Source of the DNA: an uncultured Ruminococcus sp.
GTDB taxonomy: Bacteria; Bacillota; Clostridia; Oscillospirales; CAG-272
Length of the DNA stretch: 64,000 bases
Direction: 5' to 3'
NCBI GenBank assembly: GCA_964441695.1
Contig: CAYYKO010000001.1
Coordinates: 26,781 to 90,780 of the forward strand
Made by a program: the position numbers and the translations under genes. Positions 1 to 64,000 of this stretch are shown in pieces. Numbering within the stretch: the first letter of the stretch is position 1; the number at the start of each line of letters is the position of its first letter. The notes beneath the pieces were generated by a model, which had not been told where the DNA came from, did no database searches, and worked only from the letters and a program-made list of their open reading frames with translations.

Positions 1-382
1 TCTCATGCGGACTGAGCGAGCTTTGCGTCAAAAGCTCCGCATAGCTTTCGCGAAGGGCACACGGGAGCTTTGAAATGAGCATGTCGCAGGTCTCGTCCTC
101 GATTTTGTGATAGGCGTTCCTTATCTCGTCGTTGTAATATTTGACAGGGGTCGGCATGTCGCCCGTGATTATCTCACCCGCGTCATGGTACAGCGCACAC
201 AGCGCTACGCGCTCCGCATTGCTCTCACCGCCGAAAAGCTCGCGGTCGATCACGGCAAGCGCATGCGCGAGCACGGCGCTTTGATACAGATGCTCACTAA
301 GGCTTTCGTCCTCGGTATTACGCATCAGTCCCCAGCGTCGGATGTATTTTGTTCTGTTGATATACGCGAAAAAATGCTCCAC
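1..382 (-). CDS. HD-domain 5'-deoxynucleotidase (YfbR-like); C-terminal part lies outside the window
   Basis: Not in the ORF track because it has a GTG start. The reverse strand from 382 reads VEHFFAYINRTKYIRRWGLMRNTEDESLSEHLYQSAVLAHALAVI...YHDAGEIITGDMPTPVK. This matches the RWxLMRN...SEH...HD pattern of YfbR-type HD phosphohydrolases. GGAGG lies 6 nt upstream of the GTG. Confidence 0.7.
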   Translation of the reverse strand, partial: MEHFFAYINRTKYIRRWGLMRNTEDESLSEHLYQSAVLAHALAVIDRELFGGESNAERVALCALYHDAGEIITGDMPTPVKYYNDEIRNAYHKIEDETCDMLISKLPCALRESYAELLTQSSLSPHE

Positions 383-477
383 CTTTGTTCCTCCGTGCTT
401 ATATTTGAATATATTTTACCCTAAATTGCGGGAAAAATCAAGTGCATGTGCCACGACTCCCGCGGAAAGGCTTTTTT

Positions 478-2139
478 ATGAAGAATTATAAGGATAAAAC
501 CGTCAGTGCCAAGGTAAGGCTTGCCGTGTGGCTGTGCCTTTCGGCAGTATTTGTCGCGGGCGCGTTTTACGTTACGTTGCCTGCTCTCAATATCCACGCG
601 GGCGAGCTCTGGCGCTTTGTGTTTATTTGCGCTGCCTTTATTGCGGGCGGTGATATCGTGATAAACGGGCTGCTGCCCGAGAACGCGTCCGCGCCGACGC
701 CGACAAAGCGCGCGCTGTCACGCCTGCCGAAAAGATTGAGGCTTGCGCTCATCGCGGCGGCTGTGCTCCTGTGCGTGCTGATAATTCTCGGCATATTCTC
801 GTCGCAGCTTCTCCGCTCCGGCTCGTACAGCTCAATGATCGAGCTGAAGGAGCTTGGCTTTTCCGACGCCATCGAGGAAAGCGAGCATGTGTCCGACATC
901 GCACTGATGGATTCAGCCTCCGCTGTGATAATCGGAAACAGAACGCTCGGCTCGCTGTCCGACCTTGTGTCACAGTTCACGATAGCCGAGGATTACACGC
1001 AGATCGCGCTGAACGGTACGCCGACCAAGGTTGCGCCGCTCGAATACGCCTCGTTTTTCAAGTGGCTCGGCAACCGCCGCGACGGAATTCCGGGCTATGT
1101 AAAGGTAGACCCCGTCGGCTTTGACGCGGAATTCGTAAGGCTCCCTGACGGCGAGTACATTAAATATTCGCCCTCTGCGTACTTCGGAAAGAAGCTTGAG
1201 CGCGCGCTCCGCTTTGCCTATCCGTTTGAAATCTTCGGAAATATAAGCTTCGAGACCGACGAGAGCGGCAGACCGTATTGGATATGCCAAACGCTCGAGC
1301 CGCGGGCGGGCTTCTTCGGCGGCTATGACGTGTCGGGCGCTGTCGTTTTCGACGCCGCGACCGGCGAGAGCGAATACTATGAGACAGGCAGCGTGCCCGA
1401 ATGGGTTGATATTGTATACGACGGCGACCTGATCTGCCGAAAATACGACTGGTACGGCTCGCTGTCGGGAGGATACTTCAATTATATGTTCTCTCAGACG
1501 GGGTGCAGTGCGACCACAGAGGACTTCGGCTACAAGATAATCGGCAATGACGTGTACATATACACCGGTGTCACCTCGCTGTCGAATGACGAGGCGAATA
1601 TCGGCTTTATTCTCGTCAATTCGAGAACCGGCGAGTACAGCTACATTGCACTTCCCGGAGCCGAGGAATTTTCCGCAATGGCGTCAGCCGAGGGCGCGCT
1701 TCAGCAATACGGCTACGAGGCGTCTTTCCCCTCGCTTGTAAATATTTGCGGCGAGCCGACGTACATTATGGTGCTGAAGGACGCGAGCGGCATTGTCAAG
1801 ATGTACGCTATGGTAAACGTGCGGAATTACAACACGGTCGTTACGGCGGACAGCCAAGAGGAGCTGCTTGAGAGGTATATCGCAGCCGCGAAGCTCGAGA
1901 GCACACCGAGCCGCGAGGAAGCGGATACGGCGAGTGTTGAGCTTGTCGTGAAGGAGCGCTATATCATCACCGAGGGCGGAGAAAGCGTTGTTTATCTGCT
2001 TTGCGAGGATGATGCAATATGCTCGCTTCCGTTTTCACCGGAGCTTTTGCGCGTGGACGGCGGAGACAGGATCTCCCTAAGCTATATCGACGAGACAGAC
2101 GGCATCTACAACGGCGTGTCGTTTGAGGTGCTTGAATAA
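478..2139 (+). CDS. membrane-anchored protein of unknown function (two N-terminal TM segments, large extracytoplasmic domain)
   Basis: Long ORF. I chose the internal ATG at 478 (MKNYKDK...). Hydrophobic stretches are LAVWLCLSAVFVAGAFYV and LALIAAAVLLCVLIILGIF. I recognise no catalytic motif. Confidence 0.55.
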   Translation: MKNYKDKTVSAKVRLAVWLCLSAVFVAGAFYVTLPALNIHAGELWRFVFICAAFIAGGDIVINGLLPENASAPTPTKRALSRLPKRLRLALIAAAVLLCVLIILGIFSSQLLRSGSYSSMIELKELGFSDAIEESEHVSDIALMDSASAVIIGNRTLGSLSDLVSQFTIAEDYTQIALNGTPTKVAPLEYASFFKWLGNRRDGIPGYVKVDPVGFDAEFVRLPDGEYIKYSPSAYFGKKLERALRFAYPFEIFGNISFETDESGRPYWICQTLEPRAGFFGGYDVSGAVVFDAATGESEYYETGSVPEWVDIVYDGDLICRKYDWYGSLSGGYFNYMFSQTGCSATTEDFGYKIIGNDVYIYTGVTSLSNDEANIGFILVNSRTGEYSYIALPGAEEFSAMASAEGALQQYGYEASFPSLVNICGEPTYIMVLKDASGIVKMYAMVNVRNYNTVVTADSQEELLERYIAAAKLESTPSREEADTASVELVVKERYIITEGGESVVYLLCEDDAICSLPFSPELLRVDGGDRISLSYIDETDGIYNGVSFEVLE

Positions 2140-2143
2140 TACG

Positions 2144-2175
2144 GGCTCGGCGCGGCGGCCCATTTGCGCCGAGCC
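2144..2175. terminator. GC-rich hairpin between convergent genes (weak U-tracts)
   Basis: GGCTCGGCGC (2144-2153) pairs with GCGCCGAGCC (2166-2175). It sits between the stop at 2139 (+) and the stop at 2185 (-). The flanking T-runs are poor. Confidence 0.35.
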
Positions 2176-2184
2176 GAGCCTCTT

Positions 2185-2331
2185 TCAGTTCTTCGAGCTT
2201 TCAGCGGACGCCTTGGAGGAGGTCTTTCCCTGAGAGCTGTTCTTTGCGCTGCTTTTTGCCGAATTCTTATCGGTGCTTTGAGTCTTCGCTTCGTTCTTTG
2301 CACGGTCGGTGCTGTTATTTTTCTCGTTCAT
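2185..2331 (-). CDS. 48-aa hydrophilic Lys/Ser/Asn-rich small protein
   Basis: Below the track's size cut-off. ATG at 2331 is preceded by AAAGGAAGC. It reads MNEKNNSTDRAKNEAKTQSTDKNSAKSSAKNSSQGKTSSKASAESSKN, followed by a stop and the hairpin at 2144-2175. Confidence 0.4.
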   Translation of the reverse strand: MNEKNNSTDRAKNEAKTQSTDKNSAKSSAKNSSQGKTSSKASAESSKN

Positions 2332-2396
2332 TTTTATGCTTCCTTTCGTTTGAATGGGGAACCGAATATATTATTGCACGTCCTGCGGTGTGTTAT

Positions 2397-3644
2397 TCAT
2401 CGGTAGAGCAGCTTTGCAGAGTATAAAAGCTGCGCGGTCTGTGCGCGTGTGAGAACAGCATTGGGGGCGGCTGCGGCACCGTCAATTATTCCGATGCTGC
2501 CGAGCGCACGGATATCGGCGAGTGCCCAGGCGGGCGCGCTGTCTATATCCGAAAATACCTCAGCCGCCGTGTCGGTGCTCACGCCGAGAATGCGATTGAG
2601 TATCGCAGCCCCCTCGGCACGAGTTATCGCATCCTGCGCTCTGAAATAAGCAAGACCGCCCTCGCGCTCGCCCTTTATGATGCCGAGACGGTATGCCGCC
2701 GCCGCAAAGCCGGAGCAATTCTCGGATATTTCGTCTCCGTCAGCAAACGGGGTCGTGCAGGGCTCAAGCTTCGGTGCGCCGAGCGACAGCATGACGGTGC
2801 GGAGAAATTCCTCGCGCGTCATCACGTCGTCCGGGTCGAAATACAGCTTGCCCGCCTCGCATATCACGTCCATCGAGCCGTCGGCGACTGCTGAAAGCGC
2901 GGCACTGTGCGCGGGATGTCCCTCCATGTCGCACAGCTCGGCGTCGCTCGCGCGCTTTTCGATATTCACCTCAAGCGTGGCGGCGTCCGAGTAATTGCCG
3001 TACTCGTCGCACGCTCTGTAGGAGAAGCTGTCGCTTCCCGTCACACCGGCATAGGGAGTGTAGCGGTACGAGCCGTCGGCGGACAGCTCAAGTATTCCGT
3101 GAGAGGGGTAGGAGGTCACCTCAAAGAAAAAGCTGTCGCCGTCGCGATCCGTGCCTCGGAGCGTGCCGCACGCGGCAATGTCCTCCTGTGTTGTCACGCA
3201 CTGTGTGTATTCAAGACACACGGGCGCCGAGTTTTCGCCATCGGTAAAGCGGATGTGACACACGGTCGCGCACACGCCGTCGGATATGAATTCAAGCGAG
3301 GTGTCCGTGCAGCTGGCGGCGCCCTCAAAGCGCAGCAGCGAAAGGTTTGAGCGGGATACGGTCTGTCCGACAAATGCCGTGCTGTTTCCCACAAGCAGGA
3401 CTCCGTCCGACTCGTCGGGAAGCGCGGATATTTTGATCTGGTACGGTGTGCCTCCGAGAGCCGACTCGAAAAGCGACTCGTCGAATACGGCGCAGCTTCC
3501 GTGAACGGCGCTTACCGTCATTTCATGCTGTGCCGAAAGCACGTCAAGTGCCGGAGAAAGCTTCGGCAGAGCTCCTACTGCCGCACTGAGGAGTAGCAGC
3601 AGTGCCGCGAGAAGCGCGGCGACTGTCGATAATTTCTTTTTCAC
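2397..3644 (-). CDS. secreted SLH-domain cell-surface protein with cadherin/Ig-like repeat
   Basis: GTG start at 3644 gives the signal peptide VKKKLSTVAALLAALLLLLSAAVG. The central block DRDGDSFFFEVTSYPSHGILELSADGSYRYTP...DSFSYRACDEYGN is cadherin/VCBS-like. The C-terminus has SLH repeats (FADGDEIS...LGIIKG, FSDIDSAPAWA...LGSIGIIDG). Confidence 0.8.
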   Translation of the reverse strand: MKKKLSTVAALLAALLLLLSAAVGALPKLSPALDVLSAQHEMTVSAVHGSCAVFDESLFESALGGTPYQIKISALPDESDGVLLVGNSTAFVGQTVSRSNLSLLRFEGAASCTDTSLEFISDGVCATVCHIRFTDGENSAPVCLEYTQCVTTQEDIAACGTLRGTDRDGDSFFFEVTSYPSHGILELSADGSYRYTPYAGVTGSDSFSYRACDEYGNYSDAATLEVNIEKRASDAELCDMEGHPAHSAALSAVADGSMDVICEAGKLYFDPDDVMTREEFLRTVMLSLGAPKLEPCTTPFADGDEISENCSGFAAAAYRLGIIKGEREGGLAYFRAQDAITRAEGAAILNRILGVSTDTAAEVFSDIDSAPAWALADIRALGSIGIIDGAAAAPNAVLTRAQTAQLLYSAKLLYR

Positions 3645-3751
3645 TTCGGTATACCCTTGTTTTGGGCGTCCTTTCTTTTTTCTTCCGATAAGAAGTATTC
3701 CGCTTTGCTCGGAAAAATATACGTCACCGATGCACACGCGCGAAAACACAC

Positions 3752-3780
3752 TTGATTTTTCTCACGGCGTGTATTATAAT
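3752..3780 (+). promoter_or_regulatory. sigma-A-type promoter for pth-mfd
   Basis: TTGATT (3752-3757), 17 nt spacer, TATAAT (3775-3780). Confidence 0.55.
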
Positions 3781-3793
3781 AACAGTAACAGCC

Positions 3794-3818
3794 GTCCGCC
3801 TCACCGAGGCGGGCTTTT
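3794..3818 (+). terminator. terminator-like hairpin plus T-run inside the pth leader
   Basis: GTCCGCCTC-acc-GAGGCGGGC forms a 9-bp stem with one G-U pair. TTTT follows at 3815-3818. It lies about 10 nt after the predicted transcription start and 54 nt before the pth ATG. Confidence 0.4.
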
Positions 3819-3871
3819 CGGCGTTGCTTTTTAATTTTGGTCAAGCGCTGCGGCGCGGAACGGAGACATAC

Positions 3872-4507
3872 ATGGCAGATATTTTCGAGCTTTTCAAAAA
3901 GATATCGACGACCTCGAGCAGCACAGGGTCGAAGCCCGAATTCATAGTTGCGGGACTCGGAAACCCCGGAGCCGAATACGATAAAACGAGACACAACGCC
4001 GGCTTTATGGCGCTTGACAGAATAGCCGCACGCGCGGGAGCGAGCGTCAAGCAGTCTAAATTCAAGGCGCTCGTCGACACGGTAAATATAGACGGACATT
4101 CGGTGCTGCTGATGAAGCCGCAGACCTACATGAACCTGTCGGGCGAGGCTGTCGGCGAGGCGGCGTCGTTTTACAAGCTGCCGAGCGAAAATGTGATAAT
4201 CATATGCGACGACATATGCCAGGCGCCCGGCAGAATGCGTGTCAGACGCTCGGGCTCTGCGGGCGGTCAGCGCGGGCTTCTCGATATTATAAAGCACCTC
4301 GGGGGTGACGCGTTCCCGAGAATTCGCATAGGCGTCGGCGAAAAGCCGAATCCCGAGTACGACCTCAAGGATTGGGTGCTCGGTAAATTCAGCGAGGAGG
4401 ACATGAAGCACGTGTCCGAACGCCTTGACGACACCTATGACTGCGTTCGGATGATCCTTGACGGAAAGCTCGATGATGCGATGGGTCGCTTCAACGGAAA
4501 AAGATAA
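3872..4507 (+). CDS. pth: peptidyl-tRNA hydrolase
   Basis: GLGNPGAEYDKTRHNAGF motif. ATG at 3872 follows GGAG. The upstream part of the track ORF is leader sequence. Confidence 0.9.
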   Translation: MADIFELFKKISTTSSSTGSKPEFIVAGLGNPGAEYDKTRHNAGFMALDRIAARAGASVKQSKFKALVDTVNIDGHSVLLMKPQTYMNLSGEAVGEAASFYKLPSENVIIICDDICQAPGRMRVRRSGSAGGQRGLLDIIKHLGGDAFPRIRIGVGEKPNPEYDLKDWVLGKFSEEDMKHVSERLDDTYDCVRMILDGKLDDAMGRFNGKR

Positions 4508-4519
4508 GGAGACAATTCT

Positions 4520-7500
4520 TTGAACAACAAACTGATACTCGGATGCATGCGAAAAAGCCGGGAGTACCGTGAGCTCGTCGAGCAGCTTGTGAATGAAGCC
4601 CGAAGAGGTCGGGTATTCTGCTCGCATGTGCTCAGCGGACTTGCAGACGGAGCCGACAGCGTATTCAGGTGTGCGCTGGCTGAGGATATAACGGAAAGCG
4701 GCAGCTGCGTGCTTTTTGTGTTTCCCGATGACCGGGACGCCGCCGCGGCAGCGGAGCTGATGAGCTCCTGCGGAATACGAACCCTGTTTTATCCCTCGCG
4801 AGATTTTAACTTCAATAATATGACTGCCTCTCACGATTTCGAAAACGAGAGGCTTTCCGTGCTTGCGGAGCTGAACGGCTACGGAAGCGGAGAGCCGTTT
4901 GCCGTTTGCGCGGGAGTAGCAGGCGCATTGCAGATAACGCTGCCGCCCGAGCGCTTTCACAGCGAGACGGTCGTTATAAATGCAGACGAGGAGCTTGAGC
5001 TTTCGTCACTTGCAGAGAGGCTTGTCGCAAGCGGCTATAAGAAGGTCGACATGGTCGAGGGCGCGGGACAGTTCGCGCTTCGCGGCGGCATCGTCGACAT
5101 CTTCGCATCGAGCGGACGAAGCTTCCGACTTGAGCTTTTCGGCGACGAGATCGACAGAATGGGCACCTTCGATGTTGAGACGCAGCGCTTTTGCGATTTT
5201 ATCGAGGGGGAGATAGTCATCCCGCCGGCGCGTGAGCTGACGCCTTCCGCGGAGGAGCGCGAGAGCCTTGCGGAGCGCCTTTCGGCATATGTCGCAAAGC
5301 TTGCGAAGAAGGGAAGCTCGGTCGACGTGACACACGCGGTCGAAATACTTCGCGGCGAGATACGTTCGCTGCGCGAGGAGGCGGAGCTGCACTTTATCGA
5401 TAAATATTTGCCCGTGCTTTACCCCGACGGCAGGTGCCTTATCGAGCTGTTCGACGGCGTGGCGGTGCTTGCCTCTCCGTCTGAGCTTACCTCGCGCGCC
5501 GACGCCGCACAGGCGTTGCTTGACCAGAGCATTACCGATATGCTTGAGAGCTTCGAGCTTGCACCGTTTGCGAGTGCATCGGGCGGATATACACGGGCGC
5601 TCACGGAGGCATATACACGCCTTCGCGAGATACCGTCGCTTGTGACGGATAATATTTCACGCTCGTATGACGGGCTCACGACGCGCGGTGAATTCGACCT
5701 TGCGACGCGGCACATTACGGCTTATGCCTCGCGGGACGAGCTGTTTGACGAGGACGTGCGCTCGTATATCGAGCGCGGTTGGACGGTGCTTGCCTCGTGC
5801 GATACTGAGACCGAGCGTGCGGCACTTACCGAGCGCCTTATGGACGCGGGAATAACCTCGGCTTCGGGCGAGGAGCTGTCGCTCGACGAGCTTCAGGCGG
5901 GCTGCGTAATTACGCTTGCGGGCGGAATACGCGGCGGCTTTGAATTGCCGTCGGCGCGCTTTGCGCTGCTTGACCATTCCTCCGGAGAGGGCAGACGCCG
6001 CGCGGCACGAACGCTTCGCCGACCGAAGGCTAAGAAAAATACGCAGTCCATCATGTCCTACGCCGACCTTGAGGTCGGAGACCTTGTCGTTCACGCCGCA
6101 TACGGCATCGGACTGTACATGGGACTTCAAAACCTGACGGTCGGCGGCGTCTCGCGAGATTACGTTACAATAAAATACGCCGGCACGGATCAGCTTTTCC
6201 TGCCCGTCGACCAGCTCGACCTTGTCTCGAAGTACATAGGCGCGGGCAGCGATACGGGTGCTGTCAAGCTGTCGAAAATGGGCGGCACGGATTGGAAGAA
6301 GACGAAGTCCCGCGCCAAGGCGGCGACACGCGAAATGGCGAAGGAGCTCATCGAGCTTTACGCCTCGCGAAAGCGCGCCCGCGGCATCGCCTTTGCTCCC
6401 GATGACGAGCTCTGCCGCGAATTCGCCGCCTCCTTCGAATATGAGGAGACCGACGGTCAGCTTGCCGCAATTGATGATGTCAGACGCGACATGGAGGCGC
6501 AAAACCCGATGGACAGGCTCATCTGCGGAGACGTCGGCTACGGCAAGACCGAGGTCGCGCTCCGTGCCGCCTTCAAGGCTGTAATGGGCGGACATCAGGT
6601 CGCGCTGCTTGTGCCGACGACCATTCTCGCATATCAGCATTACAAGAACTTCAAGAGCCGCATGCGCGCCTTCCCCGTGAATGTCGATATGGTGTCGCGC
6701 TTCCGCTCGCAGAGCGAGCAAAGAGCGGCACTGCGCCGCCTGAAGCGCGGAGAGACGGATATAATTATCGGTACGCACCGACTTATCTCCTCGGATGTCG
6801 AGTTTTACAGCCTCGGACTTGTTATAATCGACGAGGAGCAGCGCTTTGGCGTGGCTCAGAAGGAAAAGCTGAAGAAGACTGCAATGGGAGCGGATATTCT
6901 GACGCTCACGGCTACACCGATCCCGCGAACGCTTAATATGGCGATGGGCGGCATCGTTGACATGAGCCTGCTCGAGGAGGCGCCGGGAATGCGCGCACCC
7001 GTGCAGACCTACGTTCTCGAGCATGACGAGGGAATAATCCTCGAGGCGCTGCGCCGCGAGCTTCGCCGCAACGGTCAGGCGTTCTATCTTTACAACCGTG
7101 TCGAGGGAATATACAATGTCGCTGGTCGCATATCGAAGGCGATACCCGAGGCGCGTGTCGCCGTCGCTCACGGAAAAATGGAGAAGGACGAGCTCGAGGA
7201 GATCTGGGAGGCGCTGATAAAGGGAGAGATCGACATTCTCGTGTGTACCACGATCATCGAAACGGGCGTCGATGTCCCGAACGCGAATACACTGATCATC
7301 GAAAACGCGGATATGTACGGCCTTGCACAGCTTCACCAGATACGCGGACGTGTCGGACGCTCACGCCGCCGCGCGTATGCGTATTTCACCTATAAAAAGA
7401 ATAAAAACCTGTCGGAGATCGCCGAAAAGCGGCTTTCCGCAATCAAGGAATACGCGCAGTTCGGCGCGGGCTTCCGTATTGCGCTTCGCGACCTTGAGAT

Positions 7501-8080
7501 ACGCGGAGCCGGAAACCTTCTCGGCGCAGAGCAGCACGGACACCTTGACGCGGTCGGCTACGACCTGTATATGAAGCTTCTCAGCGAGGCTGTAGCCGAG
7601 GAGAAGGGAGAAAAACTACCCGAGAGACGCGAATGCGCCGTCGACATTTCGGCGGATGCGTATCTTTCGAAGAGCTATATACCCTTTGCACCGCAGAGAA
7701 TGGACATGTACAAGAAGATCGCCCGAATATCGTGCGAGGCGGATTACGAGGATCTGATAGACGAGCTGTGTGATCGCTTCGGCGAGCCCGCAAAGCCCGC
7801 CGTCGACCTGTGTCGCATCGCGCTGATACGTGCCACGGCGGCTCAGGCGGGAATAAAAAAGATAATCGAGCACGACGGACTGCTGACTGTAACCCCCGAG
7901 CTGCTTGACCCGACGGTAGTAGCCGTTCTCGCCGAGCGCTATCCCGCATGCAGGATACGCGTAACTCTCGGGGCTGTGCCGTGCTTCACCTGCACGCTCC
8001 CGAAGAACGCGAGAAACACCGATTTCACAGCCGAGCTCGTTGATGCATATGCCGAAACGGTAAAAACGAACGCAAAATGA
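4520..8080 (+). CDS. mfd: transcription-repair coupling factor
   Basis: 1186 aa. It has a CarD-like block (LEVGDLVVHAAYGIG) and the superfamily-2 helicase motifs GDVGYGKTEVA, DEEQRFG and QLHQIRGRVGRS. TTG start 7 nt after AAGGAGA. Confidence 0.92.
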   Translation: MNNKLILGCMRKSREYRELVEQLVNEARRGRVFCSHVLSGLADGADSVFRCALAEDITESGSCVLFVFPDDRDAAAAAELMSSCGIRTLFYPSRDFNFNNMTASHDFENERLSVLAELNGYGSGEPFAVCAGVAGALQITLPPERFHSETVVINADEELELSSLAERLVASGYKKVDMVEGAGQFALRGGIVDIFASSGRSFRLELFGDEIDRMGTFDVETQRFCDFIEGEIVIPPARELTPSAEERESLAERLSAYVAKLAKKGSSVDVTHAVEILRGEIRSLREEAELHFIDKYLPVLYPDGRCLIELFDGVAVLASPSELTSRADAAQALLDQSITDMLESFELAPFASASGGYTRALTEAYTRLREIPSLVTDNISRSYDGLTTRGEFDLATRHITAYASRDELFDEDVRSYIERGWTVLASCDTETERAALTERLMDAGITSASGEELSLDELQAGCVITLAGGIRGGFELPSARFALLDHSSGEGRRRAARTLRRPKAKKNTQSIMSYADLEVGDLVVHAAYGIGLYMGLQNLTVGGVSRDYVTIKYAGTDQLFLPVDQLDLVSKYIGAGSDTGAVKLSKMGGTDWKKTKSRAKAATREMAKELIELYASRKRARGIAFAPDDELCREFAASFEYEETDGQLAAIDDVRRDMEAQNPMDRLICGDVGYGKTEVALRAAFKAVMGGHQVALLVPTTILAYQHYKNFKSRMRAFPVNVDMVSRFRSQSEQRAALRRLKRGETDIIIGTHRLISSDVEFYSLGLVIIDEEQRFGVAQKEKLKKTAMGADILTLTATPIPRTLNMAMGGIVDMSLLEEAPGMRAPVQTYVLEHDEGIILEALRRELRRNGQAFYLYNRVEGIYNVAGRISKAIPEARVAVAHGKMEKDELEEIWEALIKGEIDILVCTTIIETGVDVPNANTLIIENADMYGLAQLHQIRGRVGRSRRRAYAYFTYKKNKNLSEIAEKRLSAIKEYAQFGAGFRIALRDLEIRGAGNLLGAEQHGHLDAVGYDLYMKLLSEAVAEEKGEKLPERRECAVDISADAYLSKSYIPFAPQRMDMYKKIARISCEADYEDLIDELCDRFGEPAKPAVDLCRIALIRATAAQAGIKKIIEHDGLLTVTPELLDPTVVAVLAERYPACRIRVTLGAVPCFTCTLPKNARNTDFTAELVDAYAETVKTNAK

Positions 8081-8178
8081 CGCCCGCGGCGAACGAACAA
8101 ACTGTGCAGTGATGCTGAATTTCGCATTGGAAGCAGCCGGAAGTTGTGCAAAACGCATGTAAAATCTGTCGAAGCCGA

Positions 8179-8207
8179 TTGACAAGGTGACAAAACAGTG
8201 ATATAAT
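8179..8207 (+). promoter_or_regulatory. exact consensus sigma-A promoter
   Basis: TTGACA (8179-8184), 17 nt spacer, TATAAT (8202-8207). Confidence 0.65.
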
Positions 8208-8274
8208 ATACGTAGGATGACAGAAAGGTCATTTGCGAAATTATATTAATTATATTTTTAAGGAGAAATCCCAT

Positions 8275-9006
8275 ATGATAAAAAGAATCATTTCGTTTTT
8301 ACTTGTTGCTTGCATGATGCTTGCTGTTTGTGCAAGCCAGATTAATGCGTTGAATTACATATATCTTCCGGCGGAAGGCTTTTATCCTTATTATGACTGT
8401 AAGAAAATTGAGAACAAATGGTATCACGACGGCGCGTTCTTTTTGCTTGATCAATATCTTTTCCAGTGCTTTGACGGACAGGAGTTCCGGTATGATCACG
8501 ATTTTTACCCCAACAAGCCGGTGCTTCGCAAGGAAGCAGCTGCCCTGATCACGGGCTACGACTGGGATTATTTTTATTACAATCACGGTTACGGTACCTC
8601 TATTAACTATAAGGACATGCCGCTCGGTATGTATGCCTACAGTGCCGACTGGTGCTACAAAAGAGGTATCATGAACGGCTATTGCAAGGGCTACTTTGTG
8701 CCGGATGCGACACTTACACGCGAGGAGTTTATGACCATTATGTACAGATACACCCTGTACAAGGGAATTGACACCGAGGCGTCCTCGGATGCCGCCTCCT
8801 CCTTCAGCGATTACGGCAAGGTATCTCCCTGGGCGCGCGATGCCATTGACTGGGCGTGCGCGATAGGCCTCATGAACGGCAAGACAAAGACGACGCTCAA
8901 CACACGCGAATGCGTGACCCGCGCGGAGATGGCTACGCTTGCGTATCGCTACAACAATCTGGTGCTCGCACACACTGACAACAATCCCGACAAGGAAAAT
9001 TATTAA
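8275..9006 (+). CDS. small secreted SLH-domain protein, aromatic-rich
   Basis: ATG at 8275 follows AAGGAGA. Signal peptide MIKRIISFLLVACMMLAVCASQINA. SLH-like repeats include FVPDATLTREEFMTIMYRY and FSDYGKVSPWARDAIDWACAIGLMNG...VTRAEMATLAYRY. It is visibly more AT-rich than its neighbours. Confidence 0.75.
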   Translation: MIKRIISFLLVACMMLAVCASQINALNYIYLPAEGFYPYYDCKKIENKWYHDGAFFLLDQYLFQCFDGQEFRYDHDFYPNKPVLRKEAAALITGYDWDYFYYNHGYGTSINYKDMPLGMYAYSADWCYKRGIMNGYCKGYFVPDATLTREEFMTIMYRYTLYKGIDTEASSDAASSFSDYGKVSPWARDAIDWACAIGLMNGKTKTTLNTRECVTRAEMATLAYRYNNLVLAHTDNNPDKENY

Positions 9007-9028
9007 TTTCTTTTCGCAAAGCAAAACG

Positions 9029-9068
9029 AAATGCTCCCGACGCTGCACTCAGCGTCGGGAGCATTTTT
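9029..9068. terminator. bidirectional intrinsic terminator
   Basis: 16-bp perfect stem (9029-9044 pairs with 9051-9066) with T-runs on both strands. It lies between convergent stops at 9006 (+) and 9085 (-). Confidence 0.8.
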
Positions 9069-9084
9069 GCGCGGAGGCTTTTGC

Positions 9085-11313
9085 TTAAGACTCCGTATTC
9101 TTTTTCGGGGACATTCTTGACATCTGGCGCTGAGCCATGACAAGCTCGTAATATATTCCGCGCTTTTTCATCAGCTCATCGTGCGAATCGAATTCCGCGA
9201 GATGCCCACGGTCGAGCACGAGTATCTTGTCCGCATTCCGAAGCGTGGACAGACGGTGCGCTATGGCAAGCGTTGTTCTGTTTCGTGTCAGGCGGTAGAG
9301 GACGTCCTGAACCTCCTTCTCGGTCTCGGTATCAAGCGCCGAGGTCGCCTCGTCAAGGATGAGTATCTTCGGGTCGCGGAGCAGTGCGCGGGCTATTGCC
9401 ACACGCTGACGCTCGCCTCCCGAGAGGCTGTAGCCGCGCTCTCCGACCTTTGTGGAGTAGCCGTCCGGCAGCTTTACGATAAACTTGTGTGCGCCGGCAA
9501 GCTTGGCACAGGCGATGACCTCCTCGTCGGTCGCGTCGGGGCGCGCGTAGCGGATATTTTCGTATATTGTACCGGAGAAAAGATATGTCTCCTGGAGCAC
9601 GACGCCTATCTGACTGCGAAGGGATTCCTGAGAGATGTCGCGTATGTCGTGACCGTCTATCTTAATGCAGCCCGCAACCGGGTCGTAAAGACGCATGACA
9701 AGATTGATGAGCGTGGACTTTCCGACGCCGCTTCTGCCGACGATGCCTATCATCTCGCCCTTCTTAACCGTTGCTGTGAGGTCCTTTATGACGGGATTCG
9801 TGATATCGTAAGCGAAGCTCACGTTCTCGAAGCTGATCTCGCCGTCAAGCTCGACGTCGCATGCGTCGGGGCTGTCGACTATCTCGTTTTCCTCATCGAG
9901 GATGTCGAATATTTTGGCAATCGACGTTCCCGTGCGCGAAATGATATTCGGAATACGCGAGATCCAGCTCAGCGGACCGTAGATGATTCCGACGTAAGCC
10001 GAGAACTTCGACATTTCACCGAAGGTCATCGTGCCGCCGAGGATGCGGTTTCCGACGTAATACATGATGAAAAATTCGCCGATGCCGAGCAGGAAGCCGA
10101 GCAGGGGCATTACCGTTCCGGCGAAGGATTCCGACATGATATGCACGTCACGCTCGCGCTCGGTAACGTCGCGGTGGCGGCGGATCTCCTTTTTCTCCAT
10201 TCCGAAGGACTTAACGACGCGGATGCCTGAGAAGGTGTCGTGAAGCACCGAGTTTGCCTTCGAGGAGACGACCCACGAGAGGTGATACAGCTTGTGCATT
10301 ACGCGGCGCGTGAATCTGTTAATGAAAACGATGAGCGGCACGGGACAGAGCACGAGCAGCGCGAGTCGCACGTCGTAGACGAAGAGTATCGTGCCGACGG
10401 CAACGAGCGTTACCACCATCTGAAGCATCTCGCCGAGCTCGTTGACGATAAAGTTATTTACCGTGTCGCAGTCGGAAGAAACTCTGTTGATAAGCTCACC
10501 GGAGGTGCGCGCGTTGATACGTGAGATGGAGAGTGACTGTATCTTATCGAAGGTCAGCTGACGCAGTCGTGTGATGAAGCCCGCGCCCGCATCGACAAGC
10601 AGCAGCGAGCGGACGGCGGATATGAGGAGGCTTAACAAATTGACTGCGAAAAGCGACAGGATAACTCCGATAAAGCCCGCAAGGGCGGGATTCTTCGCCT
10701 GAATGTAATTGTCGACGAGAATTCTGTTGAGCTCCGGCGGAATGAGCGTTACCGCGGAGGCGACAAAGTAGAGAAGCACCGAAAGAAGTATCATCCACTT
10801 CCACGGGGAGGCAAGCTTTATAAGGCGCTTTATATACGAGCTCTTGCCGGTGCATTTCGCGCAGACCTCGCTGCCGGGGGAATACGGTCTGCCGCACACG
10901 GGGCACGCGTTGCCCATCGGGTATTCTCTGACACAAACATTATTTCCCTCGGCAAGGAGAGTCAGGTCGCCGACCGCGGCGGTGAACACCTTCGCGTAAA
11001 GCTCGCTTGCGCGGCACAGCAGTCGCGTTGTGCCGTCCTTGTATTTTACCTCGATCTGCCGACAGCCGATGCCCGGCACGACGGAAAGCTCATCAATGTC
11101 GAGCAGGGGAAGCGTGAGAAGCAGCTGCCCGTTCTCGATAACAAATATGCTGTCGTCGCTTGCGGAAACGATGCCGCGACAGCTTTTGCCGCCCTCGACG
11201 ACGCGCGGGAGGTCAAAGGGGAATATGACACGAAGGCACGCGCCGTCGCTCGGCGAGGAGAGACTAAGCGCACATTCGGTCAGCTCTTGTATACTGTACA
11301 TCTGTTGCTCCAA
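9085..11313 (-). CDS. ABC exporter half-transporter (TMD-NBD) with about 170-aa cytoplasmic N-terminal extension ending in a Cys4 zinc ribbon
   Basis: Walker A GRSGVGKST, signature LSGGERQR and Walker B ILILDEATS. Six-TM type-I exporter core. The N-terminal part has CPVCGRPYSPGSEVCAKC just before the first TM (WKWMILLSVLLYFVASAV). Confidence 0.85.
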   Translation of the reverse strand: MEQQMYSIQELTECALSLSSPSDGACLRVIFPFDLPRVVEGGKSCRGIVSASDDSIFVIENGQLLLTLPLLDIDELSVVPGIGCRQIEVKYKDGTTRLLCRASELYAKVFTAAVGDLTLLAEGNNVCVREYPMGNACPVCGRPYSPGSEVCAKCTGKSSYIKRLIKLASPWKWMILLSVLLYFVASAVTLIPPELNRILVDNYIQAKNPALAGFIGVILSLFAVNLLSLLISAVRSLLLVDAGAGFITRLRQLTFDKIQSLSISRINARTSGELINRVSSDCDTVNNFIVNELGEMLQMVVTLVAVGTILFVYDVRLALLVLCPVPLIVFINRFTRRVMHKLYHLSWVVSSKANSVLHDTFSGIRVVKSFGMEKKEIRRHRDVTERERDVHIMSESFAGTVMPLLGFLLGIGEFFIMYYVGNRILGGTMTFGEMSKFSAYVGIIYGPLSWISRIPNIISRTGTSIAKIFDILDEENEIVDSPDACDVELDGEISFENVSFAYDITNPVIKDLTATVKKGEMIGIVGRSGVGKSTLINLVMRLYDPVAGCIKIDGHDIRDISQESLRSQIGVVLQETYLFSGTIYENIRYARPDATDEEVIACAKLAGAHKFIVKLPDGYSTKVGERGYSLSGGERQRVAIARALLRDPKILILDEATSALDTETEKEVQDVLYRLTRNRTTLAIAHRLSTLRNADKILVLDRGHLAEFDSHDELMKKRGIYYELVMAQRQMSRMSPKKNTES

Positions 11314-11326
11314 TCTAAAACGTCGC

Positions 11327-11857
11327 TCAGACGTAAAGCTCTATGCGGCGTCGCGTCTTCGCGTCGAGCGTGTCAAACGGCGCGAGCTCGTAGCGGTTGC
11401 TGTCAATGTCGTTGACTGTTATTCTACCGTCGCTTCCCGTGCGGATGCTGTTGTGAGCATCGCGAACGGTGAAGCTCACCTCGCCGTCGTCGGACAGCGC
11501 GCGCCAGTACGAAAAGCCGAAGCGCTCGCGAACGGAAATGACGGACTTGAGGTGACATATGTAGTATTTTTTTTTCAGCTCCGACTCGAGAAGCTGCTGT
11601 GTTTGCTCGGGGAATATGTCGAGCTTCTTTATTATTCCGATTTCGACCTTGTCCTCGTCGAGCACGGAAATGTACTCCTCGCGCTTGTCAAAGGGGAAGA
11701 GTCTGTGGAGGGAGGTCTTGCCGACGCTTCTTTTTTCGCCGTTGTGCTCTACTGTCACTGAGAGAAAGTCTCCGCTTTTCGAGAAGGCGCAGTTTTCGGG
11801 CGAGAGATAGAGTATTCCCGCAGCATCAAGAAGCTCGGATTCGTTATGTGCTTTCAT
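11327..11857 (-). CDS. DUF1854-family protein (unknown function)
   Basis: 176 aa, soluble. The C-terminal pattern ...ITVNDIDSNRYELAPFDTLDAKTRRRIELYV and the size fit my recollection of DUF1854. It is sandwiched between the two ABC genes with 13-nt and 30-nt gaps. Confidence 0.6.
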   Translation of the reverse strand: MKAHNESELLDAAGILYLSPENCAFSKSGDFLSVTVEHNGEKRSVGKTSLHRLFPFDKREEYISVLDEDKVEIGIIKKLDIFPEQTQQLLESELKKKYYICHLKSVISVRERFGFSYWRALSDDGEVSFTVRDAHNSIRTGSDGRITVNDIDSNRYELAPFDTLDAKTRRRIELYV

Positions 11858-11887
11858 ATTATCGTTCCTTTCATTGACCGTCGGGGG

Positions 11888-14302
11888 TCATTCCTCGACG
11901 CCGACGTTTTTGAGTGCGGCGAGCTGGAGTGAATAAAGCTTGAAATATTCGCCGCGGCGGCGGATGAGCTCCTCATGCGAGCCGCTTTCGCAGATTTTTC
12001 CGTCCTTGAGCACTATAAGCTCGTCCGCCATGCGTAGCGTGGAAAGACGGTGCGCTATCATTATCGTGGTCTTGCCCTCGATGAGAATTTCGAGAGCGGT
12101 CTGTATCTTGCGCTCGGTCTGCGTATCCATTGCCGCCGTTGCCTCGTCGAGAATGAGTATCGACGGGTCGCGAAGCAGCGCACGTGCTATCGAAAGACGC
12201 TGACGCTCGCCTCCGGAGAGCTCGCGCTGACCGAAGCCTATCATCGTTGAGTAGCCGTCGGGCAGCTTTACGATAAAGTCGTGAGCTCCCGAAATCTTTG
12301 CCGCGCGGATGACCTCGTCAAGCTCGGCGTCGGGGCGCGCGTAGCGGATATTGTCGAGTATCGAGCCGACAAAGAGGTAGGTTTCCTGCGAAACTATCGC
12401 GATGCTGCGGCGGAGCGTGTCGAAGGAAATGCTCTTGAGCGGCACACCGTCGATGGATATCTCGCCGCTCGTGGCGTCGTACATACGCATAAGGAGGTTT
12501 GCAAGTGTCGATTTTCCGGCTCCCGTGTGTCCGACGACGCCGAGAATGCTGCCGTGCGGAATATTAAAGTTGATGTCGCGCAGCACAAGACGCGAGGCGT
12601 CGTAGCCGAAGTCGACGCGGTCAAAGCGAATGTCGCCCTTAAGCTGCTCGAGCTGCACCGGATTTTCAACCTCGGTGACATCGGGCTCGGCGTCCATTAT
12701 CTCAACAAGGCGATTCATCGCGTTGAGGCTGTCCGTTGCCTGGTACGACATATGCACGAACTGCTGCATGGGGTTGTATATCATTGCCGTGTACGCCGTG
12801 AAGGTCATCAGATCACCGTAGTCGAGCGTGCCGCTGATGACCATCCGACCGCCGATGCCGAGCACGAGAAGGTTCGACACGGTCATGATGATATTGATGA
12901 GCGGGAAACGTGTTGTGCCGTAGCGCGAAGCCGTTCTGTCGGCTTCAGCGGCGTAGCGGTTGACCTTTTCGAAGCGGTCGGAGCCGTCCTTTTCGCGGGA
13001 GAAGGCCTTAACCACGCGCATGCCCGAGAAGGTGTCGCTGACGAGCGAATTAAGCTTGCGCGCGCCGACCCAGCGCATCCCGTGGTATTTTCCCATTGAG
13101 GAGAAGATAAACTTCATGAATATGAAGATGAACGGCACCATCGCGAGATAGGTGATCGCAAGCGACGTGTTTATCGTGAGCATGATGACGGCGACGGAAA
13201 TTATCTGCACCACGTTCACAAGGAAATACGGTATTCCCTCGGTGAAGAACCAGTATATGGTGCTCGAGTCACGCGTGACCTGCGTCATCATTGAGCCGGT
13301 CTGATTGTCGGTGAAATATTTCAGCGACAGCTTCTCTATCGACTCAAAAATAACATTCTTAAGGTCGAAGCGAAGATGTGCGGCAATGCGGTTGCTGACG
13401 ACGTTATTAAGTATCGTAACACCCGTTGAAAGCAGCTTCGTTACGGCGATGAGTATCAGCACGAAGATGAGCTGACCGTAATATTTGCCGCCGACGGTGA
13501 GCACCTGATCGTAGTAGAAGCCGGAGCTGATGTAGGGGGAGATGATACCGAGCGCGCTGGTGAGGATAAGTATGCCGATGGTGGCGATAACGCGGAAGCG
13601 ATACTTGAGCACGAAGCTCATGATGCGGGAGATTATTTTTCCCTTGTCCATGCAGTGGAGACATACTCGGCGGTGCGGATCGGAATATCTCTTACCGCAC
13701 TTTGGGCAGAACATCGGTCCCTTGCTCGAGTATTTTCCTTTTTCGCGCTTGCCGCCGGGTCCTCCGGGACCTCCGGGTCTGCCGGGTCTGCCGGGACCGC
13801 CCGGACCTCCGGGACCGAAATGCGGTGCATTCTCACGGTCGTGCGGGACACAGTCGCCGTCGGACAGATGGCGTGCAAGCTCTGCAAGCTCCTCCTTCAT
13901 TGTGTTTGTCGAGGCAGCGACAACACAGGCGCGACCGTTGTCGAGCGTTCCGACGAGAAGGGCAGTCGATATCTGCTCCTCGTAGGAGAACGAAGCAAAG
14001 CGGTCTCTGTCAAACTCGTTGAGCTCGAGAATTTCGAAGCTTTCCTCGGGATGCCTTTTTTTGAATATCGGGCGCTTCCTGCCGCTCAGTGTGAGCGAGC
14101 CCGAAACTGTCAGTATTTTGTCCTTCGTTACCGCCGTGTACGATTCACAGCGCACCTGCGACACCGAAAAATCCGTTACGGCAAAGTGCTCAAGCTGCTC
14201 CTCGCGTATTCCGTGCTCTGCGAGAATGCCGAGCAGATGGTGCGGTATGGGCGGCTTTTCGGGCGGACGGCGCCCGTCTTCCGTCATTTTCTCTTTCTTC
14301 AT
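11888..14302 (-). CDS. ABC exporter half-transporter (TMD-NBD) with about 230-aa N-terminal extension, Gly/Pro linker and Cys4 zinc ribbon
   Basis: Walker A GHTGAGKST, LSGGERQR and ILILDEATA. The N-terminus contains FGPGGPGGPGRPGRPGGPGGPGG, then CPKCGKRYSDPHRRVCLHC, ahead of the first TM. GAGGA RBS before ATG 14302. Confidence 0.85.
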   Translation of the reverse strand: MKKEKMTEDGRRPPEKPPIPHHLLGILAEHGIREEQLEHFAVTDFSVSQVRCESYTAVTKDKILTVSGSLTLSGRKRPIFKKRHPEESFEILELNEFDRDRFASFSYEEQISTALLVGTLDNGRACVVAASTNTMKEELAELARHLSDGDCVPHDRENAPHFGPGGPGGPGRPGRPGGPGGPGGKREKGKYSSKGPMFCPKCGKRYSDPHRRVCLHCMDKGKIISRIMSFVLKYRFRVIATIGILILTSALGIISPYISSGFYYDQVLTVGGKYYGQLIFVLILIAVTKLLSTGVTILNNVVSNRIAAHLRFDLKNVIFESIEKLSLKYFTDNQTGSMMTQVTRDSSTIYWFFTEGIPYFLVNVVQIISVAVIMLTINTSLAITYLAMVPFIFIFMKFIFSSMGKYHGMRWVGARKLNSLVSDTFSGMRVVKAFSREKDGSDRFEKVNRYAAEADRTASRYGTTRFPLINIIMTVSNLLVLGIGGRMVISGTLDYGDLMTFTAYTAMIYNPMQQFVHMSYQATDSLNAMNRLVEIMDAEPDVTEVENPVQLEQLKGDIRFDRVDFGYDASRLVLRDINFNIPHGSILGVVGHTGAGKSTLANLLMRMYDATSGEISIDGVPLKSISFDTLRRSIAIVSQETYLFVGSILDNIRYARPDAELDEVIRAAKISGAHDFIVKLPDGYSTMIGFGQRELSGGERQRLSIARALLRDPSILILDEATAAMDTQTERKIQTALEILIEGKTTIMIAHRLSTLRMADELIVLKDGKICESGSHEELIRRRGEYFKLYSLQLAALKNVGVEE
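13751..13819 (-). repeat. Gly-Pro coding microrepeat (includes tandem CCGGGTCTG x2)
   Basis: CCGGGTCTG occurs at 13773-13781 and 13782-13790, within a run of CC(G/T)GG(A/G)(C/T)C units that encode (GPG/GRP)n. Confidence 0.8.
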
Positions 14303-14333
14303 TTTTTCCTCGCGAAATTACAATAATAAAATA

Positions 14334-14357
14334 TCCCGAATATTATACTCCCGAATA
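14334..14357 (-). promoter_or_regulatory. perfect 9-bp direct repeat bracketing a TATAAT box upstream of the ABC/DUF1854 operon
   Basis: The plus strand reads TCCCGAATA-ttatac-TCCCGAATA. On the minus strand this is TATTCGGGA-GTATAA-TATTCGGGA, with TATAAT straddling the junction. It lies 32-55 nt upstream of ATG 14302. Confidence 0.4.
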
Positions 14358-14486
14358 GCGTAAATCGTATGGAGATACCTTTAACAATGAGTAAATTTTA
14401 CCGCCTGCCTTTTCAAGCTGTCATAAAAAATATCTTAAAACGTATAATTTTACAGCGAAAAAGGTTTATTTTCGGAGGTGTATGAT

Positions 14487-15683
14487 ATGAAAAAGCTGAT
14501 TTGTGCGCTGCTTTGTGTGAATTTTATTGCTTTCGCAGCCACGGGCGTGCGCGCCGACCGGGCGGTGAGCGCTTCGGAAAATACAGACAGGGTGCAGGCG
14601 GCGCAGAGTGTGACGACGTCCGACGATTTCGACATTGACGCAAAAAGCGCCGTGCTCATGGATATGAACACGGGAAGCCTTCTCTATGCGAAAAACGAGC
14701 ACGAGGCATTGCCTCCCGCCTCGGTGACGAAGATAATGACGCAGCTTTTGATAATGGAAGGGCTCGAGGACGGAAGGCTGTCGCTCGACACGACGGTCAC
14801 CGTCAGCGAAAACGCCGCGTCGATGGGCGGCTCGCAGGTGTTTTTGGAGGCAGGCGAAAGGCTTTGCGTCGACGAGCTGCTGAAGTGTGTGAGCGTCGCC
14901 TCGGCAAACGATGCCGCCGTGGCGCTTGCGGAGCAGCTTTGCGGCAGCTGCGAGGCGTTTGTCGCCCGGATGAACGAACGCGCAGCACAGCTCGGCATGA
15001 AGAACACGCATTTCGAGAATGTGACGGGGCTTGACGACGGGACAGTGTCGCATCTGACAAGTGCATACGACATCGCGCTGATGTCGCGCGAGCTCATGCG
15101 TCACGGAAAAATATTCGATTATACCACGATATGGACGGACAGCATCCGAAACGGTGCCTTCGGACTGACGAATACAAACCGTCTTATCAGATTTTATAAG
15201 GGCGCGACGGGGCTGAAGACGGGCTCGACCGCCAAGGCGGGCTTTTGCATCAGCGCGACAGCCGAGCGCGACGGACTGCACCTTATCGCGGTGATAATGG
15301 GAAGTGAGACGCGTGACAGGCGAAACGACGCGGCGCGGACGCTGCTCGACCACGGCTTTGCAAGCTATTCGTTATTTCGCGGCGAGGCGGGCAGCGTCGG
15401 CGAGATAAAAATTCTCGGCAGTGACACTCGGTGCGTGCGTGGGAATTACGGCGAGCTCGAGCTTCTTGTGCCGAAGGGCAGCGCGGGAGCACTCGAGACA
15501 GAATTCGAGTACGAGGGGCAGCTTACCGCTCCCGTGAAGCGCGGCGAGCGTATCGGCAGCGTGAAATACAGTCTTAACGGCGAGCTTCTGTGCGAGCGTG
15601 ACATAATTTCCGATGCCGATGCACGTCCTCTTACGCTGAAAAAGTACTTCAAAATGCTCTTTCGGGCATTTCTTTTGAAATAG
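14487..15683 (+). CDS. D-alanyl-D-alanine carboxypeptidase (S11, PBP5/DacB-like)
   Basis: Signal peptide MKKLICALLCVNFIAFAATG. It has the SxxK (SVTK), SxN (SAND) and KTG (KTGS) motifs. ATG 14487 is 8 nt after GGAGG. TAG stop. Confidence 0.88.
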   Translation: MKKLICALLCVNFIAFAATGVRADRAVSASENTDRVQAAQSVTTSDDFDIDAKSAVLMDMNTGSLLYAKNEHEALPPASVTKIMTQLLIMEGLEDGRLSLDTTVTVSENAASMGGSQVFLEAGERLCVDELLKCVSVASANDAAVALAEQLCGSCEAFVARMNERAAQLGMKNTHFENVTGLDDGTVSHLTSAYDIALMSRELMRHGKIFDYTTIWTDSIRNGAFGLTNTNRLIRFYKGATGLKTGSTAKAGFCISATAERDGLHLIAVIMGSETRDRRNDAARTLLDHGFASYSLFRGEAGSVGEIKILGSDTRCVRGNYGELELLVPKGSAGALETEFEYEGQLTAPVKRGERIGSVKYSLNGELLCERDIISDADARPLTLKKYFKMLFRAFLLK

Positions 15684-15708
15684 CGGACGAAAAATTACTG
15701 ATTTCCTA

Positions 15709-15737
15709 TTGAAAAATTTTGCGATTTGTAGTATTAT
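15709..15737 (+). promoter_or_regulatory. sigma-A-type promoter for pgi
   Basis: TTGAAA (15709-15714), 17 nt spacer, TATTAT (15732-15737). Confidence 0.5.
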
Positions 15738-15848
15738 ATAGGTGTACAGATACAAACATCACCGGAGAGTGCGCTACCGTCGCAAATTTGATGTCTCCGG
15801 AGGCAACCCGGAGTATATCCCGGCAGCTTGTCGGAAAGCAAGGATACT

Positions 15849-17198
15849 ATGGCACTTAAGCTCAAAACAAATTACCTTAAGAATTTCATCGACCTCGAGG
15901 AGGGTCACAGCGAGCTTGAAAAGATCTCGCATATCACAAAGGCGGCAACAGCTCTTGTTCGCGAGGGCACGGGCGCGGGCAACGCGTTCCTCGGCTGGCA
16001 CGACCTTCCCGTCAATTACGATAAGGAGGAGTTTGCACGCATTCTCGCGGCAGCTGAGAAGATCCGCAAGACCTGCTCGGTATTTATCGTTGTCGGCATA
16101 GGCGGCTCCTACCTCGGCGCACGCGCTGCTATCGAATTTGTTAAGTCTCCCCTTTACAACAGCTTCAGAGGCGACGCTCCCGCAGTATATTTCGCGGGCA
16201 ACAGCATCAGCCCCTCGGCACTTGCCGACATCGTTAAGCTCTGCGAGGGTGAGGATGTATGCATCAACGTAATTTCGAAGTCCGGTACAACGACCGAGCC
16301 CGCAGTTACCTTCAGAATTCTCAGAAAGCTTCTCGAGGATAAGTACGGCGAGGAGGGTGCGCGCGAGCGTATCTTCGTTACGACCGACCGTCAGCGCGGA
16401 AAGCTCAAGGAGTTCTCCACTGAGAAGGGCTACGAGACCTTCGTCGTTCCCGACGATATCGGCGGACGCTTCTCCGTTCTTACGGCGGTAGGTCTGCTCC
16501 CGATCGCGGTTGCGGGACTTGACATTAACGAAATGATGCGCGGTGCGGCTGACGCACGTGAGGAATACCTCTCCGATGACCCGATGACAAACAACGCGCT
16601 CGTTTACGCGGCACTTCGCAATATTCTCTATAACAAGGGCAAGAGCCTCGAGGTTCTTGTAGCATACGAGCCCTCTCTCACAATGATCTGCGAGTCTTGG
16701 AAGCAGCTCTACAGCTAGACCGAGGGCAAGGACGGAACGGGTCTGTTCCCCGCATCCGTCATCTGCTCGACAGACCTTCACTCTCTCGGTCAGTACATTC
16801 AGGAGGGAAGACGCACTATGTTCGAGACGCTTATCTCCTTTGCCGAGTCCAATGACACGGTGGAGATACCCGACGACCCGAACAACATCGACGGACTCAA
16901 CTTCCTCTCCGGCAAGGATCTGCATTACGTCAACACGATGGCAATGACCGGAACGCTTCTCGCGCACAACGACGGCGGTGTTCCGAATATCGTCATCGAG
17001 CTGCCCCGCCGCGATGAATATTCCTTCGGTAATCTCGTATATTTCTTCGAGCTTGCCTGCGCGGTATCGGGCTACATGCTCGGCGTAAACCCGTTCGACC
17101 AGCCGGGTGTCGAGGCGTACAAGAAGAATATGTACGCACTCCTCGGCAAGCCGGGCTTTGAATCTGAAAAAGAGGCTTTGGAAGCCAGAATAAACTAA
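15849..17198 (+). pseudogene. pgi: glucose-6-phosphate isomerase interrupted by one in-frame TAG (16716-16718)
   Basis: Track ORFs 15828-16718 and 16818-17198 are in the same frame. Read-through gives a 449-codon Firmicute-type PGI ([57 protein letters not shown]). The TAG is the only lesion. Confidence 0.85.
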
Positions 17199-17218
17199 TA
17201 TTTCAGGAGGACCACACC

Positions 17219-17626
17219 ATGTTAAAACTCATTATCGGCGCAAAGGGATCCGGAAAGACCAAGCAGCTCATCGAGCTCGTAGGCAGCGCGCTTAATGCCA
17301 CCAACGGTTCCGTCGTTTGCATAGAAAAGGGCGACAAGCTCAAATTCGACATCAGCTATCATTGCAGACTCATCGATACAGAGGAGTATCAGGTCAAGAC
17401 AGCTCTCGGACTTTACGGCTTTGTTGCAGGCATTCTCGCAAGCAATCACGACGTTTCCGATCTCTTCATCGATTCCGCTCTCAAGATCTGCAACAACGAT
17501 CAGGAGGCATTTGATGAGTTCCTGGCTAAGGTCGATGCACTTGTCACAAAGCATAACGTAAACTGCGTTATCACATCCTCTCTCCCCGTTGAAAACGCGA
17601 GCGAGGCTGAGAAGAAGTATCTCTGA
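17219..17626 (+). CDS. small P-loop (Walker A) protein of unknown function
   Basis: 135 aa. GAKGSGKT lies at residues 7-14, and a Walker-B-like DLFIDS is present. AGGAGG RBS. It starts 20 nt after the pgi stop. Confidence 0.6.
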   Translation: MLKLIIGAKGSGKTKQLIELVGSALNATNGSVVCIEKGDKLKFDISYHCRLIDTEEYQVKTALGLYGFVAGILASNHDVSDLFIDSALKICNNDQEAFDEFLAKVDALVTKHNVNCVITSSLPVENASEAEKKYL

Positions 17627-17636
17627 GTTCAGAACA

Positions 17637-17670
17637 CAAAAAGCCGTGCCGTGTGGCGCGGCTTTTCTTG
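17637..17670 (+). terminator. intrinsic terminator
   Basis: AAGCCGTGCC-gtgt-GGCGCGGCTT forms a 10-bp stem with one G-U pair, followed by TTCTTG. Confidence 0.6.
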
Positions 17671-17710
17671 TTGGCTGAGATCATACTCCGCTCGACTGTG
17701 TAAATCCGTA

Positions 17711-17739
17711 TTGACTTGACACGGCAAGTCTGCTATAAT
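17711..17739 (+). promoter_or_regulatory. sigma-A-type promoter
   Basis: TTGACT (17711-17716), 17 nt spacer, TATAAT (17734-17739). Confidence 0.6.
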
Positions 17740-17790
17740 AACTGTGAACAGAAAATTCCCGTCGCACGGCGGGAGAGATGAGGTCAAGCT

Positions 17791-20391
17791 ATGAAAAACA
17801 AGCTCATGAATGTCCTTGCGGGCAAGAGCGAAAATCACATATTACCTTTCTTTTGGCAGCACGGAGAGGATGACGAAACGCTCCTCGCCGAGCTTCACAG
17901 GATCCATGCCTCAGGCGTCGGCTCCGTTTGCATCGAATCGCGTCCCCACGAGGAATTTGCACGCGAGGGCTGGTTCGAGGATGTCAGACTGATATTCGAC
18001 GAGTGCCGCAAGCTCGGAATGGACGCGTGGATACTCGACGACAAGTATTTCCCGACGGGCTTTTGCAACGGAGCGATTCGCGATAAGTACCCCGAATTCG
18101 GCAAGCGCGCGATAACCGAGCGCCACATGGATATCTGCGGTCCGATCGAGGACGGCGCTGTGATTTACGAGGGCTGGGCGGATGAAAAAGCGGAGGACGA
18201 GCTTCTTGCGATAATCGCATGCCGCTGCGAGGGTCCGGGTCAGGAGCTTGCGGGTGAATGCATCGACATTACGGACAAGCTGCACGACGGGCTTGTATCC
18301 GTAACTCTCCCCGACGGCATCTGGAGAGTATTCTTCATATTCGAGCGCCCCGAGCGCGACGGCAGAGTCGACTTTACAAATCCCGAGTCCGTTGACCTTA
18401 TGTTCAGCGAGATATACGAAAAGCATTACGAAAGCCTCAGCGAGTACTTCGGCAATACCTTCCGCGGATTTTTCAGCGACGAGCCCTTTATCATGGATTT
18501 CGCCGATCTTCCGCTTCGCGGAGCGTCGAATTCGAAGGGAAAGTATCCGTGGAACAGCTACATTAAGGCTGAGCTTGCAAGCCGCTACGGCGACACCTGG
18601 AAGTGCCATCTTCCCGCGCTTTGGTTCACAATGAACGGCGTGTCCCCCGCATACAGAGTCGCTTACAATGACGCGGTTTCCACACTTTATAAGACAAGCT
18701 TCGGCGACAGAGTCGGCGCATGGTGCCGCGAGCACGGCGTAATGTACATCGGTCACGTCGTCGAGGACTACAACCGCCACACCAACATGGGAAGCGGCGG
18801 ACATTATTTCCGTGCTCTCGACGGACAGGATATGGCGGGCATGGACGTGGTGCTTCACCAGATAGTCCCCGGAATGACAAATCACCCGAACGCCTGCAAC
18901 TGCTGGTATGACGTTGCCGATCCCGACCTCTTCCACTTCAGCCTTGCGAAAATGGCGGCATCGCACGCGCATATCCAGGACTCGAAGAAGGGTCGCGCAA
19001 TGTGCGAGATTTACGGAGCCTACGGCTGGAACGAGGGTCTTAAAATGATGAAGTGGCTGACAGACCACATGCTCGTTCGCGGCATCAACAATTTCGTCCC
19101 CCACGCCTTCTCGGCAAAATTCCCCGATGAGGTCCCGCCGCAGTTCACCGGAGCCGGACACAATCCGCAGGAAAAGCAGTTCCGCCTTCTGATGGAATAC
19201 ATGAACCGCGTTTCGACGCTCATGTCCGACGGCACCCACCGTGCGGACTGCGCGATACTGTATCACGCGGAGGCTGAGTGGTCGGGCGGCGATTACATGT
19301 ACTTCTACACCCCCGCAAAGCTTCTCACACTCGGTCACATCGACTTCGATATCGTTTCCGCGGATTACCTCGTGCGTGCGGAGGCTAAGGACGGAAGGCT
19401 TTACCTCGGACGCGAGAGCTACCCGGCGCTCGTCGTTCCGATGTCGGAATTCCTCCCCGAGTCGACGGTAGCACAGCTCGAGAGGCTTTCAAACGCGGGC
19501 GTCGATGTTATATTCCTTGACCGGCTTACGAAGAAGACCTGCGAGAAGCCTGCCGCACGTATCGAATGGCCCGATAACGGACACATCAGCTGCATTCCCG
19601 CAGAGGATCTCGTGATGAGCATGCGCGAGAGAGGATATTTCGACATCACAACCTCGACCGAGGCTGAATTCCTCAGATATTACCACTATTATAACGGCAA
19701 TACTCACGCATACATGCTCACGAACGAGGGAATCGTCGACGACGTGCTCACCTCGCTCACCTTTGAGGCGTTCGACGGCGGAGATTACGTTGTATATTAC
19801 CCGATGGAGAACCGCGCGTACCTTGCACACAGCAACGACAGAAGCCTGCGTGTTCGCCTGGAGCCCTACGAGTCGGTAATTATCTTCTTCGGAGATATCC
19901 CGACAGAGCTTCCGAAATACGTGAAGTACGCTCCAGACCGCGAGACTGTCGTCGAGCCGAGCTTCAAGGTGTCGATGTACACGGCGGAAAATTATCCGAA
20001 TGCGCCGATGGCGACCTTCGAGACGGATAAGCTGTGCAACCTCACGGCGGCAGATAAGTACCCGCGCTTTGGCGGCTTTATGAAGTACGAGGGCAGCTTC
20101 GAGTACGACGATGACACAGACGCGCACACGCTGCTCGACCTCGGTCGCGTCGGCGAGACCGCGCAGGTATTCTTAAACGGCACGCCTGTCGGCGAGAGAA
20201 TTGCGCCTCCGTATCGCTTCGACGTTTCGGGCGTTATAAGACGCGGCAAAAACGAGCTGTGCGTCGTTGTGACCAACCACCTCGGCTACGAGCAGCGCGA
20301 CCTTTGCGCGAAGTATCTCGTTATGGAGCCGTCGGGACTCCTCGGACCTATCGAGATCCGAAAGACCGCGAGAGTGAGCACCGATGAGTAA
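17791..20391 (+). CDS. putative glycoside hydrolase with C-terminal galactose-binding-like jelly-roll domain
   Basis: 866 aa, no signal peptide. The C-terminal LLDLGRVGETAQVFLNGTPVGERIAPPYRFDVSG is the typical sugar-binding jelly-roll pattern of GH2/GH106-like enzymes. The family assignment is uncertain. Confidence 0.5.
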   Translation: MKNKLMNVLAGKSENHILPFFWQHGEDDETLLAELHRIHASGVGSVCIESRPHEEFAREGWFEDVRLIFDECRKLGMDAWILDDKYFPTGFCNGAIRDKYPEFGKRAITERHMDICGPIEDGAVIYEGWADEKAEDELLAIIACRCEGPGQELAGECIDITDKLHDGLVSVTLPDGIWRVFFIFERPERDGRVDFTNPESVDLMFSEIYEKHYESLSEYFGNTFRGFFSDEPFIMDFADLPLRGASNSKGKYPWNSYIKAELASRYGDTWKCHLPALWFTMNGVSPAYRVAYNDAVSTLYKTSFGDRVGAWCREHGVMYIGHVVEDYNRHTNMGSGGHYFRALDGQDMAGMDVVLHQIVPGMTNHPNACNCWYDVADPDLFHFSLAKMAASHAHIQDSKKGRAMCEIYGAYGWNEGLKMMKWLTDHMLVRGINNFVPHAFSAKFPDEVPPQFTGAGHNPQEKQFRLLMEYMNRVSTLMSDGTHRADCAILYHAEAEWSGGDYMYFYTPAKLLTLGHIDFDIVSADYLVRAEAKDGRLYLGRESYPALVVPMSEFLPESTVAQLERLSNAGVDVIFLDRLTKKTCEKPAARIEWPDNGHISCIPAEDLVMSMRERGYFDITTSTEAEFLRYYHYYNGNTHAYMLTNEGIVDDVLTSLTFEAFDGGDYVVYYPMENRAYLAHSNDRSLRVRLEPYESVIIFFGDIPTELPKYVKYAPDRETVVEPSFKVSMYTAENYPNAPMATFETDKLCNLTAADKYPRFGGFMKYEGSFEYDDDTDAHTLLDLGRVGETAQVFLNGTPVGERIAPPYRFDVSGVIRRGKNELCVVVTNHLGYEQRDLCAKYLVMEPSGLLGPIEIRKTARVSTDE

Positions 20392-21370
20392 GCTTCGCCT
20401 CGGCATAATCGGAACGAATTTTATCAGCGATCAGCTGTGCGACGCCGTGCGCCGAGCCGAGCTTTTCGAGCTGACGGCGGTGCTGTCGCGCACTAAGGAG
20501 CGGGGCGAGCATTACGCAGCGCAGCAGGGAATAGTGCATGCTTATACCGACGCCGAGGAGTTTTTCGCCTCGGGAATTGACGCGGTATACGTCGCGAGCC
20601 CGAATTCGCTTCACGCCGAATATTCACTCGCCGCAATAGAGCACGGACTGCATGTGCTGTGCGAAAAGCCCACCGCCTCGAACGCTGCGGAATACGCGAA
20701 AATGCGCGACGCGGCGCGTGCGGCACACCTTGTACTGCTCGAGGCAATGCGTCCCGCCTTTGACCCCGCGCTTGCTGCGGTAAAGCGTGCGCTGCCGCGC
20801 ATCGGACGCGTTCGACGTGCATCGCTTGAATTCTGCCAGTATTCGTCACGCTACGATAAATTCCGCGCGGGAGAGGTGCTTCGCGCCTTCGACAGCACAT
20901 ATTCGAATGCCGCAGTGATGGACATCGGCGTGTATCCGATACATTTCTGCCTCAGACTTTTCGGCAAGCCGTCGGGACAGCTGTCCTCGCGCAGCATAAT
21001 TCTCGACAACGGCTTCGAGGGCTCGGGAGAGCTTATGCTTCCGTATGACGGAATGACGGCTGTCATATCCTACGCGAAGACATTCGACTCGCACACGCCG
21101 AGCGTAATTGCCGGCGAGGACGGTGCGATACTTATCGACAAGCTGTCGGCGCCGAAGGATATCTTTCTCGAGCTTCGCGACGGCACTCGAGAGAGGCTTT
21201 GCTTTGAGTATTGCGAGAATAACATGACCTTCGAGCTTGCAGAGCTTTCGCGCCTCATCGGTGATGGCAAAGCAGAGCATGAGCACGACATGTATTCCGA
21301 GGCGGAGCTTGAGATCATAGATGAGATAAGACGGCAAAACGGCATCGTCTTTCCCGCAGACCGCGCCTGA
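20384..21370 (+). CDS. Gfo/Idh/MocA-family NAD(P)-dependent oxidoreductase
   Basis: N-terminal Rossmann fold LRLGIIGTNFIS and the conserved EKP motif (HVLCEKP). It overlaps the upstream gene by 8 nt. Confidence 0.8.
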   Translation: MSKLRLGIIGTNFISDQLCDAVRRAELFELTAVLSRTKERGEHYAAQQGIVHAYTDAEEFFASGIDAVYVASPNSLHAEYSLAAIEHGLHVLCEKPTASNAAEYAKMRDAARAAHLVLLEAMRPAFDPALAAVKRALPRIGRVRRASLEFCQYSSRYDKFRAGEVLRAFDSTYSNAAVMDIGVYPIHFCLRLFGKPSGQLSSRSIILDNGFEGSGELMLPYDGMTAVISYAKTFDSHTPSVIAGEDGAILIDKLSAPKDIFLELRDGTRERLCFEYCENNMTFELAELSRLIGDGKAEHEHDMYSEAELEIIDEIRRQNGIVFPADRA

Positions 21371-21456
21371 GAGCTGCCGCATACCGTAAAAGAAAAGCGT
21401 CGCGGTGTCGGCACGGCACTACGGCGCTTTAACGTTGTGTGCAAACGGAGGATGAA

Positions 21457-22131
21457 ATGAATTATTTAACGAACAGCTTTGAAAGCCTTCGGTATCTCAC
21501 GGCACTTCCCGACGGCTTTGACGCGGCACGGCGCTATCCGTGCATTATATTCCTGCACGGTGCGGGGACTCGCGGTGATGACCTCGGGCTGCTTCGTGGC
21601 AACTGCTATTTCGAAAGGCTCGCCGAGCATCGGGCGGAGGTGATATCCTTTGCCCCGCAGTGTAATGCGGATTCGTGGTACGACGTGCATGAGCAGCTGT
21701 GCCGCTTTGCGGAATATGTGAGCGGACTTGAATTTGTCGACGACATGAGGGTGTACCTTATGGGCGCGAGCATGGGCGGGTATGAGACCTGGCAGCTTGC
21801 AATATCGCGCCCGGAGCTGTTTGCCGCCATCGTGCCGATATGCGGAGGCGGCGCGTACTGGAATGCCGCGCGGCTTGCTTCGGTGCCCGTGTGGGCTGTA
21901 CACGGCGAGGACGACCGCTGTGTTTTCCCCGAGGAGTCGGAGAAAATGGTGAACGCCGTGAATGCCGCGGGCGGCACGGCAAGGCTCGAGCGACTTTCAG
22001 GCGTCGGACATGCCGCATGGGAATACGCTTACGCGTCGCGAGAGATATTTGACTGGCTGCTCTCTCAGAGAAAGGCTTCGAATATCAGAGCCGAAGGCGC
22101 AGATATGCATGACAGCGCGAAATACGGCTGA
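21457..22131 (+). CDS. alpha/beta-hydrolase (carboxylesterase/peptidase S9-like)
   Basis: FLHGAGTRGDD, the nucleophile elbow GASMGG, and the late GEDD and GVGH motifs. ATG follows GGAGG. Confidence 0.7.
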   Translation: MNYLTNSFESLRYLTALPDGFDAARRYPCIIFLHGAGTRGDDLGLLRGNCYFERLAEHRAEVISFAPQCNADSWYDVHEQLCRFAEYVSGLEFVDDMRVYLMGASMGGYETWQLAISRPELFAAIVPICGGGAYWNAARLASVPVWAVHGEDDRCVFPEESEKMVNAVNAAGGTARLERLSGVGHAAWEYAYASREIFDWLLSQRKASNIRAEGADMHDSAKYG

Positions 22132-22170
22132 AAAAGTGCGAAAAAAACTTGAATTTCTTTCAAAAAGCTA

Positions 22171-22199
22171 TTGACACAATGCGCTCTTTATGATATAAT
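22171..22199 (+). promoter_or_regulatory. exact consensus sigma-A promoter for ylxM-ffh
   Basis: TTGACA (22171-22176), 17 nt spacer, TATAAT (22194-22199). A 9-bp hairpin CTGTAAAGT/ACTTTACAG follows in the leader. Confidence 0.65.
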
Positions 22200-22241
22200 A
22201 CGCCTGTAAAGTAAATCACTTTACAGAAGGCAGAGTGTACG

Positions 22242-22601
22242 ATGTTTGCTAAGAATATGCTTTTGCCGTGTCTGCTTGATAAGTACGGAGCTCTTTTGAC
22301 TGACAGGAAGCGCGAGCTTTTGGAGTATTACTACGATGACGATTATTCGCTCGCGGAAATATCCGAGCTTACGGGGATATCGCGACAGGGAGTTCGCGAT
22401 TCGATAAAAAAGAGCGAAGCGGAGCTTACCGCATTCGAGGACAGACTTCACCTGTATCGGCGCTGCGCCGCGGCAGAGGAGTGCATTGCCTCGGCGGGCG
22501 GGCTCGTCGATGAGCTTATTTCATCGGCGACGGACGAGTCGACACGGAACACCCTGGCGTCACTGAAGGCGAAGCTTTCCGCACTTGAGGAGCTTCTTTG
22601 A
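22242..22601 (+). CDS. ylxM: YlxM/UPF0122 helix-turn-helix protein
   Basis: LLDKYGALLTDRKRELLEYYYDDDYSLAEISELTGISRQGVRDSIKK. It holds the conserved position immediately upstream of ffh. Confidence 0.85.
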   Translation: MFAKNMLLPCLLDKYGALLTDRKRELLEYYYDDDYSLAEISELTGISRQGVRDSIKKSEAELTAFEDRLHLYRRCAAAEECIASAGGLVDELISSATDESTRNTLASLKAKLSALEELL

Positions 22602-22653
22602 GGCAGGACTCAGAGGTGTACTCCGATCTAATACAGGAGCGTAACGAACGTAT

Positions 22654-23991
22654 ATGTTTTCAAATCTTTCGGATAAGCTTTCCGCTGCGTTCAAAAAATT
22701 CAAAAGCAAGGGAAAGCTGACTGAGGCAGATGTAAAAGAAGGAATGCGCGAGGTGAAGCTTGCACTGCTTGAGGCAGATGTCAACTTCAAGGTAGTCAAG
22801 GAATTCGTCAAGCGCGTTACGGAGCGTGCGGTAGGCTCGGATGTGCTTGAAAGCCTCCTTCCCGCACAGCAGATAGTTAAAATAGTAAACGAGGAGCTTG
22901 TTTCGCTGATGGGCGGCGAGTGCTCCAAGCTTACGATATCACCGAAGCCGCCGACAGTCGTCATGATGGTCGGACTCCAGGGCTCGGGTAAGACCACACA
23001 CAGCGCGAAGCTTGCGGCGTTTTATAAAAAGCAGGGCAAGCGACCGCTGCTTGTCGCCTGTGACGTCTACAGACCCGCGGCGATAGATCAGCTGAGGGTC
23101 GTCGGCGATAAGATCGGTGTGCCCGTATTTGACCGCGGCACACAGTCACCGGTCAAGACCTCGGCAGAGGCTCTGAAATACGCCGAAAAGAACGGCTTTG
23201 ACATGGTGTTCATCGATACGGCGGGACGTCTTCACGTCGATGAGACGCTGATGAATGAGCTTTCCTCCATCAAGGAGGAGGTCGCACCGACCGAGATAAT
23301 ACTCGTCGTCGACGCGATGACAGGTCAGGACGCAGTCAACGTTGCCTCAGCATTTAACGAAAAGCTCGATATCACCGGAGTCCTTCTTTCGAAGCTCGAC
23401 GGAGATACGCGAGGCGGTGCGGCGCTGTCGGTTCGCCACGTGACCGGCAAGCCGATAAAATTCATCGGTACCGGCGAGAAGCTTGATGCACTCGAGCCGT
23501 TTTATCCCGACAGAATGGCGTCGAGAATCCTCGGAATGGGCGATGTGCTCACCCTCATTGAGAAGGCGGAGCAGGAGTTCGACGAGAAGAAGGCGGCGGA
23601 GCTCGAAAAGAAGATCCGCGACAACAGCTTTACGCTTAACGATTACCTCGATCAGTTCAGACAGATCAAGAAAATGGGCTCTGTCGAGGAGCTGATGGGC
23701 ATGCTCCCCGGAGTTAAGCCCGGCGCTCTGAAGGACGCGAAGATCGATGAAAAGGCTCTCGACAGGACCGAGGCCATTATCCTTTCGATGACCGAAAAGG
23801 AGCGCGAGCATCCTTCCATCATCAACGGCTCCCGCAGAAAGCGAATTGCAGCGGGCTCCGGCACCTCGGTCGAGGAGGTTAACCGTATGCTGAAGCAGTA
23901 CGACCAGATGAATAAGATGATAAAGCAGCTCACTGGCGGCGCCTTGAAGCGCGGCAAAAAAGGACGCATGAAAATCCCGTTCCACCTTTGA
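22654..23991 (+). CDS. ffh: signal recognition particle protein Ffh
   Basis: N-G-M domain organisation, with GLQGSGKTT, DTAGR, TKLDGD and a Met-rich C-terminal M domain. Confidence 0.93.
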   Translation: MFSNLSDKLSAAFKKFKSKGKLTEADVKEGMREVKLALLEADVNFKVVKEFVKRVTERAVGSDVLESLLPAQQIVKIVNEELVSLMGGECSKLTISPKPPTVVMMVGLQGSGKTTHSAKLAAFYKKQGKRPLLVACDVYRPAAIDQLRVVGDKIGVPVFDRGTQSPVKTSAEALKYAEKNGFDMVFIDTAGRLHVDETLMNELSSIKEEVAPTEIILVVDAMTGQDAVNVASAFNEKLDITGVLLSKLDGDTRGGAALSVRHVTGKPIKFIGTGEKLDALEPFYPDRMASRILGMGDVLTLIEKAEQEFDEKKAAELEKKIRDNSFTLNDYLDQFRQIKKMGSVEELMGMLPGVKPGALKDAKIDEKALDRTEAIILSMTEKEREHPSIINGSRRKRIAAGSGTSVEEVNRMLKQYDQMNKMIKQLTGGALKRGKKGRMKIPFHL

Positions 23992-24051
23992 TGAGAGACG
24001 GATTTTTATATAAATTCAAAGAAAGCACAATTAACACTAAGGAGAAGTATC

Positions 24052-24294
24052 ATGGCAGTAAAAATCAGACTCAGAAGAATGGGCGCAAAGAAGGCTCCCT
24101 TCTACCGTATCGTTGTTGCGGATTCCAGATATCCCCGTGACGGAAGATTCATCGAGGAGGTAGGCTACTACGATCCGATGACCAACCCCGCAACCATTAA
24201 GCTCGACAACGAGAAGGTCGAGAAGTGGCTCGCTAACGGAGCACAGCCCACAGAGACTGTTAGAAGCATCATCAACAAGAGCAACAATAAGTAA
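24052..24294 (+). CDS. rpsP: 30S ribosomal protein S16
   Basis: [42 protein letters not shown]. Confidence 0.93.
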
Positions 24295-24296
24295 TT

Positions 24297-24563
24297 ATGG
24301 ACGAGAACAAGGCAACAGCGTCCGCAGAGATCGATCTTGCGGCCCTGCTGACAGGTCTTGTACGCCCGATAGTTGACGACCCGGACGCTGTAAGCGTCAT
24401 AAGCGAGGAAAGCGACGACGGGCTTGTACTTACCCTCAAGGTCGCAGAGAACGATGTCGGTATGATTATCGGCAAGCACGGCAAGATCGCCCGCGCGCTC
24501 CGCACAGTGGTCAAGGCAGCGGCGAAGCTTACCGGCAAGAAGGTTTCTGTTGAGATCAGATAA
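24297..24563 (+). CDS. khpA: KH-domain RNA-binding protein (YlqC/KhpA family)
   Basis: VAENDVGMIIGKHGKIARALRTVVKAAA contains the GxxG KH motif. It holds the conserved position after rpsP. Confidence 0.8.
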   Translation: MDENKATASAEIDLAALLTGLVRPIVDDPDAVSVISEESDDGLVLTLKVAENDVGMIIGKHGKIARALRTVVKAAAKLTGKKVSVEIR

Positions 24564-24605
24564 AGGAATTTCGGGAGAGGCAGACGCCGCTCCCGTTTCT
24601 CTTTT

Positions 24606-25139
24606 GTGAGGTGGAGCTTGGATAGGATAGAGTATAACGGAAAAGCATACGTCAGGTATTCAGCACGCTGGTGCGACTCCTCGGGCTTTGCGGTGCCTGA
24701 GGCATTACAGCGCACGCTCGATCACATGTGGGCGGGAAATTGCCGCACGGAGGACATGACCGCCGACGAGCTGGCAGACGCGGGCGACAGGCTTCGCGAG
24801 GGCAAATCATATTCGACAGCTGTAAAATATTATAGCAGGGCATGCGAGGCAGACTTTACCGCCGAAAGGGTAGCAGAGCTCCTGCCGCGAATTGCGTCAT
24901 GCTATATCAGCTCACGGCGTCCCGAGCGGGCAATTGAGCTGTTTTCCGATACCTCGCGGCGTCTCGGTCGGCAGATAATGACGGCGGAGCTTCTGACGGT
25001 GGCTGCCGAGGCATATTGCGAGCTCGGAGAATACGACAAGGCACGAAAATGCTGTAACCGTGCATACGCCAAGCTCGGCGGGCACGCCACGGACGAGCTG
25101 TCGGCAGTGTACAGACGAATTGACGCGGAAAACGGATAA
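24606..25139 (+). CDS. hypothetical protein with TPR-like helical repeats
   Basis: 177-aa ORF with helical repeat character (AVKYYSRACEAD..., AAEAYCELGEYDKARKCCNRAY). The start codon is uncertain: GTG 24606 has no clear RBS. Confidence 0.4.
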   Translation: MRWSLDRIEYNGKAYVRYSARWCDSSGFAVPEALQRTLDHMWAGNCRTEDMTADELADAGDRLREGKSYSTAVKYYSRACEADFTAERVAELLPRIASCYISSRRPERAIELFSDTSRRLGRQIMTAELLTVAAEAYCELGEYDKARKCCNRAYAKLGGHATDELSAVYRRIDAENG

Positions 25140-25140
25140 C

Positions 25141-25176
25141 AAAACGCCGAGCGGAGCATCTCCGACTCGGCGTTTT
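25141..25176. terminator. bidirectional intrinsic terminator
   Basis: AAAACGCCGAG...CTCGGCGTTTT with an inner CGGAG/CTCCG stem. It lies between convergent stops at 25139 (+) and 25193 (-). Confidence 0.75.
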
Positions 25177-25192
25177 ATGCGTTTGCTTAAAT

Positions 25193-26362
25193 TCAGTTCA
25201 GCTTGATAACGCGGATAATTCCGTCGCAGGCGCCGATCTTTTCGATCGCTGCCTCGCTGACCTCTGTAGAGGCGTCAACGAGCGTGCAGGCGAACTCGCC
25301 CTTGGAGCGGTTAGCCATGTTGTCGATGTTGATACCCTGCTCGGAGAGAACTGCCGTGATCGAGGAGATCATGTTCGGGATGTTCATGTGCAGGATAACG
25401 AGTCTGTGACCGCCGGAGGCAGGAAGGCTTACGGCAGGGAAGTTTACGCTGTTCTTGATATTACCGTTCTCGAGGTAATCGATAAGCTCGTGAGCCGCCA
25501 TAACAGCGCAGTTGTCCTCGCTCTCGAGTGTGGATGCGCCGAGGTGGGGAATTGTTACGATGCCGGGAGTGCGGACCGTCTCCTCGGTCGGGAAGTCGGT
25601 AACGTAGGAAGCGATCTGACCGTCCTCGAGTGCTGACTTAACATCTGCTGCGCAGACGAGATCCGCTCTCGAAAGGTTGATGATGCGTACACCGTGCTTC
25701 ATCATTGCGATGGAGCCGGAGTTGATCATGTTCTTTGTCTCCTTCGTTGCGGGAACATGGAGAGAGATGTAGTCGCAGCTCTTGAAGATCTCCTCATAGG
25801 TCGCAGCCTTCTTTACGGTGTCGGAAAGGTGCCATGCAGCCTCGACCGTGATGTAGGGGTCGCAGCCGATAACGTTCATGCCGAGCTCGCTTGCTGCGTT
25901 TGCTACCATACCTCCGATAGCGCCGAGACCGATAACGCCGAGCGTCTTGCCCTTGAGCTCGCAGCCCGCAAAGGCGGACTTGCCCTTTTCGACAGACTTT
26001 GCAACGTCGCTTTCAAGTGTGTTTGCCCAGGCTACGCCGCCGATAATGTCGCGTGAAGCGAGGAGAAGAGCCGCGAGCGCGAGCTCCTTGACTCCGTTTG
26101 CGTTTGCGCCGGGGGTATTGAATACTACGATACCCTTCTTCGCGCACTCCTCAACGGGAATGTTGTTAACACCCGCGCCGCAGCGTGCGATAGCCTTAAG
26201 ATTGTCGCCGAAGGTCATGTCGTGCATAGCGGCGGAGCGAACCATTATTGCATCGGGATCGTCGAAATCCGTGCTGATCTCGTAAGCGTCGCGGTCGAAG
26301 TTTTCAAGACCGACGGCGGAAATCTTGTTAAGAAGCTTGATCTGTGCCATTGTTATTGCCAA
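25193..26362 (-). CDS. serA: D-3-phosphoglycerate dehydrogenase with C-terminal ACT domain
   Basis: 2-hydroxyacid dehydrogenase fold (GVIGLGAIGGMVA, RADLV, HLGAST). An ACT-like tail follows, and it is adjacent to serC. Confidence 0.88.
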   Translation of the reverse strand: MAITMAQIKLLNKISAVGLENFDRDAYEISTDFDDPDAIMVRSAAMHDMTFGDNLKAIARCGAGVNNIPVEECAKKGIVVFNTPGANANGVKELALAALLLASRDIIGGVAWANTLESDVAKSVEKGKSAFAGCELKGKTLGVIGLGAIGGMVANAASELGMNVIGCDPYITVEAAWHLSDTVKKAATYEEIFKSCDYISLHVPATKETKNMINSGSIAMMKHGVRIINLSRADLVCAADVKSALEDGQIASYVTDFPTEETVRTPGIVTIPHLGASTLESEDNCAVMAAHELIDYLENGNIKNSVNFPAVSLPASGGHRLVILHMNIPNMISSITAVLSEQGINIDNMANRSKGEFACTLVDASTEVSEAAIEKIGACDGIIRVIKLN

Positions 26363-26395
26363 AAGCCGAAGCTTTACCTTTCTTAGCTTAAATTA

Positions 26396-27481
26396 TTATT
26401 TCTTGGGGTTCTCAGCGGCGAATTTCTTCATGAATTCGACGAGAGCGCAGATTCCCTCGTAGGGCATTGCGTTGTAGATGGAGGCTCTCATGCCGCCGAC
26501 GGAGCGGTGACCCTTGAGGTTTACAAGACCTGCCTTCTCAGCCTCCTTCGCGAACTTCTTATCAAGCTCCTCAACGCCTGTTACGAAGGTAACGTTCATC
26601 ATGGAGCGGGACTCTTTCGAGACGGGAGCGATGTAGTAGTCCTGGGTGTCGAGGTAATCGTAAAGCAGACCTGCCTTCTTCTCGTTGAGGCGCTTCATCT
26701 CGTCAAGACCGCCGATGGAGAGGATCCAGTCGTATACAAGTCCTGCAATGTAGATCGGCCAGCACGGAGGAGTGTTGTACATGGAGTCGTTGTCTGCCAT
26801 GAGCTTGTAGTCGAGCATTGCGGGAGTCTCGGGGCGTGCATTGCCGATGAGATCCTCACGGATGATAACTACGGTCAGACCTGCGGGAGCCATGTTCTTC
26901 TGAGCGCCTGCGTAGATGACACCGAACTTCGAAACGTCAACGGGCTCGGAGATGATGCAGGAGGACATGTCGGCAACGAGCGGAATGTCGCCGGTGTCGG
27001 GGATGTAATTGAACTTCGTTCCGTAGATGGTGTTGTTAAAGCACATATGAACGTAGTCGGCGTCAGCTCTGAAGCTCTCGCGAGTGGTCTGCGGAACGTG
27101 CGAGAAGTTGTCATCCTTGGAGGATGCGGCAACAACGACGTCTCCGTACTTCTGAGCTTCCTTGTAGGCCTTAGTGGAGAACTGACCGCTGAGGATGTAA
27201 TCAGCCTTGCCTGTCTTCATGAGGTTCAGCGGAACCGCGGCAAACTGCGTGGACGCGCCGCCCTGAAGGAAGAGTACCTTGTAATTGTCGGGAATGTTCA
27301 TGACCTTTCTGAGCGAAGCCTCAGCCGCCTTGATGATAGCGTCGTAAGCGGGTGAGCGGTGACTCATTTCCATAACGGACATGCCGCTGTCCTTATAACA
27401 GATAAGGTCCGCTGCCGCGCTTTCGAGAACGGGCATGGGAAGCATGGAAGGTCCTGCCGAGAAGTTAAATACTCTGTTCAT
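26396..27481 (-). CDS. serC: phosphoserine aminotransferase
   Basis: MNRVFNFSAGPSMLP..., FLQGGASTQF, YAGAQKNMAPAGLTVVI and GGMRASIYNAMP. Confidence 0.92.
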   Translation of the reverse strand: MNRVFNFSAGPSMLPMPVLESAAADLICYKDSGMSVMEMSHRSPAYDAIIKAAEASLRKVMNIPDNYKVLFLQGGASTQFAAVPLNLMKTGKADYILSGQFSTKAYKEAQKYGDVVVAASSKDDNFSHVPQTTRESFRADADYVHMCFNNTIYGTKFNYIPDTGDIPLVADMSSCIISEPVDVSKFGVIYAGAQKNMAPAGLTVVIIREDLIGNARPETPAMLDYKLMADNDSMYNTPPCWPIYIAGLVYDWILSIGGLDEMKRLNEKKAGLLYDYLDTQDYYIAPVSKESRSMMNVTFVTGVEELDKKFAKEAEKAGLVNLKGHRSVGGMRASIYNAMPYEGICALVEFMKKFAAENPKK

Positions 27482-27598
27482 AGATGTGACTCCGATCTGC
27501 CGTCGTCGACGGCAATGAATTTATATATTTGTTAATATATCGAGGTAATCAGACAGGCGCCGAGGACGTGCGATACGTCTCTTTTGCGCCTTTTTAAT

Positions 27599-27627
27599 AT
27601 TATACAATATGTAAAAAACCTTGACAA
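27599..27627 (-). promoter_or_regulatory. sigma-A-type promoter for serC-serA
   Basis: Minus strand: TTGTCA (27627-27622), 17 nt spacer ending in TG, TATAAT (27604-27599). Confidence 0.55.
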
Positions 27628-27675
27628 TAGAGAATTTCAATAAATCAGGGAGTTTTTTCGCGATATTATTTATCT

Positions 27676-27707
27676 TATTCACCACAACAAATAAATATTC
27701 ACCGCAA
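27676..27707. repeat. 12-nt direct repeat with 20-bp period in the serC/rimM divergent region
   Basis: TATTCACCACAA (27676-27687) and TATTCACCGCAA (27696-27707) are identical at 11 of 12 positions. Confidence 0.6.
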
Positions 27708-27742
27708 TACACGCGCTTTATGCGCCGCGTTTCGCCCAAGTC

Positions 27743-27771
27743 TTGAAAAACGGCGCTCTTTGTGGTATACT
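27743..27771 (+). promoter_or_regulatory. sigma-A-type promoter for rimM-trmD
   Basis: TTGAAA (27743-27748), 17 nt spacer, TATACT (27766-27771), with TG two bases upstream of the -10. Confidence 0.55.
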
Positions 27772-27841
27772 GTAGGAAAAAGAAAAATCGGACCGCGCAC
27801 AGACCGTGCGTCGGCTCCGCCGAGAGAGGAATATTACCGAT

Positions 27842-28369
27842 ATGGCACTGAATAAATATCTCCTTTGCGCGCGTGTTACCGGAACTCACGGAGTCACCGG
27901 AACGCTCCGCCTTGAGAGCTTCACCGACTCACCGAGGATACTCAAGGGTCTTTCTACCGTGTATCTTTTGACACCGAACGGAGACGCGACTCCGCTGAAG
28001 GTCGAGAGAGCCTCCGTACAGAAGCAGGCGGTCCTCATGAAGCTTGAGACGATAAACACGCTCGAGGAGGCGATAACGTGGAAGGGTCGCGAGCTTTACG
28101 CCGCGCGAGAGGATTTTCATCTTGAGGACGGAGACTGGTTCGTCGCGGATGTTATAGGTCTTTCCGTATTTGACGACGAAAGCGGCGAGAAGCTCGGCAC
28201 GGTCGGCGATGTCATGACCGACAGGATCCAGAATATTTTCGTCATAAACGATGTGCGCGGCGGAAGCTTCATGGTACCGCAGGTCGATCAGTTTATAAAG
28301 CGTGTCACGGTCGAGGGAGAGGCTGCCGGTGTATACGTGTCGCTGATCGACGGAATGCGCGAAAATTGA
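27842..28369 (+). CDS. rimM: 16S rRNA processing protein RimM
   Basis: ARVTGTHGVTGTLRLESFTDSP is the N-terminal RimM signature. A PRC-barrel-like C-terminus follows. I chose ATG 27842 over the upstream track start. Confidence 0.85.
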   Translation: MALNKYLLCARVTGTHGVTGTLRLESFTDSPRILKGLSTVYLLTPNGDATPLKVERASVQKQAVLMKLETINTLEEAITWKGRELYAAREDFHLEDGDWFVADVIGLSVFDDESGEKLGTVGDVMTDRIQNIFVINDVRGGSFMVPQVDQFIKRVTVEGEAAGVYVSLIDGMREN

Positions 28370-28462
28370 GACAGACTGCGCCGCACCGTGTGCTGATGTC
28401 ACCTTTATGACTCATGCAAACGGGTGCAAATATCACAGCCGCACGGCGGAACGGAGAGGTAT

Positions 28463-29161
28463 ATGAATATCGATATAATGACGCTGTTTCCCGAGTATGT
28501 TGACACGGTGCTGTCGGAGAGCATAATCGGGCGCGCGAGAAGGAGCGGCAAGCTTACCGTTGCCGCGCACAATATCAGGGATTATTCCGAGGACAAGCAT
28601 CGCCGAGTCGACGACACGCCCTACGGCGGCGGAAAGGGCATGCTTATGGCGGCGCCGCCGATCTACCGCTGCCGCGAGGCAATACTCGCAGAGCGCGGCT
28701 ATGACGCCGACAGCAGAATATGTACTGTATATATGTCGCCGCGGGGACGCGTGTTCAATCAGAAGACGGCAAAGGAGCTGTCCGAGCTTGATGGGCTTAT
28801 AATCCTCTGCGGGCATTACGAGGGCGTCGACGAGAGGATAATTGAGGAGACGGTGGATATGGAGCTGTCCGTCGGAGACTTCGTTCTCACGGGCGGCGAG
28901 ATACCCGCGTGCATTGTCGCGGATGCCGTCGGCAGACTGTGCGACGGCGTGCTTTCGGATCCCGAATGCCATGAGAAGGAGTCGTTTTCCGACGGGCTGC
29001 TCGAATATCCGCAATACACACGACCCTACGAATATCACGGAATGAAGGTTCCTGACGTGCTTTTGTCGGGACATCACGAGAATATCGAAAAATGGCGCCG
29101 TGAAAGGTCGCTTGAGCTGACGGCGGCTCGCCGCCCCGACCTGCTTGAGAAAGACACCTAA
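28463..29161 (+). CDS. trmD: tRNA (guanine37-N1)-methyltransferase
   Basis: MNIDIMTLFPEY..., DTPYGGGKGM, CGHYEGVDERI and GDFVLTGGE. ATG 28463 follows GGAGAGG. Confidence 0.92.
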   Translation: MNIDIMTLFPEYVDTVLSESIIGRARRSGKLTVAAHNIRDYSEDKHRRVDDTPYGGGKGMLMAAPPIYRCREAILAERGYDADSRICTVYMSPRGRVFNQKTAKELSELDGLIILCGHYEGVDERIIEETVDMELSVGDFVLTGGEIPACIVADAVGRLCDGVLSDPECHEKESFSDGLLEYPQYTRPYEYHGMKVPDVLLSGHHENIEKWRRERSLELTAARRPDLLEKDT

Positions 29162-29715
29162 GACAGATAGTCCGATATACCGCGAGCGATGCCCTCGGCA
29201 AACAGCTCGGGCTCGCTTTCCATAAGACTTGCCTCACCGGGGTTTGTGATAAAGCCGAGCTCAACGAGCACCGAGGGCATTTGCGTGCGCCGTAGCACAT
29301 AAAGTGACGGTCGCGGGAAAACGCCTCGTGTCGGAAGGGCGGTCGACGAGCGCAGCGAGCGAAGTATAGCCTCGGCAAGGTAGTACGCGTCGCTGTTGCG
29401 ACGAAAGACATACGCTTCACTGCCGACGGCTGACGCGTCGGAGGAGGCGTTTGTGTGGATGCTGATGAAATAATCCGCGCCCCAGGAATTCGCGCCGTTT
29501 ACCCGCGCGGCGAGCGAGGAGGCATTCGAGCTTCCGAGCTGAGTCGACGCGGTCGGTCTTGACAGACGTGTCTCATAGCCGTCGGAGCGCAGAAGCGACG
29601 ACAGAAGCTGCGAGACGGTGTAGGTGATATCCTGTTCGCGCAGTCCGTTGCCCTCGGCTCCCGCGTTCGGGTTTTGAGGATTGTGACCTGCGTCTATGTA
29701 TATTTTGATTGCCAA
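29158..29715 (-). CDS. N-acetylmuramoyl-L-alanine amidase (Amidase_3, CwlD-like)
   Basis: IYIDAGHNPQNPNAGAEG, DYFISIHTNAS, GSEAYVF and VLVELGFITNPGEA. I chose the TTG start at 29715, 6 nt after GAAGGGAGA. The longer track ORF would collide with the divergent gene. TAG stop. Confidence 0.8.
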   Translation of the reverse strand: MAIKIYIDAGHNPQNPNAGAEGNGLREQDITYTVSQLLSSLLRSDGYETRLSRPTASTQLGSSNASSLAARVNGANSWGADYFISIHTNASSDASAVGSEAYVFRRNSDAYYLAEAILRSLRSSTALPTRGVFPRPSLYVLRRTQMPSVLVELGFITNPGEASLMESEPELFAEGIARGISDYLS

Positions 29716-29792
29716 TTGTGTTCTCCCTTCGGGATGCTTTTCACAGGATATTTTATTCATTCGAGTGTCACCTTGACACTCGCGGAGGTAAT

Positions 29793-30524
29793 GTGATAAA
29801 GGAAATCGATAAAATAACGGGCAGACTTCGCCGTGCGGTCGAGAGATATTCGATGATACTGCCGTCGGATAAAATATGCGTCGGCGTGTCCGGCGGCAAG
29901 GATTCGCTCGTGCTGCTGGCGGCGCTCGCACACATGCGACGCTTTGCCGACTTCGACTATGAGCTCGAGGCGGTGACGGTCGATAACGGCCTTGCCTTCG
30001 GAGCTCGCGCAGATTTTACTGCGGTCGGCGAGCTGTGTACTCGGCTCGGCGTGCGTCACACCGTGATAAGGACGGATATTTCGAAGATCGTCTTCGAGCT
30101 GCGGCAGGAGAAGAATCCTTGCAGCCTCTGCGCCTCGCTCAGACGAGGCGCGCTGACGGGAGCCGCGCGCGAGCTCGGCTGCACAGCTGTCGCGCTCGGT
30201 CATCACCTTGACGACGCGGCTGAGACGTATCTTATGAATATAATCCTGACGGGACGAGCGGGCTGCTTTTCGCCCGTTGCCGACTACGAGGAGTCGGGGC
30301 TTCGGCTTATTAGACCCATGATATACCTGCGCGAGACGGAGATATCCTCCGTCGCCCTGCGTGCCGAGCTTCCCGTCATCGAAAAAACCTGTCCGCTCGA
30401 CGGCGAGACGGAGCGCACGCATTTTAAGGCTCTCCTGCGCGAGGAGGATAGGCGCCATCGTGGAGTTTACACCAGGGTGCTCGGCGCGCTCGAGAGAAGC
30501 GGCGTTGACGGCTGGCATACCTGA
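29793..30524 (+). CDS. PP-loop ATP pyrophosphatase, TtcA-like tRNA thiolation enzyme
   Basis: SGGKDS PP-loop (VGVSGGKDSLV) and the CxxC motif NPCSLCASLRRG. GTG start at 29793 follows GGAGGT. Confidence 0.7.
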   Translation: MIKEIDKITGRLRRAVERYSMILPSDKICVGVSGGKDSLVLLAALAHMRRFADFDYELEAVTVDNGLAFGARADFTAVGELCTRLGVRHTVIRTDISKIVFELRQEKNPCSLCASLRRGALTGAARELGCTAVALGHHLDDAAETYLMNIILTGRAGCFSPVADYEESGLRLIRPMIYLRETEISSVALRAELPVIEKTCPLDGETERTHFKALLREEDRRHRGVYTRVLGALERSGVDGWHT

Positions 30525-30554
30525 TGCATAATGCGGCGCGACGGCACATAATAT

Positions 30555-31079
30555 TTGCGTGACGATTTTTTTGTCACGGAGAACGGTATGCGAGGAAGGC
30601 TGACATGTGAGCTCAGGGCTGTTTTTAACTGTAAGAGAGAACTGCTGCGCGCGACGGCGCTTTCGCTCGGCGCGGGAATATGGACGCTGCTCGTCTGTCG
30701 GGACGTGTCGCTCATATGGAGAATATCTCACCATCCGCCGCTGACACTGCCGCTGCTTGCGATACGGTGCGCTTTCCTTGCCGTTTGCGCCGTGTACGGC
30801 ATTTTGAACTGTGTGCTCGGCTCGACCTGTGCGGGGCGCGACCGCTTGCTACTGTCGGTTATTTCGCAGGCTTTTTTTGTGCTCTGGTATCCGACAGCGC
30901 TGCTTTCGGGAATATTCACGCTGTCCTTTGTCGCGCTCTGCTTTTCGGCTGCGGCACTGCTGCTTGCGACGGCACGCGCCGCCTTTTGCCGTGCGTTCTT
31001 TGCGGCAGCACGCGTCTTAATGCTTACGGTAATGGCATATTTTGCATATATTGCGCTCGGAACGGCGCCTCTTGGGTAA
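30555..31079 (+). CDS. hypothetical polytopic membrane protein
   Basis: An ORF with four or five hydrophobic segments. I recognise no motif, and the start is uncertain. Confidence 0.35.
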   Translation: MRDDFFVTENGMRGRLTCELRAVFNCKRELLRATALSLGAGIWTLLVCRDVSLIWRISHHPPLTLPLLAIRCAFLAVCAVYGILNCVLGSTCAGRDRLLLSVISQAFFVLWYPTALLSGIFTLSFVALCFSAAALLLATARAAFCRAFFAAARVLMLTVMAYFAYIALGTAPLG

Positions 31080-31116
31080 AAAAACTCGGTTTTTCGCGCG
31101 GATTCTTTATTGGGTA

Positions 31117-31145
31117 TTGACAAACACCGATAAATCAATTATAAT
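31117..31145 (+). promoter_or_regulatory. exact consensus sigma-A promoter
   Basis: TTGACA (31117-31122), 17 nt spacer, TATAAT (31140-31145). Confidence 0.65.
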
Positions 31146-31180
31146 TACATCGGAAGTATACAATTATGCGGAGGCACACA

Positions 31181-31672
31181 ATGAAATTTATTAAATTTGC
31201 GGCTTTGATTCTTTCAGTCACCTTTCTGACATTCCTTCTTCCCGCCTGCGGCGAGGTCGTTACCGTCAATAATGTCCGTCTCGGCTTTATCACGGTCGAC
31301 ACAGAGGGCAACGAAACGGCGTTCATCGATACCATGGTCGCTGACATAAAGTCCACGGACGGCGAACAGCCCACGGTTCTTGATGCGGTCATTCAGATCC
31401 TTGAGGAGAACGGTATCTCCTACAAGCTCGACAGCGAGGGTGAGTCCGTAAGAACGGTCAAGGCAAAGTCCGAGAGCACTAAGAACGGCTATTCCTACTA
31501 TTGGGAATTCACCGTAAACGGCAAGGCAGGTAAGAGAGCCGGTGAGATGGCGCTGAATGAGAACGACATCATCGTTTACTCGCTTATCCCCTCTAAGGCA
31601 GCCGGCGGCGCTACAGCCGACACAGACAGTGCAGATGTTGACGATGCAGTCGACACTGAGGCTGCCGAGTAA
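31181..31672 (+). CDS. DUF4430-family lipoprotein
   Basis: Lipoprotein signal MKFIKFAALILSVTFLTFLLPAC. YYWEFTVNGKAGKRAGEMALNENDIIVY fits the DUF4430 (transcobalamin-like) pattern. Acidic tail. ATG follows GGAGG. Confidence 0.65.
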   Translation: MKFIKFAALILSVTFLTFLLPACGEVVTVNNVRLGFITVDTEGNETAFIDTMVADIKSTDGEQPTVLDAVIQILEENGISYKLDSEGESVRTVKAKSESTKNGYSYYWEFTVNGKAGKRAGEMALNENDIIVYSLIPSKAAGGATADTDSADVDDAVDTEAAE

Positions 31673-31698
31673 TTCACACCGGTACAAAACAGAGAATA

Positions 31699-31740
31699 AG
31701 CATCCCGCATATCGAGTAAAAGATATGCGGGATGCTTTTT
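31699..31740. terminator. strong intrinsic terminator (15-bp stem plus T5)
   Basis: AGCATCCCGCATATC pairs with GATATGCGGGATGCT, followed by TTTTT. It lies between convergent genes. Confidence 0.85.
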
Positions 31741-31796
31741 GCCGAAAACGGCGCACCCCCCGAGAGGTGCGCCGCTTTGCATTCGTGTTATAGCCT

Positions 31797-32774
31797 TTAT
31801 TTGTCGTCGTTTTCATCCTCTGCGTGAAATCTGTCACAGCAGGGGTCGTCGGAGGACTTTTCGGCTTCGTCCTCGGCGGGATGAGTTGCGTCGCCGAGAC
31901 CTGTGCTTTCCGAGAAGAGAATATTCGCCTTCACGGCGTTTACGGCGTCGGTCGGGATGATTATCTTCGCAGCCTTGCCGTCGGAGAGCTTTACGAGCGC
32001 CTCGTATTTCTTGAGCTCAAGCACGGCAGCGTCGGGGGACGCCTCGCGAAGAAGTGCAAGACCGCGAGCCTCAGCCTCCTTGGCAAGGTAAATCGCGCGT
32101 GCCTCACCCTCTGCGCGTGCGATGCGCGCGTCACGCTCACCCTCGGCGGCAAGTATCATCGCCTGCTTTTCGCCCTGTGCGCGTGTAATTGACGCTGCCT
32201 TGTGTCCCTCTGCCTGTAAAAGCGTCTCGCGTCGGTCGCGCTCCGCCTTCATCTGCTTCTCCATCGCGTTCTGTATTTCCGCGGGCGGGATAATGTTCTT
32301 CAGCTCCACGCGGTTGACCTTGATGCCCCACTGGTCGGTCGCCTCGTCGAGAATTGCGGTCATCTTGCAGTTTATCGTGTCACGCGAGGTGAGCGTGCCG
32401 TCAAGCTCGAGCTCACCGACAATATTTCGAAGCGTCGTCGCCGTCAGATTTTCAAGCGCGCCTATCGGATTTACGGCGCCGTAGGTGAACAGCTTCGCGT
32501 CGAAGATGCGGAAGAATACGACAGTGTCGATCTGCATTGTGACATTGTCCTTCGTGATGACCGGCTGCGGCGGGGAGTCGAGCACCTGCTCCTTGAGCGT
32601 GACGCGGCGCGCTATTTTCTCAAGAAACGGAAGCTTTATGTGAATTCCCGCCGTCCAGGTCGTCTTATATTTTCCGAGAAATTCCACGACGTCCTCGGTC
32701 GCTTGAGGGACGATCTTGATGTTAGCCAGAAGTATGACGGCGACTATCGCCGCGATAATTAATAATACAGTCAT
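31797..32774 (-). CDS. SPFH/band-7 (stomatin-like) membrane protein
   Basis: An N-terminal TM helix followed by the SPFH core (VITKDNVTMQIDTVVFFRI..., WGIKVNRVELKNIIPP) and a coiled-coil region. Acidic Cys-containing tail. Confidence 0.88.
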   Translation of the reverse strand: MTVLLIIAAIVAVILLANIKIVPQATEDVVEFLGKYKTTWTAGIHIKLPFLEKIARRVTLKEQVLDSPPQPVITKDNVTMQIDTVVFFRIFDAKLFTYGAVNPIGALENLTATTLRNIVGELELDGTLTSRDTINCKMTAILDEATDQWGIKVNRVELKNIIPPAEIQNAMEKQMKAERDRRETLLQAEGHKAASITRAQGEKQAMILAAEGERDARIARAEGEARAIYLAKEAEARGLALLREASPDAAVLELKKYEALVKLSDGKAAKIIIPTDAVNAVKANILFSESTGLGDATHPAEDEAEKSSDDPCCDRFHAEDENDDK

Positions 32775-32799
32775 GTTTCCTGTCCTTTCGTTATATAAT

Positions 32800-34020
32800 T
32801 CAGTCCGTTATGCGGCGTGCCTCAAGATAGTATCTCTTGCTGTAGGCGTCGCCCATCGAGAATGTCTTTCGCGGGAGCGGACCGTCTGCGATGTACTCGA
32901 ACAGGCGCGACTTATCGAAGCCCTCGAACATGAATGCGACGGAGTCTTCGTCGCGTGCAAGCGCTCTCAGCGCGTCCTCGCCGTGAATGTAGTCGCATTC
33001 CCCGCAGCTTTCCGCAAGGTACGCATCAATGAAATTCTGAAGCGTGCCGACGGTCATTGCGTGTGTCGGAGTGCGGAAGGAAAGCTTCTTTTCGACGCCT
33101 GCCGAAAGAACCGTGATGCACTGTGCGCCGTCGTCCTCGCAAGTGATCTCTTCGAGCGCGGCGAGAAGCCTTTTGCAGTCGGTCTTCTTGACAATGCGGT
33201 GGATCGGCTCAAAGTCTATCGCATCGTCTTTGATTGACACGATCTCGCACAGAGCGTAGCGCGCGGGATGCTCGCTTGCCGCCTCGCCGAGACGCTCCTT
33301 TACCGATTCGTAGTGGCTCTTTGCCGCCGCGAGAGAATGGTTTCCGTCGCCGACAGCGTAGGGAAGCGCGGAGGTGCGCTCATTTTCGGCAATTGTATTA
33401 CCGAGAGAGGCGGCTGCCTCGCCCTCGAGCGCATAGCCTTTAATATGACCGCCGCCCTCCATGAGCTCGAAGTCGTAGAGCACATTTTCCTCGGCGGCAA
33501 GGCTTTTTGCCTGTTCGAAAAGGGAATGCGTGTCGTCTGCGAATATCATGATGTGCGGAAGCTCGATGCTTGCCGCCGCACGCATTTCGCGGCGCGGGGG
33601 AATGCGGTCTGTCACCGTCTGCTCTGTTGCGCGCACAGCCGAGCATGACTTCGGCGAGTAGTCGTAATGCTCAAGGTCGACCATGCCGAGGAGCCCGCGT
33701 CGTGTTTTTCCGCCTGTCAGCGTGCGCTCAATGTAGACAAAGCCGTCGACGCATCTCCAGGGAAGCGAGAGCGCCGTTTTCATATGCGAGCGAAGAAGCT
33801 CCGCCTTCTGCGCCTCGCGGGGCGTCTTGAGATATGCTTCGGGGAGTATGTAATTATATGCGGACTCGGATGAGCCGACAAGACTCTCGACGCGATCCCA
33901 GTAGGATATATCCGAGGTGAACTGATCGCAGGCGATCACTGCCCATTTTTCAAAATCGCGAGAGGAGCTCTGAAAGCTCGGCAGCAGAATATGCGACGCG
34001 GAGAATACGGTGTTTTTCAT
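32800..34020 (-). CDS. DUF1015-like conserved protein of unknown function
   Basis: 406 aa. VIACDQFTSD and VGDGNHSLAAAK resemble the PPYD and ADGHHR blocks I recall for DUF1015. The assignment is tentative. Confidence 0.45.
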   Translation of the reverse strand: MKNTVFSASHILLPSFQSSSRDFEKWAVIACDQFTSDISYWDRVESLVGSSESAYNYILPEAYLKTPREAQKAELLRSHMKTALSLPWRCVDGFVYIERTLTGGKTRRGLLGMVDLEHYDYSPKSCSAVRATEQTVTDRIPPRREMRAAASIELPHIMIFADDTHSLFEQAKSLAAEENVLYDFELMEGGGHIKGYALEGEAAASLGNTIAENERTSALPYAVGDGNHSLAAAKSHYESVKERLGEAASEHPARYALCEIVSIKDDAIDFEPIHRIVKKTDCKRLLAALEEITCEDDGAQCITVLSAGVEKKLSFRTPTHAMTVGTLQNFIDAYLAESCGECDYIHGEDALRALARDEDSVAFMFEGFDKSRLFEYIADGPLPRKTFSMGDAYSKRYYLEARRITD

Positions 34021-34146
34021 GATAAGACTTGCCTTTCGGGGGAGAATGTTTTATTTAGCTTGATTATAGCATTCATTTTACCGCTTGTCAATAGACTCTC
34101 CCACTGTACGTGCGCTTTTTCTTTCAATATTTGTTGAAATGTAATA

Positions 34147-34175
34147 TTGACTTTGAGCTCGCGAGTAAATATAAT
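34147..34175 (+). promoter_or_regulatory. sigma-A-type promoter for aspartate kinase
   Basis: TTGACT (34147-34152), 17 nt spacer, TATAAT (34170-34175). Confidence 0.6.
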
Positions 34176-34207
34176 ATATAATGAATTTTTATATATTGAG
34201 GTATGCT

Positions 34208-35548
34208 ATGGAAAACGTGAGTTTTGACGCCGCACTGAAGGTCGTCAAATTCGGCGGAAGCTCTCTCGCCGATGCCGAGCAGTTCAAAAAGGTGCGTGAT
34301 ATTGTGCTCGATGAGCCGTCGCGCCGCTATGTTGTCCCCTCCGCGCCCGGAAAGCGCTTTAAGGAAGACGATAAGGTCACAGACCTTCTTTATCAATGCT
34401 ATAATCTTTCGGCGAAGGGAGAGCCCATCGACGAGGCGTTTGACAAGATCATCGAGAGATATGATTCCATTGTCAACGAGCTCAACGTCGACCTCGATCT
34501 TTCCGACGAATATCTTCACATAAAGTGGTCGATAAAGCACCACGCAGGTCGCGACTACGCCGCAAGCCGCGGAGAATATCTCAACGGAAAGATACTCGCC
34601 GCATACCTCGGCTACGATTTCGTCGACCCGACCGTATTTATCAAATTCGGCGACGATGGTGTTTTCGATTCCGAGATCACGAATACTCTGCTTTCCGCAG
34701 AGCTTGCCGAGCACGAGAGAGCGGTCATTCCCGGCTTCTACGGCTCAATGCCGAACGGCACCATCAAGACCTTCTCGCGCGGCGGCTCCGATATCACCGG
34801 CTCTATCGTCGCAAGAGCGGTCAATGCCGACATTTACGAGAACTGGACAGATGTCGACGGCTTCCTCATGGCTGACCCGAGAATAGTCGAGTCTCCGCGC
34901 GTTATTTCTACAATTACCTACCGCGAGCTTCGCGAGCTGTCCTACATGGGCGCGGGCGTACTCCACGAGGACTCGATCTTCCCGGTCCGCGTTGCGGGAA
35001 TTCCGATAAACATCAGAAACACAAACAACAAAAACAGCCGCGGCACGATGATCGTTCCCGCAGCGGAGCAGTTTGACACCTCGAGAGTAATTACCGGAAT
35101 TGCCGGTAAGAAGGGCTTTTCCGTTCTCAGCATTGAGAAGGCCATGATGAACTCGGAGACCGGCTTCGGTCGCCGCGTGCTCGAGGCTATCGAGGACGAG
35201 GGCATTTCCTTCGAGCATCTTCCCTCCGGTATCGACACGATGTGCGTTATCCTCAACACACAGGAGATCGCGGATCACAAGAAGACGATACTCGAGTCGA
35301 TCTGTGAGTCGGTGTCTCCCGACGCTGTTGCCATCGAGGACGGTCTCGCGCTTATCGCAGTCGTCGGTCGCGCAATGCCGAAGGCGAAGGGCACAGCCTA
35401 CAGAGTATTCAAGGCTGTGGCGGAGGCAGGAATAAACATTCGAATGATAGACCAGGGCTCGTCAGAGCTCAATATCATTCTCGGCGTGGATGAGGCTGAC
35501 TTCGATGTAGCTCTCAACGCCATCTATTCCGAATTCGTTAAGGACTAA
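34208..35548 (+). CDS. aspartate kinase
   Basis: VVKFGGSSLADAEQF, an amino-acid kinase fold and C-terminal tandem ACT-like regions (LALIAVVGRAM..., INIRMIDQGSSELNIILGV). ATG 34208 follows GAGGT. Confidence 0.88.
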   Translation: MENVSFDAALKVVKFGGSSLADAEQFKKVRDIVLDEPSRRYVVPSAPGKRFKEDDKVTDLLYQCYNLSAKGEPIDEAFDKIIERYDSIVNELNVDLDLSDEYLHIKWSIKHHAGRDYAASRGEYLNGKILAAYLGYDFVDPTVFIKFGDDGVFDSEITNTLLSAELAEHERAVIPGFYGSMPNGTIKTFSRGGSDITGSIVARAVNADIYENWTDVDGFLMADPRIVESPRVISTITYRELRELSYMGAGVLHEDSIFPVRVAGIPINIRNTNNKNSRGTMIVPAAEQFDTSRVITGIAGKKGFSVLSIEKAMMNSETGFGRRVLEAIEDEGISFEHLPSGIDTMCVILNTQEIADHKKTILESICESVSPDAVAIEDGLALIAVVGRAMPKAKGTAYRVFKAVAEAGINIRMIDQGSSELNIILGVDEADFDVALNAIYSEFVKD

Positions 35549-35554
35549 ATGCAC

Positions 35555-35592
35555 AAAGAGCTGCGGCGCACACCGTGCATCGCAGCTCTTTT
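35555..35592. terminator. bidirectional terminator hairpin
   Basis: AAAGAGCTGCG (35555-35565) pairs with CGCAGCTCTTT (35581-35591). It lies between convergent stops at 35548 (+) and 35599 (-). Confidence 0.6.
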
Positions 35593-35598
35593 GAGTAT

Positions 35599-35937
35599 TC
35601 ACGCAAGCTTCAAGGGAAGCTTTGTACCGCCGAGAATGTGGAAGTGCAGGTGATGCACGCTCTGTCCTCCGTCCTCACCCACGTTGGTGATGACGCGGTA
35701 GCCGTTTTCGAGTCCCTCTGCGTGCGCTATCTTCGGTATGCACGTGAAAATGTGCGCGACGACGTCGGCGTTTGCTTCGTTCAGCTCGTCTGCGGAGGCT
35801 ATATGACACTTCGGTATAACGAGAATGTGTACGGGTGCTTCGGGGTTAACGTCGCGGAACGCGAGGATTCGGTCGTCCTCATAAACCTTGGTCGACGGGA
35901 TCTCACCGGCGATTATCTTGCAGAAAATACAGTCCAT
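35599..35937 (-). CDS. HIT-family (HinT-like) nucleotide hydrolase
   Basis: CIFCKII...AFRD and the histidine triad HHLHFHILGG. Confidence 0.9.
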   Translation of the reverse strand: MDCIFCKIIAGEIPSTKVYEDDRILAFRDVNPEAPVHILVIPKCHIASADELNEANADVVAHIFTCIPKIAHAEGLENGYRVITNVGEDGGQSVHHLHFHILGGTKLPLKLA

Positions 35938-35972
35938 TTTTCAGCTCTCCTTTACTGTTTAGGCTTGCATAT

Positions 35973-36001
35973 ATGATATCACAAAAAGAAAAATAAATCA
36001 A
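35973..36001 (-). promoter_or_regulatory. sigma-A-type promoter for the HIT gene
   Basis: Minus strand: TTGATT (36001-35996), 17 nt spacer, TATCAT (35978-35973). Confidence 0.45.
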
Positions 36002-36047
36002 GGCTTGTCGGAGCTGTCTTGTGCTTTGACGGGCAAAGAGGTGCCCT

Positions 36048-36860
36048 ATGCGGAAAATATTCGATATTCATACACATATCTACCCCGAGAAGATAGCGGA
36101 CAAGGCCTCGCGCAACCTCGGTGCGTTTTACGACTTTGTGGTCGAGGGAGAGGGAACCTACGGGGCTCTTGAGGCGACGGGTGCCGCTTCGGGCGTGCGC
36201 GGCTTTCTTCTGCTCGGCGTTGCGACAAATCCGACGCAGGTCGAGAGCGTGAACAATTTCATCTCCGATACCGTAAAGCTTTCACGCTCGCGCGGCTTTC
36301 ACACCTTCGGCTTTTTCGGGATGCATCAGGACTACCCCGATTTCGCCTCGGAGATCGACAGATGTGCTTCACTCGGGCTGTCGGGAGTGAAGCTTCACCC
36401 CGATATCCAGAGAGTGGATATCGACGACAGGCGTCTGTTTGAGCTTTACGACGCAATACAGGGGCGCATCCCGCTGTATCTGCACATGGGCGACGACCGC
36501 CCGCAGTACAGATATTCGGAGCCCGAGAAGCTCGCACGTGTGCTTGACGAGTTCCCGCGCCTTACAGTCTTTGCCGCGCATCTCGGCGGATACCGCGCGT
36601 GGGACAGTGCAGTGCCGCTCCTTGCGGGACGCGAGAATGTGTATTACGATACGTCGAGTGCGCTGTGGGCGATGAGCACGTCGCGCGCGAATGAGATAAT
36701 TTCAAAGCTCGGCACGGAGCGGATAATGTTCGGCACGGATTACCCCGTCAAGACCGCCGAGGAGGAGATCGCGCGAGTTATGTCGCTTGATCTCACGGAT
36801 GACGAGAGAGAAAAAATATTCTGGAAAAACGCCGCGGAATTTTTCGGCATCGACGAGTAA
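36048..36860 (+). CDS. metal-dependent amidohydrolase (TIM-barrel, Amidohydro_2-like)
   Basis: The N-terminal DIHTHIYP metal-binding motif, with later HLGG and FGTDYP motifs. Confidence 0.7.
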   Translation: MRKIFDIHTHIYPEKIADKASRNLGAFYDFVVEGEGTYGALEATGAASGVRGFLLLGVATNPTQVESVNNFISDTVKLSRSRGFHTFGFFGMHQDYPDFASEIDRCASLGLSGVKLHPDIQRVDIDDRRLFELYDAIQGRIPLYLHMGDDRPQYRYSEPEKLARVLDEFPRLTVFAAHLGGYRAWDSAVPLLAGRENVYYDTSSALWAMSTSRANEIISKLGTERIMFGTDYPVKTAEEEIARVMSLDLTDDEREKIFWKNAAEFFGIDE

Positions 36861-36894
36861 GACGAGCGGTGAGAGTGACATGTGAGGTGGTAAA

Positions 36895-37953
36895 ATGCTG
36901 TCATATTGGGATACGCTGAGGGACGAGAAACGCCCTGTCGTGCTCTACGGCACGGGCAACGGCGCGGATAAAATACTTGACGCATGCCGTCTCAGAGACA
37001 TTGAAATTGCGGGCGTTTTCGCCTCGGACGGCTTTGTCCGCGACCGAAGCTTTCGCGAAATGCGCGTGCTTTCACACAGCGAGATACGCGAGCGCTTCGG
37101 CGACGACATCGTGGTGCTCCCCGCCTTCGGCACGACGCGCGACGACGTGATCGAGAATTTCGAGCGACTTAACACGCTTCATGAGCTTATAATACCCGAG
37201 GTGCCGCTTTACGGCGGTGATATATACGACGAGGCAAAGCTCGAGAGTGTCCGTGACGGGCTCGACGAGCTCTATCGGAGGCTTGCGGACGACATATCGC
37301 GAGATATCCTCCGCGATGCGGTAATGTTCCGCATGACAGGGCGCCTTGAGTATCTAAATCGCTGTGAGCCGGTCGCCCGCTCGCTTGCGTCAATGCCGTT
37401 TGCACAGAGAATCGAGAGCTGCCTTGACGGCGGCGCCTTTCGCGGAGACAGCGCGCAGGACATGCTCGCGGCATTTCCGAATGTGCGGCGAATCACGGCG
37501 GCGGAGCCCGACCCCTCCACCTTCAAAAGGCTTGAGAGCTTTGCACAGCAGACAGACGGAGTTGTCGTGCCGGTGAATGTCGCGCTCGGCAATTTTGTCG
37601 GCGAGAGCGACTGCGTGTCCTCGGGAAGCCGCGGCAGCGGCATTGTCGGACGCAACCGCCGCGCGAGGAAGACTGTCGTAAGGTGCGACACGGTCGACAG
37701 GCTGTGCCGAGACATGAAGCTCGATTTCCTGAAGCTCGATGTCGAGGGCTTTGAGGAGGAGGCGCTTCTCGGAGCACGCGAGACCGTGCGACGCGACAGG
37801 TGCGCCATGGCGGTCTCGCTTTATCACAAGAGCGACGATATTGTAACGCTTCCGCGCCTTGTGCGCGAAATGCTCGGCGAGTGCCGAATGTATCTGCGCC
37901 GCCCGCGCTGCATTCCGATGTGGGATTTGACGCTGTATGTGGAGCCGATATGA
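36895..37953 (+). CDS. FkbM-family methyltransferase
   Basis: The C-terminal half (CLDGGAFRGDSA..., IDFLKLDVEGFEEEAL) matches the FkbM SAM-methyltransferase pattern. Confidence 0.65.
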   Translation: MLSYWDTLRDEKRPVVLYGTGNGADKILDACRLRDIEIAGVFASDGFVRDRSFREMRVLSHSEIRERFGDDIVVLPAFGTTRDDVIENFERLNTLHELIIPEVPLYGGDIYDEAKLESVRDGLDELYRRLADDISRDILRDAVMFRMTGRLEYLNRCEPVARSLASMPFAQRIESCLDGGAFRGDSAQDMLAAFPNVRRITAAEPDPSTFKRLESFAQQTDGVVVPVNVALGNFVGESDCVSSGSRGSGIVGRNRRARKTVVRCDTVDRLCRDMKLDFLKLDVEGFEEEALLGARETVRRDRCAMAVSLYHKSDDIVTLPRLVREMLGECRMYLRRPRCIPMWDLTLYVEPI

Positions 37954-37983
37954 TTACACATTTGTTAAAGCTGTGTTTACACA

Positions 37984-38012
37984 CTTGAAATGCGACGCAA
38001 AATGTGGTAAAA
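37984..38012 (+). promoter_or_regulatory. sigma-A-type promoter
   Basis: TTGAAA (37984-37989), 17 nt spacer, TAAAAT (38007-38012). Confidence 0.5.
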
Positions 38013-38058
38013 TAGTAAAAAACCGATACGACGACAGGTCGTTACATGGAGCTGTACA

Positions 38059-38472
38059 ATGACTTCACTTAAAAAGATATTTACGCTCGGCTGTGTTATA
38101 AACACACTGCTTATGACCGGCTTTTACATGCTTGCGGCATTTCTTCCGGGACTCGGTCTCGTGCCGAGCCTTTCGACAATGCTGACCGTGCTTGCGCTTT
38201 CCTTCGTAGTTGCAGCGGCGGAGGGCATACTGCACGCGGGCTTTTCACCTGCGGGACGAGTCGCGCTGCACTATGTGCTCTGCTGCGGAAGCTTTCTTGC
38301 CTTTTATATTATCGCGAACGGCTCGCGTGTGCGCGCGGCGCAGATAATCATCGCGGCAGTGTTCGCAAGCTTTATCTACGCTGTGCTCGGCGGCGTTCGC
38401 CTGGCGCTTCACTCGCGCGCCGCAAAGCGCGAAAACGAGAGCCTTGAGTACACACCGTCCTTCAAGAGATAA
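38059..38472 (+). CDS. hypothetical 4-TM membrane protein
   Basis: 137 aa and strongly hydrophobic. No motif recognised. Confidence 0.5.
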   Translation: MTSLKKIFTLGCVINTLLMTGFYMLAAFLPGLGLVPSLSTMLTVLALSFVVAAAEGILHAGFSPAGRVALHYVLCCGSFLAFYIIANGSRVRAAQIIIAAVFASFIYAVLGGVRLALHSRAAKRENESLEYTPSFKR

Positions 38473-38480
38473 AAAAGCTA

Positions 38481-38509
38481 TTTACAAATCGCGCATAATA
38501 AGGTACAAT
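38481..38509 (+). promoter_or_regulatory. sigma-A-type promoter for the pyrH-frr cluster
   Basis: TTTACA (38481-38486), 17 nt spacer, TACAAT (38504-38509). Confidence 0.5.
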
Positions 38510-38553
38510 ATAAAGTGAATGATAATGCTCGTTTCGATAAGAACGGAGGATTT

Positions 38554-39306
38554 ATGGCAGATATCAAGTATAAGAGAGCCTTTTTGAAGCTTTCGGGCGA
38601 GGCTCTGGCAAAAAAAGACAGCGAAACCGGAGAAATACGCGAGATATTCGATACCGAGGTGCTCGACGAGCTCGCATCGGTCATTAAGGAGTGCTCCGAA
38701 ATGGGAGTCGGCTTCGGAATCATGATCGGAGCCGGCAACATCTGGCGCGGTAAGCTCGGTCAGGGCGTTAACCGCGCGAAGGCAGATCACATGGGAATGC
38801 TCGCAACGGCTATAAACTGCCTGCGCTTCCAGGACGCGCTGCAAAAGAGCGGCGTTGACGCGGTGGTCATGTCGGCAGTCCCCATGAACAGCTTCGCGGA
38901 GCCGTTCAATTATGAGCGCGCCATCGAATATATGGACAGCGGCAGACCTGTGGTGTTTGCATGCGGCGCGGGAATACCGTACATTTCGACGGATACGGCG
39001 GGAGTCGTTCGCGCACGCGAGATATGCGCGGATGTTATGCTCATGGCGAAGAACATAGACGGCGTGTATTCGGCAGACCCCGCAAAGGATCCGACGGCTG
39101 TTCGCTACAAGACGATAACCTACGACGAGTGCATCAGACACGATATCCGTGCTCTCGACCCCTCTGCTTTCGCAATAGCGGCAGAGAGCGGCATTGACAT
39201 TATCGCCTTCTCGCTCAAGCAGTTCAGCGCGATAAAGGACGCGGTCACGGGCGTGCCCGTCGGAACTCTCGTCACCTCGGACGACGTCGAGTGCGAGACG
39301 TATTAA
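38554..39306 (+). CDS. pyrH: UMP kinase
   Basis: YKRAFLKLSGEAL, GAGNIWRG, and ATG 38554 following GGAGG. Confidence 0.92.
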   Translation: MADIKYKRAFLKLSGEALAKKDSETGEIREIFDTEVLDELASVIKECSEMGVGFGIMIGAGNIWRGKLGQGVNRAKADHMGMLATAINCLRFQDALQKSGVDAVVMSAVPMNSFAEPFNYERAIEYMDSGRPVVFACGAGIPYISTDTAGVVRAREICADVMLMAKNIDGVYSADPAKDPTAVRYKTITYDECIRHDIRALDPSAFAIAAESGIDIIAFSLKQFSAIKDAVTGVPVGTLVTSDDVECETY

Positions 39307-39353
39307 AGCTACAAATCAATAATTGACCCCACGGTCATACGGAGGTATATTTT

Positions 39354-39908
39354 ATGAAGCTCGATACAAAGGATTTTGAAAGAAAAATGAAAAAGTCGAT
39401 CGATGTGTATGAGGAGTCCCTCAATACCATCAGAGTCGGCAGAGCAAGCGCTGCCGTGCTTGCCGGAGTAAGCGTTGACTATTACGGCATGGATACACCC
39501 ATCAACCAGATGGCGGAGATCAAGGTAAGCGACGCCAAGACGCTCGTTATCATGCCCTGGGACGCATCCACTCTCAAGAACATCGAGAAGGCGATTCTCG
39601 CATCCGATGTCGGAATCACACCTCAGAACGACGGAAAGACACTCAGACTTTCCTTCCCGCCGCTTACCGAGGAGCGCCGCCGCGAGCTCAAGAAGAAGGT
39701 ATCCGGAATGGGCGAGGACGCAAAGGTCGCCATCCGTAACATCCGCCGCGAGGGAGTTGACCGCGCCAAGGAAATGAAGAAGGCGGGAGAGATGACCGAG
39801 GACGAGCAGAAGCAGTCCGAAAAGCTTGTTCAGGACCTCACCGACAAGTTTGTCAAGGCAATTGACAAGATCACCGCAGATAAAGAAAAAGAGATCATGG
39901 AGATCTAA
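39354..39908 (+). CDS. frr: ribosome recycling factor
   Basis: 184 aa with LNTIRVGRASAAVL, LRLSFPPLTEERRREL and IRNIRREG. Confidence 0.93.
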   Translation: MKLDTKDFERKMKKSIDVYEESLNTIRVGRASAAVLAGVSVDYYGMDTPINQMAEIKVSDAKTLVIMPWDASTLKNIEKAILASDVGITPQNDGKTLRLSFPPLTEERRRELKKKVSGMGEDAKVAIRNIRREGVDRAKEMKKAGEMTEDEQKQSEKLVQDLTDKFVKAIDKITADKEKEIMEI

Positions 39909-39955
39909 GCTCAACGGAGATATGCGTCCGGCTCGCATAAAACGGGTCGGGCGCA

Positions 39956-40693
39956 ATGATTGTTTATATGTTTGGTAAAAGAAAAGCAGCACATGATATG
40001 AATTCCGTTGTCGCAGAGTCCGCACTGGAGCATATTGCTTTTATCATGGACGGCAACGGCAGATGGGCGACGCGCCGTTCGCTTCCCCGCGAGGCGGGGC
40101 ACAGCGCGGGAGCGAAGAATTTCAAGACCGTGGTGAGATACTGCAAGAAGATAGGTATCCGCTATGTCACCGTTTACGCCTTCTCAACGGAAAACTGGAA
40201 GCGTCCGAAGCACGAGGTGGACGCTATAATGAGCCTTCTCGACTCGTATATGGTCGAGGCTCGCGAGGAAAACGATGTCGAGTACCGCTTTATCGGCACA
40301 AGGGACGGCATGCCCGCCGAGCTTGTCGAAAAGATGGACAGCCTTGAGGCGTTCACGCGCGGTCGCGAGTACAGACTGAACATTGCAATGAATTACGGCG
40401 GGCGCGCCGAGATCGTAAATGCCGTGCGGCGTGCAGCTGCCGACGGCGTCGAAAGCATTACCGAGGAGGATATCTCCTCGCGCCTTTATACCTGCGACTG
40501 CCCGGAGCCGGACCTTATAGTTCGCACGGGCGGAGAATACAGAATATCGAACTTCCTTATGTGGCAGTCTGCGTACTCCGAGCTTTATTTTTCGGATAAG
40601 CTGTGGCCCGCATACACAACAGACGATGTCAACGAGGCTGTCATCGCTTTTTCAAAGAGAAAAAGACGCTTCGGCGGTCTTGACAAAAAATAA
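39956..40693 (+). CDS. uppS: undecaprenyl-diphosphate synthase (cis-prenyltransferase)
   Basis: HIAFIMDGNGRWA, FSTENWKRP and IRTGGEYRISNFLMWQSAYSELYF. The exact start is uncertain. Confidence 0.9.
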   Translation: MIVYMFGKRKAAHDMNSVVAESALEHIAFIMDGNGRWATRRSLPREAGHSAGAKNFKTVVRYCKKIGIRYVTVYAFSTENWKRPKHEVDAIMSLLDSYMVEAREENDVEYRFIGTRDGMPAELVEKMDSLEAFTRGREYRLNIAMNYGGRAEIVNAVRRAAADGVESITEEDISSRLYTCDCPEPDLIVRTGGEYRISNFLMWQSAYSELYFSDKLWPAYTTDDVNEAVIAFSKRKRRFGGLDKK

Positions 40694-40726
40694 ATTCACG
40701 CATCCTAAGTGAAAGGATACTCAAAA

Positions 40727-41557
40727 ATGCTTACAAGAATAATAACCGCAGTCGTTGCGGTGGCGCTTTTTGTGCCTGTGCTCATTTTCTCCGATACCAT
40801 GGTCTTTCCCGCGGTGATCGCTCTGCTTGCGCTCGTCGGCACCGTCGAGATGCTTCGCTGTGTCGGAAATCGTAAGAGGGCTGTGTGCATTACGGCTGCT
40901 GCTGTTGCCGTTGCCGCGCCCGTTGTCGCAAGAATCGTCGGCGACCTGCCCGTCTTCGTTACCGCCTTTGCGGCTGCGGAATTTGCATTCCTGCTGCTCG
41001 TCTTCGCGCTTTCCGTTTTTTCTCACGGAAGGTACGACATCGTCGCGGCGTGTGCGGACTTTGCTCTCGTTTCCTATGTCGTTATGACCTTCACGTCGAT
41101 AGTGCTCCTTCGCGATACCGCTGTCGGCGCGAGACTTTATCTGCTTGCCTTCATCGGACCGTGGGTCAGCGACTCCGCGGCATATTTCTGCGGACGCGCG
41201 CTCGGTAAGCACAAGCTAATTCCCGACGTCAGCCCGAAGAAAACCGTCGAGGGCTCGCTCGGAGGAGTCGTGTTCACGGCGGCGGTATTCGTGCTTTACG
41301 GTGCGTTTGTTTTGAAGCCCGAGAGAGGTCTTGGCAGCTATGCGGCACTTGCGATCATCGGAATTGCAGTGTCCGCAATATCTCAGATCGGCGACCTTAT
41401 CGCGTCGCTTATCAAGCGCAAGTACGGCATCAAGGATTACGGCAAGCTCTTTCCGGGGCACGGCGGCGTAATGGATCGCTTCGACAGCGTGCTCGCAACG
41501 GCACCCGTTATGCTTATCGCAGCGGTCATGGGCGAGTACTTCGGACTTTTTGTCTGA
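40727..41557 (+). CDS. cdsA: phosphatidate cytidylyltransferase
   Basis: Polytopic membrane protein with the C-terminal CDS signature SLIKRKYGIKDYGKLFPGHGGVMDRFDS. Confidence 0.9.
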   Translation: MLTRIITAVVAVALFVPVLIFSDTMVFPAVIALLALVGTVEMLRCVGNRKRAVCITAAAVAVAAPVVARIVGDLPVFVTAFAAAEFAFLLLVFALSVFSHGRYDIVAACADFALVSYVVMTFTSIVLLRDTAVGARLYLLAFIGPWVSDSAAYFCGRALGKHKLIPDVSPKKTVEGSLGGVVFTAAVFVLYGAFVLKPERGLGSYAALAIIGIAVSAISQIGDLIASLIKRKYGIKDYGKLFPGHGGVMDRFDSVLATAPVMLIAAVMGEYFGLFV

Positions 41558-41583
41558 GAGGCGTCTGAACCGGTACCGTGAAT

Positions 41584-42747
41584 ATGAAAAAAATTAAAAT
41601 ATCCGTCCTCGGAAGCACGGGCTCTGTCGGAACTCAGGCGCTCGACGTGGCGCGCGAGCTCGGCGTCGGCGTAACGCTGCTTTCAGCCGGACGAAATGTC
41701 GAGCTTCTTGCCCGTCAGGCAGAGGAGCTTTCACCTTCGCTGCTCAGCGTCGCCGACGCCGAGAGCGCACGCCGTCTGCATGCGTTGACAGGCGGAAAAT
41801 ATGAAATAATCTACGGCGCGGACAGCCTTGCCGAGTATCTTCGCAGCTGCCGCGACGACGCAGTCATCCATTCGATAGCGGGACTTGAGGGCACGCGCGC
41901 GGCGCTTGCCGCCGCAGAAGCCGGAGTTCGCCTGGCAATGGCGAATAAGGAGGCGATCATCGCGGCGGGAGGACTTATTTACGAGCGTCTTGAGCGCTCG
42001 GGCGGCGAGCTTATTCCCGTGGACAGCGAGCACAGCGCGATATTCCAGTGTCTTTCGACAGCAGCCGGCAGAGCGAGGGGCGAAAGCGTTAAAAGAGTAC
42101 TTCTCACGGCGTCCGGCGGACCGTTCTTCGGAATGACCCGCGAGGAAATGGCAGATGTTACGCCCGAGCGTGCGTTGGCTCATCCGACGTGGAGTATGGG
42201 ACCGAAGATAACCGTCGATTCCGCGACACTGATGAACAAGGGCTTCGAGGTGATCGAGGCGGTGCGCCTTTTCGGCGTTCGCCCGGAGCAGGTCGAGGTT
42301 CTCGTACACAGACAGAGCATAATCCACTCCATGGTGGAGTATATTGATAACAGCGTTATAGCGCAGCTTGCGGCGCCCGACATGCGCTCCTGCATTCGCT
42401 ATGCACTGTCGTACCCCGAGCGCGCAGAGGCATCACACGGTCAGCTCGACTTCAAGACGCTTGGTGCGCTGACCTTTGACGCCCCCGACCTTGAGGCGTT
42501 TCCGCTGCTCTCTCTCGCGTATGACGCAATACGCACCGACGGCACGGCGCCGACGGCACTTATCGCCGCGGACGAGGCGGCGGTTGACGCCTTCTTCAAG
42601 CACCTCATCGGCTTTGGCGATATTTACAGGATCGTCAGCGAAACGCTCGAGCGCACCGAGGTGTGTCCCGTGCGCTCAGACGAGGACGTGTACATTGCCG
42701 CCGAAAAGGCGCGCCGAACAGCCGAGAAGCTGATAGCTTCTATTTAA
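41584..42747 (+). CDS. dxr: 1-deoxy-D-xylulose-5-phosphate reductoisomerase
   Basis: ISVLGSTGSVGTQALDV, LANKEA, PVDSEHSAIFQC and HPTWSMGPKITVDSATLMNKG. Confidence 0.93.
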   Translation: MKKIKISVLGSTGSVGTQALDVARELGVGVTLLSAGRNVELLARQAEELSPSLLSVADAESARRLHALTGGKYEIIYGADSLAEYLRSCRDDAVIHSIAGLEGTRAALAAAEAGVRLAMANKEAIIAAGGLIYERLERSGGELIPVDSEHSAIFQCLSTAAGRARGESVKRVLLTASGGPFFGMTREEMADVTPERALAHPTWSMGPKITVDSATLMNKGFEVIEAVRLFGVRPEQVEVLVHRQSIIHSMVEYIDNSVIAQLAAPDMRSCIRYALSYPERAEASHGQLDFKTLGALTFDAPDLEAFPLLSLAYDAIRTDGTAPTALIAADEAAVDAFFKHLIGFGDIYRIVSETLERTEVCPVRSDEDVYIAAEKARRTAEKLIASI

Positions 42748-42765
42748 CACAAACGGAGGGATCAC

Positions 42766-43806
42766 GTGAGCATTCTTTATATACTGCTTGCCGTTTTGAT
42801 ATTCGGTCTGCTTATCTTCATACACGAAATGGGGCATTACCTTTTCGCCCGGCTTTTCGGAGTGAGGATATTCGAGTTTTCCATCGGAATGGGTCCGAAG
42901 CTGCTGTCGAGAACATCGAAGAAGACGGGAATTATGTATTCCTGGCGCGCGATCCCCTTCGGCGGGTACCTGTCGATGGCGGGAGAGGACGACGAGTCCG
43001 ACGACGAAAACGCATATTGCAAAAAGCCCGTCCTTCAGCGGATAATCATAACAGCTGCGGGCGCGCTTGTCAACATTATCGTCGGAATGCTTGTGCTGTC
43101 CCTGCTTGTCGTCAGCTCCGACAGGCTTTACTCGACAAAAATCGCTGCTTTTGACCCCTCGGTCAGCGAGGAATTTTCCTCCGAGGCGCAGGGACTTGCC
43201 GTCGGCGACACGGTAACTCACATCAACGGCACACGCGTGTTTACCGCAAACGACCTACAGTACGAGCTCATGCGTGCGGCTGTAAAGCCCGTTGACATCA
43301 CGCTGAGGCGAGACGGCGAGACAATAACACTTGAGGACGTGACCTTCGGAACCTTTACGGAGCAGGGAAGCGACTTCGGCGACCCCGACTTTTACGTTTC
43401 CGAGGAGGAAAAAAGCTTTTCCGCTACCGCGCGTCACGTCTTTGCACGCTCGTATTCCTCGGTGAAGATGGTGTATGACACAGTTTTTGACCTTGTGACG
43501 GGAAGATACGGCGTTCAGGCTGTGTCGGGACCGGTCGGAATTACAGAAACGCTCGGCGAGGCGGCGCAGGCGGGAATCGCGAATTTCGTGTACCTTGCGG
43601 CGTTCATCAGCATTAATGTCGGCGTAATGAATCTGCTTCCGCTTCCCGCGCTTGACGGAGGAAGGCTCGTCTTCCACATAATCGAGCTTATAATCCGCCG
43701 TCCCGTGCCGAGGAAGCTCGAGGCGGCGATACACAGCGTCGGACTGCTTGCGCTGCTCGCGCTGCTTGCCGCCGTGACACTGAAGGATATTATTGCACTG
43801 TTTTAG
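42766..43806 (+). CDS. rseP: site-2 (RIP) zinc metalloprotease RseP/YluC
   Basis: HEMGHY in the first TM, a central PDZ-like region and NLLPLPALDGG. GTG start follows GGAGGG. The stop is TAG followed directly by TAA. Confidence 0.9.
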   Translation: MSILYILLAVLIFGLLIFIHEMGHYLFARLFGVRIFEFSIGMGPKLLSRTSKKTGIMYSWRAIPFGGYLSMAGEDDESDDENAYCKKPVLQRIIITAAGALVNIIVGMLVLSLLVVSSDRLYSTKIAAFDPSVSEEFSSEAQGLAVGDTVTHINGTRVFTANDLQYELMRAAVKPVDITLRRDGETITLEDVTFGTFTEQGSDFGDPDFYVSEEEKSFSATARHVFARSYSSVKMVYDTVFDLVTGRYGVQAVSGPVGITETLGEAAQAGIANFVYLAAFISINVGVMNLLPLPALDGGRLVFHIIELIIRRPVPRKLEAAIHSVGLLALLALLAAVTLKDIIALF

Positions 43807-43844
43807 TAAAGAGCTGCCGCAAAAACGGCAAAGGAGTGCTTGAC

Positions 43845-44918
43845 ATGGAAAGAAGAAAAACACGTGAGCTTAAGGTGGGAGGTATTGCCGTCGGCGGCAC
43901 ATCTCCCATATCCGTGCAGTCAATGACCAATGCTCCCGCAGAGGATTTCGCGGGAACGGTCGCGCAGCTGAAGGCGCTTGAGGCAGCGGGCTGCGACATT
44001 GCACGCATAGCCGTGCCGAATACGGAATGCGCCGCGGTTTTCGAGTACGCGAGGGAAAACGGCGTTCGCCTTCCGCTCGTGGCGGACATCCACTTTGATT
44101 ATAAGATAGCGCTCGAGGCAGTGCGCCGCGGCGCGTCGAAAATACGCATCAATCCCGGCAATATCGGTGCCGAGTGGAAGATACGCGAGGTCGCAGCCGC
44201 ATGCCGCGACGCGGGACTTCCGATAAGGATCGGCGTGAACGGCGGAAGCCTCGAAAAAAGCCTGCTTGAGAAGTACGGCTCGCCGACAGCACGGGCAATT
44301 GCCGAATCAGCGCTCGGACAGGCAGAGCTGCTTGAGGCGGCAGGCTTTTCCGATATTGTGATATCGATTAAATCTTCAAATGTCGAAAAGATGATAGACG
44401 CCTGCGAGCGAGTCGCGGCGGCAAGTGATTATCCGCTCCACCTCGGCGTAACCGAGGCGGGAGACGCCTACAGCGGTCTTGTGAAGAACGCTGTCGGTAT
44501 GGGCGCGCTGCTTACACGCGGTATAGGCGACACGCTTCGCGTTTCACTCAGCGCGGATGTGACACAGGAGGTTCGCGCCGGACGCGAAATACTCAAGGCT
44601 GTCGGTCGCTGGGAGCGCGGCGGAGTGAATATTATTTCCTGCCCGACCTGCGGCAGAACAAAGATCGACATAATCGAGCTTGTCGCTGCGCTGAAGGCGG
44701 CGACGGAGAATATGGATACACACGGCAAGAGCGTAAACGTCGCAGTAATGGGCTGCGTCGTTAACGGGCCCGGGGAGGCGCGCGAGGCTGATTTCGGCAT
44801 TGCGGGCGGCGACGGCTTCGGGGTGCTCTTCCGCCGCGGTGTTCCCGAGGGACGCGTGGAGGAGGATAGGATAATCGAGGTCCTCCTTGAAAACATAAAC
44901 GAATTTATAAGGAACTGA
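43845..44918 (+). CDS. ispG: 4-hydroxy-3-methylbut-2-enyl diphosphate synthase
   Basis: VQSMTN, ADIHFDY, RINPGNIG and the Cys ligands SCPTCGRT...GCVVNGPGE. Confidence 0.93.
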   Translation: MERRKTRELKVGGIAVGGTSPISVQSMTNAPAEDFAGTVAQLKALEAAGCDIARIAVPNTECAAVFEYARENGVRLPLVADIHFDYKIALEAVRRGASKIRINPGNIGAEWKIREVAAACRDAGLPIRIGVNGGSLEKSLLEKYGSPTARAIAESALGQAELLEAAGFSDIVISIKSSNVEKMIDACERVAAASDYPLHLGVTEAGDAYSGLVKNAVGMGALLTRGIGDTLRVSLSADVTQEVRAGREILKAVGRWERGGVNIISCPTCGRTKIDIIELVAALKAATENMDTHGKSVNVAVMGCVVNGPGEAREADFGIAGGDGFGVLFRRGVPEGRVEEDRIIEVLLENINEFIRN

Positions 44919-44936
44919 TTGAATGTGAGGCAGACG

Positions 44937-47900
44937 ATGGGCGAGGCACGAAAGACCCTTTACGACCGCTTCGGCAGGTATGACCCGGTCGGAATACACC
45001 GCGTAATATACGATAAAGCAGTCGTCTCTTCGGTAAAGCTTGACCGCGAGAGGCGCATAGTTGAGCTTGCCGTTGAATTGCCGGAGCTTTTCGATAAGAC
45101 AGACATTTATTCTCTTGAGGAGGCACTGTGCGCGGCTTATGAGCTGCGCCTTGTGCGTATTTTGACAAAATATCCGAGCGAGTGCTTCGACATGTCGTAC
45201 CTTCCGCAGGTCATTCTCGAGGCGCGTCGCGTCGGCAGCGTTGTCAACGGCTTTTTCAGTCACATGAAGACCTCCTTGGACGGCGACAGTATACATATCG
45301 CGATACCGTTCTCGGCGGGAGCCATCGAGCTTCACGATATGGCGCACACCGCAGCTGTCATATCGAACATTATTGCAAGCGAGTTCGGACTCAGATTTAA
45401 TGTGAAAATAGAGCAGACGGAGGATGCCGACGCCAGATACGCCGAGCACGTCAGCCGACAGCTCGCCGAGCTCAACACACGCTCGCAGAGCATTGCCGCG
45501 GCTGAGGAAAGGCGAATGGCGTCCGCTGCCGCAGCTCAAAGCGGCGAGGCGGCACCCGTCGAGGAGACTGTGAAGCTTCCACGGGCATATTCGCTCTTTG
45601 AGGGCTCGGACACCGTTTCGCGCGATACCGATAACGAGAATATCATCATCTCCGGCAGAATGCGCTTTGACAGCTCGACGATCGAGGTGCTTTTGGGGCA
45701 TGATCCGTCGCTTGATGAGCTCATCCCGCTTCGCGCCGTAAAGAGCGTCGGACGCGGAGTCAGCATTATCGGAGAGGTCTTTGCCGTGACCGAAAAGGAG
45801 ACGCGCCGCGGCGATAAGCTCACCGTGACCGTCGGCATTACCGACCGCGACGCGTCGCTGTTTATAAAGTCAACGGTCGACCCCGAGGGCGCCGAGGAGC
45901 TGAAGTCGATGTTCGGCGTCGGAAAATCGGTGATAGTCAAGGGAAATATCAAGGCGGACAGCTTTGACGGCGAGCTGTTTATGCAGTACAGTGAGGTCGC
46001 GCAGATAGAGCGCGTGCTTCGCGAGGATAACGCCCCCGAAAAGCGCGTTGAGCTTCACGCGCATACCAATATGTCGGCAATGGACGCGCTGACAAAGCCC
46101 GATGAGCTTGTTAAAACAGCCGCGCGCTGGGGTCACGGGGCGGTAGCCGTGACAGACCACGGAAACCTGCAAAGCTTTCCGATAGCGATGCTCACCGCGG
46201 AAAAGCTCGGCGGCAAGGTCAAGGTGCTATACGGCGTTGAGGCATACTTTGTCGACGATACGCAAAGAGCCGCATACCGTGGGGAAGGGATCACCTTCGA
46301 CGACGAATTTGCGGTGTTCGATATCGAGACGACGGGTCTTTCCGCGGCGACCTGCGCTATTACGGAGATAGGCGCGGTCATCATCAAAAAGGGCGAGATA
46401 CTTGACCGCTTCAATACCTTCGTCAATCCCGGTGTGCCGATACCGGAGAAGATAACTCAGCTGACGGGAATTACCGACGAAATGGTCGCCGACGCACCCG
46501 ATATCTCCGAGGTGCTGCCGCGCTTTTTCGAGTTCTGCGGTGATCGGATGCTCGTCGCGCACAATGCCTCGTTCGATACGAGCTTCATAAGAGCAGCCGC
46601 CGAAAGGTGCGGACTGCCCTTCGTCAGTCCCTATCTAGACACGGTCGCCATGTCGCATTATGTAAACCCGACGGCGAAAAATCATAAGCTCGACACGCTC
46701 GCGCAGCTGTACGGGCTCGGCGACTTCAACCATCACCGCGCCTGTGACGACGCGGAGATGCTTGCGCTCATATTTGACAAGATGACATCACGCCTCAAGG
46801 AGGAGGGCATCTTAGACATTGACAGAATGAATTACGTGATGAGTGAGAGGGCAGACCCCTTGAAGCTCCGCACGTATCACCAGATAATACTCGTTAAGAA
46901 CAAGACAGGGCTTAAGAACCTGTACAAGCTCGTTTCCGATTCGTACCTCAAATATTATAAGCGTAATCCGCGCATACCGAAGACGCGACTTACCGAGCTT
47001 CGCGAGGGACTTATAATCGGCTCCGCCTGCGAGGCGGGTGAGCTTTTTCGAGCGATGCTCGACAACCGTCCCGAGGACGAGCTTATCGAGATGGCGTCTT
47101 TCTACGATTATCTTGAGATACAGCCGATATGCAACAACATGTTCCTTGTCGCCGAGGGTAAGGTCGCGGACGAGGAGGGACTTCGCGAGCTCAACCGACG
47201 CATTATAGACATCGGTAAAAAGGCGGGACGCCCTGTTGTCGCGACCTGCGACGCGCATTACCTCGACCCGGAGGACGAGATATACCGAAGGATACTCCTT
47301 GCGGGAATGAAGTTTAAGGACGCAGACCACGAAACAAAGCTTTATTACCGCACGACCGAGGAAATGCTCGCGGAATTCGAGTACCTCGGCGAGCAGACCG
47401 CCCGTGAGGTCGTAATAACGAATCCGAGACGTATTGCCGACATGATAGAGACCGTGCGTCCGATACCCGAGGGCAACTATCCGCCGCATATTGACGGCGC
47501 CGAGGAGGAGCTGACAGAAAAGTGCCACGCCCTCGCGCGCGAAATGTACGGAGACGTGCCGCCCGAGGAGGTAACGAGCCGCCTTGACCGCGAGCTTGAT
47601 TCGATAATCAAAAACGGCTTCGCCATCATGTACATAATTGCCCGAAAGCTTGTTGAAAACAGCGAGGCGAAGGGCTATCAGGTAGGCTCGCGAGGCTCTG
47701 TCGGCTCATCCTTTGCGGCAACGATGGCGGGAATTACAAAGGTAAATCCGCTGCCGCCGCACTACAGATGCCTCAAGTGTAAGTATTCGGATTTCCACGA
47801 CTTCAAGACGGAGCAGCCCGACGTTAAATCGGGCTTTGACCTGGCGCCGAAGAAGTGCCCCGTATGCGGAGAGGAGCTGTACCGCGACGGACACGACATC

Positions 47901-49364
47901 CCATTTGAGACCTTCCTCGGCTTCTACGGAGACAAGGTGCCCGATATCGATCTTAACTTTTCCGGAGACGTTCAGGCGGACGCGCACAAGTTCACCGAGG
48001 TGCTCTTTGGCACGGGCAAAGCCTTCCGCGCCGGTACCATCGGTACTCTTGCCGCAAAGACCGCCTACGGCTTCGTCGCGCGCTATCTCGAGGAGCGCGG
48101 AATTTCCGTCAACCGCGCCGAAAGCGAGCGGCTGATCGCCGGCTGCGTCGGAGTCAAGCGCACCACGGGTCAGCATCCGGGAGGAATAATCGTTGTTCCC
48201 GCAGAGCACGACGTGTACGAGTTCTGCCCCGTGCAGCACCCCGCCGACGACCCGAATTCCTCGATAATCACGACTCACTTCGAGTTCAAGTATCTGCACG
48301 ACACGATACTGAAGCTCGATATACTCGGACACGATATTCCGACTAAGTACAAGCGACTTGAAGAATATTCCGGAATGAACATCCTCGACGTGCCGCTGTC
48401 CGACCCGCAGGTGTACAAGCTCTTTACGTCGACCGAGCCGCTCGGAGTCACGCCTCAGCAGATAAACAGCGAGACCGGCACGCTCGGACTGCCCGAGATG
48501 GGTACGAAGTTCATCAGAGGCGTGCTTATGGCTGCACAGCCGAAGACCTTTGCCGACCTCTTGCAGATATCGGGGCTCACCCACGGCACGGGAGTCTGGC
48601 TCGGAAATGCGGACGAGCTTATCAAAAACAACGTCTGCACGATATCCGACGTTATCGGGTGCCGTGACGATATCATGCTTTACCTGATCCAAAAGCACGA
48701 CCTTGATAAGAGCCACGCGTTCAAGATAATGGAGGACGTGCGAAAGGGAAAGGGGCTCAAGCCCGAGTACGAGCAGGAAATGCGCGAGCACGGCGTGCCC
48801 GATTGGTACATCGAGTCGTGCAAGAAGATAAAATACATGTTCCCGAAGGCGCACGCGGCAGCATATGTTATGGACGCGCTGCGACTCGGCTGGTATAAGA
48901 TATATCACCCGGACGTTTTCTACGCCGCGTACTTTACCGCCGCGCCGTCAGGCTTTGACGCCGAGATAGTAATGGGCGGCAAGGAGCGCGTCGCCGCCGT
49001 CATCAAGGAATATTCGCGCCCCGGTGCCGAGCTGTCGCAGAAGGAAGCAGACACGCTCGACGCGCTGAACCTTGTCAATGAGTGCTATCAGCGGGGATAT
49101 TCGTTCCTGCCGGTCGACTTTGCGACCTCGGACGCGCATAAATACGTTCCCGAAAACGGAAAAATACGCCTTCCGCTCGATTCGCTCCCCGGAGTCGGCT
49201 CGGCTGCGGCGGAAAGCATTGTCGCCGCGAGGGAAAGAGGACCGATATATTCGATAGACGACCTGAAGCGCGAGAGCGGAATGTCAAAGTCCGTTCAGGA
49301 GATACTTGAGCGAAACGGCGTCCTGAAGGAGCTCTCGCGCACTAACCAGCTTACAATGTTTTAG
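44937..49364 (+). CDS. polC: DNA polymerase III alpha subunit, PolC type
   Basis: About 1475 aa. It has a PHP domain (ELHAHTNMSAMDA), an inserted DEDD exonuclease (FDIETTGLS, HNASFD, HRACDDA), a Zn finger (CLKC...CPVCG) and the polymerase core. TAG stop. Confidence 0.95.
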   Translation: MGEARKTLYDRFGRYDPVGIHRVIYDKAVVSSVKLDRERRIVELAVELPELFDKTDIYSLEEALCAAYELRLVRILTKYPSECFDMSYLPQVILEARRVGSVVNGFFSHMKTSLDGDSIHIAIPFSAGAIELHDMAHTAAVISNIIASEFGLRFNVKIEQTEDADARYAEHVSRQLAELNTRSQSIAAAEERRMASAAAAQSGEAAPVEETVKLPRAYSLFEGSDTVSRDTDNENIIISGRMRFDSSTIEVLLGHDPSLDELIPLRAVKSVGRGVSIIGEVFAVTEKETRRGDKLTVTVGITDRDASLFIKSTVDPEGAEELKSMFGVGKSVIVKGNIKADSFDGELFMQYSEVAQIERVLREDNAPEKRVELHAHTNMSAMDALTKPDELVKTAARWGHGAVAVTDHGNLQSFPIAMLTAEKLGGKVKVLYGVEAYFVDDTQRAAYRGEGITFDDEFAVFDIETTGLSAATCAITEIGAVIIKKGEILDRFNTFVNPGVPIPEKITQLTGITDEMVADAPDISEVLPRFFEFCGDRMLVAHNASFDTSFIRAAAERCGLPFVSPYLDTVAMSHYVNPTAKNHKLDTLAQLYGLGDFNHHRACDDAEMLALIFDKMTSRLKEEGILDIDRMNYVMSERADPLKLRTYHQIILVKNKTGLKNLYKLVSDSYLKYYKRNPRIPKTRLTELREGLIIGSACEAGELFRAMLDNRPEDELIEMASFYDYLEIQPICNNMFLVAEGKVADEEGLRELNRRIIDIGKKAGRPVVATCDAHYLDPEDEIYRRILLAGMKFKDADHETKLYYRTTEEMLAEFEYLGEQTAREVVITNPRRIADMIETVRPIPEGNYPPHIDGAEEELTEKCHALAREMYGDVPPEEVTSRLDRELDSIIKNGFAIMYIIARKLVENSEAKGYQVGSRGSVGSSFAATMAGITKVNPLPPHYRCLKCKYSDFHDFKTEQPDVKSGFDLAPKKCPVCGEELYRDGHDIPFETFLGFYGDKVPDIDLNFSGDVQADAHKFTEVLFGTGKAFRAGTIGTLAAKTAYGFVARYLEERGISVNRAESERLIAGCVGVKRTTGQHPGGIIVVPAEHDVYEFCPVQHPADDPNSSIITTHFEFKYLHDTILKLDILGHDIPTKYKRLEEYSGMNILDVPLSDPQVYKLFTSTEPLGVTPQQINSETGTLGLPEMGTKFIRGVLMAAQPKTFADLLQISGLTHGTGVWLGNADELIKNNVCTISDVIGCRDDIMLYLIQKHDLDKSHAFKIMEDVRKGKGLKPEYEQEMREHGVPDWYIESCKKIKYMFPKAHAAAYVMDALRLGWYKIYHPDVFYAAYFTAAPSGFDAEIVMGGKERVAAVIKEYSRPGAELSQKEADTLDALNLVNECYQRGYSFLPVDFATSDAHKYVPENGKIRLPLDSLPGVGSAAAESIVAARERGPIYSIDDLKRESGMSKSVQEILERNGVLKELSRTNQLTMF

Positions 49365-49386
49365 ACCTTAAAAGCAGGAGTTTTCA

Positions 49387-50136
49387 ATGTTTGCACTCGG
49401 TACTGTAGTTAATGCCGCAACGGTCATCTGCGGCAGCCTTGCAGGAATGCTGCTCAAGCGCGGCATCGGCGAGAGACTGAGCGGCGCGCTCATGAAGTCT
49501 GTCGGTGTCGCCACAATATTCATAGGCGCGTCCGGCGCGCTGTCGGAGCTGCTTGTCGTGTCGGACGGCGTGCTGTCGACAAGGGGGATAATGCTCATGT
49601 GCGTCTCACTCGCGCTCGGCACGCTCGTCGGCGAACTGCTGAGGCTTGAGGAAGGTCTCGAGCGTCTCGGAGAGCGAATGAAGGGACTGCGTCTCTTCTC
49701 GCACGCGAGCGCGGGCTTTACCGACGGCTTTGTGTCCGCAACGCTCGTCGTCTGCGTCGGAGCGATGGCAATAGTCGGACCGATACGCGACACGCTTTAC
49801 GGCGATTATTCGATACTGTTTACAAAGTCGCTGCTCGACTTTATATCGACGATGATATTTGCCTCGACGCTCGGCGTCGGTGTGCTCTGCTCGGTCGTTC
49901 CGATGGTGCTCTATCAGGGAGCCTTCAGCGTATTCGCGCGCGTGCTCGAGCCGTATCTTTATTCTCTCGGTGACGGACTGCTCGTGCCGAATATTTCGCT
50001 TGTCGGCGGAGTGCTCATTTTCTGCGTGGGCGTGAATCTTGCCTTCGGTAAAAGGCTGCGCGTCGGCAACATGCTTCCGGCACTTTTGATCCCGCCGATC
50101 TACGCCGTTTTGCAGTCGCTTTTTGCGCTGTGCTGA
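49387..50136 (+). CDS. DUF554-family membrane protein
   Basis: MFALGTVVNAATVICGSLAGMLLKRGI... fits the DUF554/YdfK pattern. Polytopic. AGGAG RBS. Confidence 0.7.
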   Translation: MFALGTVVNAATVICGSLAGMLLKRGIGERLSGALMKSVGVATIFIGASGALSELLVVSDGVLSTRGIMLMCVSLALGTLVGELLRLEEGLERLGERMKGLRLFSHASAGFTDGFVSATLVVCVGAMAIVGPIRDTLYGDYSILFTKSLLDFISTMIFASTLGVGVLCSVVPMVLYQGAFSVFARVLEPYLYSLGDGLLVPNISLVGGVLIFCVGVNLAFGKRLRVGNMLPALLIPPIYAVLQSLFALC

Positions 50137-50263
50137 AAAAACACGTGCTTTCCCCGCGTTTTGCGCCGTTTTTTGGCATGGAGCACGGGGAAAGTTACCT
50201 AAAGTGTCAAATCCGACAAGACACGTTGCGGGTCAGCGTGACTTTTTGTGACAAAATGTCATC

Positions 50264-50292
50264 TTGATTTTTGTCGAAGAAAGGTTTATAAT
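50264..50292 (+). promoter_or_regulatory. sigma-A-type promoter for xpt
   Basis: TTGATT (50264-50269), 17 nt spacer, TATAAT (50287-50292). Confidence 0.55.
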
Positions 50293-50381
50293 GATAATAT
50301 AAGTTAACCGTGAATTGTACCGATTTTTCTAATAATAAATTTGGTAAGAATTCGCGGCAGATTGTTTTTTGGGGCGTTTTT

Positions 50382-50957
50382 ATGAGAGCACTGGAAGAAA
50401 AAATCGTAAACGAGGGTCTGGTCCTCGATGGCAATGTATTGAAGGTCGGCAGCTTTCTGAATCAGAAGATAGACACCTGCTTCGCCGTCGAGATGGCACA
50501 GGAGATTGTTCGCCTTTTTGCGGATGCTCGCATAAATAAGGTCTTGACCATCGAGTCAAGCGGTATCGCCATCGGCTTTGCCGTCGCGGCACAGCTCGGT
50601 GTGCCCATGGTATTCGTCAAGAAGAGCCATTCCTCGAACCAGTCTGGCAATATGCTGACGTCCCACATCCACTCGTACACGCACGCCATTGATTACACGG
50701 CGTCCGTATGCGCCGATTATCTGACAGCTGACGACAGCGTGCTTATCGTTGACGATTTTCTCGCTAACGGCGAGGCGCTTCGCGGGCTCATCGACATAGT
50801 TAAGCAGTCGGGTGCGACACTTGCGGGCTGCGCGGTGCAGATCGAAAAAGGCTTCCAGGGCGGCGGAGACGAGCTTCGTCGGCAGGGAGTGAGAGTCGAG
50901 TCGCTTGCGATAATCGACAAAATGTCTGCCACGGACGGTATCACCTTCAGAAGCTGA
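50382..50957 (+). CDS. xpt: xanthine phosphoribosyltransferase
   Basis: MRALEEKIVNEGLVLDGNVLKVGSFLNQKID and the PRPP motif VLIVDDFLANGEA. Confidence 0.9.
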   Translation: MRALEEKIVNEGLVLDGNVLKVGSFLNQKIDTCFAVEMAQEIVRLFADARINKVLTIESSGIAIGFAVAAQLGVPMVFVKKSHSSNQSGNMLTSHIHSYTHAIDYTASVCADYLTADDSVLIVDDFLANGEALRGLIDIVKQSGATLAGCAVQIEKGFQGGGDELRRQGVRVESLAIIDKMSATDGITFRS

Positions 50958-50975
50958 GCTACGCTTTCAAATTGT

Positions 50976-50992
50976 ATGTAATTAATTTACAT
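50976..50992. promoter_or_regulatory. AT-rich inverted repeat upstream of the BMP/ABC operon (candidate operator)
   Basis: ATGTAA-ttaat-TTACAT, 35 nt upstream of ATG 51027. Confidence 0.3.
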
Positions 50993-51026
50993 AAATTTTA
51001 TGCCGAACGGCAAGGAGAATCACAAG

Positions 51027-52307
51027 ATGAAAAAGATCCTTTCTGTTCTTCTCGCAGTTGCCATGCTCGCAGCTCTCTGCTGCGCTTGCACATCCTGCGG
51101 CAAGGACGACAACGAGGACAACAAGACCGCTGCCACAACGCTTAACGGCGATATGGTAAAGGCCAACGCTCCCGTGGAGGCTGATGCAGACGCAGATAAG
51201 TCTGATTTCAAGATCGGCTTTATCCTTCTCCACGACGAAAACTCCACCTACGACAAGAACTTTATCGACGCAGCTCTCAAGGTTAAGGAAGAGTTCGGTC
51301 TGACGGACGAGCAGGTCGTCTTCAAGTCCAACACTCCCGAGTCCAACGAGTGCTACGAGGCTGCCGCTGCTTTCGCTGACGACGGCTGCGACATCGTTTT
51401 TGCTGACTCCTTCGGTCACGAGAGCCACATTATCCGCGCTGCACGTGAGTTCCCCGAGGTTCAGTTCTGCCATGCTACGGGTACTCAGGCACAGATCGCC
51501 GGCCTTGACAACTTCCACAACGCATTTGCCTCCATCTACGAGGGCAGATACCTTGTAGGTGTTGCCGCAGGTATGAAGCTTAACGAGATGATCGAGAGCG
51601 GCGAGATCACAGCTGACCAGGCTAAGATCGGTTACGTCGGCGCGTTCAACTACGCAGAGGTCGTTTCCGGCTTTACCTCCTTCTTCCTCGGCGCGAGAAG
51701 CGTTTGCCCCTCCGCTACAATGGAAGTCGTTTATACAAACTCCTGGTTTGACATTGCACTCGAGAAGGAAGCTGCAAACAAGCTTATGGATAGCAACTGC
51801 GTACTTATCAGCCAGCACGCTGACTCCGAGGGCGCTCCCAAGGCCTGCGAGGCAAGAGGCGTTCCGAACGTAGCTTACAACATCAGCACGATCTCCATGG
51901 CTCCCACAACAGCTCTTATTTCCTCTAAGATCGACTGGGCTCCTTACTTCAGAACCATCATCAACGCAGAGCTCAACGGTGAGAAGATCCCCTCCGACTG
52001 GTGCGGCTCTCTCGCATCCGAGTCTGTTGTTCTCACAGAGCTCAACGAGGATGTAGCTGCCGAGGGCACGGCTGATGCTATCGCCGAGGCTATCGAGGCT
52101 CTCAAGAACGGCGAGCTCAAGGTATTCGACACATCCAAGTTTACCGTTGACGGTAAGACTCTCGATGAGTACCTGGCAGACGTCATCACAGACGATGCAT
52201 TCACTCCCGACACCAATGTTGTTGCAAACGGTATCTTTGACGAGTCCGCTAAGAGAAGCGCTCCGTACTTCGATATCAAGTACATCGACGGTATCAAGGA
52301 AAACTGA
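51027..52307 (+). CDS. BMP-family (PnrA/NupN-like) ABC substrate-binding lipoprotein
   Basis: Lipoprotein signal MKKILSVLLAVAMLAALCCACTSC. BMP-family blocks follow (KIGFILLHDENSTYDKNF, IGYVGAFNYAEVVSG). It precedes a 2-domain ATPase and two permeases. Confidence 0.85.
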   Translation: MKKILSVLLAVAMLAALCCACTSCGKDDNEDNKTAATTLNGDMVKANAPVEADADADKSDFKIGFILLHDENSTYDKNFIDAALKVKEEFGLTDEQVVFKSNTPESNECYEAAAAFADDGCDIVFADSFGHESHIIRAAREFPEVQFCHATGTQAQIAGLDNFHNAFASIYEGRYLVGVAAGMKLNEMIESGEITADQAKIGYVGAFNYAEVVSGFTSFFLGARSVCPSATMEVVYTNSWFDIALEKEAANKLMDSNCVLISQHADSEGAPKACEARGVPNVAYNISTISMAPTTALISSKIDWAPYFRTIINAELNGEKIPSDWCGSLASESVVLTELNEDVAAEGTADAIAEAIEALKNGELKVFDTSKFTVDGKTLDEYLADVITDDAFTPDTNVVANGIFDESAKRSAPYFDIKYIDGIKEN

Positions 52308-52323
52308 TCAAATAAACCGCTCG

Positions 52324-52348
52324 GGCGGAGTGCCGTCGGCACTCCGCC
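52324..52348 (+). other. stable intercistronic hairpin after the binding-protein gene
   Basis: GGCGGAGTGCC-gtc-GGCACTCCGCC forms an 11-bp perfect stem followed by only TT. A second, weaker hairpin plus T6 lies near 52386-52410. Confidence 0.6.
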
Positions 52349-52438
52349 TTGAGCCTTATTTTATATACACCTCGGCTTTGAAAAGCGTCCGACATTTTCG
52401 GGCTTTTTTCAAACCCGATGAGAAAGGCAAGGTAAAAG

Positions 52439-53971
52439 ATGAGCGTTGCGATTGAGCTGAAAAACATCACAAAAAGCTTCGGAAGCATCGTTGCCAACAA
52501 AAATGTCAGCCTGAGCGTTAATAAGGGAGAGATACTTTCTCTGCTCGGCGAGAACGGCAGCGGTAAAACGACCCTAATGAACATGATATCCGGTATATAT
52601 CATCCCGATGAGGGACAGATATTTATAAACGGCGAGGAGGTCGCTATTCGTTCGCCTCACGAGGCCTTCGAGTATAAGATCGGTATGATCCATCAGCACT
52701 TCAAGCTTGTGGATATATTTACGGCAGCCGAAAACATAACGCTCGGTCTTAACGAAAAGGGACGCTTCGATATCGTTGACGTTATCGAGCGCGTTCGGGA
52801 GATAAGCGATAAATACGGCTTCGATATCGACCCGACAAAGAAAATTTACGAGATGTCTGTCTCCGAGAAGCAGACCGTTGAGATAATCAAGGTGCTCTAC
52901 CGCGGCGCCGACATTCTCATTCTTGACGAGCCGACCGCGGTGCTCACACCGCAGGAAACACGCAAGCTTTTCCGCGTCCTTCGCAGAATGCGTGACGACG
53001 GTAAGGCGATCATAATAATCACGCATAAGCTCCACGAGGTGCTTTCGCTCTCCGACAGAGTTTCCGTCCTTCGCAAGGGAGAATATGTCGGAACGGTCGA
53101 GACCGCGTCCACAAGCGAGGCGCAGCTTACAGAGATGATGGTCGGCAAGAAGGTCGAGCTGAATATCGAGCGAGATGAGCCCGTTTCTCCCACCGACAGA
53201 CTTGTGGTGAAGAACATCAGCTGCATTAACCGCGAGGGCGTGCGCGTCCTTGACGACATCAGCTTCACCGCGCGCTCGGGCGAGATCCTCGGAATTGCGG
53301 GAATTGCCGGAAGCGGTCAGCGCGAGCTGCTTGAATCCATCGCAGGTCTTCAGCACCTCAGCGAGGGCGAGATACTTTATAATAACCCCAAGACCGGCAA
53401 TACAGACGACCTTCGCGACAAGACTCCGCTTCAGATAAGAGAGCTCGGCGTTCGCCTTTCCTTCGTTCCCGAGGACAGACTCGGCATGGGACTTGTCGGT
53501 AATATGGATATCGTCGATAACATGATGCTTCGCAGCTACCGCCGCGGTAAGTCGTTCTTCCTTGAGCGTCAGGGACCGCGTGACCTTGCCGACGACATCG
53601 TCTCGCGCCTTGCGGTCGCGACTCCGAATACTTCGACACCCGTGCGTAAGCTTTCCGGCGGAAACGTGCAGAAGGTGCTTGTGGGACGTGAGATAGCTGC
53701 ATCCCCCACGGTGCTTATGGCGGCGTATCCCGTGCGCGGACTCGATATCAATTCTTCTTATCTTATCTACAACCTTCTCAATGAGCAGAAGAAGAACGGC
53801 GTTGCCGTTATCTTCGTCGGCGAGGATCTTGATGTGCTCATCGAGCTGTGTGACCGTATAATGGTCATCGGCGGCGGACGCATTACCGGAATCGTCGACG
53901 GCAGAAGCGCATCCAAGGAGGAGATAGGACTTCTCATGACAAAGAGCGGAGGAGGTAACGAAAATGACTGA
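52439..53971 (+). CDS. ABC transporter ATP-binding protein with duplicated ABC cassettes
   Basis: Walker A GENGSGKTT, Walker B ILILDEPTA and the second-cassette signature LSGGNVQK. Confidence 0.9.
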   Translation: MSVAIELKNITKSFGSIVANKNVSLSVNKGEILSLLGENGSGKTTLMNMISGIYHPDEGQIFINGEEVAIRSPHEAFEYKIGMIHQHFKLVDIFTAAENITLGLNEKGRFDIVDVIERVREISDKYGFDIDPTKKIYEMSVSEKQTVEIIKVLYRGADILILDEPTAVLTPQETRKLFRVLRRMRDDGKAIIIITHKLHEVLSLSDRVSVLRKGEYVGTVETASTSEAQLTEMMVGKKVELNIERDEPVSPTDRLVVKNISCINREGVRVLDDISFTARSGEILGIAGIAGSGQRELLESIAGLQHLSEGEILYNNPKTGNTDDLRDKTPLQIRELGVRLSFVPEDRLGMGLVGNMDIVDNMMLRSYRRGKSFFLERQGPRDLADDIVSRLAVATPNTSTPVRKLSGGNVQKVLVGREIAASPTVLMAAYPVRGLDINSSYLIYNLLNEQKKNGVAVIFVGEDLDVLIELCDRIMVIGGGRITGIVDGRSASKEEIGLLMTKSGGGNEND

Positions 53972-55064
53972 TAACAAGAAAATACGCGAGCCCCTTCTCC
54001 GCATTTCAAAGCGCTCATCCATTTCGCGCCCCAAGGCGTATCTCATCAGAGCGGCGGCGATAGTCGCGGGCTTCCTTCTCGGCGCACTCGTGATTTACGC
54101 GCTTACCGACTGCGTGCCGACAAAGGTGTTCAAGTCGCTCTTCGTCGGAACCTTCGGCACGGAGCGCCGCATGTGGTTCACGCTTCAGCAGACGGCAATG
54201 CTTCTGTGCATTTCGCTTGCGGTAACGCCCGCGTTTAAGATGCGATTTTGGAATATCGGAGCCGAGGGTCAGGTGCTCGTGGGAGCGCTCGCGGCAGTCG
54301 CGTGCATCGTCTATATCGAGGACATGATCCCGAACTGGCTGTTGCTTATCGTAATGGTCGCGTCGAGCATACTCGCCGGAATGCTGTGGGCGATAATTCC
54401 CGCATATTTCAAGGCGAAGTGGAACACAAACGAAACGCTGTTTACGCTTATGATGAACTACATCGCAATGCAACTTGTTTCGTTTATGATAATGATATGG
54501 GTCCCGAACGGCTCAAGCGTTCTTCCGACACAGGAATTCGGCTGGCTCCCGCCCATCTTCGAAAAGAAGTATCTTTTCAGCATACTTGTGGTCGTCGCAC
54601 TCACGGTGCTCATGTTTATCTATCTCAGGTCGACAAAGCAGGGCTATGAGATATCGGTCGTCGGCGAAAGCGAGAACACAGCACGCTATATCGGAATCAA
54701 CGTAAAGCGTGTTATCCTTCGTACACTTGCAATATCGGGTGCGCTTTGCGGAGTTGCGGGCTTCCTTATCGTTGCGGGTGCGGAGCACACCGTGACCAAG
54801 GACAGCGCGGCGGGCAACGGCTTTACCGCGATCATCGTATCGTGGATGTCGAAGTTCAATCCGATCATCATGGCGTTCTCATCGCTTCTCATTGTTTTCC
54901 TGCGCGAGGGAAGCTCCAAGATCGCCGAGACCTACAGCCTCAGCGATAGTATCTCCGACATCGTAACGGGAATCGTGCTGTTCTTCATTATCGGCTGCGA
55001 GTTCTTTATTAACTATAAGGTAAATATCCGCCGCAGCGCGGCTCATAAGAAGGAGGAGAAGTAA
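53964..55064 (+). CDS. ABC transporter permease
   Basis: Polytopic, of the branched-chain/sugar permease type (NIGAEGQ motif). It overlaps the ATPase gene by 8 nt. AGGAGG RBS. Confidence 0.85.
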   Translation: MTDNKKIREPLLRISKRSSISRPKAYLIRAAAIVAGFLLGALVIYALTDCVPTKVFKSLFVGTFGTERRMWFTLQQTAMLLCISLAVTPAFKMRFWNIGAEGQVLVGALAAVACIVYIEDMIPNWLLLIVMVASSILAGMLWAIIPAYFKAKWNTNETLFTLMMNYIAMQLVSFMIMIWVPNGSSVLPTQEFGWLPPIFEKKYLFSILVVVALTVLMFIYLRSTKQGYEISVVGESENTARYIGINVKRVILRTLAISGALCGVAGFLIVAGAEHTVTKDSAAGNGFTAIIVSWMSKFNPIIMAFSSLLIVFLREGSSKIAETYSLSDSISDIVTGIVLFFIIGCEFFINYKVNIRRSAAHKKEEK

Positions 55065-56047
55065 TGATACAGACAATAGCTTCGTTCATAACAGCTGCTA
55101 TAATTCAGAGCATTCCTCTTCTTTACGGCGCGACGGGCGAGATAATTACCGAGAAGAGCGGAAACCTCAACCTCGGTATCCCCGGAATCATGTACGTCGG
55201 CGGAATATCGGGAATTATCGGCGCGTTCCTGTACGAGAACTCGATGGAAAATCCGACAGCCTTCTGGTGCATCATAATTCCACTGCTTTCGACGCTCATC
55301 GGCGCGGGACTTATGGCGCTCATCTACAGCTTCCTTACAATTACCCTCCGTGCAAACCAGAACGTAACGGGACTTGCACTCACGACCTTCGGTATCGGAA
55401 TCGGTAATTTCTTCGGCGGCTCGCTTCTCAAGCTCTTCGGTCAGAGCGGCTCGATCTCGCTCCTTACAACAGGTAATTATTATAAGACAAAGCTCCCGTT
55501 TGCCGATAAGCTCGGGCTTTTCGGAGAGACCTTCCTTTCCTTTGGCTTTTTGGTGTATCTTGCAATAATCGTCGCTGTTGTGGCGTCGATATTCCTGAAG
55601 CGCACGCGCGCGGGACTGAATCTCCGCGCGGTCGGTGAGAACCCCGCCACAGCGGACGCTGCCGGCATTAACGTAACAAAGCACAAGTATCTCGCTACCG
55701 TTATCGGCGGCGCGATATCCGGACTCGGCGGTCTGTATTTCGTAATGGACTACACAGCGGGCGCATGGACGAACAACGGCTTCGGCGACCGTGGCTGGCT
55801 TGCGATAGCGATCGTTATTTTCGCACTGTGGAAGCCCTCGTCGGCGATACTCAGTTCGTTTTTGTTCGGCGGACTTTACATTATTTGCGTGTACATCCCC
55901 GGACTTTCCGGAGCCGCAAAGGAGCTTATAAAGATGCTGCCTTATGTGGTAACGATAATCGTGCTTGTATTCACGAGCGCAAGAAAGCGCCGCGAGCATC
56001 AACCTCCGGCACACCTCGGACTTTCGTATTTCCGAGAGGACAGATAA
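55064..56047 (+). CDS. ABC transporter permease
   Basis: Polytopic paralogue of the previous permease. The junction is a TAATG stop/start overlap. Confidence 0.85.
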   Translation: MIQTIASFITAAIIQSIPLLYGATGEIITEKSGNLNLGIPGIMYVGGISGIIGAFLYENSMENPTAFWCIIIPLLSTLIGAGLMALIYSFLTITLRANQNVTGLALTTFGIGIGNFFGGSLLKLFGQSGSISLLTTGNYYKTKLPFADKLGLFGETFLSFGFLVYLAIIVAVVASIFLKRTRAGLNLRAVGENPATADAAGINVTKHKYLATVIGGAISGLGGLYFVMDYTAGAWTNNGFGDRGWLAIAIVIFALWKPSSAILSSFLFGGLYIICVYIPGLSGAAKELIKMLPYVVTIIVLVFTSARKRREHQPPAHLGLSYFREDR

Positions 56048-56142
56048 CAGCAATTGCCGCGGCGCGCCGACACAAAAGGAGTGCCGCGGCAAATCAAATG
56101 AAGAAATTTCTGCCCGAAATGCGAATTTCCGCAAAAAGCTAT

Positions 56143-56170
56143 TGAAATTCAAGCGGAAATATGGTATAAT
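56143..56170 (+). promoter_or_regulatory. sigma-A-type promoter for tRNA-Ser
   Basis: TTGAAA (56143-56148), 16 nt spacer, TATAAT (56165-56170). Confidence 0.6.
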
Positions 56171-56210
56171 AATATGCGTCGGTAAACACATTGCCGCGAA
56201 AACAGAATAC

Positions 56211-56296
56211 GGAGAGATATCGAAGTGGTCATAACGGGGCTGACTCGAAATCAGTTTGCGAGCAATCGCACGAGGGTTCGAATCCCTCTCTCTCCG
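56211..56296 (+). tRNA. tRNA-Ser (anticodon CGA), class II with long variable arm; CCA not encoded
   Basis: Hand-folded. Acceptor GGAGAGA/TCTCTCC. T-arm GAGGG-TTCGAAT-CCCTC. Anticodon stem GCTGA/TCAGT with loop CTCGAAA. 5-bp variable stem TGCGA/TCGCA. Confidence 0.85.
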
Positions 56297-56300
56297 ATAA

Positions 56301-56344
56301 GTCAAGGTCGCAATTCACAAGAATTGCGACCTTGACTCTTTTTT
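56301..56344 (+). terminator. strong intrinsic terminator after tRNA-Ser
   Basis: 16-bp perfect stem GTCAAGGTCGCAATTC/GAATTGCGACCTTGAC with loop ACAA, followed by TCTTTTTT. Confidence 0.9.
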
Positions 56345-56363
56345 GAATAATTCACGCAGGTGG

Positions 56364-56392
56364 TTGACAATTTGTCTAACATTGGATATAAT
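56364..56392 (+). promoter_or_regulatory. exact consensus sigma-A promoter at the edge of the AT-rich islet
   Basis: TTGACA (56364-56369), 17 nt spacer, TATAAT (56387-56392). GGATATAAT is repeated at 56399-56407. Confidence 0.65.
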
Positions 56393-56497
56393 ATGGAATG
56401 GATATAATGTTTATTAAACAAATAACAACACAGTTCTCGCCATTGAGGATATAAAAGAAATCCATAATCAAAACAGATAATTGTTTTGGAGTGCGAT

Positions 56498-56647
56498 ATG
56501 GCACTTGAAAATAAATTAGGACTGATAAGATCCGCTGACATTGCCCGTGAGAAAAACGCACAAGCAAGAAAAAGACTCAAGATGTTCACGCTGAGCCCGA
56601 CATGCTTTGGCATCTCCGGCACGACTTGTGTTGTTAAGGAGGGATGA
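56498..56647 (+). pseudogene. 49-codon ORF resembling the N-terminus of Fic/DOC-family proteins (probable remnant or leader ORF)
   Basis: MALENKLGLIRSADIAREKNAQARKRLKMF... resembles the MxLENKLGIxxxxELAxxEExISKK start I recall for Firmicute Fic proteins. No Fic core (HPFxxGNGR) follows. GGAG RBS. Confidence 0.4.
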
Positions 56648-56652
56648 TCGCT

Positions 56653-57726
56653 ATGAAAATCCTATTTTCGAGACAGGGCAAATCTTGTTGTGTTGTCGAT
56701 AAGGAGCGTCGTATTTTTTGCATCGACGATGTTTACCTTGACATTGAAGGCAAAGAAGTTACGAACGAAGATTCCTTTCACAAAACGCAAAGCATCTACG
56801 ACGATTGTTGGTATCAATATTGGATGGATGATGAAGGATTGCCGGAAGCACTGAAAGCCGAATCAACGGTTGAGCTCGAATGGGATATTGATGACGCCTT
56901 CGGTGTTTTCGGTTTCAAAAATCGAGCGGGAGAATTTGTGATTGAGCCGCAATATGCTTATGCTCATAATTTCACAAAGGGTCTCGCTTCGGTGAACCTG
57001 AACAGGACATGGTATAAGACTCCGGAAGGCAGAAGGTACTACGAAAATCACTACGGATATATTGACGGAAACGGGAAAACCGTGATCGGATTCCGGTATG
57101 ATGAGGCATATCCGTTCAATAAATACGGCGTGGCACTGGTTTCCGATCCGGAAGCCGGTTGGTACTTGATCGATATGCAGGGAAACGAAATTCCCAATAC
57201 ACGATTTCCGTATATATCTCTGTATGATTATGAAGACCGATATTTGGAATTTTCAAATGATGATGACAATGCTCTGATTGGGCTTTATGATACAAAAGAG
57301 AGGAAAATTTTACTTGAGCCGAGATTCAGCGAGGTGATTGTAAGTGACGATGACCATATTCTTGTGTATGAAAGAGATGGAGAATATGGAGAAAGCGATT
57401 TCAGACAATACTATGTAAATAGCAGCGGTGAGCTGATTTATCCGTGGCTTACGAAGCACAGATTTGCTATTGTTGAGCAACCGGATGTTAATGATATTAC
57501 GGCAGTTGCAATTTCTCAATATACCGAGCTCACAGGAAGTCCGAGCGGCTTATTTCAGCACGATGGGAAGAAATATAAAAGGAAATTTATTTACGGATTG
57601 TTCTCATCGCACGAAGAGCTCTTGCTGCCGCTTGAATACGACAAGATAAGCAAATTACACGACGATATTTGGAGCTGCTATAAAGCCGGTATCTTCACAC
57701 TTGTTCAAACTGAGCCAAATGATTGA
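56653..57726 (+). CDS. WG-repeat (KWG-like) protein of unknown function
   Basis: It has repeated units of the type GFKNRAGEFVIEPQYAYAHNFTKGLASV, YGYIDGNGKTVIGFRYDEAYPFNKYGVALV and WYLIDMQGNEI. No signal peptide. ATG 56653 is 9 nt after AAGGAGGG. AT-rich codon usage. Confidence 0.7.
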   Translation: MKILFSRQGKSCCVVDKERRIFCIDDVYLDIEGKEVTNEDSFHKTQSIYDDCWYQYWMDDEGLPEALKAESTVELEWDIDDAFGVFGFKNRAGEFVIEPQYAYAHNFTKGLASVNLNRTWYKTPEGRRYYENHYGYIDGNGKTVIGFRYDEAYPFNKYGVALVSDPEAGWYLIDMQGNEIPNTRFPYISLYDYEDRYLEFSNDDDNALIGLYDTKERKILLEPRFSEVIVSDDDHILVYERDGEYGESDFRQYYVNSSGELIYPWLTKHRFAIVEQPDVNDITAVAISQYTELTGSPSGLFQHDGKKYKRKFIYGLFSSHEELLLPLEYDKISKLHDDIWSCYKAGIFTLVQTEPND

Positions 57727-57932
57727 CGTCATCATATGAACGGAGAACTCGAAATTCATGTGATTTATTTGAAAAGAAAAGGACTACCCGTTGCGAGAAG
57801 GCTGTATGCATACGCCCTGCTGCGTATGCTTGCTATTAAAGCCTCTGATTGTTCTGCCGCCAATCTAATTCGTCGTATTCTCTCTCGGAAGACTCTTCCT
57901 TAATTTTTCATCAACTTCATATTACCGCAGCT

Positions 57933-57970
57933 GCAAAAATCCCCGCCTCAATGTGTAGAGGCGGGGATTT
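57933..57970 (-). terminator. intrinsic terminator for the lipoprotein gene
   Basis: 13-bp stem AAATCCCCGCCTC/GAGGCGGGGATTT. The T5 run is on the minus strand. Confidence 0.8.
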
Positions 57971-57976
57971 CGTTAG

Positions 57977-58528
57977 TTACTGTGTTTGCTTTGATATTTT
58001 CAGCTCGGCGTCTGCTTCGCGCGACTTGTGAAGCGTCATGCAAAGCGCTTCGGCGTCGGATATTTCGCCGGTCTCGTTGTCGAGGATCCTCATTGAAATT
58101 GTCGCGACCCAGTCCTGGTCGAAGCCGATGCCTCCGTACGCGCTGTTGTGCTTGAGCGCACAGAGCTGCGCATTATCCATTACAAAGGTAAAGCGTCCCT
58201 CGGGGAGTCCGAGTTGGCGGACGAGTATAAGCTTATTGAAGTTTTCAACAGTCAGCGTATTGCGTGCTCCGAAGGTGAGATATATCCTTCCGTTTCGCAT
58301 CTCGACGTTTTCGTAGATGCTGTCAAGTATCTGCTGAGCGCGGCAATTGTTTGCCTCTGAGGCAGTGCTTACGCCGACAGATGTGTTTGAAAACGAGGCG
58401 CTGTCCGCGGAGGACGGCGTGCTTTCTGTCGGAACAGCCTCCTTCGCGAGTGCGCTGCAAGAGGCGAGCGTCAGCGTTGCACCGACACATAAAACGGAAC
58501 ACAGTGCCGCAAATAAAACAGTTTTCAT
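57977..58528 (-). CDS. hypothetical lipoprotein
   Basis: Signal peptide plus lipobox: MKTVLFAALCSVLCVGATLTLASC. No recognisable domain. Confidence 0.65.
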   Translation of the reverse strand: MKTVLFAALCSVLCVGATLTLASCSALAKEAVPTESTPSSADSASFSNTSVGVSTASEANNCRAQQILDSIYENVEMRNGRIYLTFGARNTLTVENFNKLILVRQLGLPEGRFTFVMDNAQLCALKHNSAYGGIGFDQDWVATISMRILDNETGEISDAEALCMTLHKSREADAELKISKQTQ

Positions 58529-58640
58529 ATCACGAATCCCGTGCTTTCACGCAACGGTCACTTTCATTTCGTTGTCGCATCAATTGTAGCACATACAGCC
58601 GCTTTTTTTGTTAACTGTATATTAACTGACGGAATATTTT

Positions 58641-60038
58641 TTATTCCTCGCGGGCAAGCACGCGACCCATGAGCACGCCCATGACGGATGCCATCATGAG
58701 ACCTCTCGTCCAGCCGCTCGAGTCACCGAGGCAGTGGAGCCCGCGGACGTTCGTATTGAAATCCGTGTCCATTTTGATACGGTTGCTGTAGAACTTGAGC
58801 TCGGGGGAATAAAGCAGCGTCTCTATCGATGCAAAGCCGGGGACGACGTGGTCTACCGCCTGGATGAAGTTGATAATGTTCATCATCGCGCGGTAGGGCA
58901 TGGCAGCCGTAATATCGCCTGCGACCGCGTCGGGAAGTGTCGGCTTAAGGTTAGACTGCGCGAGCTCCTTGGGCCATGTGCGCTTTCCGTCGAGAATATC
59001 GCCGAAGCGCTGAACGAGAATATGACCGGAGGCGAGCATGTTTGTCAGCTCGCCGACCTTCTGAGCATACGTGATAGGCTCATTGAACGGCTCACTGAAG
59101 TTATGCGAGCAGAGGATGGCAAGGTTTGTGTTGTCGCTCTTCAGCTCTTTGTAGGAGTGACCGTTGACGACCGCGAGATCGTTGTCGTAATTCTCCTGGC
59201 TGACAAAGCCGCCGGGGTTCTGACAGAAGGTACGCACCTTGTTCTTGAACGGCTTCGGGTAGCCGATGAGCTTGGACTCATAGAGTACGCGGTTGACCTT
59301 CTCGATGATCTCGTTTCTTACCTCAACGCGGACGCCGATATCGACGGTTCCGGGCTGATGGGCGATATTGTGCTCACCGCAGAGCTTCTCGAGCCAATCC
59401 GCACCGCGTCTTCCGGTAGCGATAACGGTATGTGCCGCGCGCACCTCGTCGGTCCTCTTGCCGTCGGAAATGCAGATTCCGAGGCAGGTGCTTCCATCGA
59501 GAATAAGGTCGGTGCATTCCCAGCCGAACATGATGTCGACGCCGGAGGCGAGCAGGTGACGCTCGATGGCAAGGTAAATATCCTGCGCCTTCTCCGTGCC
59601 CATATGGCGGATGGGGCAGTCGACGAGGCGAAGTCCCGCCTGGATCGCACGCTTTCTTATATCCTTGACCTCTTCGTTGTTGCCGATACCCTCAACATGG
59701 GGGTCTGCACCGAACTCGAGGTAAATATTGTCGGCATATCCGATAGTTTCCTGAACGAGCGAGTCGCCGATGAGCATGGGCAGGTCGCCGCCGACCTCGG
59801 AGCTGAGCGAGAGCTTACCGTCCGAGAATGCACCTGCGCCGGAAAAGCCCGTTGTGATGTGGCAGTTCGGTTTGCAGGAAAGGCACTTCTTTGCCTTTGC
59901 CTTCGGGCAGTGTCTGTTTTCTATCGCCTGACCCTTTTCGACAATGAGTATTTTCTGCTTGCTTCCTTTTTTAAGCATTTCAATCGCGGTGAAGATGCCG
60001 GCAGGCCCCGCACCGACTATGACAACGTCGTAATTCAT
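58641..60038 (-). CDS. FAD-dependent oxidoreductase (COG2509-like)
   Basis: N-terminal dinucleotide-binding motif YDVVIVGAGPAGIFTA. 465 aa. GGAGA RBS. Confidence 0.75.
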   Translation of the reverse strand: MNYDVVIVGAGPAGIFTAIEMLKKGSKQKILIVEKGQAIENRHCPKAKAKKCLSCKPNCHITTGFSGAGAFSDGKLSLSSEVGGDLPMLIGDSLVQETIGYADNIYLEFGADPHVEGIGNNEEVKDIRKRAIQAGLRLVDCPIRHMGTEKAQDIYLAIERHLLASGVDIMFGWECTDLILDGSTCLGICISDGKRTDEVRAAHTVIATGRRGADWLEKLCGEHNIAHQPGTVDIGVRVEVRNEIIEKVNRVLYESKLIGYPKPFKNKVRTFCQNPGGFVSQENYDNDLAVVNGHSYKELKSDNTNLAILCSHNFSEPFNEPITYAQKVGELTNMLASGHILVQRFGDILDGKRTWPKELAQSNLKPTLPDAVAGDITAAMPYRAMMNIINFIQAVDHVVPGFASIETLLYSPELKFYSNRIKMDTDFNTNVRGLHCLGDSSGWTRGLMMASVMGVLMGRVLAREE

Positions 60039-60095
60039 ATAATATTTCTCCGCTTCCTCGGAGGGCGCAATCCCTCCTTATATTAATACTATAAA

Positions 60096-60124
60096 AGTAT
60101 AACATATCTTTCCGCTGTTGTCAA
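60096..60124 (-). promoter_or_regulatory. sigma-A-type promoter for the FAD oxidoreductase gene
   Basis: Minus strand: TTGACA (60124-60119), 17 nt spacer, TATACT (60101-60096). Confidence 0.55.
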
Positions 60125-60202
60125 ATGAATTTATTATAAACAAGAATACGCTCGCGAAAAAGAAAATATAATTAAGCATCACATGCTCGGCGGAGGTGCA
60201 GA

Positions 60203-61147
60203 GTGGACGAGAGAAATTTACTTGGCGGGGAATATGTCGGAGCGCTGACGCGCCTTATGCCGTACAGGCTGGCGTCTGCGGTAATTAAATGTGCCGCGCA
60301 AAATCACGCTCCGATCGACGAGGTGCGCCTGCGGCTCGGTCGACCGATGTACATTACATCCTGCGCGCGCGATATTCGGAGCTCCTATACCGTCACGCGC
60401 GAGGATATAGAGCACACAGTAATGCAGCTTACCTCCGGCTCGCTTTACTCGCATGCCGAGACGATACGCGAGGGCTATATCATCTCGCGCGACGGCATTC
60501 GAGCAGGAATATGCGGCAGAGCGGCGGTGCGCGACGGAGAGCTCGGCGCGGTGAGCGACATCAGCTCGCTTTCGCTGAGATTTCCCCGGCGAGTTGAGGG
60601 AGCTGCCGACAGCGTGTATTCGCTCATGCGCTCGCGCGGCTTTAGGGACGGAGTTTTGATATATTCCCGCCCGGGCGTCGGAAAGACGACCGTCCTACGT
60701 GAGCTGGCGCACCTGCTTGCGAGCGGCAGAGACGCGCTTCGCGTCGCGATCGTCGACACGCGCTGTGAGCTTTCCGCATGCTGCGCCGAGCTTGAGACAG
60801 CGGACGTGCTCATGTCTTATCCGCGCGGAGCGGGAATAGAGATCGCTGTGCGAACGCTGTCGCCGCGCTACATAATCTGTGATGAGATAGGCTCAGCTGC
60901 GGACGCTCTTGCAATTTCCGAGGGCGCGAGGGCGGGCGTGTGCTTTGCGGCGTCGGCTCACGCAGGCAGCTTTGACGAGCTGATGCGGAGCGAATATATT
61001 CGCCGCCTGTGGGAGACGGGAGTATTCGGGCTTGCCGTGGGGCTTTTGTCACGACGTGAAAGCGGCGGCTACGAAAGTGAAATATCGTATTTCGTCTCGG
61101 AGAGCGAGAACTCGCGCGAAGCCCTTGCGGAGAGCTGCAAGGCATGA
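60203..61147 (+). CDS. spoIIIAA: stage III sporulation protein AA (ATPase)
   Basis: Walker A SRPGVGKTT and Walker B-like YIICDEIG. It is the first gene of a colinear spoIIIA cluster. GTG start follows GGAGGT. Confidence 0.85.
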   Translation: MDERNLLGGEYVGALTRLMPYRLASAVIKCAAQNHAPIDEVRLRLGRPMYITSCARDIRSSYTVTREDIEHTVMQLTSGSLYSHAETIREGYIISRDGIRAGICGRAAVRDGELGAVSDISSLSLRFPRRVEGAADSVYSLMRSRGFRDGVLIYSRPGVGKTTVLRELAHLLASGRDALRVAIVDTRCELSACCAELETADVLMSYPRGAGIEIAVRTLSPRYIICDEIGSAADALAISEGARAGVCFAASAHAGSFDELMRSEYIRRLWETGVFGLAVGLLSRRESGGYESEISYFVSESENSREALAESCKA

Positions 61148-61617
61148 GGCTTTTCGGCATGCTCGTGCTGATGCTTGCAGCAGTCGCAGCGGGCGTTGTG
61201 CTTGAAAAAAGCCGCGCTGGCGCAATAAATGTGCTCGAGGCGCTGTGCTCGCTGATAGCATATATCGGCGACAGCATAGAAGCCTTCGGAACGCCGCTTT
61301 GCGAGATCACGGCTGAATATCACAGCGAGCTGCTCGACGAATATTCCTTCGGGGATGTGCTGAGGCGAGACGGGCTTGCCGCAGCGGCGGTCGGTCACAG
61401 CCTGCCGCTGTCGCGCACTGCACAGCGCGTGCTTGAGGAATATGCCGGCTGCGCGGGGCATTCGTACAAAGCAGGGGAGCTGGCGGCATGCAGAATGTGC
61501 CACAGGCGGCTTTCCGAATGCCTCGCAGAGGAGAGGTGCGAATATGAGCGGACGCGGCGCCTTTACAGATATCTCCCGCCGCTTGCGGCAGCGCTGGCTG
61601 TTCTGCTTTTGCTGTAA
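61144..61617 (+). CDS. spoIIIAB: stage III sporulation protein AB
   Basis: An N-terminal TM, about 157 aa, in the second position of the operon. ATGA overlap with spoIIIAA. Confidence 0.75.
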   Translation: MRLFGMLVLMLAAVAAGVVLEKSRAGAINVLEALCSLIAYIGDSIEAFGTPLCEITAEYHSELLDEYSFGDVLRRDGLAAAAVGHSLPLSRTAQRVLEEYAGCAGHSYKAGELAACRMCHRRLSECLAEERCEYERTRRLYRYLPPLAAALAVLLLL

Positions 61618-61641
61618 GAAAACACGAAAGGCAATGAAAAC

Positions 61642-61836
61642 ATGGACGTTTCACTCATCTTGAAGGTCGCGGGCGTCGGAATGCTTGTTTCCGTATGTCA
61701 TCAGATACTCACGCGAGCCGGCAGAGAGGAGCAGGCAATGCTCGTTTCGATTGCGGGCAGCGTGACGGTGCTTGTGCTGCTTGCGGAGAAGATAGGCGAG
61801 CTTTTCGACTCGGTGCGCGGGATATTCGGCATATGA
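61642..61836 (+). CDS. spoIIIAC: stage III sporulation protein AC
   Basis: 64-aa two-TM protein MDVSLILKVAGVGMLVSVCHQIL... Confidence 0.8.
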   Translation: MDVSLILKVAGVGMLVSVCHQILTRAGREEQAMLVSIAGSVTVLVLLAEKIGELFDSVRGIFGI

Positions 61837-62222
61837 GCGAGCTGTACAGACTGTGCGGCGCAGCACTTATCGCCCTATGCGCTGTGCTCGTCCTGAGGCA
61901 GACCGGCTCACAGGGCGCGGAGCTTGTCACGGTGTTTTTCGGGGTGCTTGCCGTCTCGCATACGGCGCTTCGCCTTGAGCAGACGGTAAGGCAGCTTGCC
62001 GCTCTCGCGCAAGGCAGCAGTGTCGACGGGTATTTTAAGCTTCTGCTGAAGGCGGCGGGCGTGGCATTCGTCACGGACATTACCTCCGAGCTGTGTCGCG
62101 GCGCGTCTGCTCCGTCGCTCGGCGCATATGTCGAGCTTTTCGGACGATGCGAAATATTGCTTTGCGCCCTGCCGCTTGCCGTGGAGCTGCTTGAGCTTTG
62201 CTTCGGGCTGCTGAGGGTGTGA
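61833..62222 (+). CDS. spoIIIAD: stage III sporulation protein AD
   Basis: The internal ATG 61833 of track ORF 61695-62222 forms an ATGA overlap with spoIIIAC. It gives a 129-aa polytopic protein, MSELYRLCGAALIALCAVLVL... Confidence 0.75.
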   Translation: MSELYRLCGAALIALCAVLVLRQTGSQGAELVTVFFGVLAVSHTALRLEQTVRQLAALAQGSSVDGYFKLLLKAAGVAFVTDITSELCRGASAPSLGAYVELFGRCEILLCALPLAVELLELCFGLLRV

Positions 62223-62223
62223 G

Positions 62224-63384
62224 GTGACGCACGGCGTGAGACGTTTGATAATTTCGGTCGTGCTGCTTGCCGCGTGTCTTGCTCTGCCTGTGACGGGCAG
62301 GGAATATAATTATTCCGCGGACGACGCACCGACGCTTTATCCGAGCGAGGAGCTTGACAAGCTGTATGACTCGCTGCCCGACGAGGCAAAAGGGCTGCTG
62401 CTTGACGTTTTTGAAGACGAGAGCGAGGACGGGCGTGCCGCGGCGCTCGGAGAGCGGCTGTCGCTTGAATATATTGCGGACTGCGTGACAGGTGTGCTGC
62501 GAGAGCTGACCGGCGACGCCGTGGGCTGCGCTGCCGTCATTATCGCCGTGCTGCTTTTGACAAGGCTTGCGTCGCTCGGGGCACAGCTCAACGGACGCGG
62601 CGCGCCGACGGAGGGCTTTGCCTTCTGTGCGAGGCTCGTATGTGCGCTGGCAGTTGCACGCTGTGCGTCGGGAGCGGTGGAGCTTTGCGCCAAATATGTT
62701 GAAACGATGTCCGGCGTGATGACGGCGATGCTGCCTGTCACAGAGGCGTGCCTTCTCTCCTCGGGGCACGTGACGCAGGCATCTGTCAGCGGAACGGCGC
62801 TGATGCTGTACATAACGGTCACGGAAAGCCTGATGAAGCTTGTGCTCGTGCCTCTCGGCGGCGCGCTGCTTGCACTGTCGTTGGCGCTTGAGGCGTTCAA
62901 GGGCGTGAATATTTCAGCGGCGCTTTCGGCACTTCGACGTGTGGCGCTGATGCTTCTCGGGCTGTTCACCGTTGTTTTCTCGTTTGTGCTCGGTGTGCAA
63001 AGCTCACTTGCGAGAAGTGCCGATTCGCTTGCGGTGAAAACGCTGCGCTTCGCTGTCGGAAGCACAGTCCCACTCGTCGGCGGCGCGGTTTCCGAGGCAT
63101 TAACGAGCGTCGGTGCGTCGCTCGCGCTTGTCCGTCAAACGGTGGGAGGCGTCGGAATTGTCGTGATACTGACGCTTTCACTGCCGCCGATCACGGCGCT
63201 TGCGCTGAAAAGGCTTACGCTTTCGCTGTGCGCGGGAGCTGCCGAGCTGCTCGATTGCGGTGAGGCGGCGTCGGTAATTGAAAATGTCGGCTCGGTGCTG
63301 TCGCTGTTTCTAGCGTATGCCGTGCTGTCGGCTGTGTTCTTTGTTTTTTACGTAACGCTGTTTATGACCGTCGGCGCCGCATAA
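62224..63384 (+). CDS. spoIIIAE: stage III sporulation protein AE
   Basis: 386-aa polytopic membrane protein with a signal-like N-terminus, in the fifth position of the operon. Confidence 0.8.
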   Translation: MTHGVRRLIISVVLLAACLALPVTGREYNYSADDAPTLYPSEELDKLYDSLPDEAKGLLLDVFEDESEDGRAAALGERLSLEYIADCVTGVLRELTGDAVGCAAVIIAVLLLTRLASLGAQLNGRGAPTEGFAFCARLVCALAVARCASGAVELCAKYVETMSGVMTAMLPVTEACLLSSGHVTQASVSGTALMLYITVTESLMKLVLVPLGGALLALSLALEAFKGVNISAALSALRRVALMLLGLFTVVFSFVLGVQSSLARSADSLAVKTLRFAVGSTVPLVGGAVSEALTSVGASLALVRQTVGGVGIVVILTLSLPPITALALKRLTLSLCAGAAELLDCGEAASVIENVGSVLSLFLAYAVLSAVFFVFYVTLFMTVGAA

Positions 63385-63393
63385 GGACTCGGC

Positions 63394-63879
63394 ATGCGAC
63401 GGAACGGAGGGAAAGTGGAGCTTTACATCAGGAGCGTGCTTCTAATCGGCGCGCTGTCGAGCGCTGTTCTCGCATTTCTGCCGAAGGATGGCGGCACGAC
63501 GAAATATGTCAGCCTTACGGCGCAGCTTTTGATGCTTCTTGTGATAACGGCTCCGCTGGCATCGCTCGGCAGTCTGTCGCTTGACGCCTTACCGAGCCTG
63601 CCGCGCGCGGAGAGGGGCGAGTCGCGGTATTCGGAAAGCGTGCTGTCCTATTCGGCGGACTCTGTCTCGCGAGCTGTGGCAGAGCAGTGCGCGAGGGAAT
63701 TTTCGCTTGAAGCGGAGCGCATCGGAGTTCGGCTTATAATAGACGACAGCGACCTGCAAAGCGTCAAGATCACCGAGCTTCAGCTGTTCGTTGAAGAGAA
63801 GAACGCTTCTCGGCGGCGCGAGATACAAGAATACTTCGAAAAGCTGCTCGCCTGCCGAGTCTATGTGTTCGGTCCGTGA
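63394..63879 (+). CDS. spoIIIAF: stage III sporulation protein AF
   Basis: Two N-terminal TM segments and about 160 aa, in the sixth position of the operon. The start is ambiguous between ATG 63394 and GTG 63415. Confidence 0.7.
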   Translation: MRRNGGKVELYIRSVLLIGALSSAVLAFLPKDGGTTKYVSLTAQLLMLLVITAPLASLGSLSLDALPSLPRAERGESRYSESVLSYSADSVSRAVAEQCAREFSLEAERIGVRLIIDDSDLQSVKITELQLFVEEKNASRRREIQEYFEKLLACRVYVFGP

Positions 63880-63890
63880 AAGGAGAAGGT

Positions 63891-64000
63891 ATGGATAGCT
63901 TAAAGCGGCTCGGAAAGAGAAGAAGCGCGCTTGTCATTGCCACAGCGATGCTTGTCGGGATCGTGATGCTGCTCTTGCCGTCCGGCAAGGAGGACACCTC
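63891..64000 (+). CDS. spoIIIAG: stage III sporulation protein AG, N-terminal fragment (runs off the window)
   Basis: ATG 63891 follows AGGAGAAGG. It reads MDSLKRLGKRRSALVIATAMLVGIVMLLLPSGKED, a TM anchor in the seventh position of the operon. Confidence 0.65.
   Translation, partial: MDSLKRLGKRRSALVIATAMLVGIVMLLLPSGKEDT

What the first reader, a model, noticed from the sequence alone, without database searches (positions are those of the whole stretch)
9085..14302. ABC half-transporter / DUF1854 / ABC half-transporter operon with zinc-ribbon N-terminal modules
Two paralogous TMD-NBD exporters (804 and 742 aa) flank a 176-aa DUF1854-like soluble protein, with gaps of 30 and 13 nt. This implies one transcript and probably one complex.

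Both transporters carry long cytoplasmic extensions before TM1, which ordinary heterodimeric exporters lack:
- The 742-aa protein has about 170 extra residues ending in CPVC-x11-CAKC.
- The 804-aa protein has about 230 extra residues with a (GPG/GRP)n linker, then CPKC-x11-CLHC.

Two Cys4 ribbons placed right at the membrane entry, together with a dedicated small soluble partner, suggest a regulated or substrate-presenting assembly. I know of no functional description for this arrangement.
Basis: partly seen in the sequence, partly recalled or inferred. Interest (0 to 1): 0.6.

Follow-up and report, generated by a model that had tools for sequence, protein, structure and literature searches.

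The report
ABC exporter pair with DUF1854 subunit
A three-gene operon in a gut Clostridia bacterium encodes two related ABC export pumps and a small partner protein (DUF1854); it is a two-pump variant of a widespread but barely studied pump family whose members all carry a PH-like domain plus a zinc ribbon at their cytoplasmic entrance, and its cargo is still unknown.

Summary
Three co-directional minus-strand genes lie between a promoter-like site and a strong terminator: ABC-A (804 aa), DUF1854 (176 aa; PF08909, E=6.5e-29) and ABC-B (738 aa from the likelier ATG). The N-terminal extensions are not mis-called starts. They are conserved in about 80 Clostridia loci and are under purifying selection, and all four ribbon cysteines are invariant.

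New here: the extensions are homologous to each other (hhalign 97.5%). ABC-B's extension models confidently as a PH-like domain followed by the Cys4 ribbon and the elbow helix.

The arrangement is not undescribed. DUF1854 was already proposed as an ABC-transporter subunit (Price et al.), and NCBIfam has "cyanophycin metabolism-associated" ABC and DUF1854 models. A Ralstonia cphA-cphA'-ABC-DUF1854 locus carries the same N-module. Natural fusions, including ABC-A::DUF1854 followed by ABC-B, place DUF1854 at the C-terminus of NBD-A.

The window's proteins score below the NCBIfam cutoffs. No cphA, conserved neighbour or small ORF accompanies the cassette. Both ATP sites are canonical.

Best reading: a three-subunit heterodimeric exporter of this family whose PH-like/zinc-ribbon modules and DUF1854 recruit or gate a cytoplasmic substrate. 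The substrate is unknown. This is a new variant of a known kind, of moderate interest.

The parts
14395..14424 (-). Sigma-70-like promoter candidate upstream of ABC-A (ATGACA, 18 nt spacer, TAAAAT)
   Evidence: Consensus scan, 10 of 12 matches. This is a pattern match only. No riboswitch or leader RNA was found.
11888..14302 (-). ABC-A: 804-aa half-transporter with the order PH-like domain, G/P linker, Cys4 ribbon, TMD, NBD
   Evidence: ORF. PF00664 covers residues 242-512 and PF00005 covers 574-723. Best NCBIfam hit is NF052233 at 465 bits, below the 880 cutoff. The orthologue in a close relative is called at 798 aa.
13853..14260 (-). ABC-A N-terminal beta-rich domain (residues 15-150), inferred to be PH-like
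   Evidence: hhalign against the ABC-B N-domain profile gives probability 97.5%, E = 6e-12. dN/dS = 0.06 against L001. Translation verified. This domain was not modelled directly.
13754..13819 (-). Low-complexity G/P-rich linker FGPGGPGGPGRPGRPGGPGGPG
   Evidence: Translation. Present in only 4 of 63 ABC-A orthologues, while similar tracts occur at the N-terminus of 10 of 78 DUF1854 orthologues.
13652..13708 (-). ABC-A Cys4 zinc ribbon, CPKC-x11-CLHC
   Evidence: Translation. All four Cys are invariant in 63 of 63 orthologues. dN = 0 against L001.
11327..11857 (-). DUF1854 protein, 176 aa, cytoplasmic third subunit
   Evidence: PF08909 E = 6.5e-29. NF052234 gives 58.9 bits, below the 150 cutoff. 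The AF2 model has pLDDT 81 and shows two beta modules, each capped by a helix. No PDB match by fold or by sequence. In natural fusions it sits after the NBD.
9085..11301 (-). ABC-B: 738-aa half-transporter (742 aa if started at the TTG at 11313) with the order PH-like domain, Cys4 ribbon, TMD, NBD
   Evidence: ORF. The start is argued from the GGAG ribosome-binding site and the 738-aa gene call in a relative. PF00664 and PF00005 match. NF052233 gives 523 bits, below the 880 cutoff. It is 36% identical to ABC-A from the ribbon onward.
10927..11301 (-). ABC-B N-terminal PH-like domain (residues 1-125)
   Evidence: AF2 model with pLDDT 86.4 and pTM 0.77: seven strands followed by a C-terminal helix. 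Foldseek top hits are all PH, PTB or FERM-F3 domains at probability 1.00, including bacterial PH 3dcx at TM 0.66. No Pfam family matches.
10852..10905 (-). ABC-B Cys4 zinc ribbon, CPVC-x10-CAKC, directly before the elbow helix and TM1
   Evidence: Translation. The four Cys are invariant in 75 of 75 ribbon-bearing orthologues, and the ribbon is absent in 5 of 80. Weak zinc-ribbon matches in Pfam and to bL32, DUF35 and anti-TRAP in the PDB.
9029..9066 (-). Intrinsic terminator: 17-bp GC-rich hairpin followed by a U-rich tail
   Evidence: Terminator scan. Fold dG = -37 kcal/mol, z = -7.2.

Best explanation
The three genes form one operon that encodes one cytoplasmic-membrane machine. ABC-A and ABC-B pair as a heterodimeric type-IV (ABCB-like) exporter with two catalytically competent ATP sites. 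Each half carries a PH-like domain at its cytoplasmic N-terminus, joined by a Cys4 zinc ribbon directly to the elbow helix and TM1. DUF1854 is a soluble third subunit that docks at the C-terminal end of NBD-A.

The machine is a duplicated, heterodimeric branch of the DUF1854-partnered exporter family. The beta-proteobacterial members of that family are linked genetically and by cofitness to cyanophycin-synthetase-like enzymes.

Inferred mechanism:
1. The PH-like/ribbon modules sit beside the cytoplasmic entrance of the transmembrane domains.
2. Together with DUF1854 they recognise or hand over a substrate made in the cytoplasm. This is most plausibly a peptide-like or poly-amino-acid polymer.
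3. They couple that recognition to ATP-driven export.

Shown: operon structure, domain architecture, family relationship, and physical linkage of DUF1854 to the transporter.
Inferred: heterodimer formation, the substrate-recruiting role of the modules, the direction of transport, and the class of substrate.
For: Operon:
- Gaps of 30 nt and 13-25 nt, each gene with its own ribosome-binding site.
- Promoter-like site and strong terminator.

Exporter fold:
- Full-length PF00664 plus PF00005 matches in both halves.
- Canonical Walker A, Q-loop, LSGGE signature, Walker B D-E and H-loop motifs in 63 of 63 ABC-A orthologues and in 72-76 of 72-76 alignable ABC-B orthologues.

Obligate trio:
- The A-D-B order holds in 75 of 80 Clostridia loci. 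Four are cut by contig ends and one lacks ABC-A.
- No other gene is conserved nearby.

DUF1854 as a subunit:
- The fusion proteins P0094 and P0180 have the order PH-like, ribbon, TMD, NBD, DUF1854.
- In L088 (Clostridium sp. Marseille-P299), an A-type ABC::DUF1854 fusion is followed directly by a B-type ABC.
- Price et al. report cofitness of DUF1854, the ABC transporter and cphA/cphA'.

N-modules are real and shared across the family:
- Conservation and invariant cysteines; dN/dS 0-0.19.
- The A and B modules are homologous.
- PH-like fold.
- The same module is present in the Ralstonia cphA-linked ABC: ribbon at residue 141, HMM E = 3e-9.
- The module profile hits 2,704 cluster representatives, always at the N-terminus of proteins of about 710-970 aa.

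Precedent:
- PH-domain proteins are required for ABC-dependent export of a cytoplasmic peptide (PMC8657885).
Against: - No substrate gene is linked. There is no cphA, cphB or other conserved neighbour in the window or in the 80 loci, and no conserved small ORF.
- The window proteins fall well below the NCBIfam equivalog cutoffs that the Ralstonia pair passes. Function may therefore have diverged.
- Heterodimer formation is inferred only from gene linkage and the fusion. Both ATP sites are canonical, so two homodimers are not excluded biochemically.
- One locus (L045) has DUF1854 and ABC-B without an adjacent ABC-A.
- Five lineages lost the ABC-B ribbon, so that element is not strictly essential.
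- DUF1854's fold has no match, and no complex model could be computed.
- The substrate-recruiting role rests on analogy, not on data.
Confidence: 0.6

Rival explanations
1. Regulatory modules rather than substrate handlers. The transporter exports a generic substrate such as a lipid, drug or metabolite. The PH-like/ribbon modules and DUF1854 act as a cytoplasmic sensor or brake that tunes ATPase activity in response to a signal such as a lipid head group, a nucleotide or redox/zinc status. Comparable cases (from general knowledge) are the regulatory domains of MalK and MetN and the FHA modules of Rv1747.
For: - PH-like folds often bind lipids or regulatory ligands; the fold hits include GRK2, Sin1 and Sac2 PH domains.
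- The cassette has no linked biosynthetic gene.
- The ribbon sits at the membrane interface next to the elbow helix.
- The B-type module carries a semi-conserved Cys pair.
Against: - In beta-proteobacteria the homologous pair is tightly linked to and cofit with dedicated polymer synthetases. This argues for a dedicated substrate rather than generic efflux.
- PH-like domains evolve faster than the core (dN 0.35-0.67 against 0.12-0.23). That is more typical of partner- or substrate-specific surfaces.
- No ligand-binding motif was identified.
Confidence: 0.22
2. Same function as the beta-proteobacterial system. The cassette exports a cyanophycin-like polymer made by a CphA encoded elsewhere in the genome.
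For: - NF052233 and NF052234 are the best NCBIfam hits for all three proteins.
- The N-module and DUF1854 are shared with the Ralstonia cphA-linked locus.
- Price et al. provide cofitness data.
Against: - Scores are far below the equivalog cutoffs: 465 and 523 against 880, and 58.9 against 150. The Ralstonia pair scores 1460 and 234.
- No CphA-like protein is encoded in the 64-kb window or within about 9 kb of any of the 80 loci.
- No cyanophycinase-like genes were found among the window ORFs scanned.
- Whole genomes could not be searched.
Confidence: 0.15
3. Two independent homodimeric transporters, A2 and B2, that merely share an operon and possibly share DUF1854.
For: - Both halves have fully canonical ATP sites, so each could work as a homodimer.
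- The family includes single-gene homodimeric forms (Ralstonia L081; lone fusion L087).
- L045 has DUF1854 plus ABC-B without an adjacent ABC-A.
Against: - The two paralogues are retained together, in a fixed order around a single DUF1854 gene, in 75 of 76 informative loci despite only 36% identity.
- The A::DUF1854 fusion followed by B keeps a 1:1:1 gene dosage.
- The losses are asymmetric: the ribbon is lost only in B.
- From general knowledge, adjacent half-transporter pairs in Firmicutes are typically heterodimers.
Confidence: 0.1
4. The N-terminal extensions are artefacts of mis-called start codons.
For: Only the first four codons of ABC-B are doubtful: TTG at 11313 against ATG at 11301.
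Against: - The extensions are present in all complete orthologues.
- The cysteines are invariant.
- dN/dS is 0-0.19.
- AF2 gives a confident fold.
- Independent gene calls give 798 and 738 aa.
Confidence: 0.01

Closest known systems
Cyanophycin metabolism-associated ABC transporter and DUF1854 protein (NCBIfam NF052233 and NF052234). This is the beta-proteobacterial system of Price et al. (bioRxiv 10.1101/072470), for example Ralstonia wenshanensis CP076412.1 KOL96_03340 and KOL96_03345.
   Same: - Same domain plan in the transporter: PH-like region, Cys4 ribbon, TMD, NBD.
- A DUF1854 gene lies immediately downstream.
- These models are the best NCBIfam hits for all three window proteins.
   Different: - The known system has one ABC gene (a presumed homodimer) next to cphA/cphA'.
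- The window has two diverged paralogues flanking DUF1854, and no cphA nearby.
- The window proteins score below the equivalog cutoffs.
ABC exporters with N-terminal cytoplasmic cargo-docking domains: PCAT1-type C39 peptidase domains and the HlyB C39-like domain (from general knowledge; related NCBIfam models appear lower).
   Same: - Type-IV exporter core.
- An extra cytoplasmic domain is fused immediately before TM1.
- In these known systems that domain binds the cargo and presents it to the transmembrane entrance.
   Different: - The domain here is PH-like plus a zinc ribbon, not a C39 papain-like fold.
- No leader-peptide substrate gene is linked.
- There is an additional soluble DUF1854 subunit.
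PH-domain proteins DdE and DdF, required for ABC-dependent export of the leaderless bacteriocin enterocin DD14 (PMC8657885).
   Same: PH-like domains cooperate with an ABC transporter in a Firmicute to export a product made in the cytoplasm.
   Different: - DdE and DdF are separate proteins that carry PH domains, whereas the window's PH-like modules match no Pfam PH family.
- They are not fused to the transporter.
- The substrate genes lie in the same cluster.
- There is no DUF1854 and no zinc ribbon.
Heterodimeric Firmicute and Thermotoga ABC exporters: BmrCD, LmrCD, EfrCD, PatAB, TM287/288 (from general knowledge).
   Same: Two adjacent, co-transcribed TMD-NBD half-transporter genes of the ABCB-like type.
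   Different: - Those pairs have one degenerate ATP site and no N-terminal domains or third subunit.
- Here both sites are canonical in all orthologues.
- Each half carries a module of about 130-230 residues, and DUF1854 is present as well.
Wzm/Wzt O-antigen ABC transporter with a carbohydrate-binding domain on the NBD (from general knowledge).
   Same: The concept is shared: a cytoplasmic accessory domain attached to the NBD end recognises a finished polymer before export. DUF1854 sits after the NBD in the natural fusions.
   Different: - Different transporter class (type V).
- Different accessory fold.
- A glycan substrate with linked biosynthesis genes.

Membership tests
Type-IV (ABCB-like) ABC exporter half-transporter | Six-helix ABC_membrane TMD (PF00664) fused to an ABC_tran NBD (PF00005) | tested here: met
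   Both proteins match: PF00664 E = 1.4e-32 and 1.8e-42 (near full length); PF00005 E = 2.2e-31 and 1.5e-35.
Type-IV (ABCB-like) ABC exporter half-transporter | Catalytic motifs present: Walker A Lys, Q-loop, LSGGQ-type signature, Walker B D-E, H-loop His | tested here: met
   Both halves are canonical in the window and in 63 ABC-A and 72-76 ABC-B orthologues.
DUF1854 (Pfam PF08909) | Score above the Pfam gathering threshold | tested here: met
   100.9 bits against a cutoff of 26.8, E = 6.5e-29, covering profile positions 6-128 of 130.
DUF1854-partnered ABC exporter family (broad sense) | A DUF1854 gene adjacent to, or fused with, an ABC exporter that carries an N-terminal PH-like domain plus Cys4 ribbon | tested here: met
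   Seen in the window, in 80 Clostridia loci, in Ralstonia L081 and in the fusions P0094 and P0180.
NCBIfam NF052233, cyanophycin metabolism-associated ABC transporter (equivalog) | Whole-protein score of at least 880 bits | tested here: not met
   ABC-A scores 465.5 bits and ABC-B 523.4 bits, aligned only from profile position 138. The positive control, Ralstonia ABC, scores 1460 bits.
NCBIfam NF052234, cyanophycin metabolism-associated DUF1854 protein (equivalog) | Whole-protein score of at least 150 bits | tested here: not met
   58.9 bits. The Ralstonia control scores 234.2 bits.
Cyanophycin-associated export system (Price et al.) | Genomic linkage to cphA/cphA' | tested here: not met
   No CphA-like ORF in the 64-kb window or in the 80 loci with about 9 kb of flank each (phmmer with the Ralstonia CphA proteins). 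Neighbours are unrelated housekeeping genes. The rest of the genome could not be tested.
Cyanophycin-associated export system (Price et al.) | Mutant cofitness with the synthetases, or actual export of a polymer | not testable with these tools
   This needs genetics and biochemistry. Only the published beta-proteobacterial data exist.
Heterodimeric ABC exporters with one degenerate ATP site (BmrCD and TM287/288 type) | Non-canonical Walker B Glu, H-loop or signature motif in one half | tested here: not met
   Both halves keep D-E, His and LSGGE in all orthologues.
PH-like fold superfamily (N-terminal module) | Seven-stranded beta-sandwich capped by a C-terminal helix, with structural similarity to PH/PTB domains | tested here: met
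   The ABC-B module AF2 model has pLDDT 86.4 and pTM 0.77 with the expected topology. The Foldseek top 50 are PH, PTB and FERM-F3 domains at probability about 1.0, with target-normalised TM up to 0.66. For ABC-A the assignment is inferred through hhalign at 97.5%. No Pfam PH family matches by sequence.
Zinc ribbon | Two CxxC knuckles 10-11 residues apart, with similarity to known ribbons and actual zinc binding | tested here: inconclusive
   The motif is invariant. Pfam Zn_Ribbon_1 and DZR hits are sub-threshold. PDB profile hits to bL32 and DUF35 reach only E = 0.002-0.007. Model confidence in this segment is moderate, pLDDT 58-75. Metal binding was not tested.
PCAT/HlyB-type exporters with an N-terminal C39 or C39-like domain | Peptidase_C39-like N-terminal domain | tested here: not met
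   No C39 hit in Pfam. The N-module fold is PH-like.

The most novel reading that the evidence does not exclude
The PH-like domain, Cys4 ribbon and DUF1854 together define a distinct and very widespread class of ABC exporters (about 2,700 clusters at 50% identity) with its own cytoplasmic cargo-loading apparatus. The Clostridial heterodimeric branch, including this operon, has become uncoupled from cyanophycin synthetases. It exports a different, still unknown cytoplasmic polymer or peptide of gut and rumen Oscillospirales. DUF1854 bridges NBD-A and the two non-equivalent PH-like modules to select the cargo.
Probability: 0.3. Interest if true: 0.7.

Novelty: new variant of a known kind. Interest (0 to 1): 0.45.

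Why it matters
DUF1854-partnered exporters are abundant: the N-module profile alone hits about 2,700 cluster representatives. Yet no member has a solved structure, a known substrate or a described mechanism. The only functional clue is cofitness with cyanophycin-synthetase-like genes in two beta-proteobacteria.

This work adds three things:
- Every branch shares a PH-like-plus-zinc-ribbon entrance module.
- DUF1854 is tethered behind the NBD in natural fusions.
- Gut and rumen Clostridia carry a duplicated A/B version with two active ATP sites and no linked synthetase.

Together these give a concrete architecture that can be tested by AlphaFold-Multimer, cryo-EM and genetics. They also caution against transferring the "cyanophycin-associated" label to the Clostridial proteins. 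If the modules prove to be cargo-loading devices, this would be a third solution for feeding cytoplasmic polymers or peptides into ABC exporters, alongside C39-type domains and Wzt-type carbohydrate-binding domains.

Tried and rejected
- Mis-called starts: rejected on conservation, dN/dS and independent gene calls.
- N-modules related to DUF1854, or DUF1854 as an internal duplication: hhalign probabilities are at most 1.4% for every pairing.
- A Pfam family for the N-module: none. Ten modules gave only sub-threshold zinc-ribbon hits.
- Solved structures for DUF1854: no sequence hit with a single sequence or a profile, and no significant Foldseek hit (TM at most 0.24).
- Conserved neighbours that might point to a substrate: none. 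The best is IleRS in 10 of 80 loci.
- CphA in the window or the loci: none. Other cyanophycin genes in the window: none among the ORFs scanned.
- A conserved small ORF that could encode a peptide cargo: none beyond close relatives.
- A riboswitch or leader RNA: none.
- tblastn of DUF1854 against plasmids: no hit. The full ABC-B query did find the Ralstonia locus.
- H26 (Rhizobium, L082): an unrelated type I secretion-like locus, dropped.
- The indexed protein search with the N-module alone: one hit only.
- Exact look-up of the window's DUF1854 protein: not on record.
- Antisense ORFs across the operon: no family hits, so they are shadow frames.
Full report
**1. What is in the sequence**

Three co-directional ORFs lie on the minus strand at the stated coordinates:
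- ABC-A: 14302..11888, 804 aa.
- A 176-aa protein: 11857..11327.
- ABC-B: 11313..9085, 742 aa if started at the TTG.

The gaps are 30 nt and 13 nt. Each gene has its own Shine-Dalgarno-like sequence. For ABC-B, the GGAG sits 6 nt before the ATG at 11301, and the TTG lies inside that ribosome-binding site. An independent gene caller gives 738 aa for the orthologue in a near-identical Ruminococcus sp. MAG. The real start is therefore probably 11301.

A promoter-like site lies at 14424..14395. A 17-bp GC-rich hairpin with a U-rich tail at 9066..9029 brackets the other end of the unit. The hairpin folds at -37 kcal/mol with z = -7.2. No Rfam element occurs in the leader or the operon. The long antisense ORFs have no family support.

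The flanking genes are all on the other strand and unrelated: pth, mfd and an SLH-domain protein on one side, and a PBP5-type D-Ala-D-Ala carboxypeptidase, pgi and a GH106-like gene on the other. Two small corrections apply: the ABC-B start, and its ribbon, which is CPVC-x10-CAKC rather than x11.

**2. Family assignment**

Both large proteins are TMD-NBD half-transporters with PF00664 and PF00005. The middle protein is DUF1854 (PF08909; 100.9 bits against a cutoff of 26.8).

The two transporters are 36% identical, and the BLAST alignment starts exactly at the Cys4 motif. Both carry canonical Walker A, Q-loop, LSGGE, Walker B D-E and H-loop motifs. These motifs are almost invariant across 63 ABC-A and 72-76 ABC-B orthologues. 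Neither ATP site is degenerate. This differs from the classic Firmicute heterodimers such as BmrCD or TM287/288 (general knowledge).

In NCBIfam the best hits are NF052233, "cyanophycin metabolism-associated ABC transporter", and NF052234, "cyanophycin metabolism-associated DUF1854 family protein". The scores are far below the curated cutoffs: 465 and 523 against 880, and 58.9 against 150.

**3. The extensions are real**

A genome scan with a DUF1854 alignment returned 80 loci. All come from Clostridia gut or rumen MAGs, including Ruminococcus, Acutalibacteraceae, Apopatosoma and Flemingiibacterium. This sample is biased towards relatives of the window, because it is the best 80 of 110 hits.

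- 75 loci show ABC-A (745-945 aa), DUF1854 (170-243 aa) and ABC-B (714-774 aa) in that order on one strand.
- 4 loci are cut by contig ends.
- 1 locus (L045) has DUF1854 and ABC-B but no ABC-A within 9 kb.

All four ribbon cysteines are invariant in 63 of 63 ABC-A and in 75 of 75 ribbon-bearing ABC-B proteins. Five ABC-B orthologues have lost the ribbon but kept the preceding domain.

dN/dS against the closest relative:

| Segment | dN/dS |
|---|---|
| ABC-A N-domain | 0.06 |
| ABC-A linker | 0.04 |
| ABC-A ribbon | 0 |
| ABC-B N-domain | 0.19 |
| ABC-B ribbon | 0.08 |
| TMD-NBD cores | 0.04-0.07 |

The mis-called-start refutation fails.

**4. What the extensions are**

Profile-profile comparison shows the two pre-ribbon domains are homologous (hhalign probability 97.5%, E = 6e-12). 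Neither is related to DUF1854. The two halves of DUF1854 are not related to each other or to the N-domains. No Pfam family matches the domain in ten diverse examples, and only sub-threshold zinc-ribbon hits cover the Cys4 segment.

An AF2 model of ABC-B residues 1-162 has pLDDT 86.4 and pTM 0.77. It was built on an 18-sequence alignment. It shows a short helix, seven beta-strands, a long C-terminal helix, the Cys4 segment (pLDDT 58-75), and then the start of the elbow helix.

Foldseek against the PDB returns almost only PH, PTB and FERM-F3 domains at probability about 1.0. Hits include Sin1, GRK2, Rtt106 and CCM2, and the bacterial PH domain 3dcx at target-normalised TM 0.66. The module is therefore a PH-like domain, joined by a zinc ribbon directly to the membrane-proximal elbow helix. 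For ABC-A this is inferred through homology, not modelled.

The Cys4 profile weakly matches true ribbons (bL32, DUF35, anti-TRAP) in the PDB. Zinc binding itself is untested.

**5. DUF1854**

The AF2 model (pLDDT 81, pTM 0.53, built on 14 sequences) shows two beta-rich modules, each ending in a helix. It has no significant structural match (TM at most 0.24) and no sequence match in the PDB. The more sensitive fold libraries were unavailable. Whether these modules are also PH-like remains open. The protein has no hydrophobic segment and should be cytoplasmic (sequence inspection).

**6. Relation to what is known**

Price et al. (bioRxiv 10.1101/072470) found DUF1854 cofit with an adjacent ABC transporter and with cphA/cphA' in Acidovorax and Cupriavidus. 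They proposed a transporter subunit for export of an amino-acid polymer, and they cite the Pfam curators' note on ABC-DUF1854 fusions. It is the only paper in the searched library that mentions DUF1854 or PF08909. No paper combined ABC transporter, zinc ribbon and PH domain.

I recovered an annotated example on a Ralstonia wenshanensis megaplasmid: cphA and cphA, divergent from a 768-aa ABC gene followed by a 156-aa DUF1854 gene.
- Both proteins pass the NCBIfam cutoffs, at 1460 and 234 bits.
- The ABC protein has a Cys4 ribbon at residue 141.
- The Clostridial ABC-B N-module HMM matches its residues 38-159 at E = 3e-9.

The PH-like-plus-ribbon module is thus a hallmark of the whole family, not of this operon. 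An exhaustive HMMER search with the module profile found 2,704 cluster representatives (739 at E <= 1e-10). The match is always N-terminal, and complete proteins are about 710-970 aa.

**7. Fusions locate DUF1854**

Two long hits are natural fusions with the order PH-like, ribbon, TMD, NBD, DUF1854.
- P0094 is a lone gene (L087).
- P0180 (WP_066712443.1, Clostridium sp. Marseille-P299) is an A-type ABC::DUF1854 fusion with a linker of about 25 residues. It is followed 18 nt later by a B-type 728-aa ABC that has its own PH-like domain and ribbon.

This reproduces the window's A-D-B order with A and D joined. It argues that DUF1854 sits at the C-terminal end of NBD-A in a 1:1:1 assembly.

**8. 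What it does not tell us**

No gene other than the three is conserved around the cassette; the best is IleRS in 10 of 80 loci. No CphA-like protein is encoded in the window or in any locus. No cyanophycinase-like gene was found among the window ORFs scanned. No small ORF is conserved next to the cassette. The substrate therefore cannot be read from context. The "cyanophycin-associated" label should not be transferred to these proteins.

**9. Most likely mechanism**

Shown:
- One operon.
- Two paralogous exporter halves with active-type ATP sites.
- A conserved cytoplasmic PH-like/ribbon module on each half.
- DUF1854 physically coupled to the transporter family.

Inferred:
- A and B form a heterodimer. 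The evidence is the fixed linkage, the fusion arrangement and the asymmetric loss of the ribbon.
- The PH-like modules are held by the ribbon at the elbow helix beside the cytoplasmic TMD opening. Together with DUF1854 behind NBD-A, they bind or hand over a cytoplasmically made cargo and couple this to ATP-driven export.

The analogies are the C39 and C39-like domains of PCAT and HlyB, the Wzt carbohydrate-binding domain (general knowledge), and the PH-domain proteins DdE and DdF needed for ABC-dependent export of enterocin DD14 (PMC8657885).

My confidence is about 0.85 that this is a three-subunit exporter of the DUF1854-partnered family. It is about 0.6 for the whole statement including a cargo-handling role, and only about 0.15-0.25 that the cargo is cyanophycin-like. 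The main rival is a purely regulatory role for the modules.

**10. Verdict**

The finding is real and well described. Its claim of having no functional description is overstated. This is a new variant, heterodimeric and not linked to cphA, of a known but essentially uncharacterised kind. The fold assignment of the N-module and the fusion-based placement of DUF1854 are useful additions. Interest is moderate (0.45).

Noticed in passing
window 16716-16718 (+), within pgi (15828-17198): The glucose-6-phosphate isomerase gene is interrupted by a single in-frame TAG (...WKQLYS*TEGKDG...). The reading frame is the same before and after the stop. It could be a nonsense mutation, a pseudogene or a sequencing error.
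   Followed up: partly
window 13754-13819 (-); loci L052, L058, L060, L065-L068, L070, L074, L079: The G/P-rich tract (FGPGGPGGPGRPGRPGGPGGPG) in the ABC-A linker is rare there, occurring in 4 of 63 orthologues. Very similar GGPGGP tracts occur at the N-terminus of DUF1854 in 10 of 78 orthologues, as if the tract moves between subunits. Some ABC-A orthologues instead carry long E/K-rich or G-rich inserts inside the PH-like domain.
   Followed up: partly
L032, L037, L060, L064, L072 (ABC-B orthologues): Five lineages have lost all four ribbon cysteines in ABC-B but retain the PH-like domain. ABC-A never lost its ribbon.
   Followed up: partly
L045:1-9000: This is the one locus with DUF1854 and ABC-B but no ABC-A within 9 kb upstream. 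It could be a secondary loss, a relocation, or a homodimeric reversion.
   Followed up: partly
window 10927-11301 (-), ABC-B PH-like domain: B-type modules carry a semi-conserved Cys pair. The first is in a G-V-G-C motif (C80, 54 of 75) and the second in x-C-R (C96, 52 of 75). The neighbouring G79 and R97 are nearly invariant. A-type modules lack this pair. Its role (metal, redox or structural) is unknown.
   Followed up: no
window 56001-58000: GC content drops to 0.42 against about 0.55 elsewhere in the window. This may be an acquired segment. It was not examined.
   Followed up: no
window 442-2139 (+): A 565-aa ORF with no Pfam match at E <= 1e-5.
   Followed up: no
L081:3025-8306 (Ralstonia wenshanensis plasmid p56D2): The cphA-cphA'-ABC-DUF1854 cluster sits on a 1.8-Mb megaplasmid. 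Nearby are a beta-lactamase-family gene, glucan biosynthesis protein D and an OXA-60-family carbapenemase.
   Followed up: no
window 60203-61147 (+) and 44919-49364 (+): SpoIIIAA and PolC are present, and DpaA lies near the cassette in L086. The host is a spore-forming Firmicute, and the window is core chromosome rather than a mobile element.
   Followed up: no

Follow-up and report, generated by a model that had tools for sequence, protein, structure and literature searches.

Does a housekeeping gene that is open from end to end, except for one TAG at the codon of its catalytic glutamate, reflect a special decoding of that TAG, a strain that has just lost the enzyme, or an error in the assembled sequence? 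This question is raised by the pgi gene found at 15849-17198 of the forward strand in the 64-kb stretch of DNA that was analyzed here as a whole, called the window below. A preliminary description of the locus had listed three options: a sequencing or assembly error, a very recent knockout, and leaky or programmed read-through.

The in-frame stop codon of pgi

Translation of 15849-17198 (forward strand) gave 449 codons closed by a terminal TAA and containing one internal stop, a TAG at 16716-16718 (forward strand, codon 290), which is the sole interruption of the frame; the full-length gene with a single in-frame TAG reported in the preliminary description was recovered. The N-terminal open part takes up codons 1-289 (15849-16715, forward strand), and the remainder (codons 291-449 and the TAA, 16719-17198, forward strand) continues in an intact frame. 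When the stop was read through, the protein matched the Pfam family PGI (PF00342, E = 1.7e-22) over its full length and was 96% identical to P0001, an uninterrupted homologue. PGI enzymes of the Bacillus type have about 445-450 aa. Past the TAG, the sole restart open to a gene caller is an ATG at 16818, and the split products are 289 aa and 126 aa long.

The best solved relative of the read-through protein was the PGI of Geobacillus stearothermophilus (1B0Z/2PGI, E = 3e-169, residues 20-448). In this alignment the stop takes the place of chain residue 285, the Glu in FGESEGKD; 21 residues past it comes the conserved His (H311), the same distance as had been noted from the letters alone. H311 and K425, the active-site His and the C-terminal Lys, are invariant alignment columns and both are kept in the frame of the window. 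The catalytic Glu of the family signature (G/M)ES(E/N)GK is the residue that is missing, codon 290 being TAG; at the DNA level this codon is GAG in contigs L001-L006, L019 and L088. A local pairwise alignment to a fragment of human GPI placed the stop on the E of MESNGK, Glu357 of the mammalian enzyme. Both alignments agree with the earlier assignment of the TAG to the catalytic-Glu codon, and a profile alignment with the same human fragment covered the C-terminal part only. That Glu357 acts in catalysis is established (Jeffery et al. 2001, as cited in PMC8354745). A literature search for PGI catalytic residues in Bacillus numbering found nothing.

Genomic context of pgi

The promoter of pgi had been described as intact, and a promoter-like site (TTGAAA-17-TATTAT, 10 of 12 matches) was indeed found at 15709-15737 of the forward strand, followed by a leader of about 110 nt. 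No Rfam match to a regulatory RNA was obtained for this leader. It contains a 7-bp inverted repeat at 15762-15800 (CCGGAGA and TCTCCGG, separated by a loop of about 25 nt). In the sister species no stop closes the leader in the pgi frame, and the called PGI is thereby inflated to 485 aa. Downstream of pgi, at 17219-17626 of the forward strand, lies a gene for a 135-aa protein with a GxxGxGKT-like motif (GAKGSGKT) and no Pfam family. This protein is encoded directly after pgi in all relatives and is 100% identical in five other contigs; the gene is thus a conserved partner of pgi. It is probably co-transcribed with pgi. A terminator-like hairpin with a T run at 17648-17662 (forward strand) closes the unit formed by pgi and the 135-aa gene.

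The Pfam families assigned in the window (pth, mfd, ABC exporters, dacB, pgi, GH106, ffh, rpsP, rimM, trmD, pyrH, frr, uppS, cdsA, dxr, rseP, ispG, polC, a Bmp-type ABC importer and spoIIIA) show that it is an ordinary stretch of housekeeping genes from a spore-former of the Clostridia. Three other features of the window deserve a separate mention. In the GH106 gene, thirteen private differences from three near-conspecific contigs lie at 17907-17997, all on a 3-nt register; they presumably occupy third codon positions and resemble a short tract acquired by recombination with another lineage. Between 56000 and 58000 the GC content drops to 0.42, against about 0.55, in a stretch that contains a tRNA-Ser(CGA) at 56210-56297 and a 360-aa WG-repeat protein at 56644-57726. 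Since the codon-usage model did not accept this protein as native, it is possibly a foreign insertion beside the tRNA. The Bmp/PnrA-like lipoprotein (51027-52304) has 12 private substitutions in residues 26-56, within an N-terminal linker rich in T, D, N and A, and a single difference outside it (T305A). This segment looks like a naturally hypervariable low-complexity linker and is the one dense spot among the 15 proteins compared with relatives.

A dense patch of substitutions around the stop codon

The preliminary description had pointed out that a single G-to-T change from GAG would produce the TAG. This is true of the codon, but it overlooks that the change is one of seven dense substitutions, found only in this assembly, that occupy 53 nt at 16686-16738 of the forward strand, where the relatives are wild type. 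On that strand the changes are T>A at 16686 (F280I), GG>CT at 16696-16697 (W283S), G>A at 16713 (G289S), G>T at 16716 (E290*), T>A at 16719 (S291T) and A>C at 16738 (K297T), the original bases being T, G, G, G, G, T and A. There are no indels. The six altered codons specify residues that are identical in 16 of the 16 closest relatives aligned.

Compared with the near-conspecific contig L019, 7 of 32 differences fall within 53 of 975 nt (P = 0.0014) and six of the seven non-synonymous codons within 18 of 324 codons (P = 2e-7). This clustering is not due to chance. The kind of change also differs: transversions make up 6/7 changes in the patch versus 8/25 elsewhere in the gene (Fisher P = 0.027), and codon positions 1 or 2 are hit by 6/7 changes in the patch versus 2/25 elsewhere (P = 2e-4). 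In both respects the patch resembles random or near-random, unselected base replacement, not natural variation that has passed a filter, in a gene where strict purifying selection otherwise holds.

Conservation of pgi among relatives

The GESEGK motif was kept in all 129 of the 129 close homologues retrieved and in 77 of the 80 species-representative loci, and the variant residues of the patch were present in 0 of about 200 homologues examined. The closest full-length relative, P0001 (Logan contigs L001-L006), belongs to a sister species with 87% DNA identity. Against it we counted 156 synonymous and 17 non-synonymous codons; six of these 17 make up the patch, and the 11 others lie at variable sites, with no frameshift outside the patch.

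Only two sequences from the same or a very close species span the TAG site. One of them, L019/L087 (NCBI MAG GCA_964397225.1), covers codons 126-449 with an identity of about 97% within pgi and about 94% over 4-5 kb. All seven patch sites are wild type in this contig; outside the patch, L019 differs by 24 synonymous changes and one conservative V381I. The other, L088 (SRR22923216), begins only at codon 287, and the four patch sites that it covers all have the wild-type base. The relatives checked at the DNA level have GAG, and the alignment proposed in the preliminary description thus showed a TAG that is not conserved in the closest pgi genes. Outside the patch, pgi is by these comparisons under clean purifying selection.

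Several simpler accounts of the locus were tried and rejected. A gross chimera at the TAG site is contradicted by the identity to L019, which is similar on both flanks, and by the synteny (ABC exporters, dacB, pgi, the 135-aa gene, GH106), which is the same as in relatives. A decaying pseudogene is contradicted by the lack of further lesions or relaxed selection outside 16686-16738. Stepwise decay after the stop is excluded because the six other changes lie within about 30 nt of the stop instead of being spread over 1350 nt (a probability of (53/1350)^6, about 4e-9), and because the other 431 codons have only conservative or variable-site changes. With stepwise accumulation excluded, the seven changes must have arisen together, either in one complex mutational event in DNA or in an error-laden read path in the data.

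Occurrence of the allele in sequence collections

In an exact look-up within a collection of 15 billion proteins, which does not reach contig-end fragments, the 289-aa and the 126-aa products were each found only from one NCBI contig, evidently the source of the window. When homologues were searched with the read-through protein or its N-terminal fragment, no truncated twin came up among the 90%-cluster representatives that such searches list. At the DNA level, a same-species pattern with N at the seven sites had no match in the JGI metagenomes. The patch is absent from every other sequence examined.

A degenerate scan of the JGI metagenomes for WKQLYx-TAG-xEGKD returned just two contigs and did not recover the present allele. 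The two are unrelated metagenome contigs. In L093 (OLQD01045363.1, 482-516) a TAG replaces the catalytic Glu codon of pgi, and GC3 changes from 0.46 before it to 0.91 after it; this jump exactly at the TAG marks a chimeric join. In L092 (JAEIGA010086525.1, 35-69) the TAG, again in place of the catalytic Glu codon, is found at nt 52, close to the contig end. Both contigs are assembly trouble spots at the pgi block in other metagenomes and are independent support for an artefact.

Shared k-mers and a possible assembly origin

We reverted the seven changes and looked, within the loci fetched, for exact k-mers that the gene has in common with pgi from other species. With k = 31, the only shared blocks of the reverted gene were 16691-16733 (4 species) and 16881-16918 (2 species). 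At k = 21, sharing was maximal at 16687-16746, reaching as many as 9 species in addition to the sister species, and the reverted 53-nt patch ranked 16 among 1298 positions, in essence the peak of the whole gene. The patch contains 55 shared 21-mers when reverted versus 0 as assembled, and the error-free gaps between its changes (9, 0, 15, 2, 2 and 18 nt) are all shorter than 21 nt. The lesion coincides with sequence that is exactly common to other genomes.

We infer from this coincidence a mechanism at the level of the assembly graph, with a low-coverage short-read metagenome as the source. The true sequence at 16686-16738 would be the wild-type block ATGTTCTGCGAGTGGTGGAAGCAGCTCTACGGCGAGTCCGAGGGCAAGGACGGAAAG. 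Being exactly common to many co-resident Oscillospiraceae-like species, this block would form an inter-species repeat node in the metagenome's de Bruijn graph, and the flanks of a low-abundance genome would be weak edges beside this high-coverage node, which assemblers would disconnect or remove. The assemblers metaSPAdes, IDBA-UD and MEGAHIT use coverage ratios of adjacent edges, and weak edges are disconnected by metaSPAdes and removed by IDBA-UD and MEGAHIT (PMC5411777). A read or duplicated fragment with a burst of base-call errors across the block would have no k-mer in common with the repeat node. It would offer a private, coverage-consistent path bridging the left and right flanks and would be retained in the contig, one of its seven errors having turned the GAG of the catalytic Glu into TAG. 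Such a private bypass path would account for both the extent and the density of the patch. Low coverage is plausible since near-identical strains in public runs (Logan assemblies; L097 at 100% and L100 at 99.9%) yielded only contigs of 1-2.4 kb, and several MAG contigs of relatives (13-90 kb) have SPAdes coverage tags of 1.6-3.8. The runs SRR14160763 and SRR22923249 contain strains that are 100% and 99.9% identical.

Several observations argue against an artefact. The rest of the window is clean, with about 55 genes intact. In 15 other proteins (7,267 aa) compared with relatives at an identity of at least 90%, private substitutions were few, scattered and conservative, and about 7.9 kb of near-conspecific DNA had only third-position variation and no other error patch. 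Since the window is otherwise clean, error patches are rare in this assembly. In addition, the length of the source contig (101,758 nt) argues against extremely low coverage, and, with assemblers that demand that a k-mer occur at least 2 times, the same errors would have to be present in two reads.

Alternative explanations

One alternative is that the TAG is decoded, by pyrrolysine, a suppressor tRNA or near-cognate read-through, to give a full-length and possibly regulated PGI. In its favour, the reading frame is uninterrupted before and after the TAG, the catalytic His and Lys further downstream are retained, an A follows the stop, and TAG is the rarest stop of the window, as had been stated (TAA 27, TGA 24 and TAG 4 including pgi, in the 55-gene model). 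However, TAG is a working stop here, since it ends three intact genes, dacB, rseP (where TAG is followed by TAA, as described before) and polC. DacB (398 aa) and PolC (1475 aa) do not differ in length from relatives that are 94-98% identical, and the polC terminator TAGACC at 49359-49364 has the same six bases as pgi at 16716-16721. No other gene of the window has an in-frame TAG or is split, no tRNA with a CUA anticodon is present in the 64 kb (the sole tRNA is Ser-CGA), and no pyl families were found among the about 50 Pfam-annotated proteins of the window. Near-cognate read-through would rarely insert Glu. Even an inserted Glu would leave a damaged active-site block, as five further conserved residues are replaced, including W283S and G289S, and the near-conspecific contigs L019/L087 and L088 have GAG at a position where Glu is kept by every homologue examined. 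The read-through option of the preliminary description is effectively rejected, and we consider decoding of the TAG highly improbable. Gene conversion, or recombination over a short patch, with a diverged copy of pgi as donor (paralogue, pseudogene or foreign DNA) fares little better and is very unlikely in our judgment. SNP clusters in bacteria are usually recombinational, conserved blocks are favoured crossover points, and the third-position run in the GH106 gene resembles such a tract. But a functional donor would bring mostly synonymous changes, when none of those seen here is purely synonymous and six conserved residues are changed; the variant residues occur in none of the homologues; and the allele was not recovered by the degenerate JGI scan. 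The window holds no second pgi, no matching k-mer of at least 12 nt that could be a donor or template of the patch, and no meaningful inverted or direct repeat. The dense and localised changes would also fit a diversity-generating retroelement (DGR), or a system like it, that directs hypermutation to this site, a reading that we rate as the least probable of all. The bases changed are not adenine-specific, the window has neither a template repeat nor a reverse transcriptase, and the target would be a housekeeping active site with a stop codon as the outcome.

More serious is the possibility that the lesion is real DNA, a strain-private and very recent null allele in which one burst gave the seven substitutions and abolished PGI. 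Such a burst could stem from an error-prone repair patch, from clustered oxidative lesions or from the uptake of a short patch of damaged DNA; a strain of this kind would lack G6P/F6P interconversion or rely on another route. Some bacteria, E. coli among them, tolerate the loss of pgi. The sequence stands as assembled within an otherwise clean 64-kb window, the promoter, RBS and remaining frame are intact, as expected of a lesion too young for further decay, and G is the base hit in four of the seven changes, G>T and G>C among them, in keeping with oxidative damage. On the other side, stepwise decay being excluded, a one-step burst is required, and it would be very unusual for it to place seven changes in 53 nt when the window offers neither a donor nor a quasi-palindrome as template. 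Neither the near-conspecific contigs nor the collections searched yielded the allele. Its near-exact overlap with the shared-k-mer block would lack a biological reason and amount to a coincidence of about 1%. We therefore regard the recent knockout of the preliminary description as a surviving option of appreciable weight, short of an even chance, and second to the artefact. The latter is favoured because the patch coincides with an inter-species repeat block, which a biological burst has no reason to do. The option of a sequencing or assembly error has gained from the absence of the patch in relatives; we incline, with modest confidence, to consider the TAG as part of a local assembly error patch and not as a feature of the organism.

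Neither of these two leading readings is a new biological system. If the null allele is true, it would represent a naturally PGI-null gut Clostridia strain and a rare natural case of dense short-patch hypermutation without a donor, a modest curiosity. For the analysis of metagenomes, the locus calls for caution. An in-frame stop at the catalytic codon of a perfect gene mimics recoding, and the decisive clue is in the neighbouring private substitutions. Reverting private changes and checking their overlap with k-mers shared between species is a test that requires no reads and could flag assembly-born pseudogenes in metagenome-assembled genomes, which would otherwise distort metabolic reconstructions (glycolysis appearing incomplete, for example) and inflate pseudogene counts.

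Comparison with known systems

The lesion in pgi is comparable to metagenome assembly errors at inter-genomic repeats, as it sits on the most k-mer-shared block of the gene, consists of substitutions only, occurs in one assembly only, and has a counterpart in L093, which is chimeric at the same codon. It differs from the usual errors of this type, which are chimeras of real sequences, in that the path contains novel bases and needs an error-laden read. An ordinary nonsense pseudogene would likewise be a housekeeping gene split by one stop (here into 289 aa and 126 aa) with loss of a catalytic residue, but pgi has no other decay outside the 53-nt patch, and six substitutions crowd the stop. With programmed UAG decoding (pyrrolysine, suppressor tRNAs, reassignment) it shares an in-frame TAG in an intact gene and the rarity of TAG as a stop. 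Unlike in those systems, the TAG is not conserved, it stops neighbouring genes, and the window lacks the machinery; moreover, we know of no UAG decoding system that would restore the catalytic Glu. Finally, the patch recalls the multi-nucleotide mutation clusters left by error-prone polymerases or clustered damage, which extend over tens of bases and are transversion-rich and G-biased. Reported bacterial events of this kind usually comprise 2-3 changes, whereas seven changes in 53 nt, placed on a repeat block that matters to assemblers, are not typical of them.
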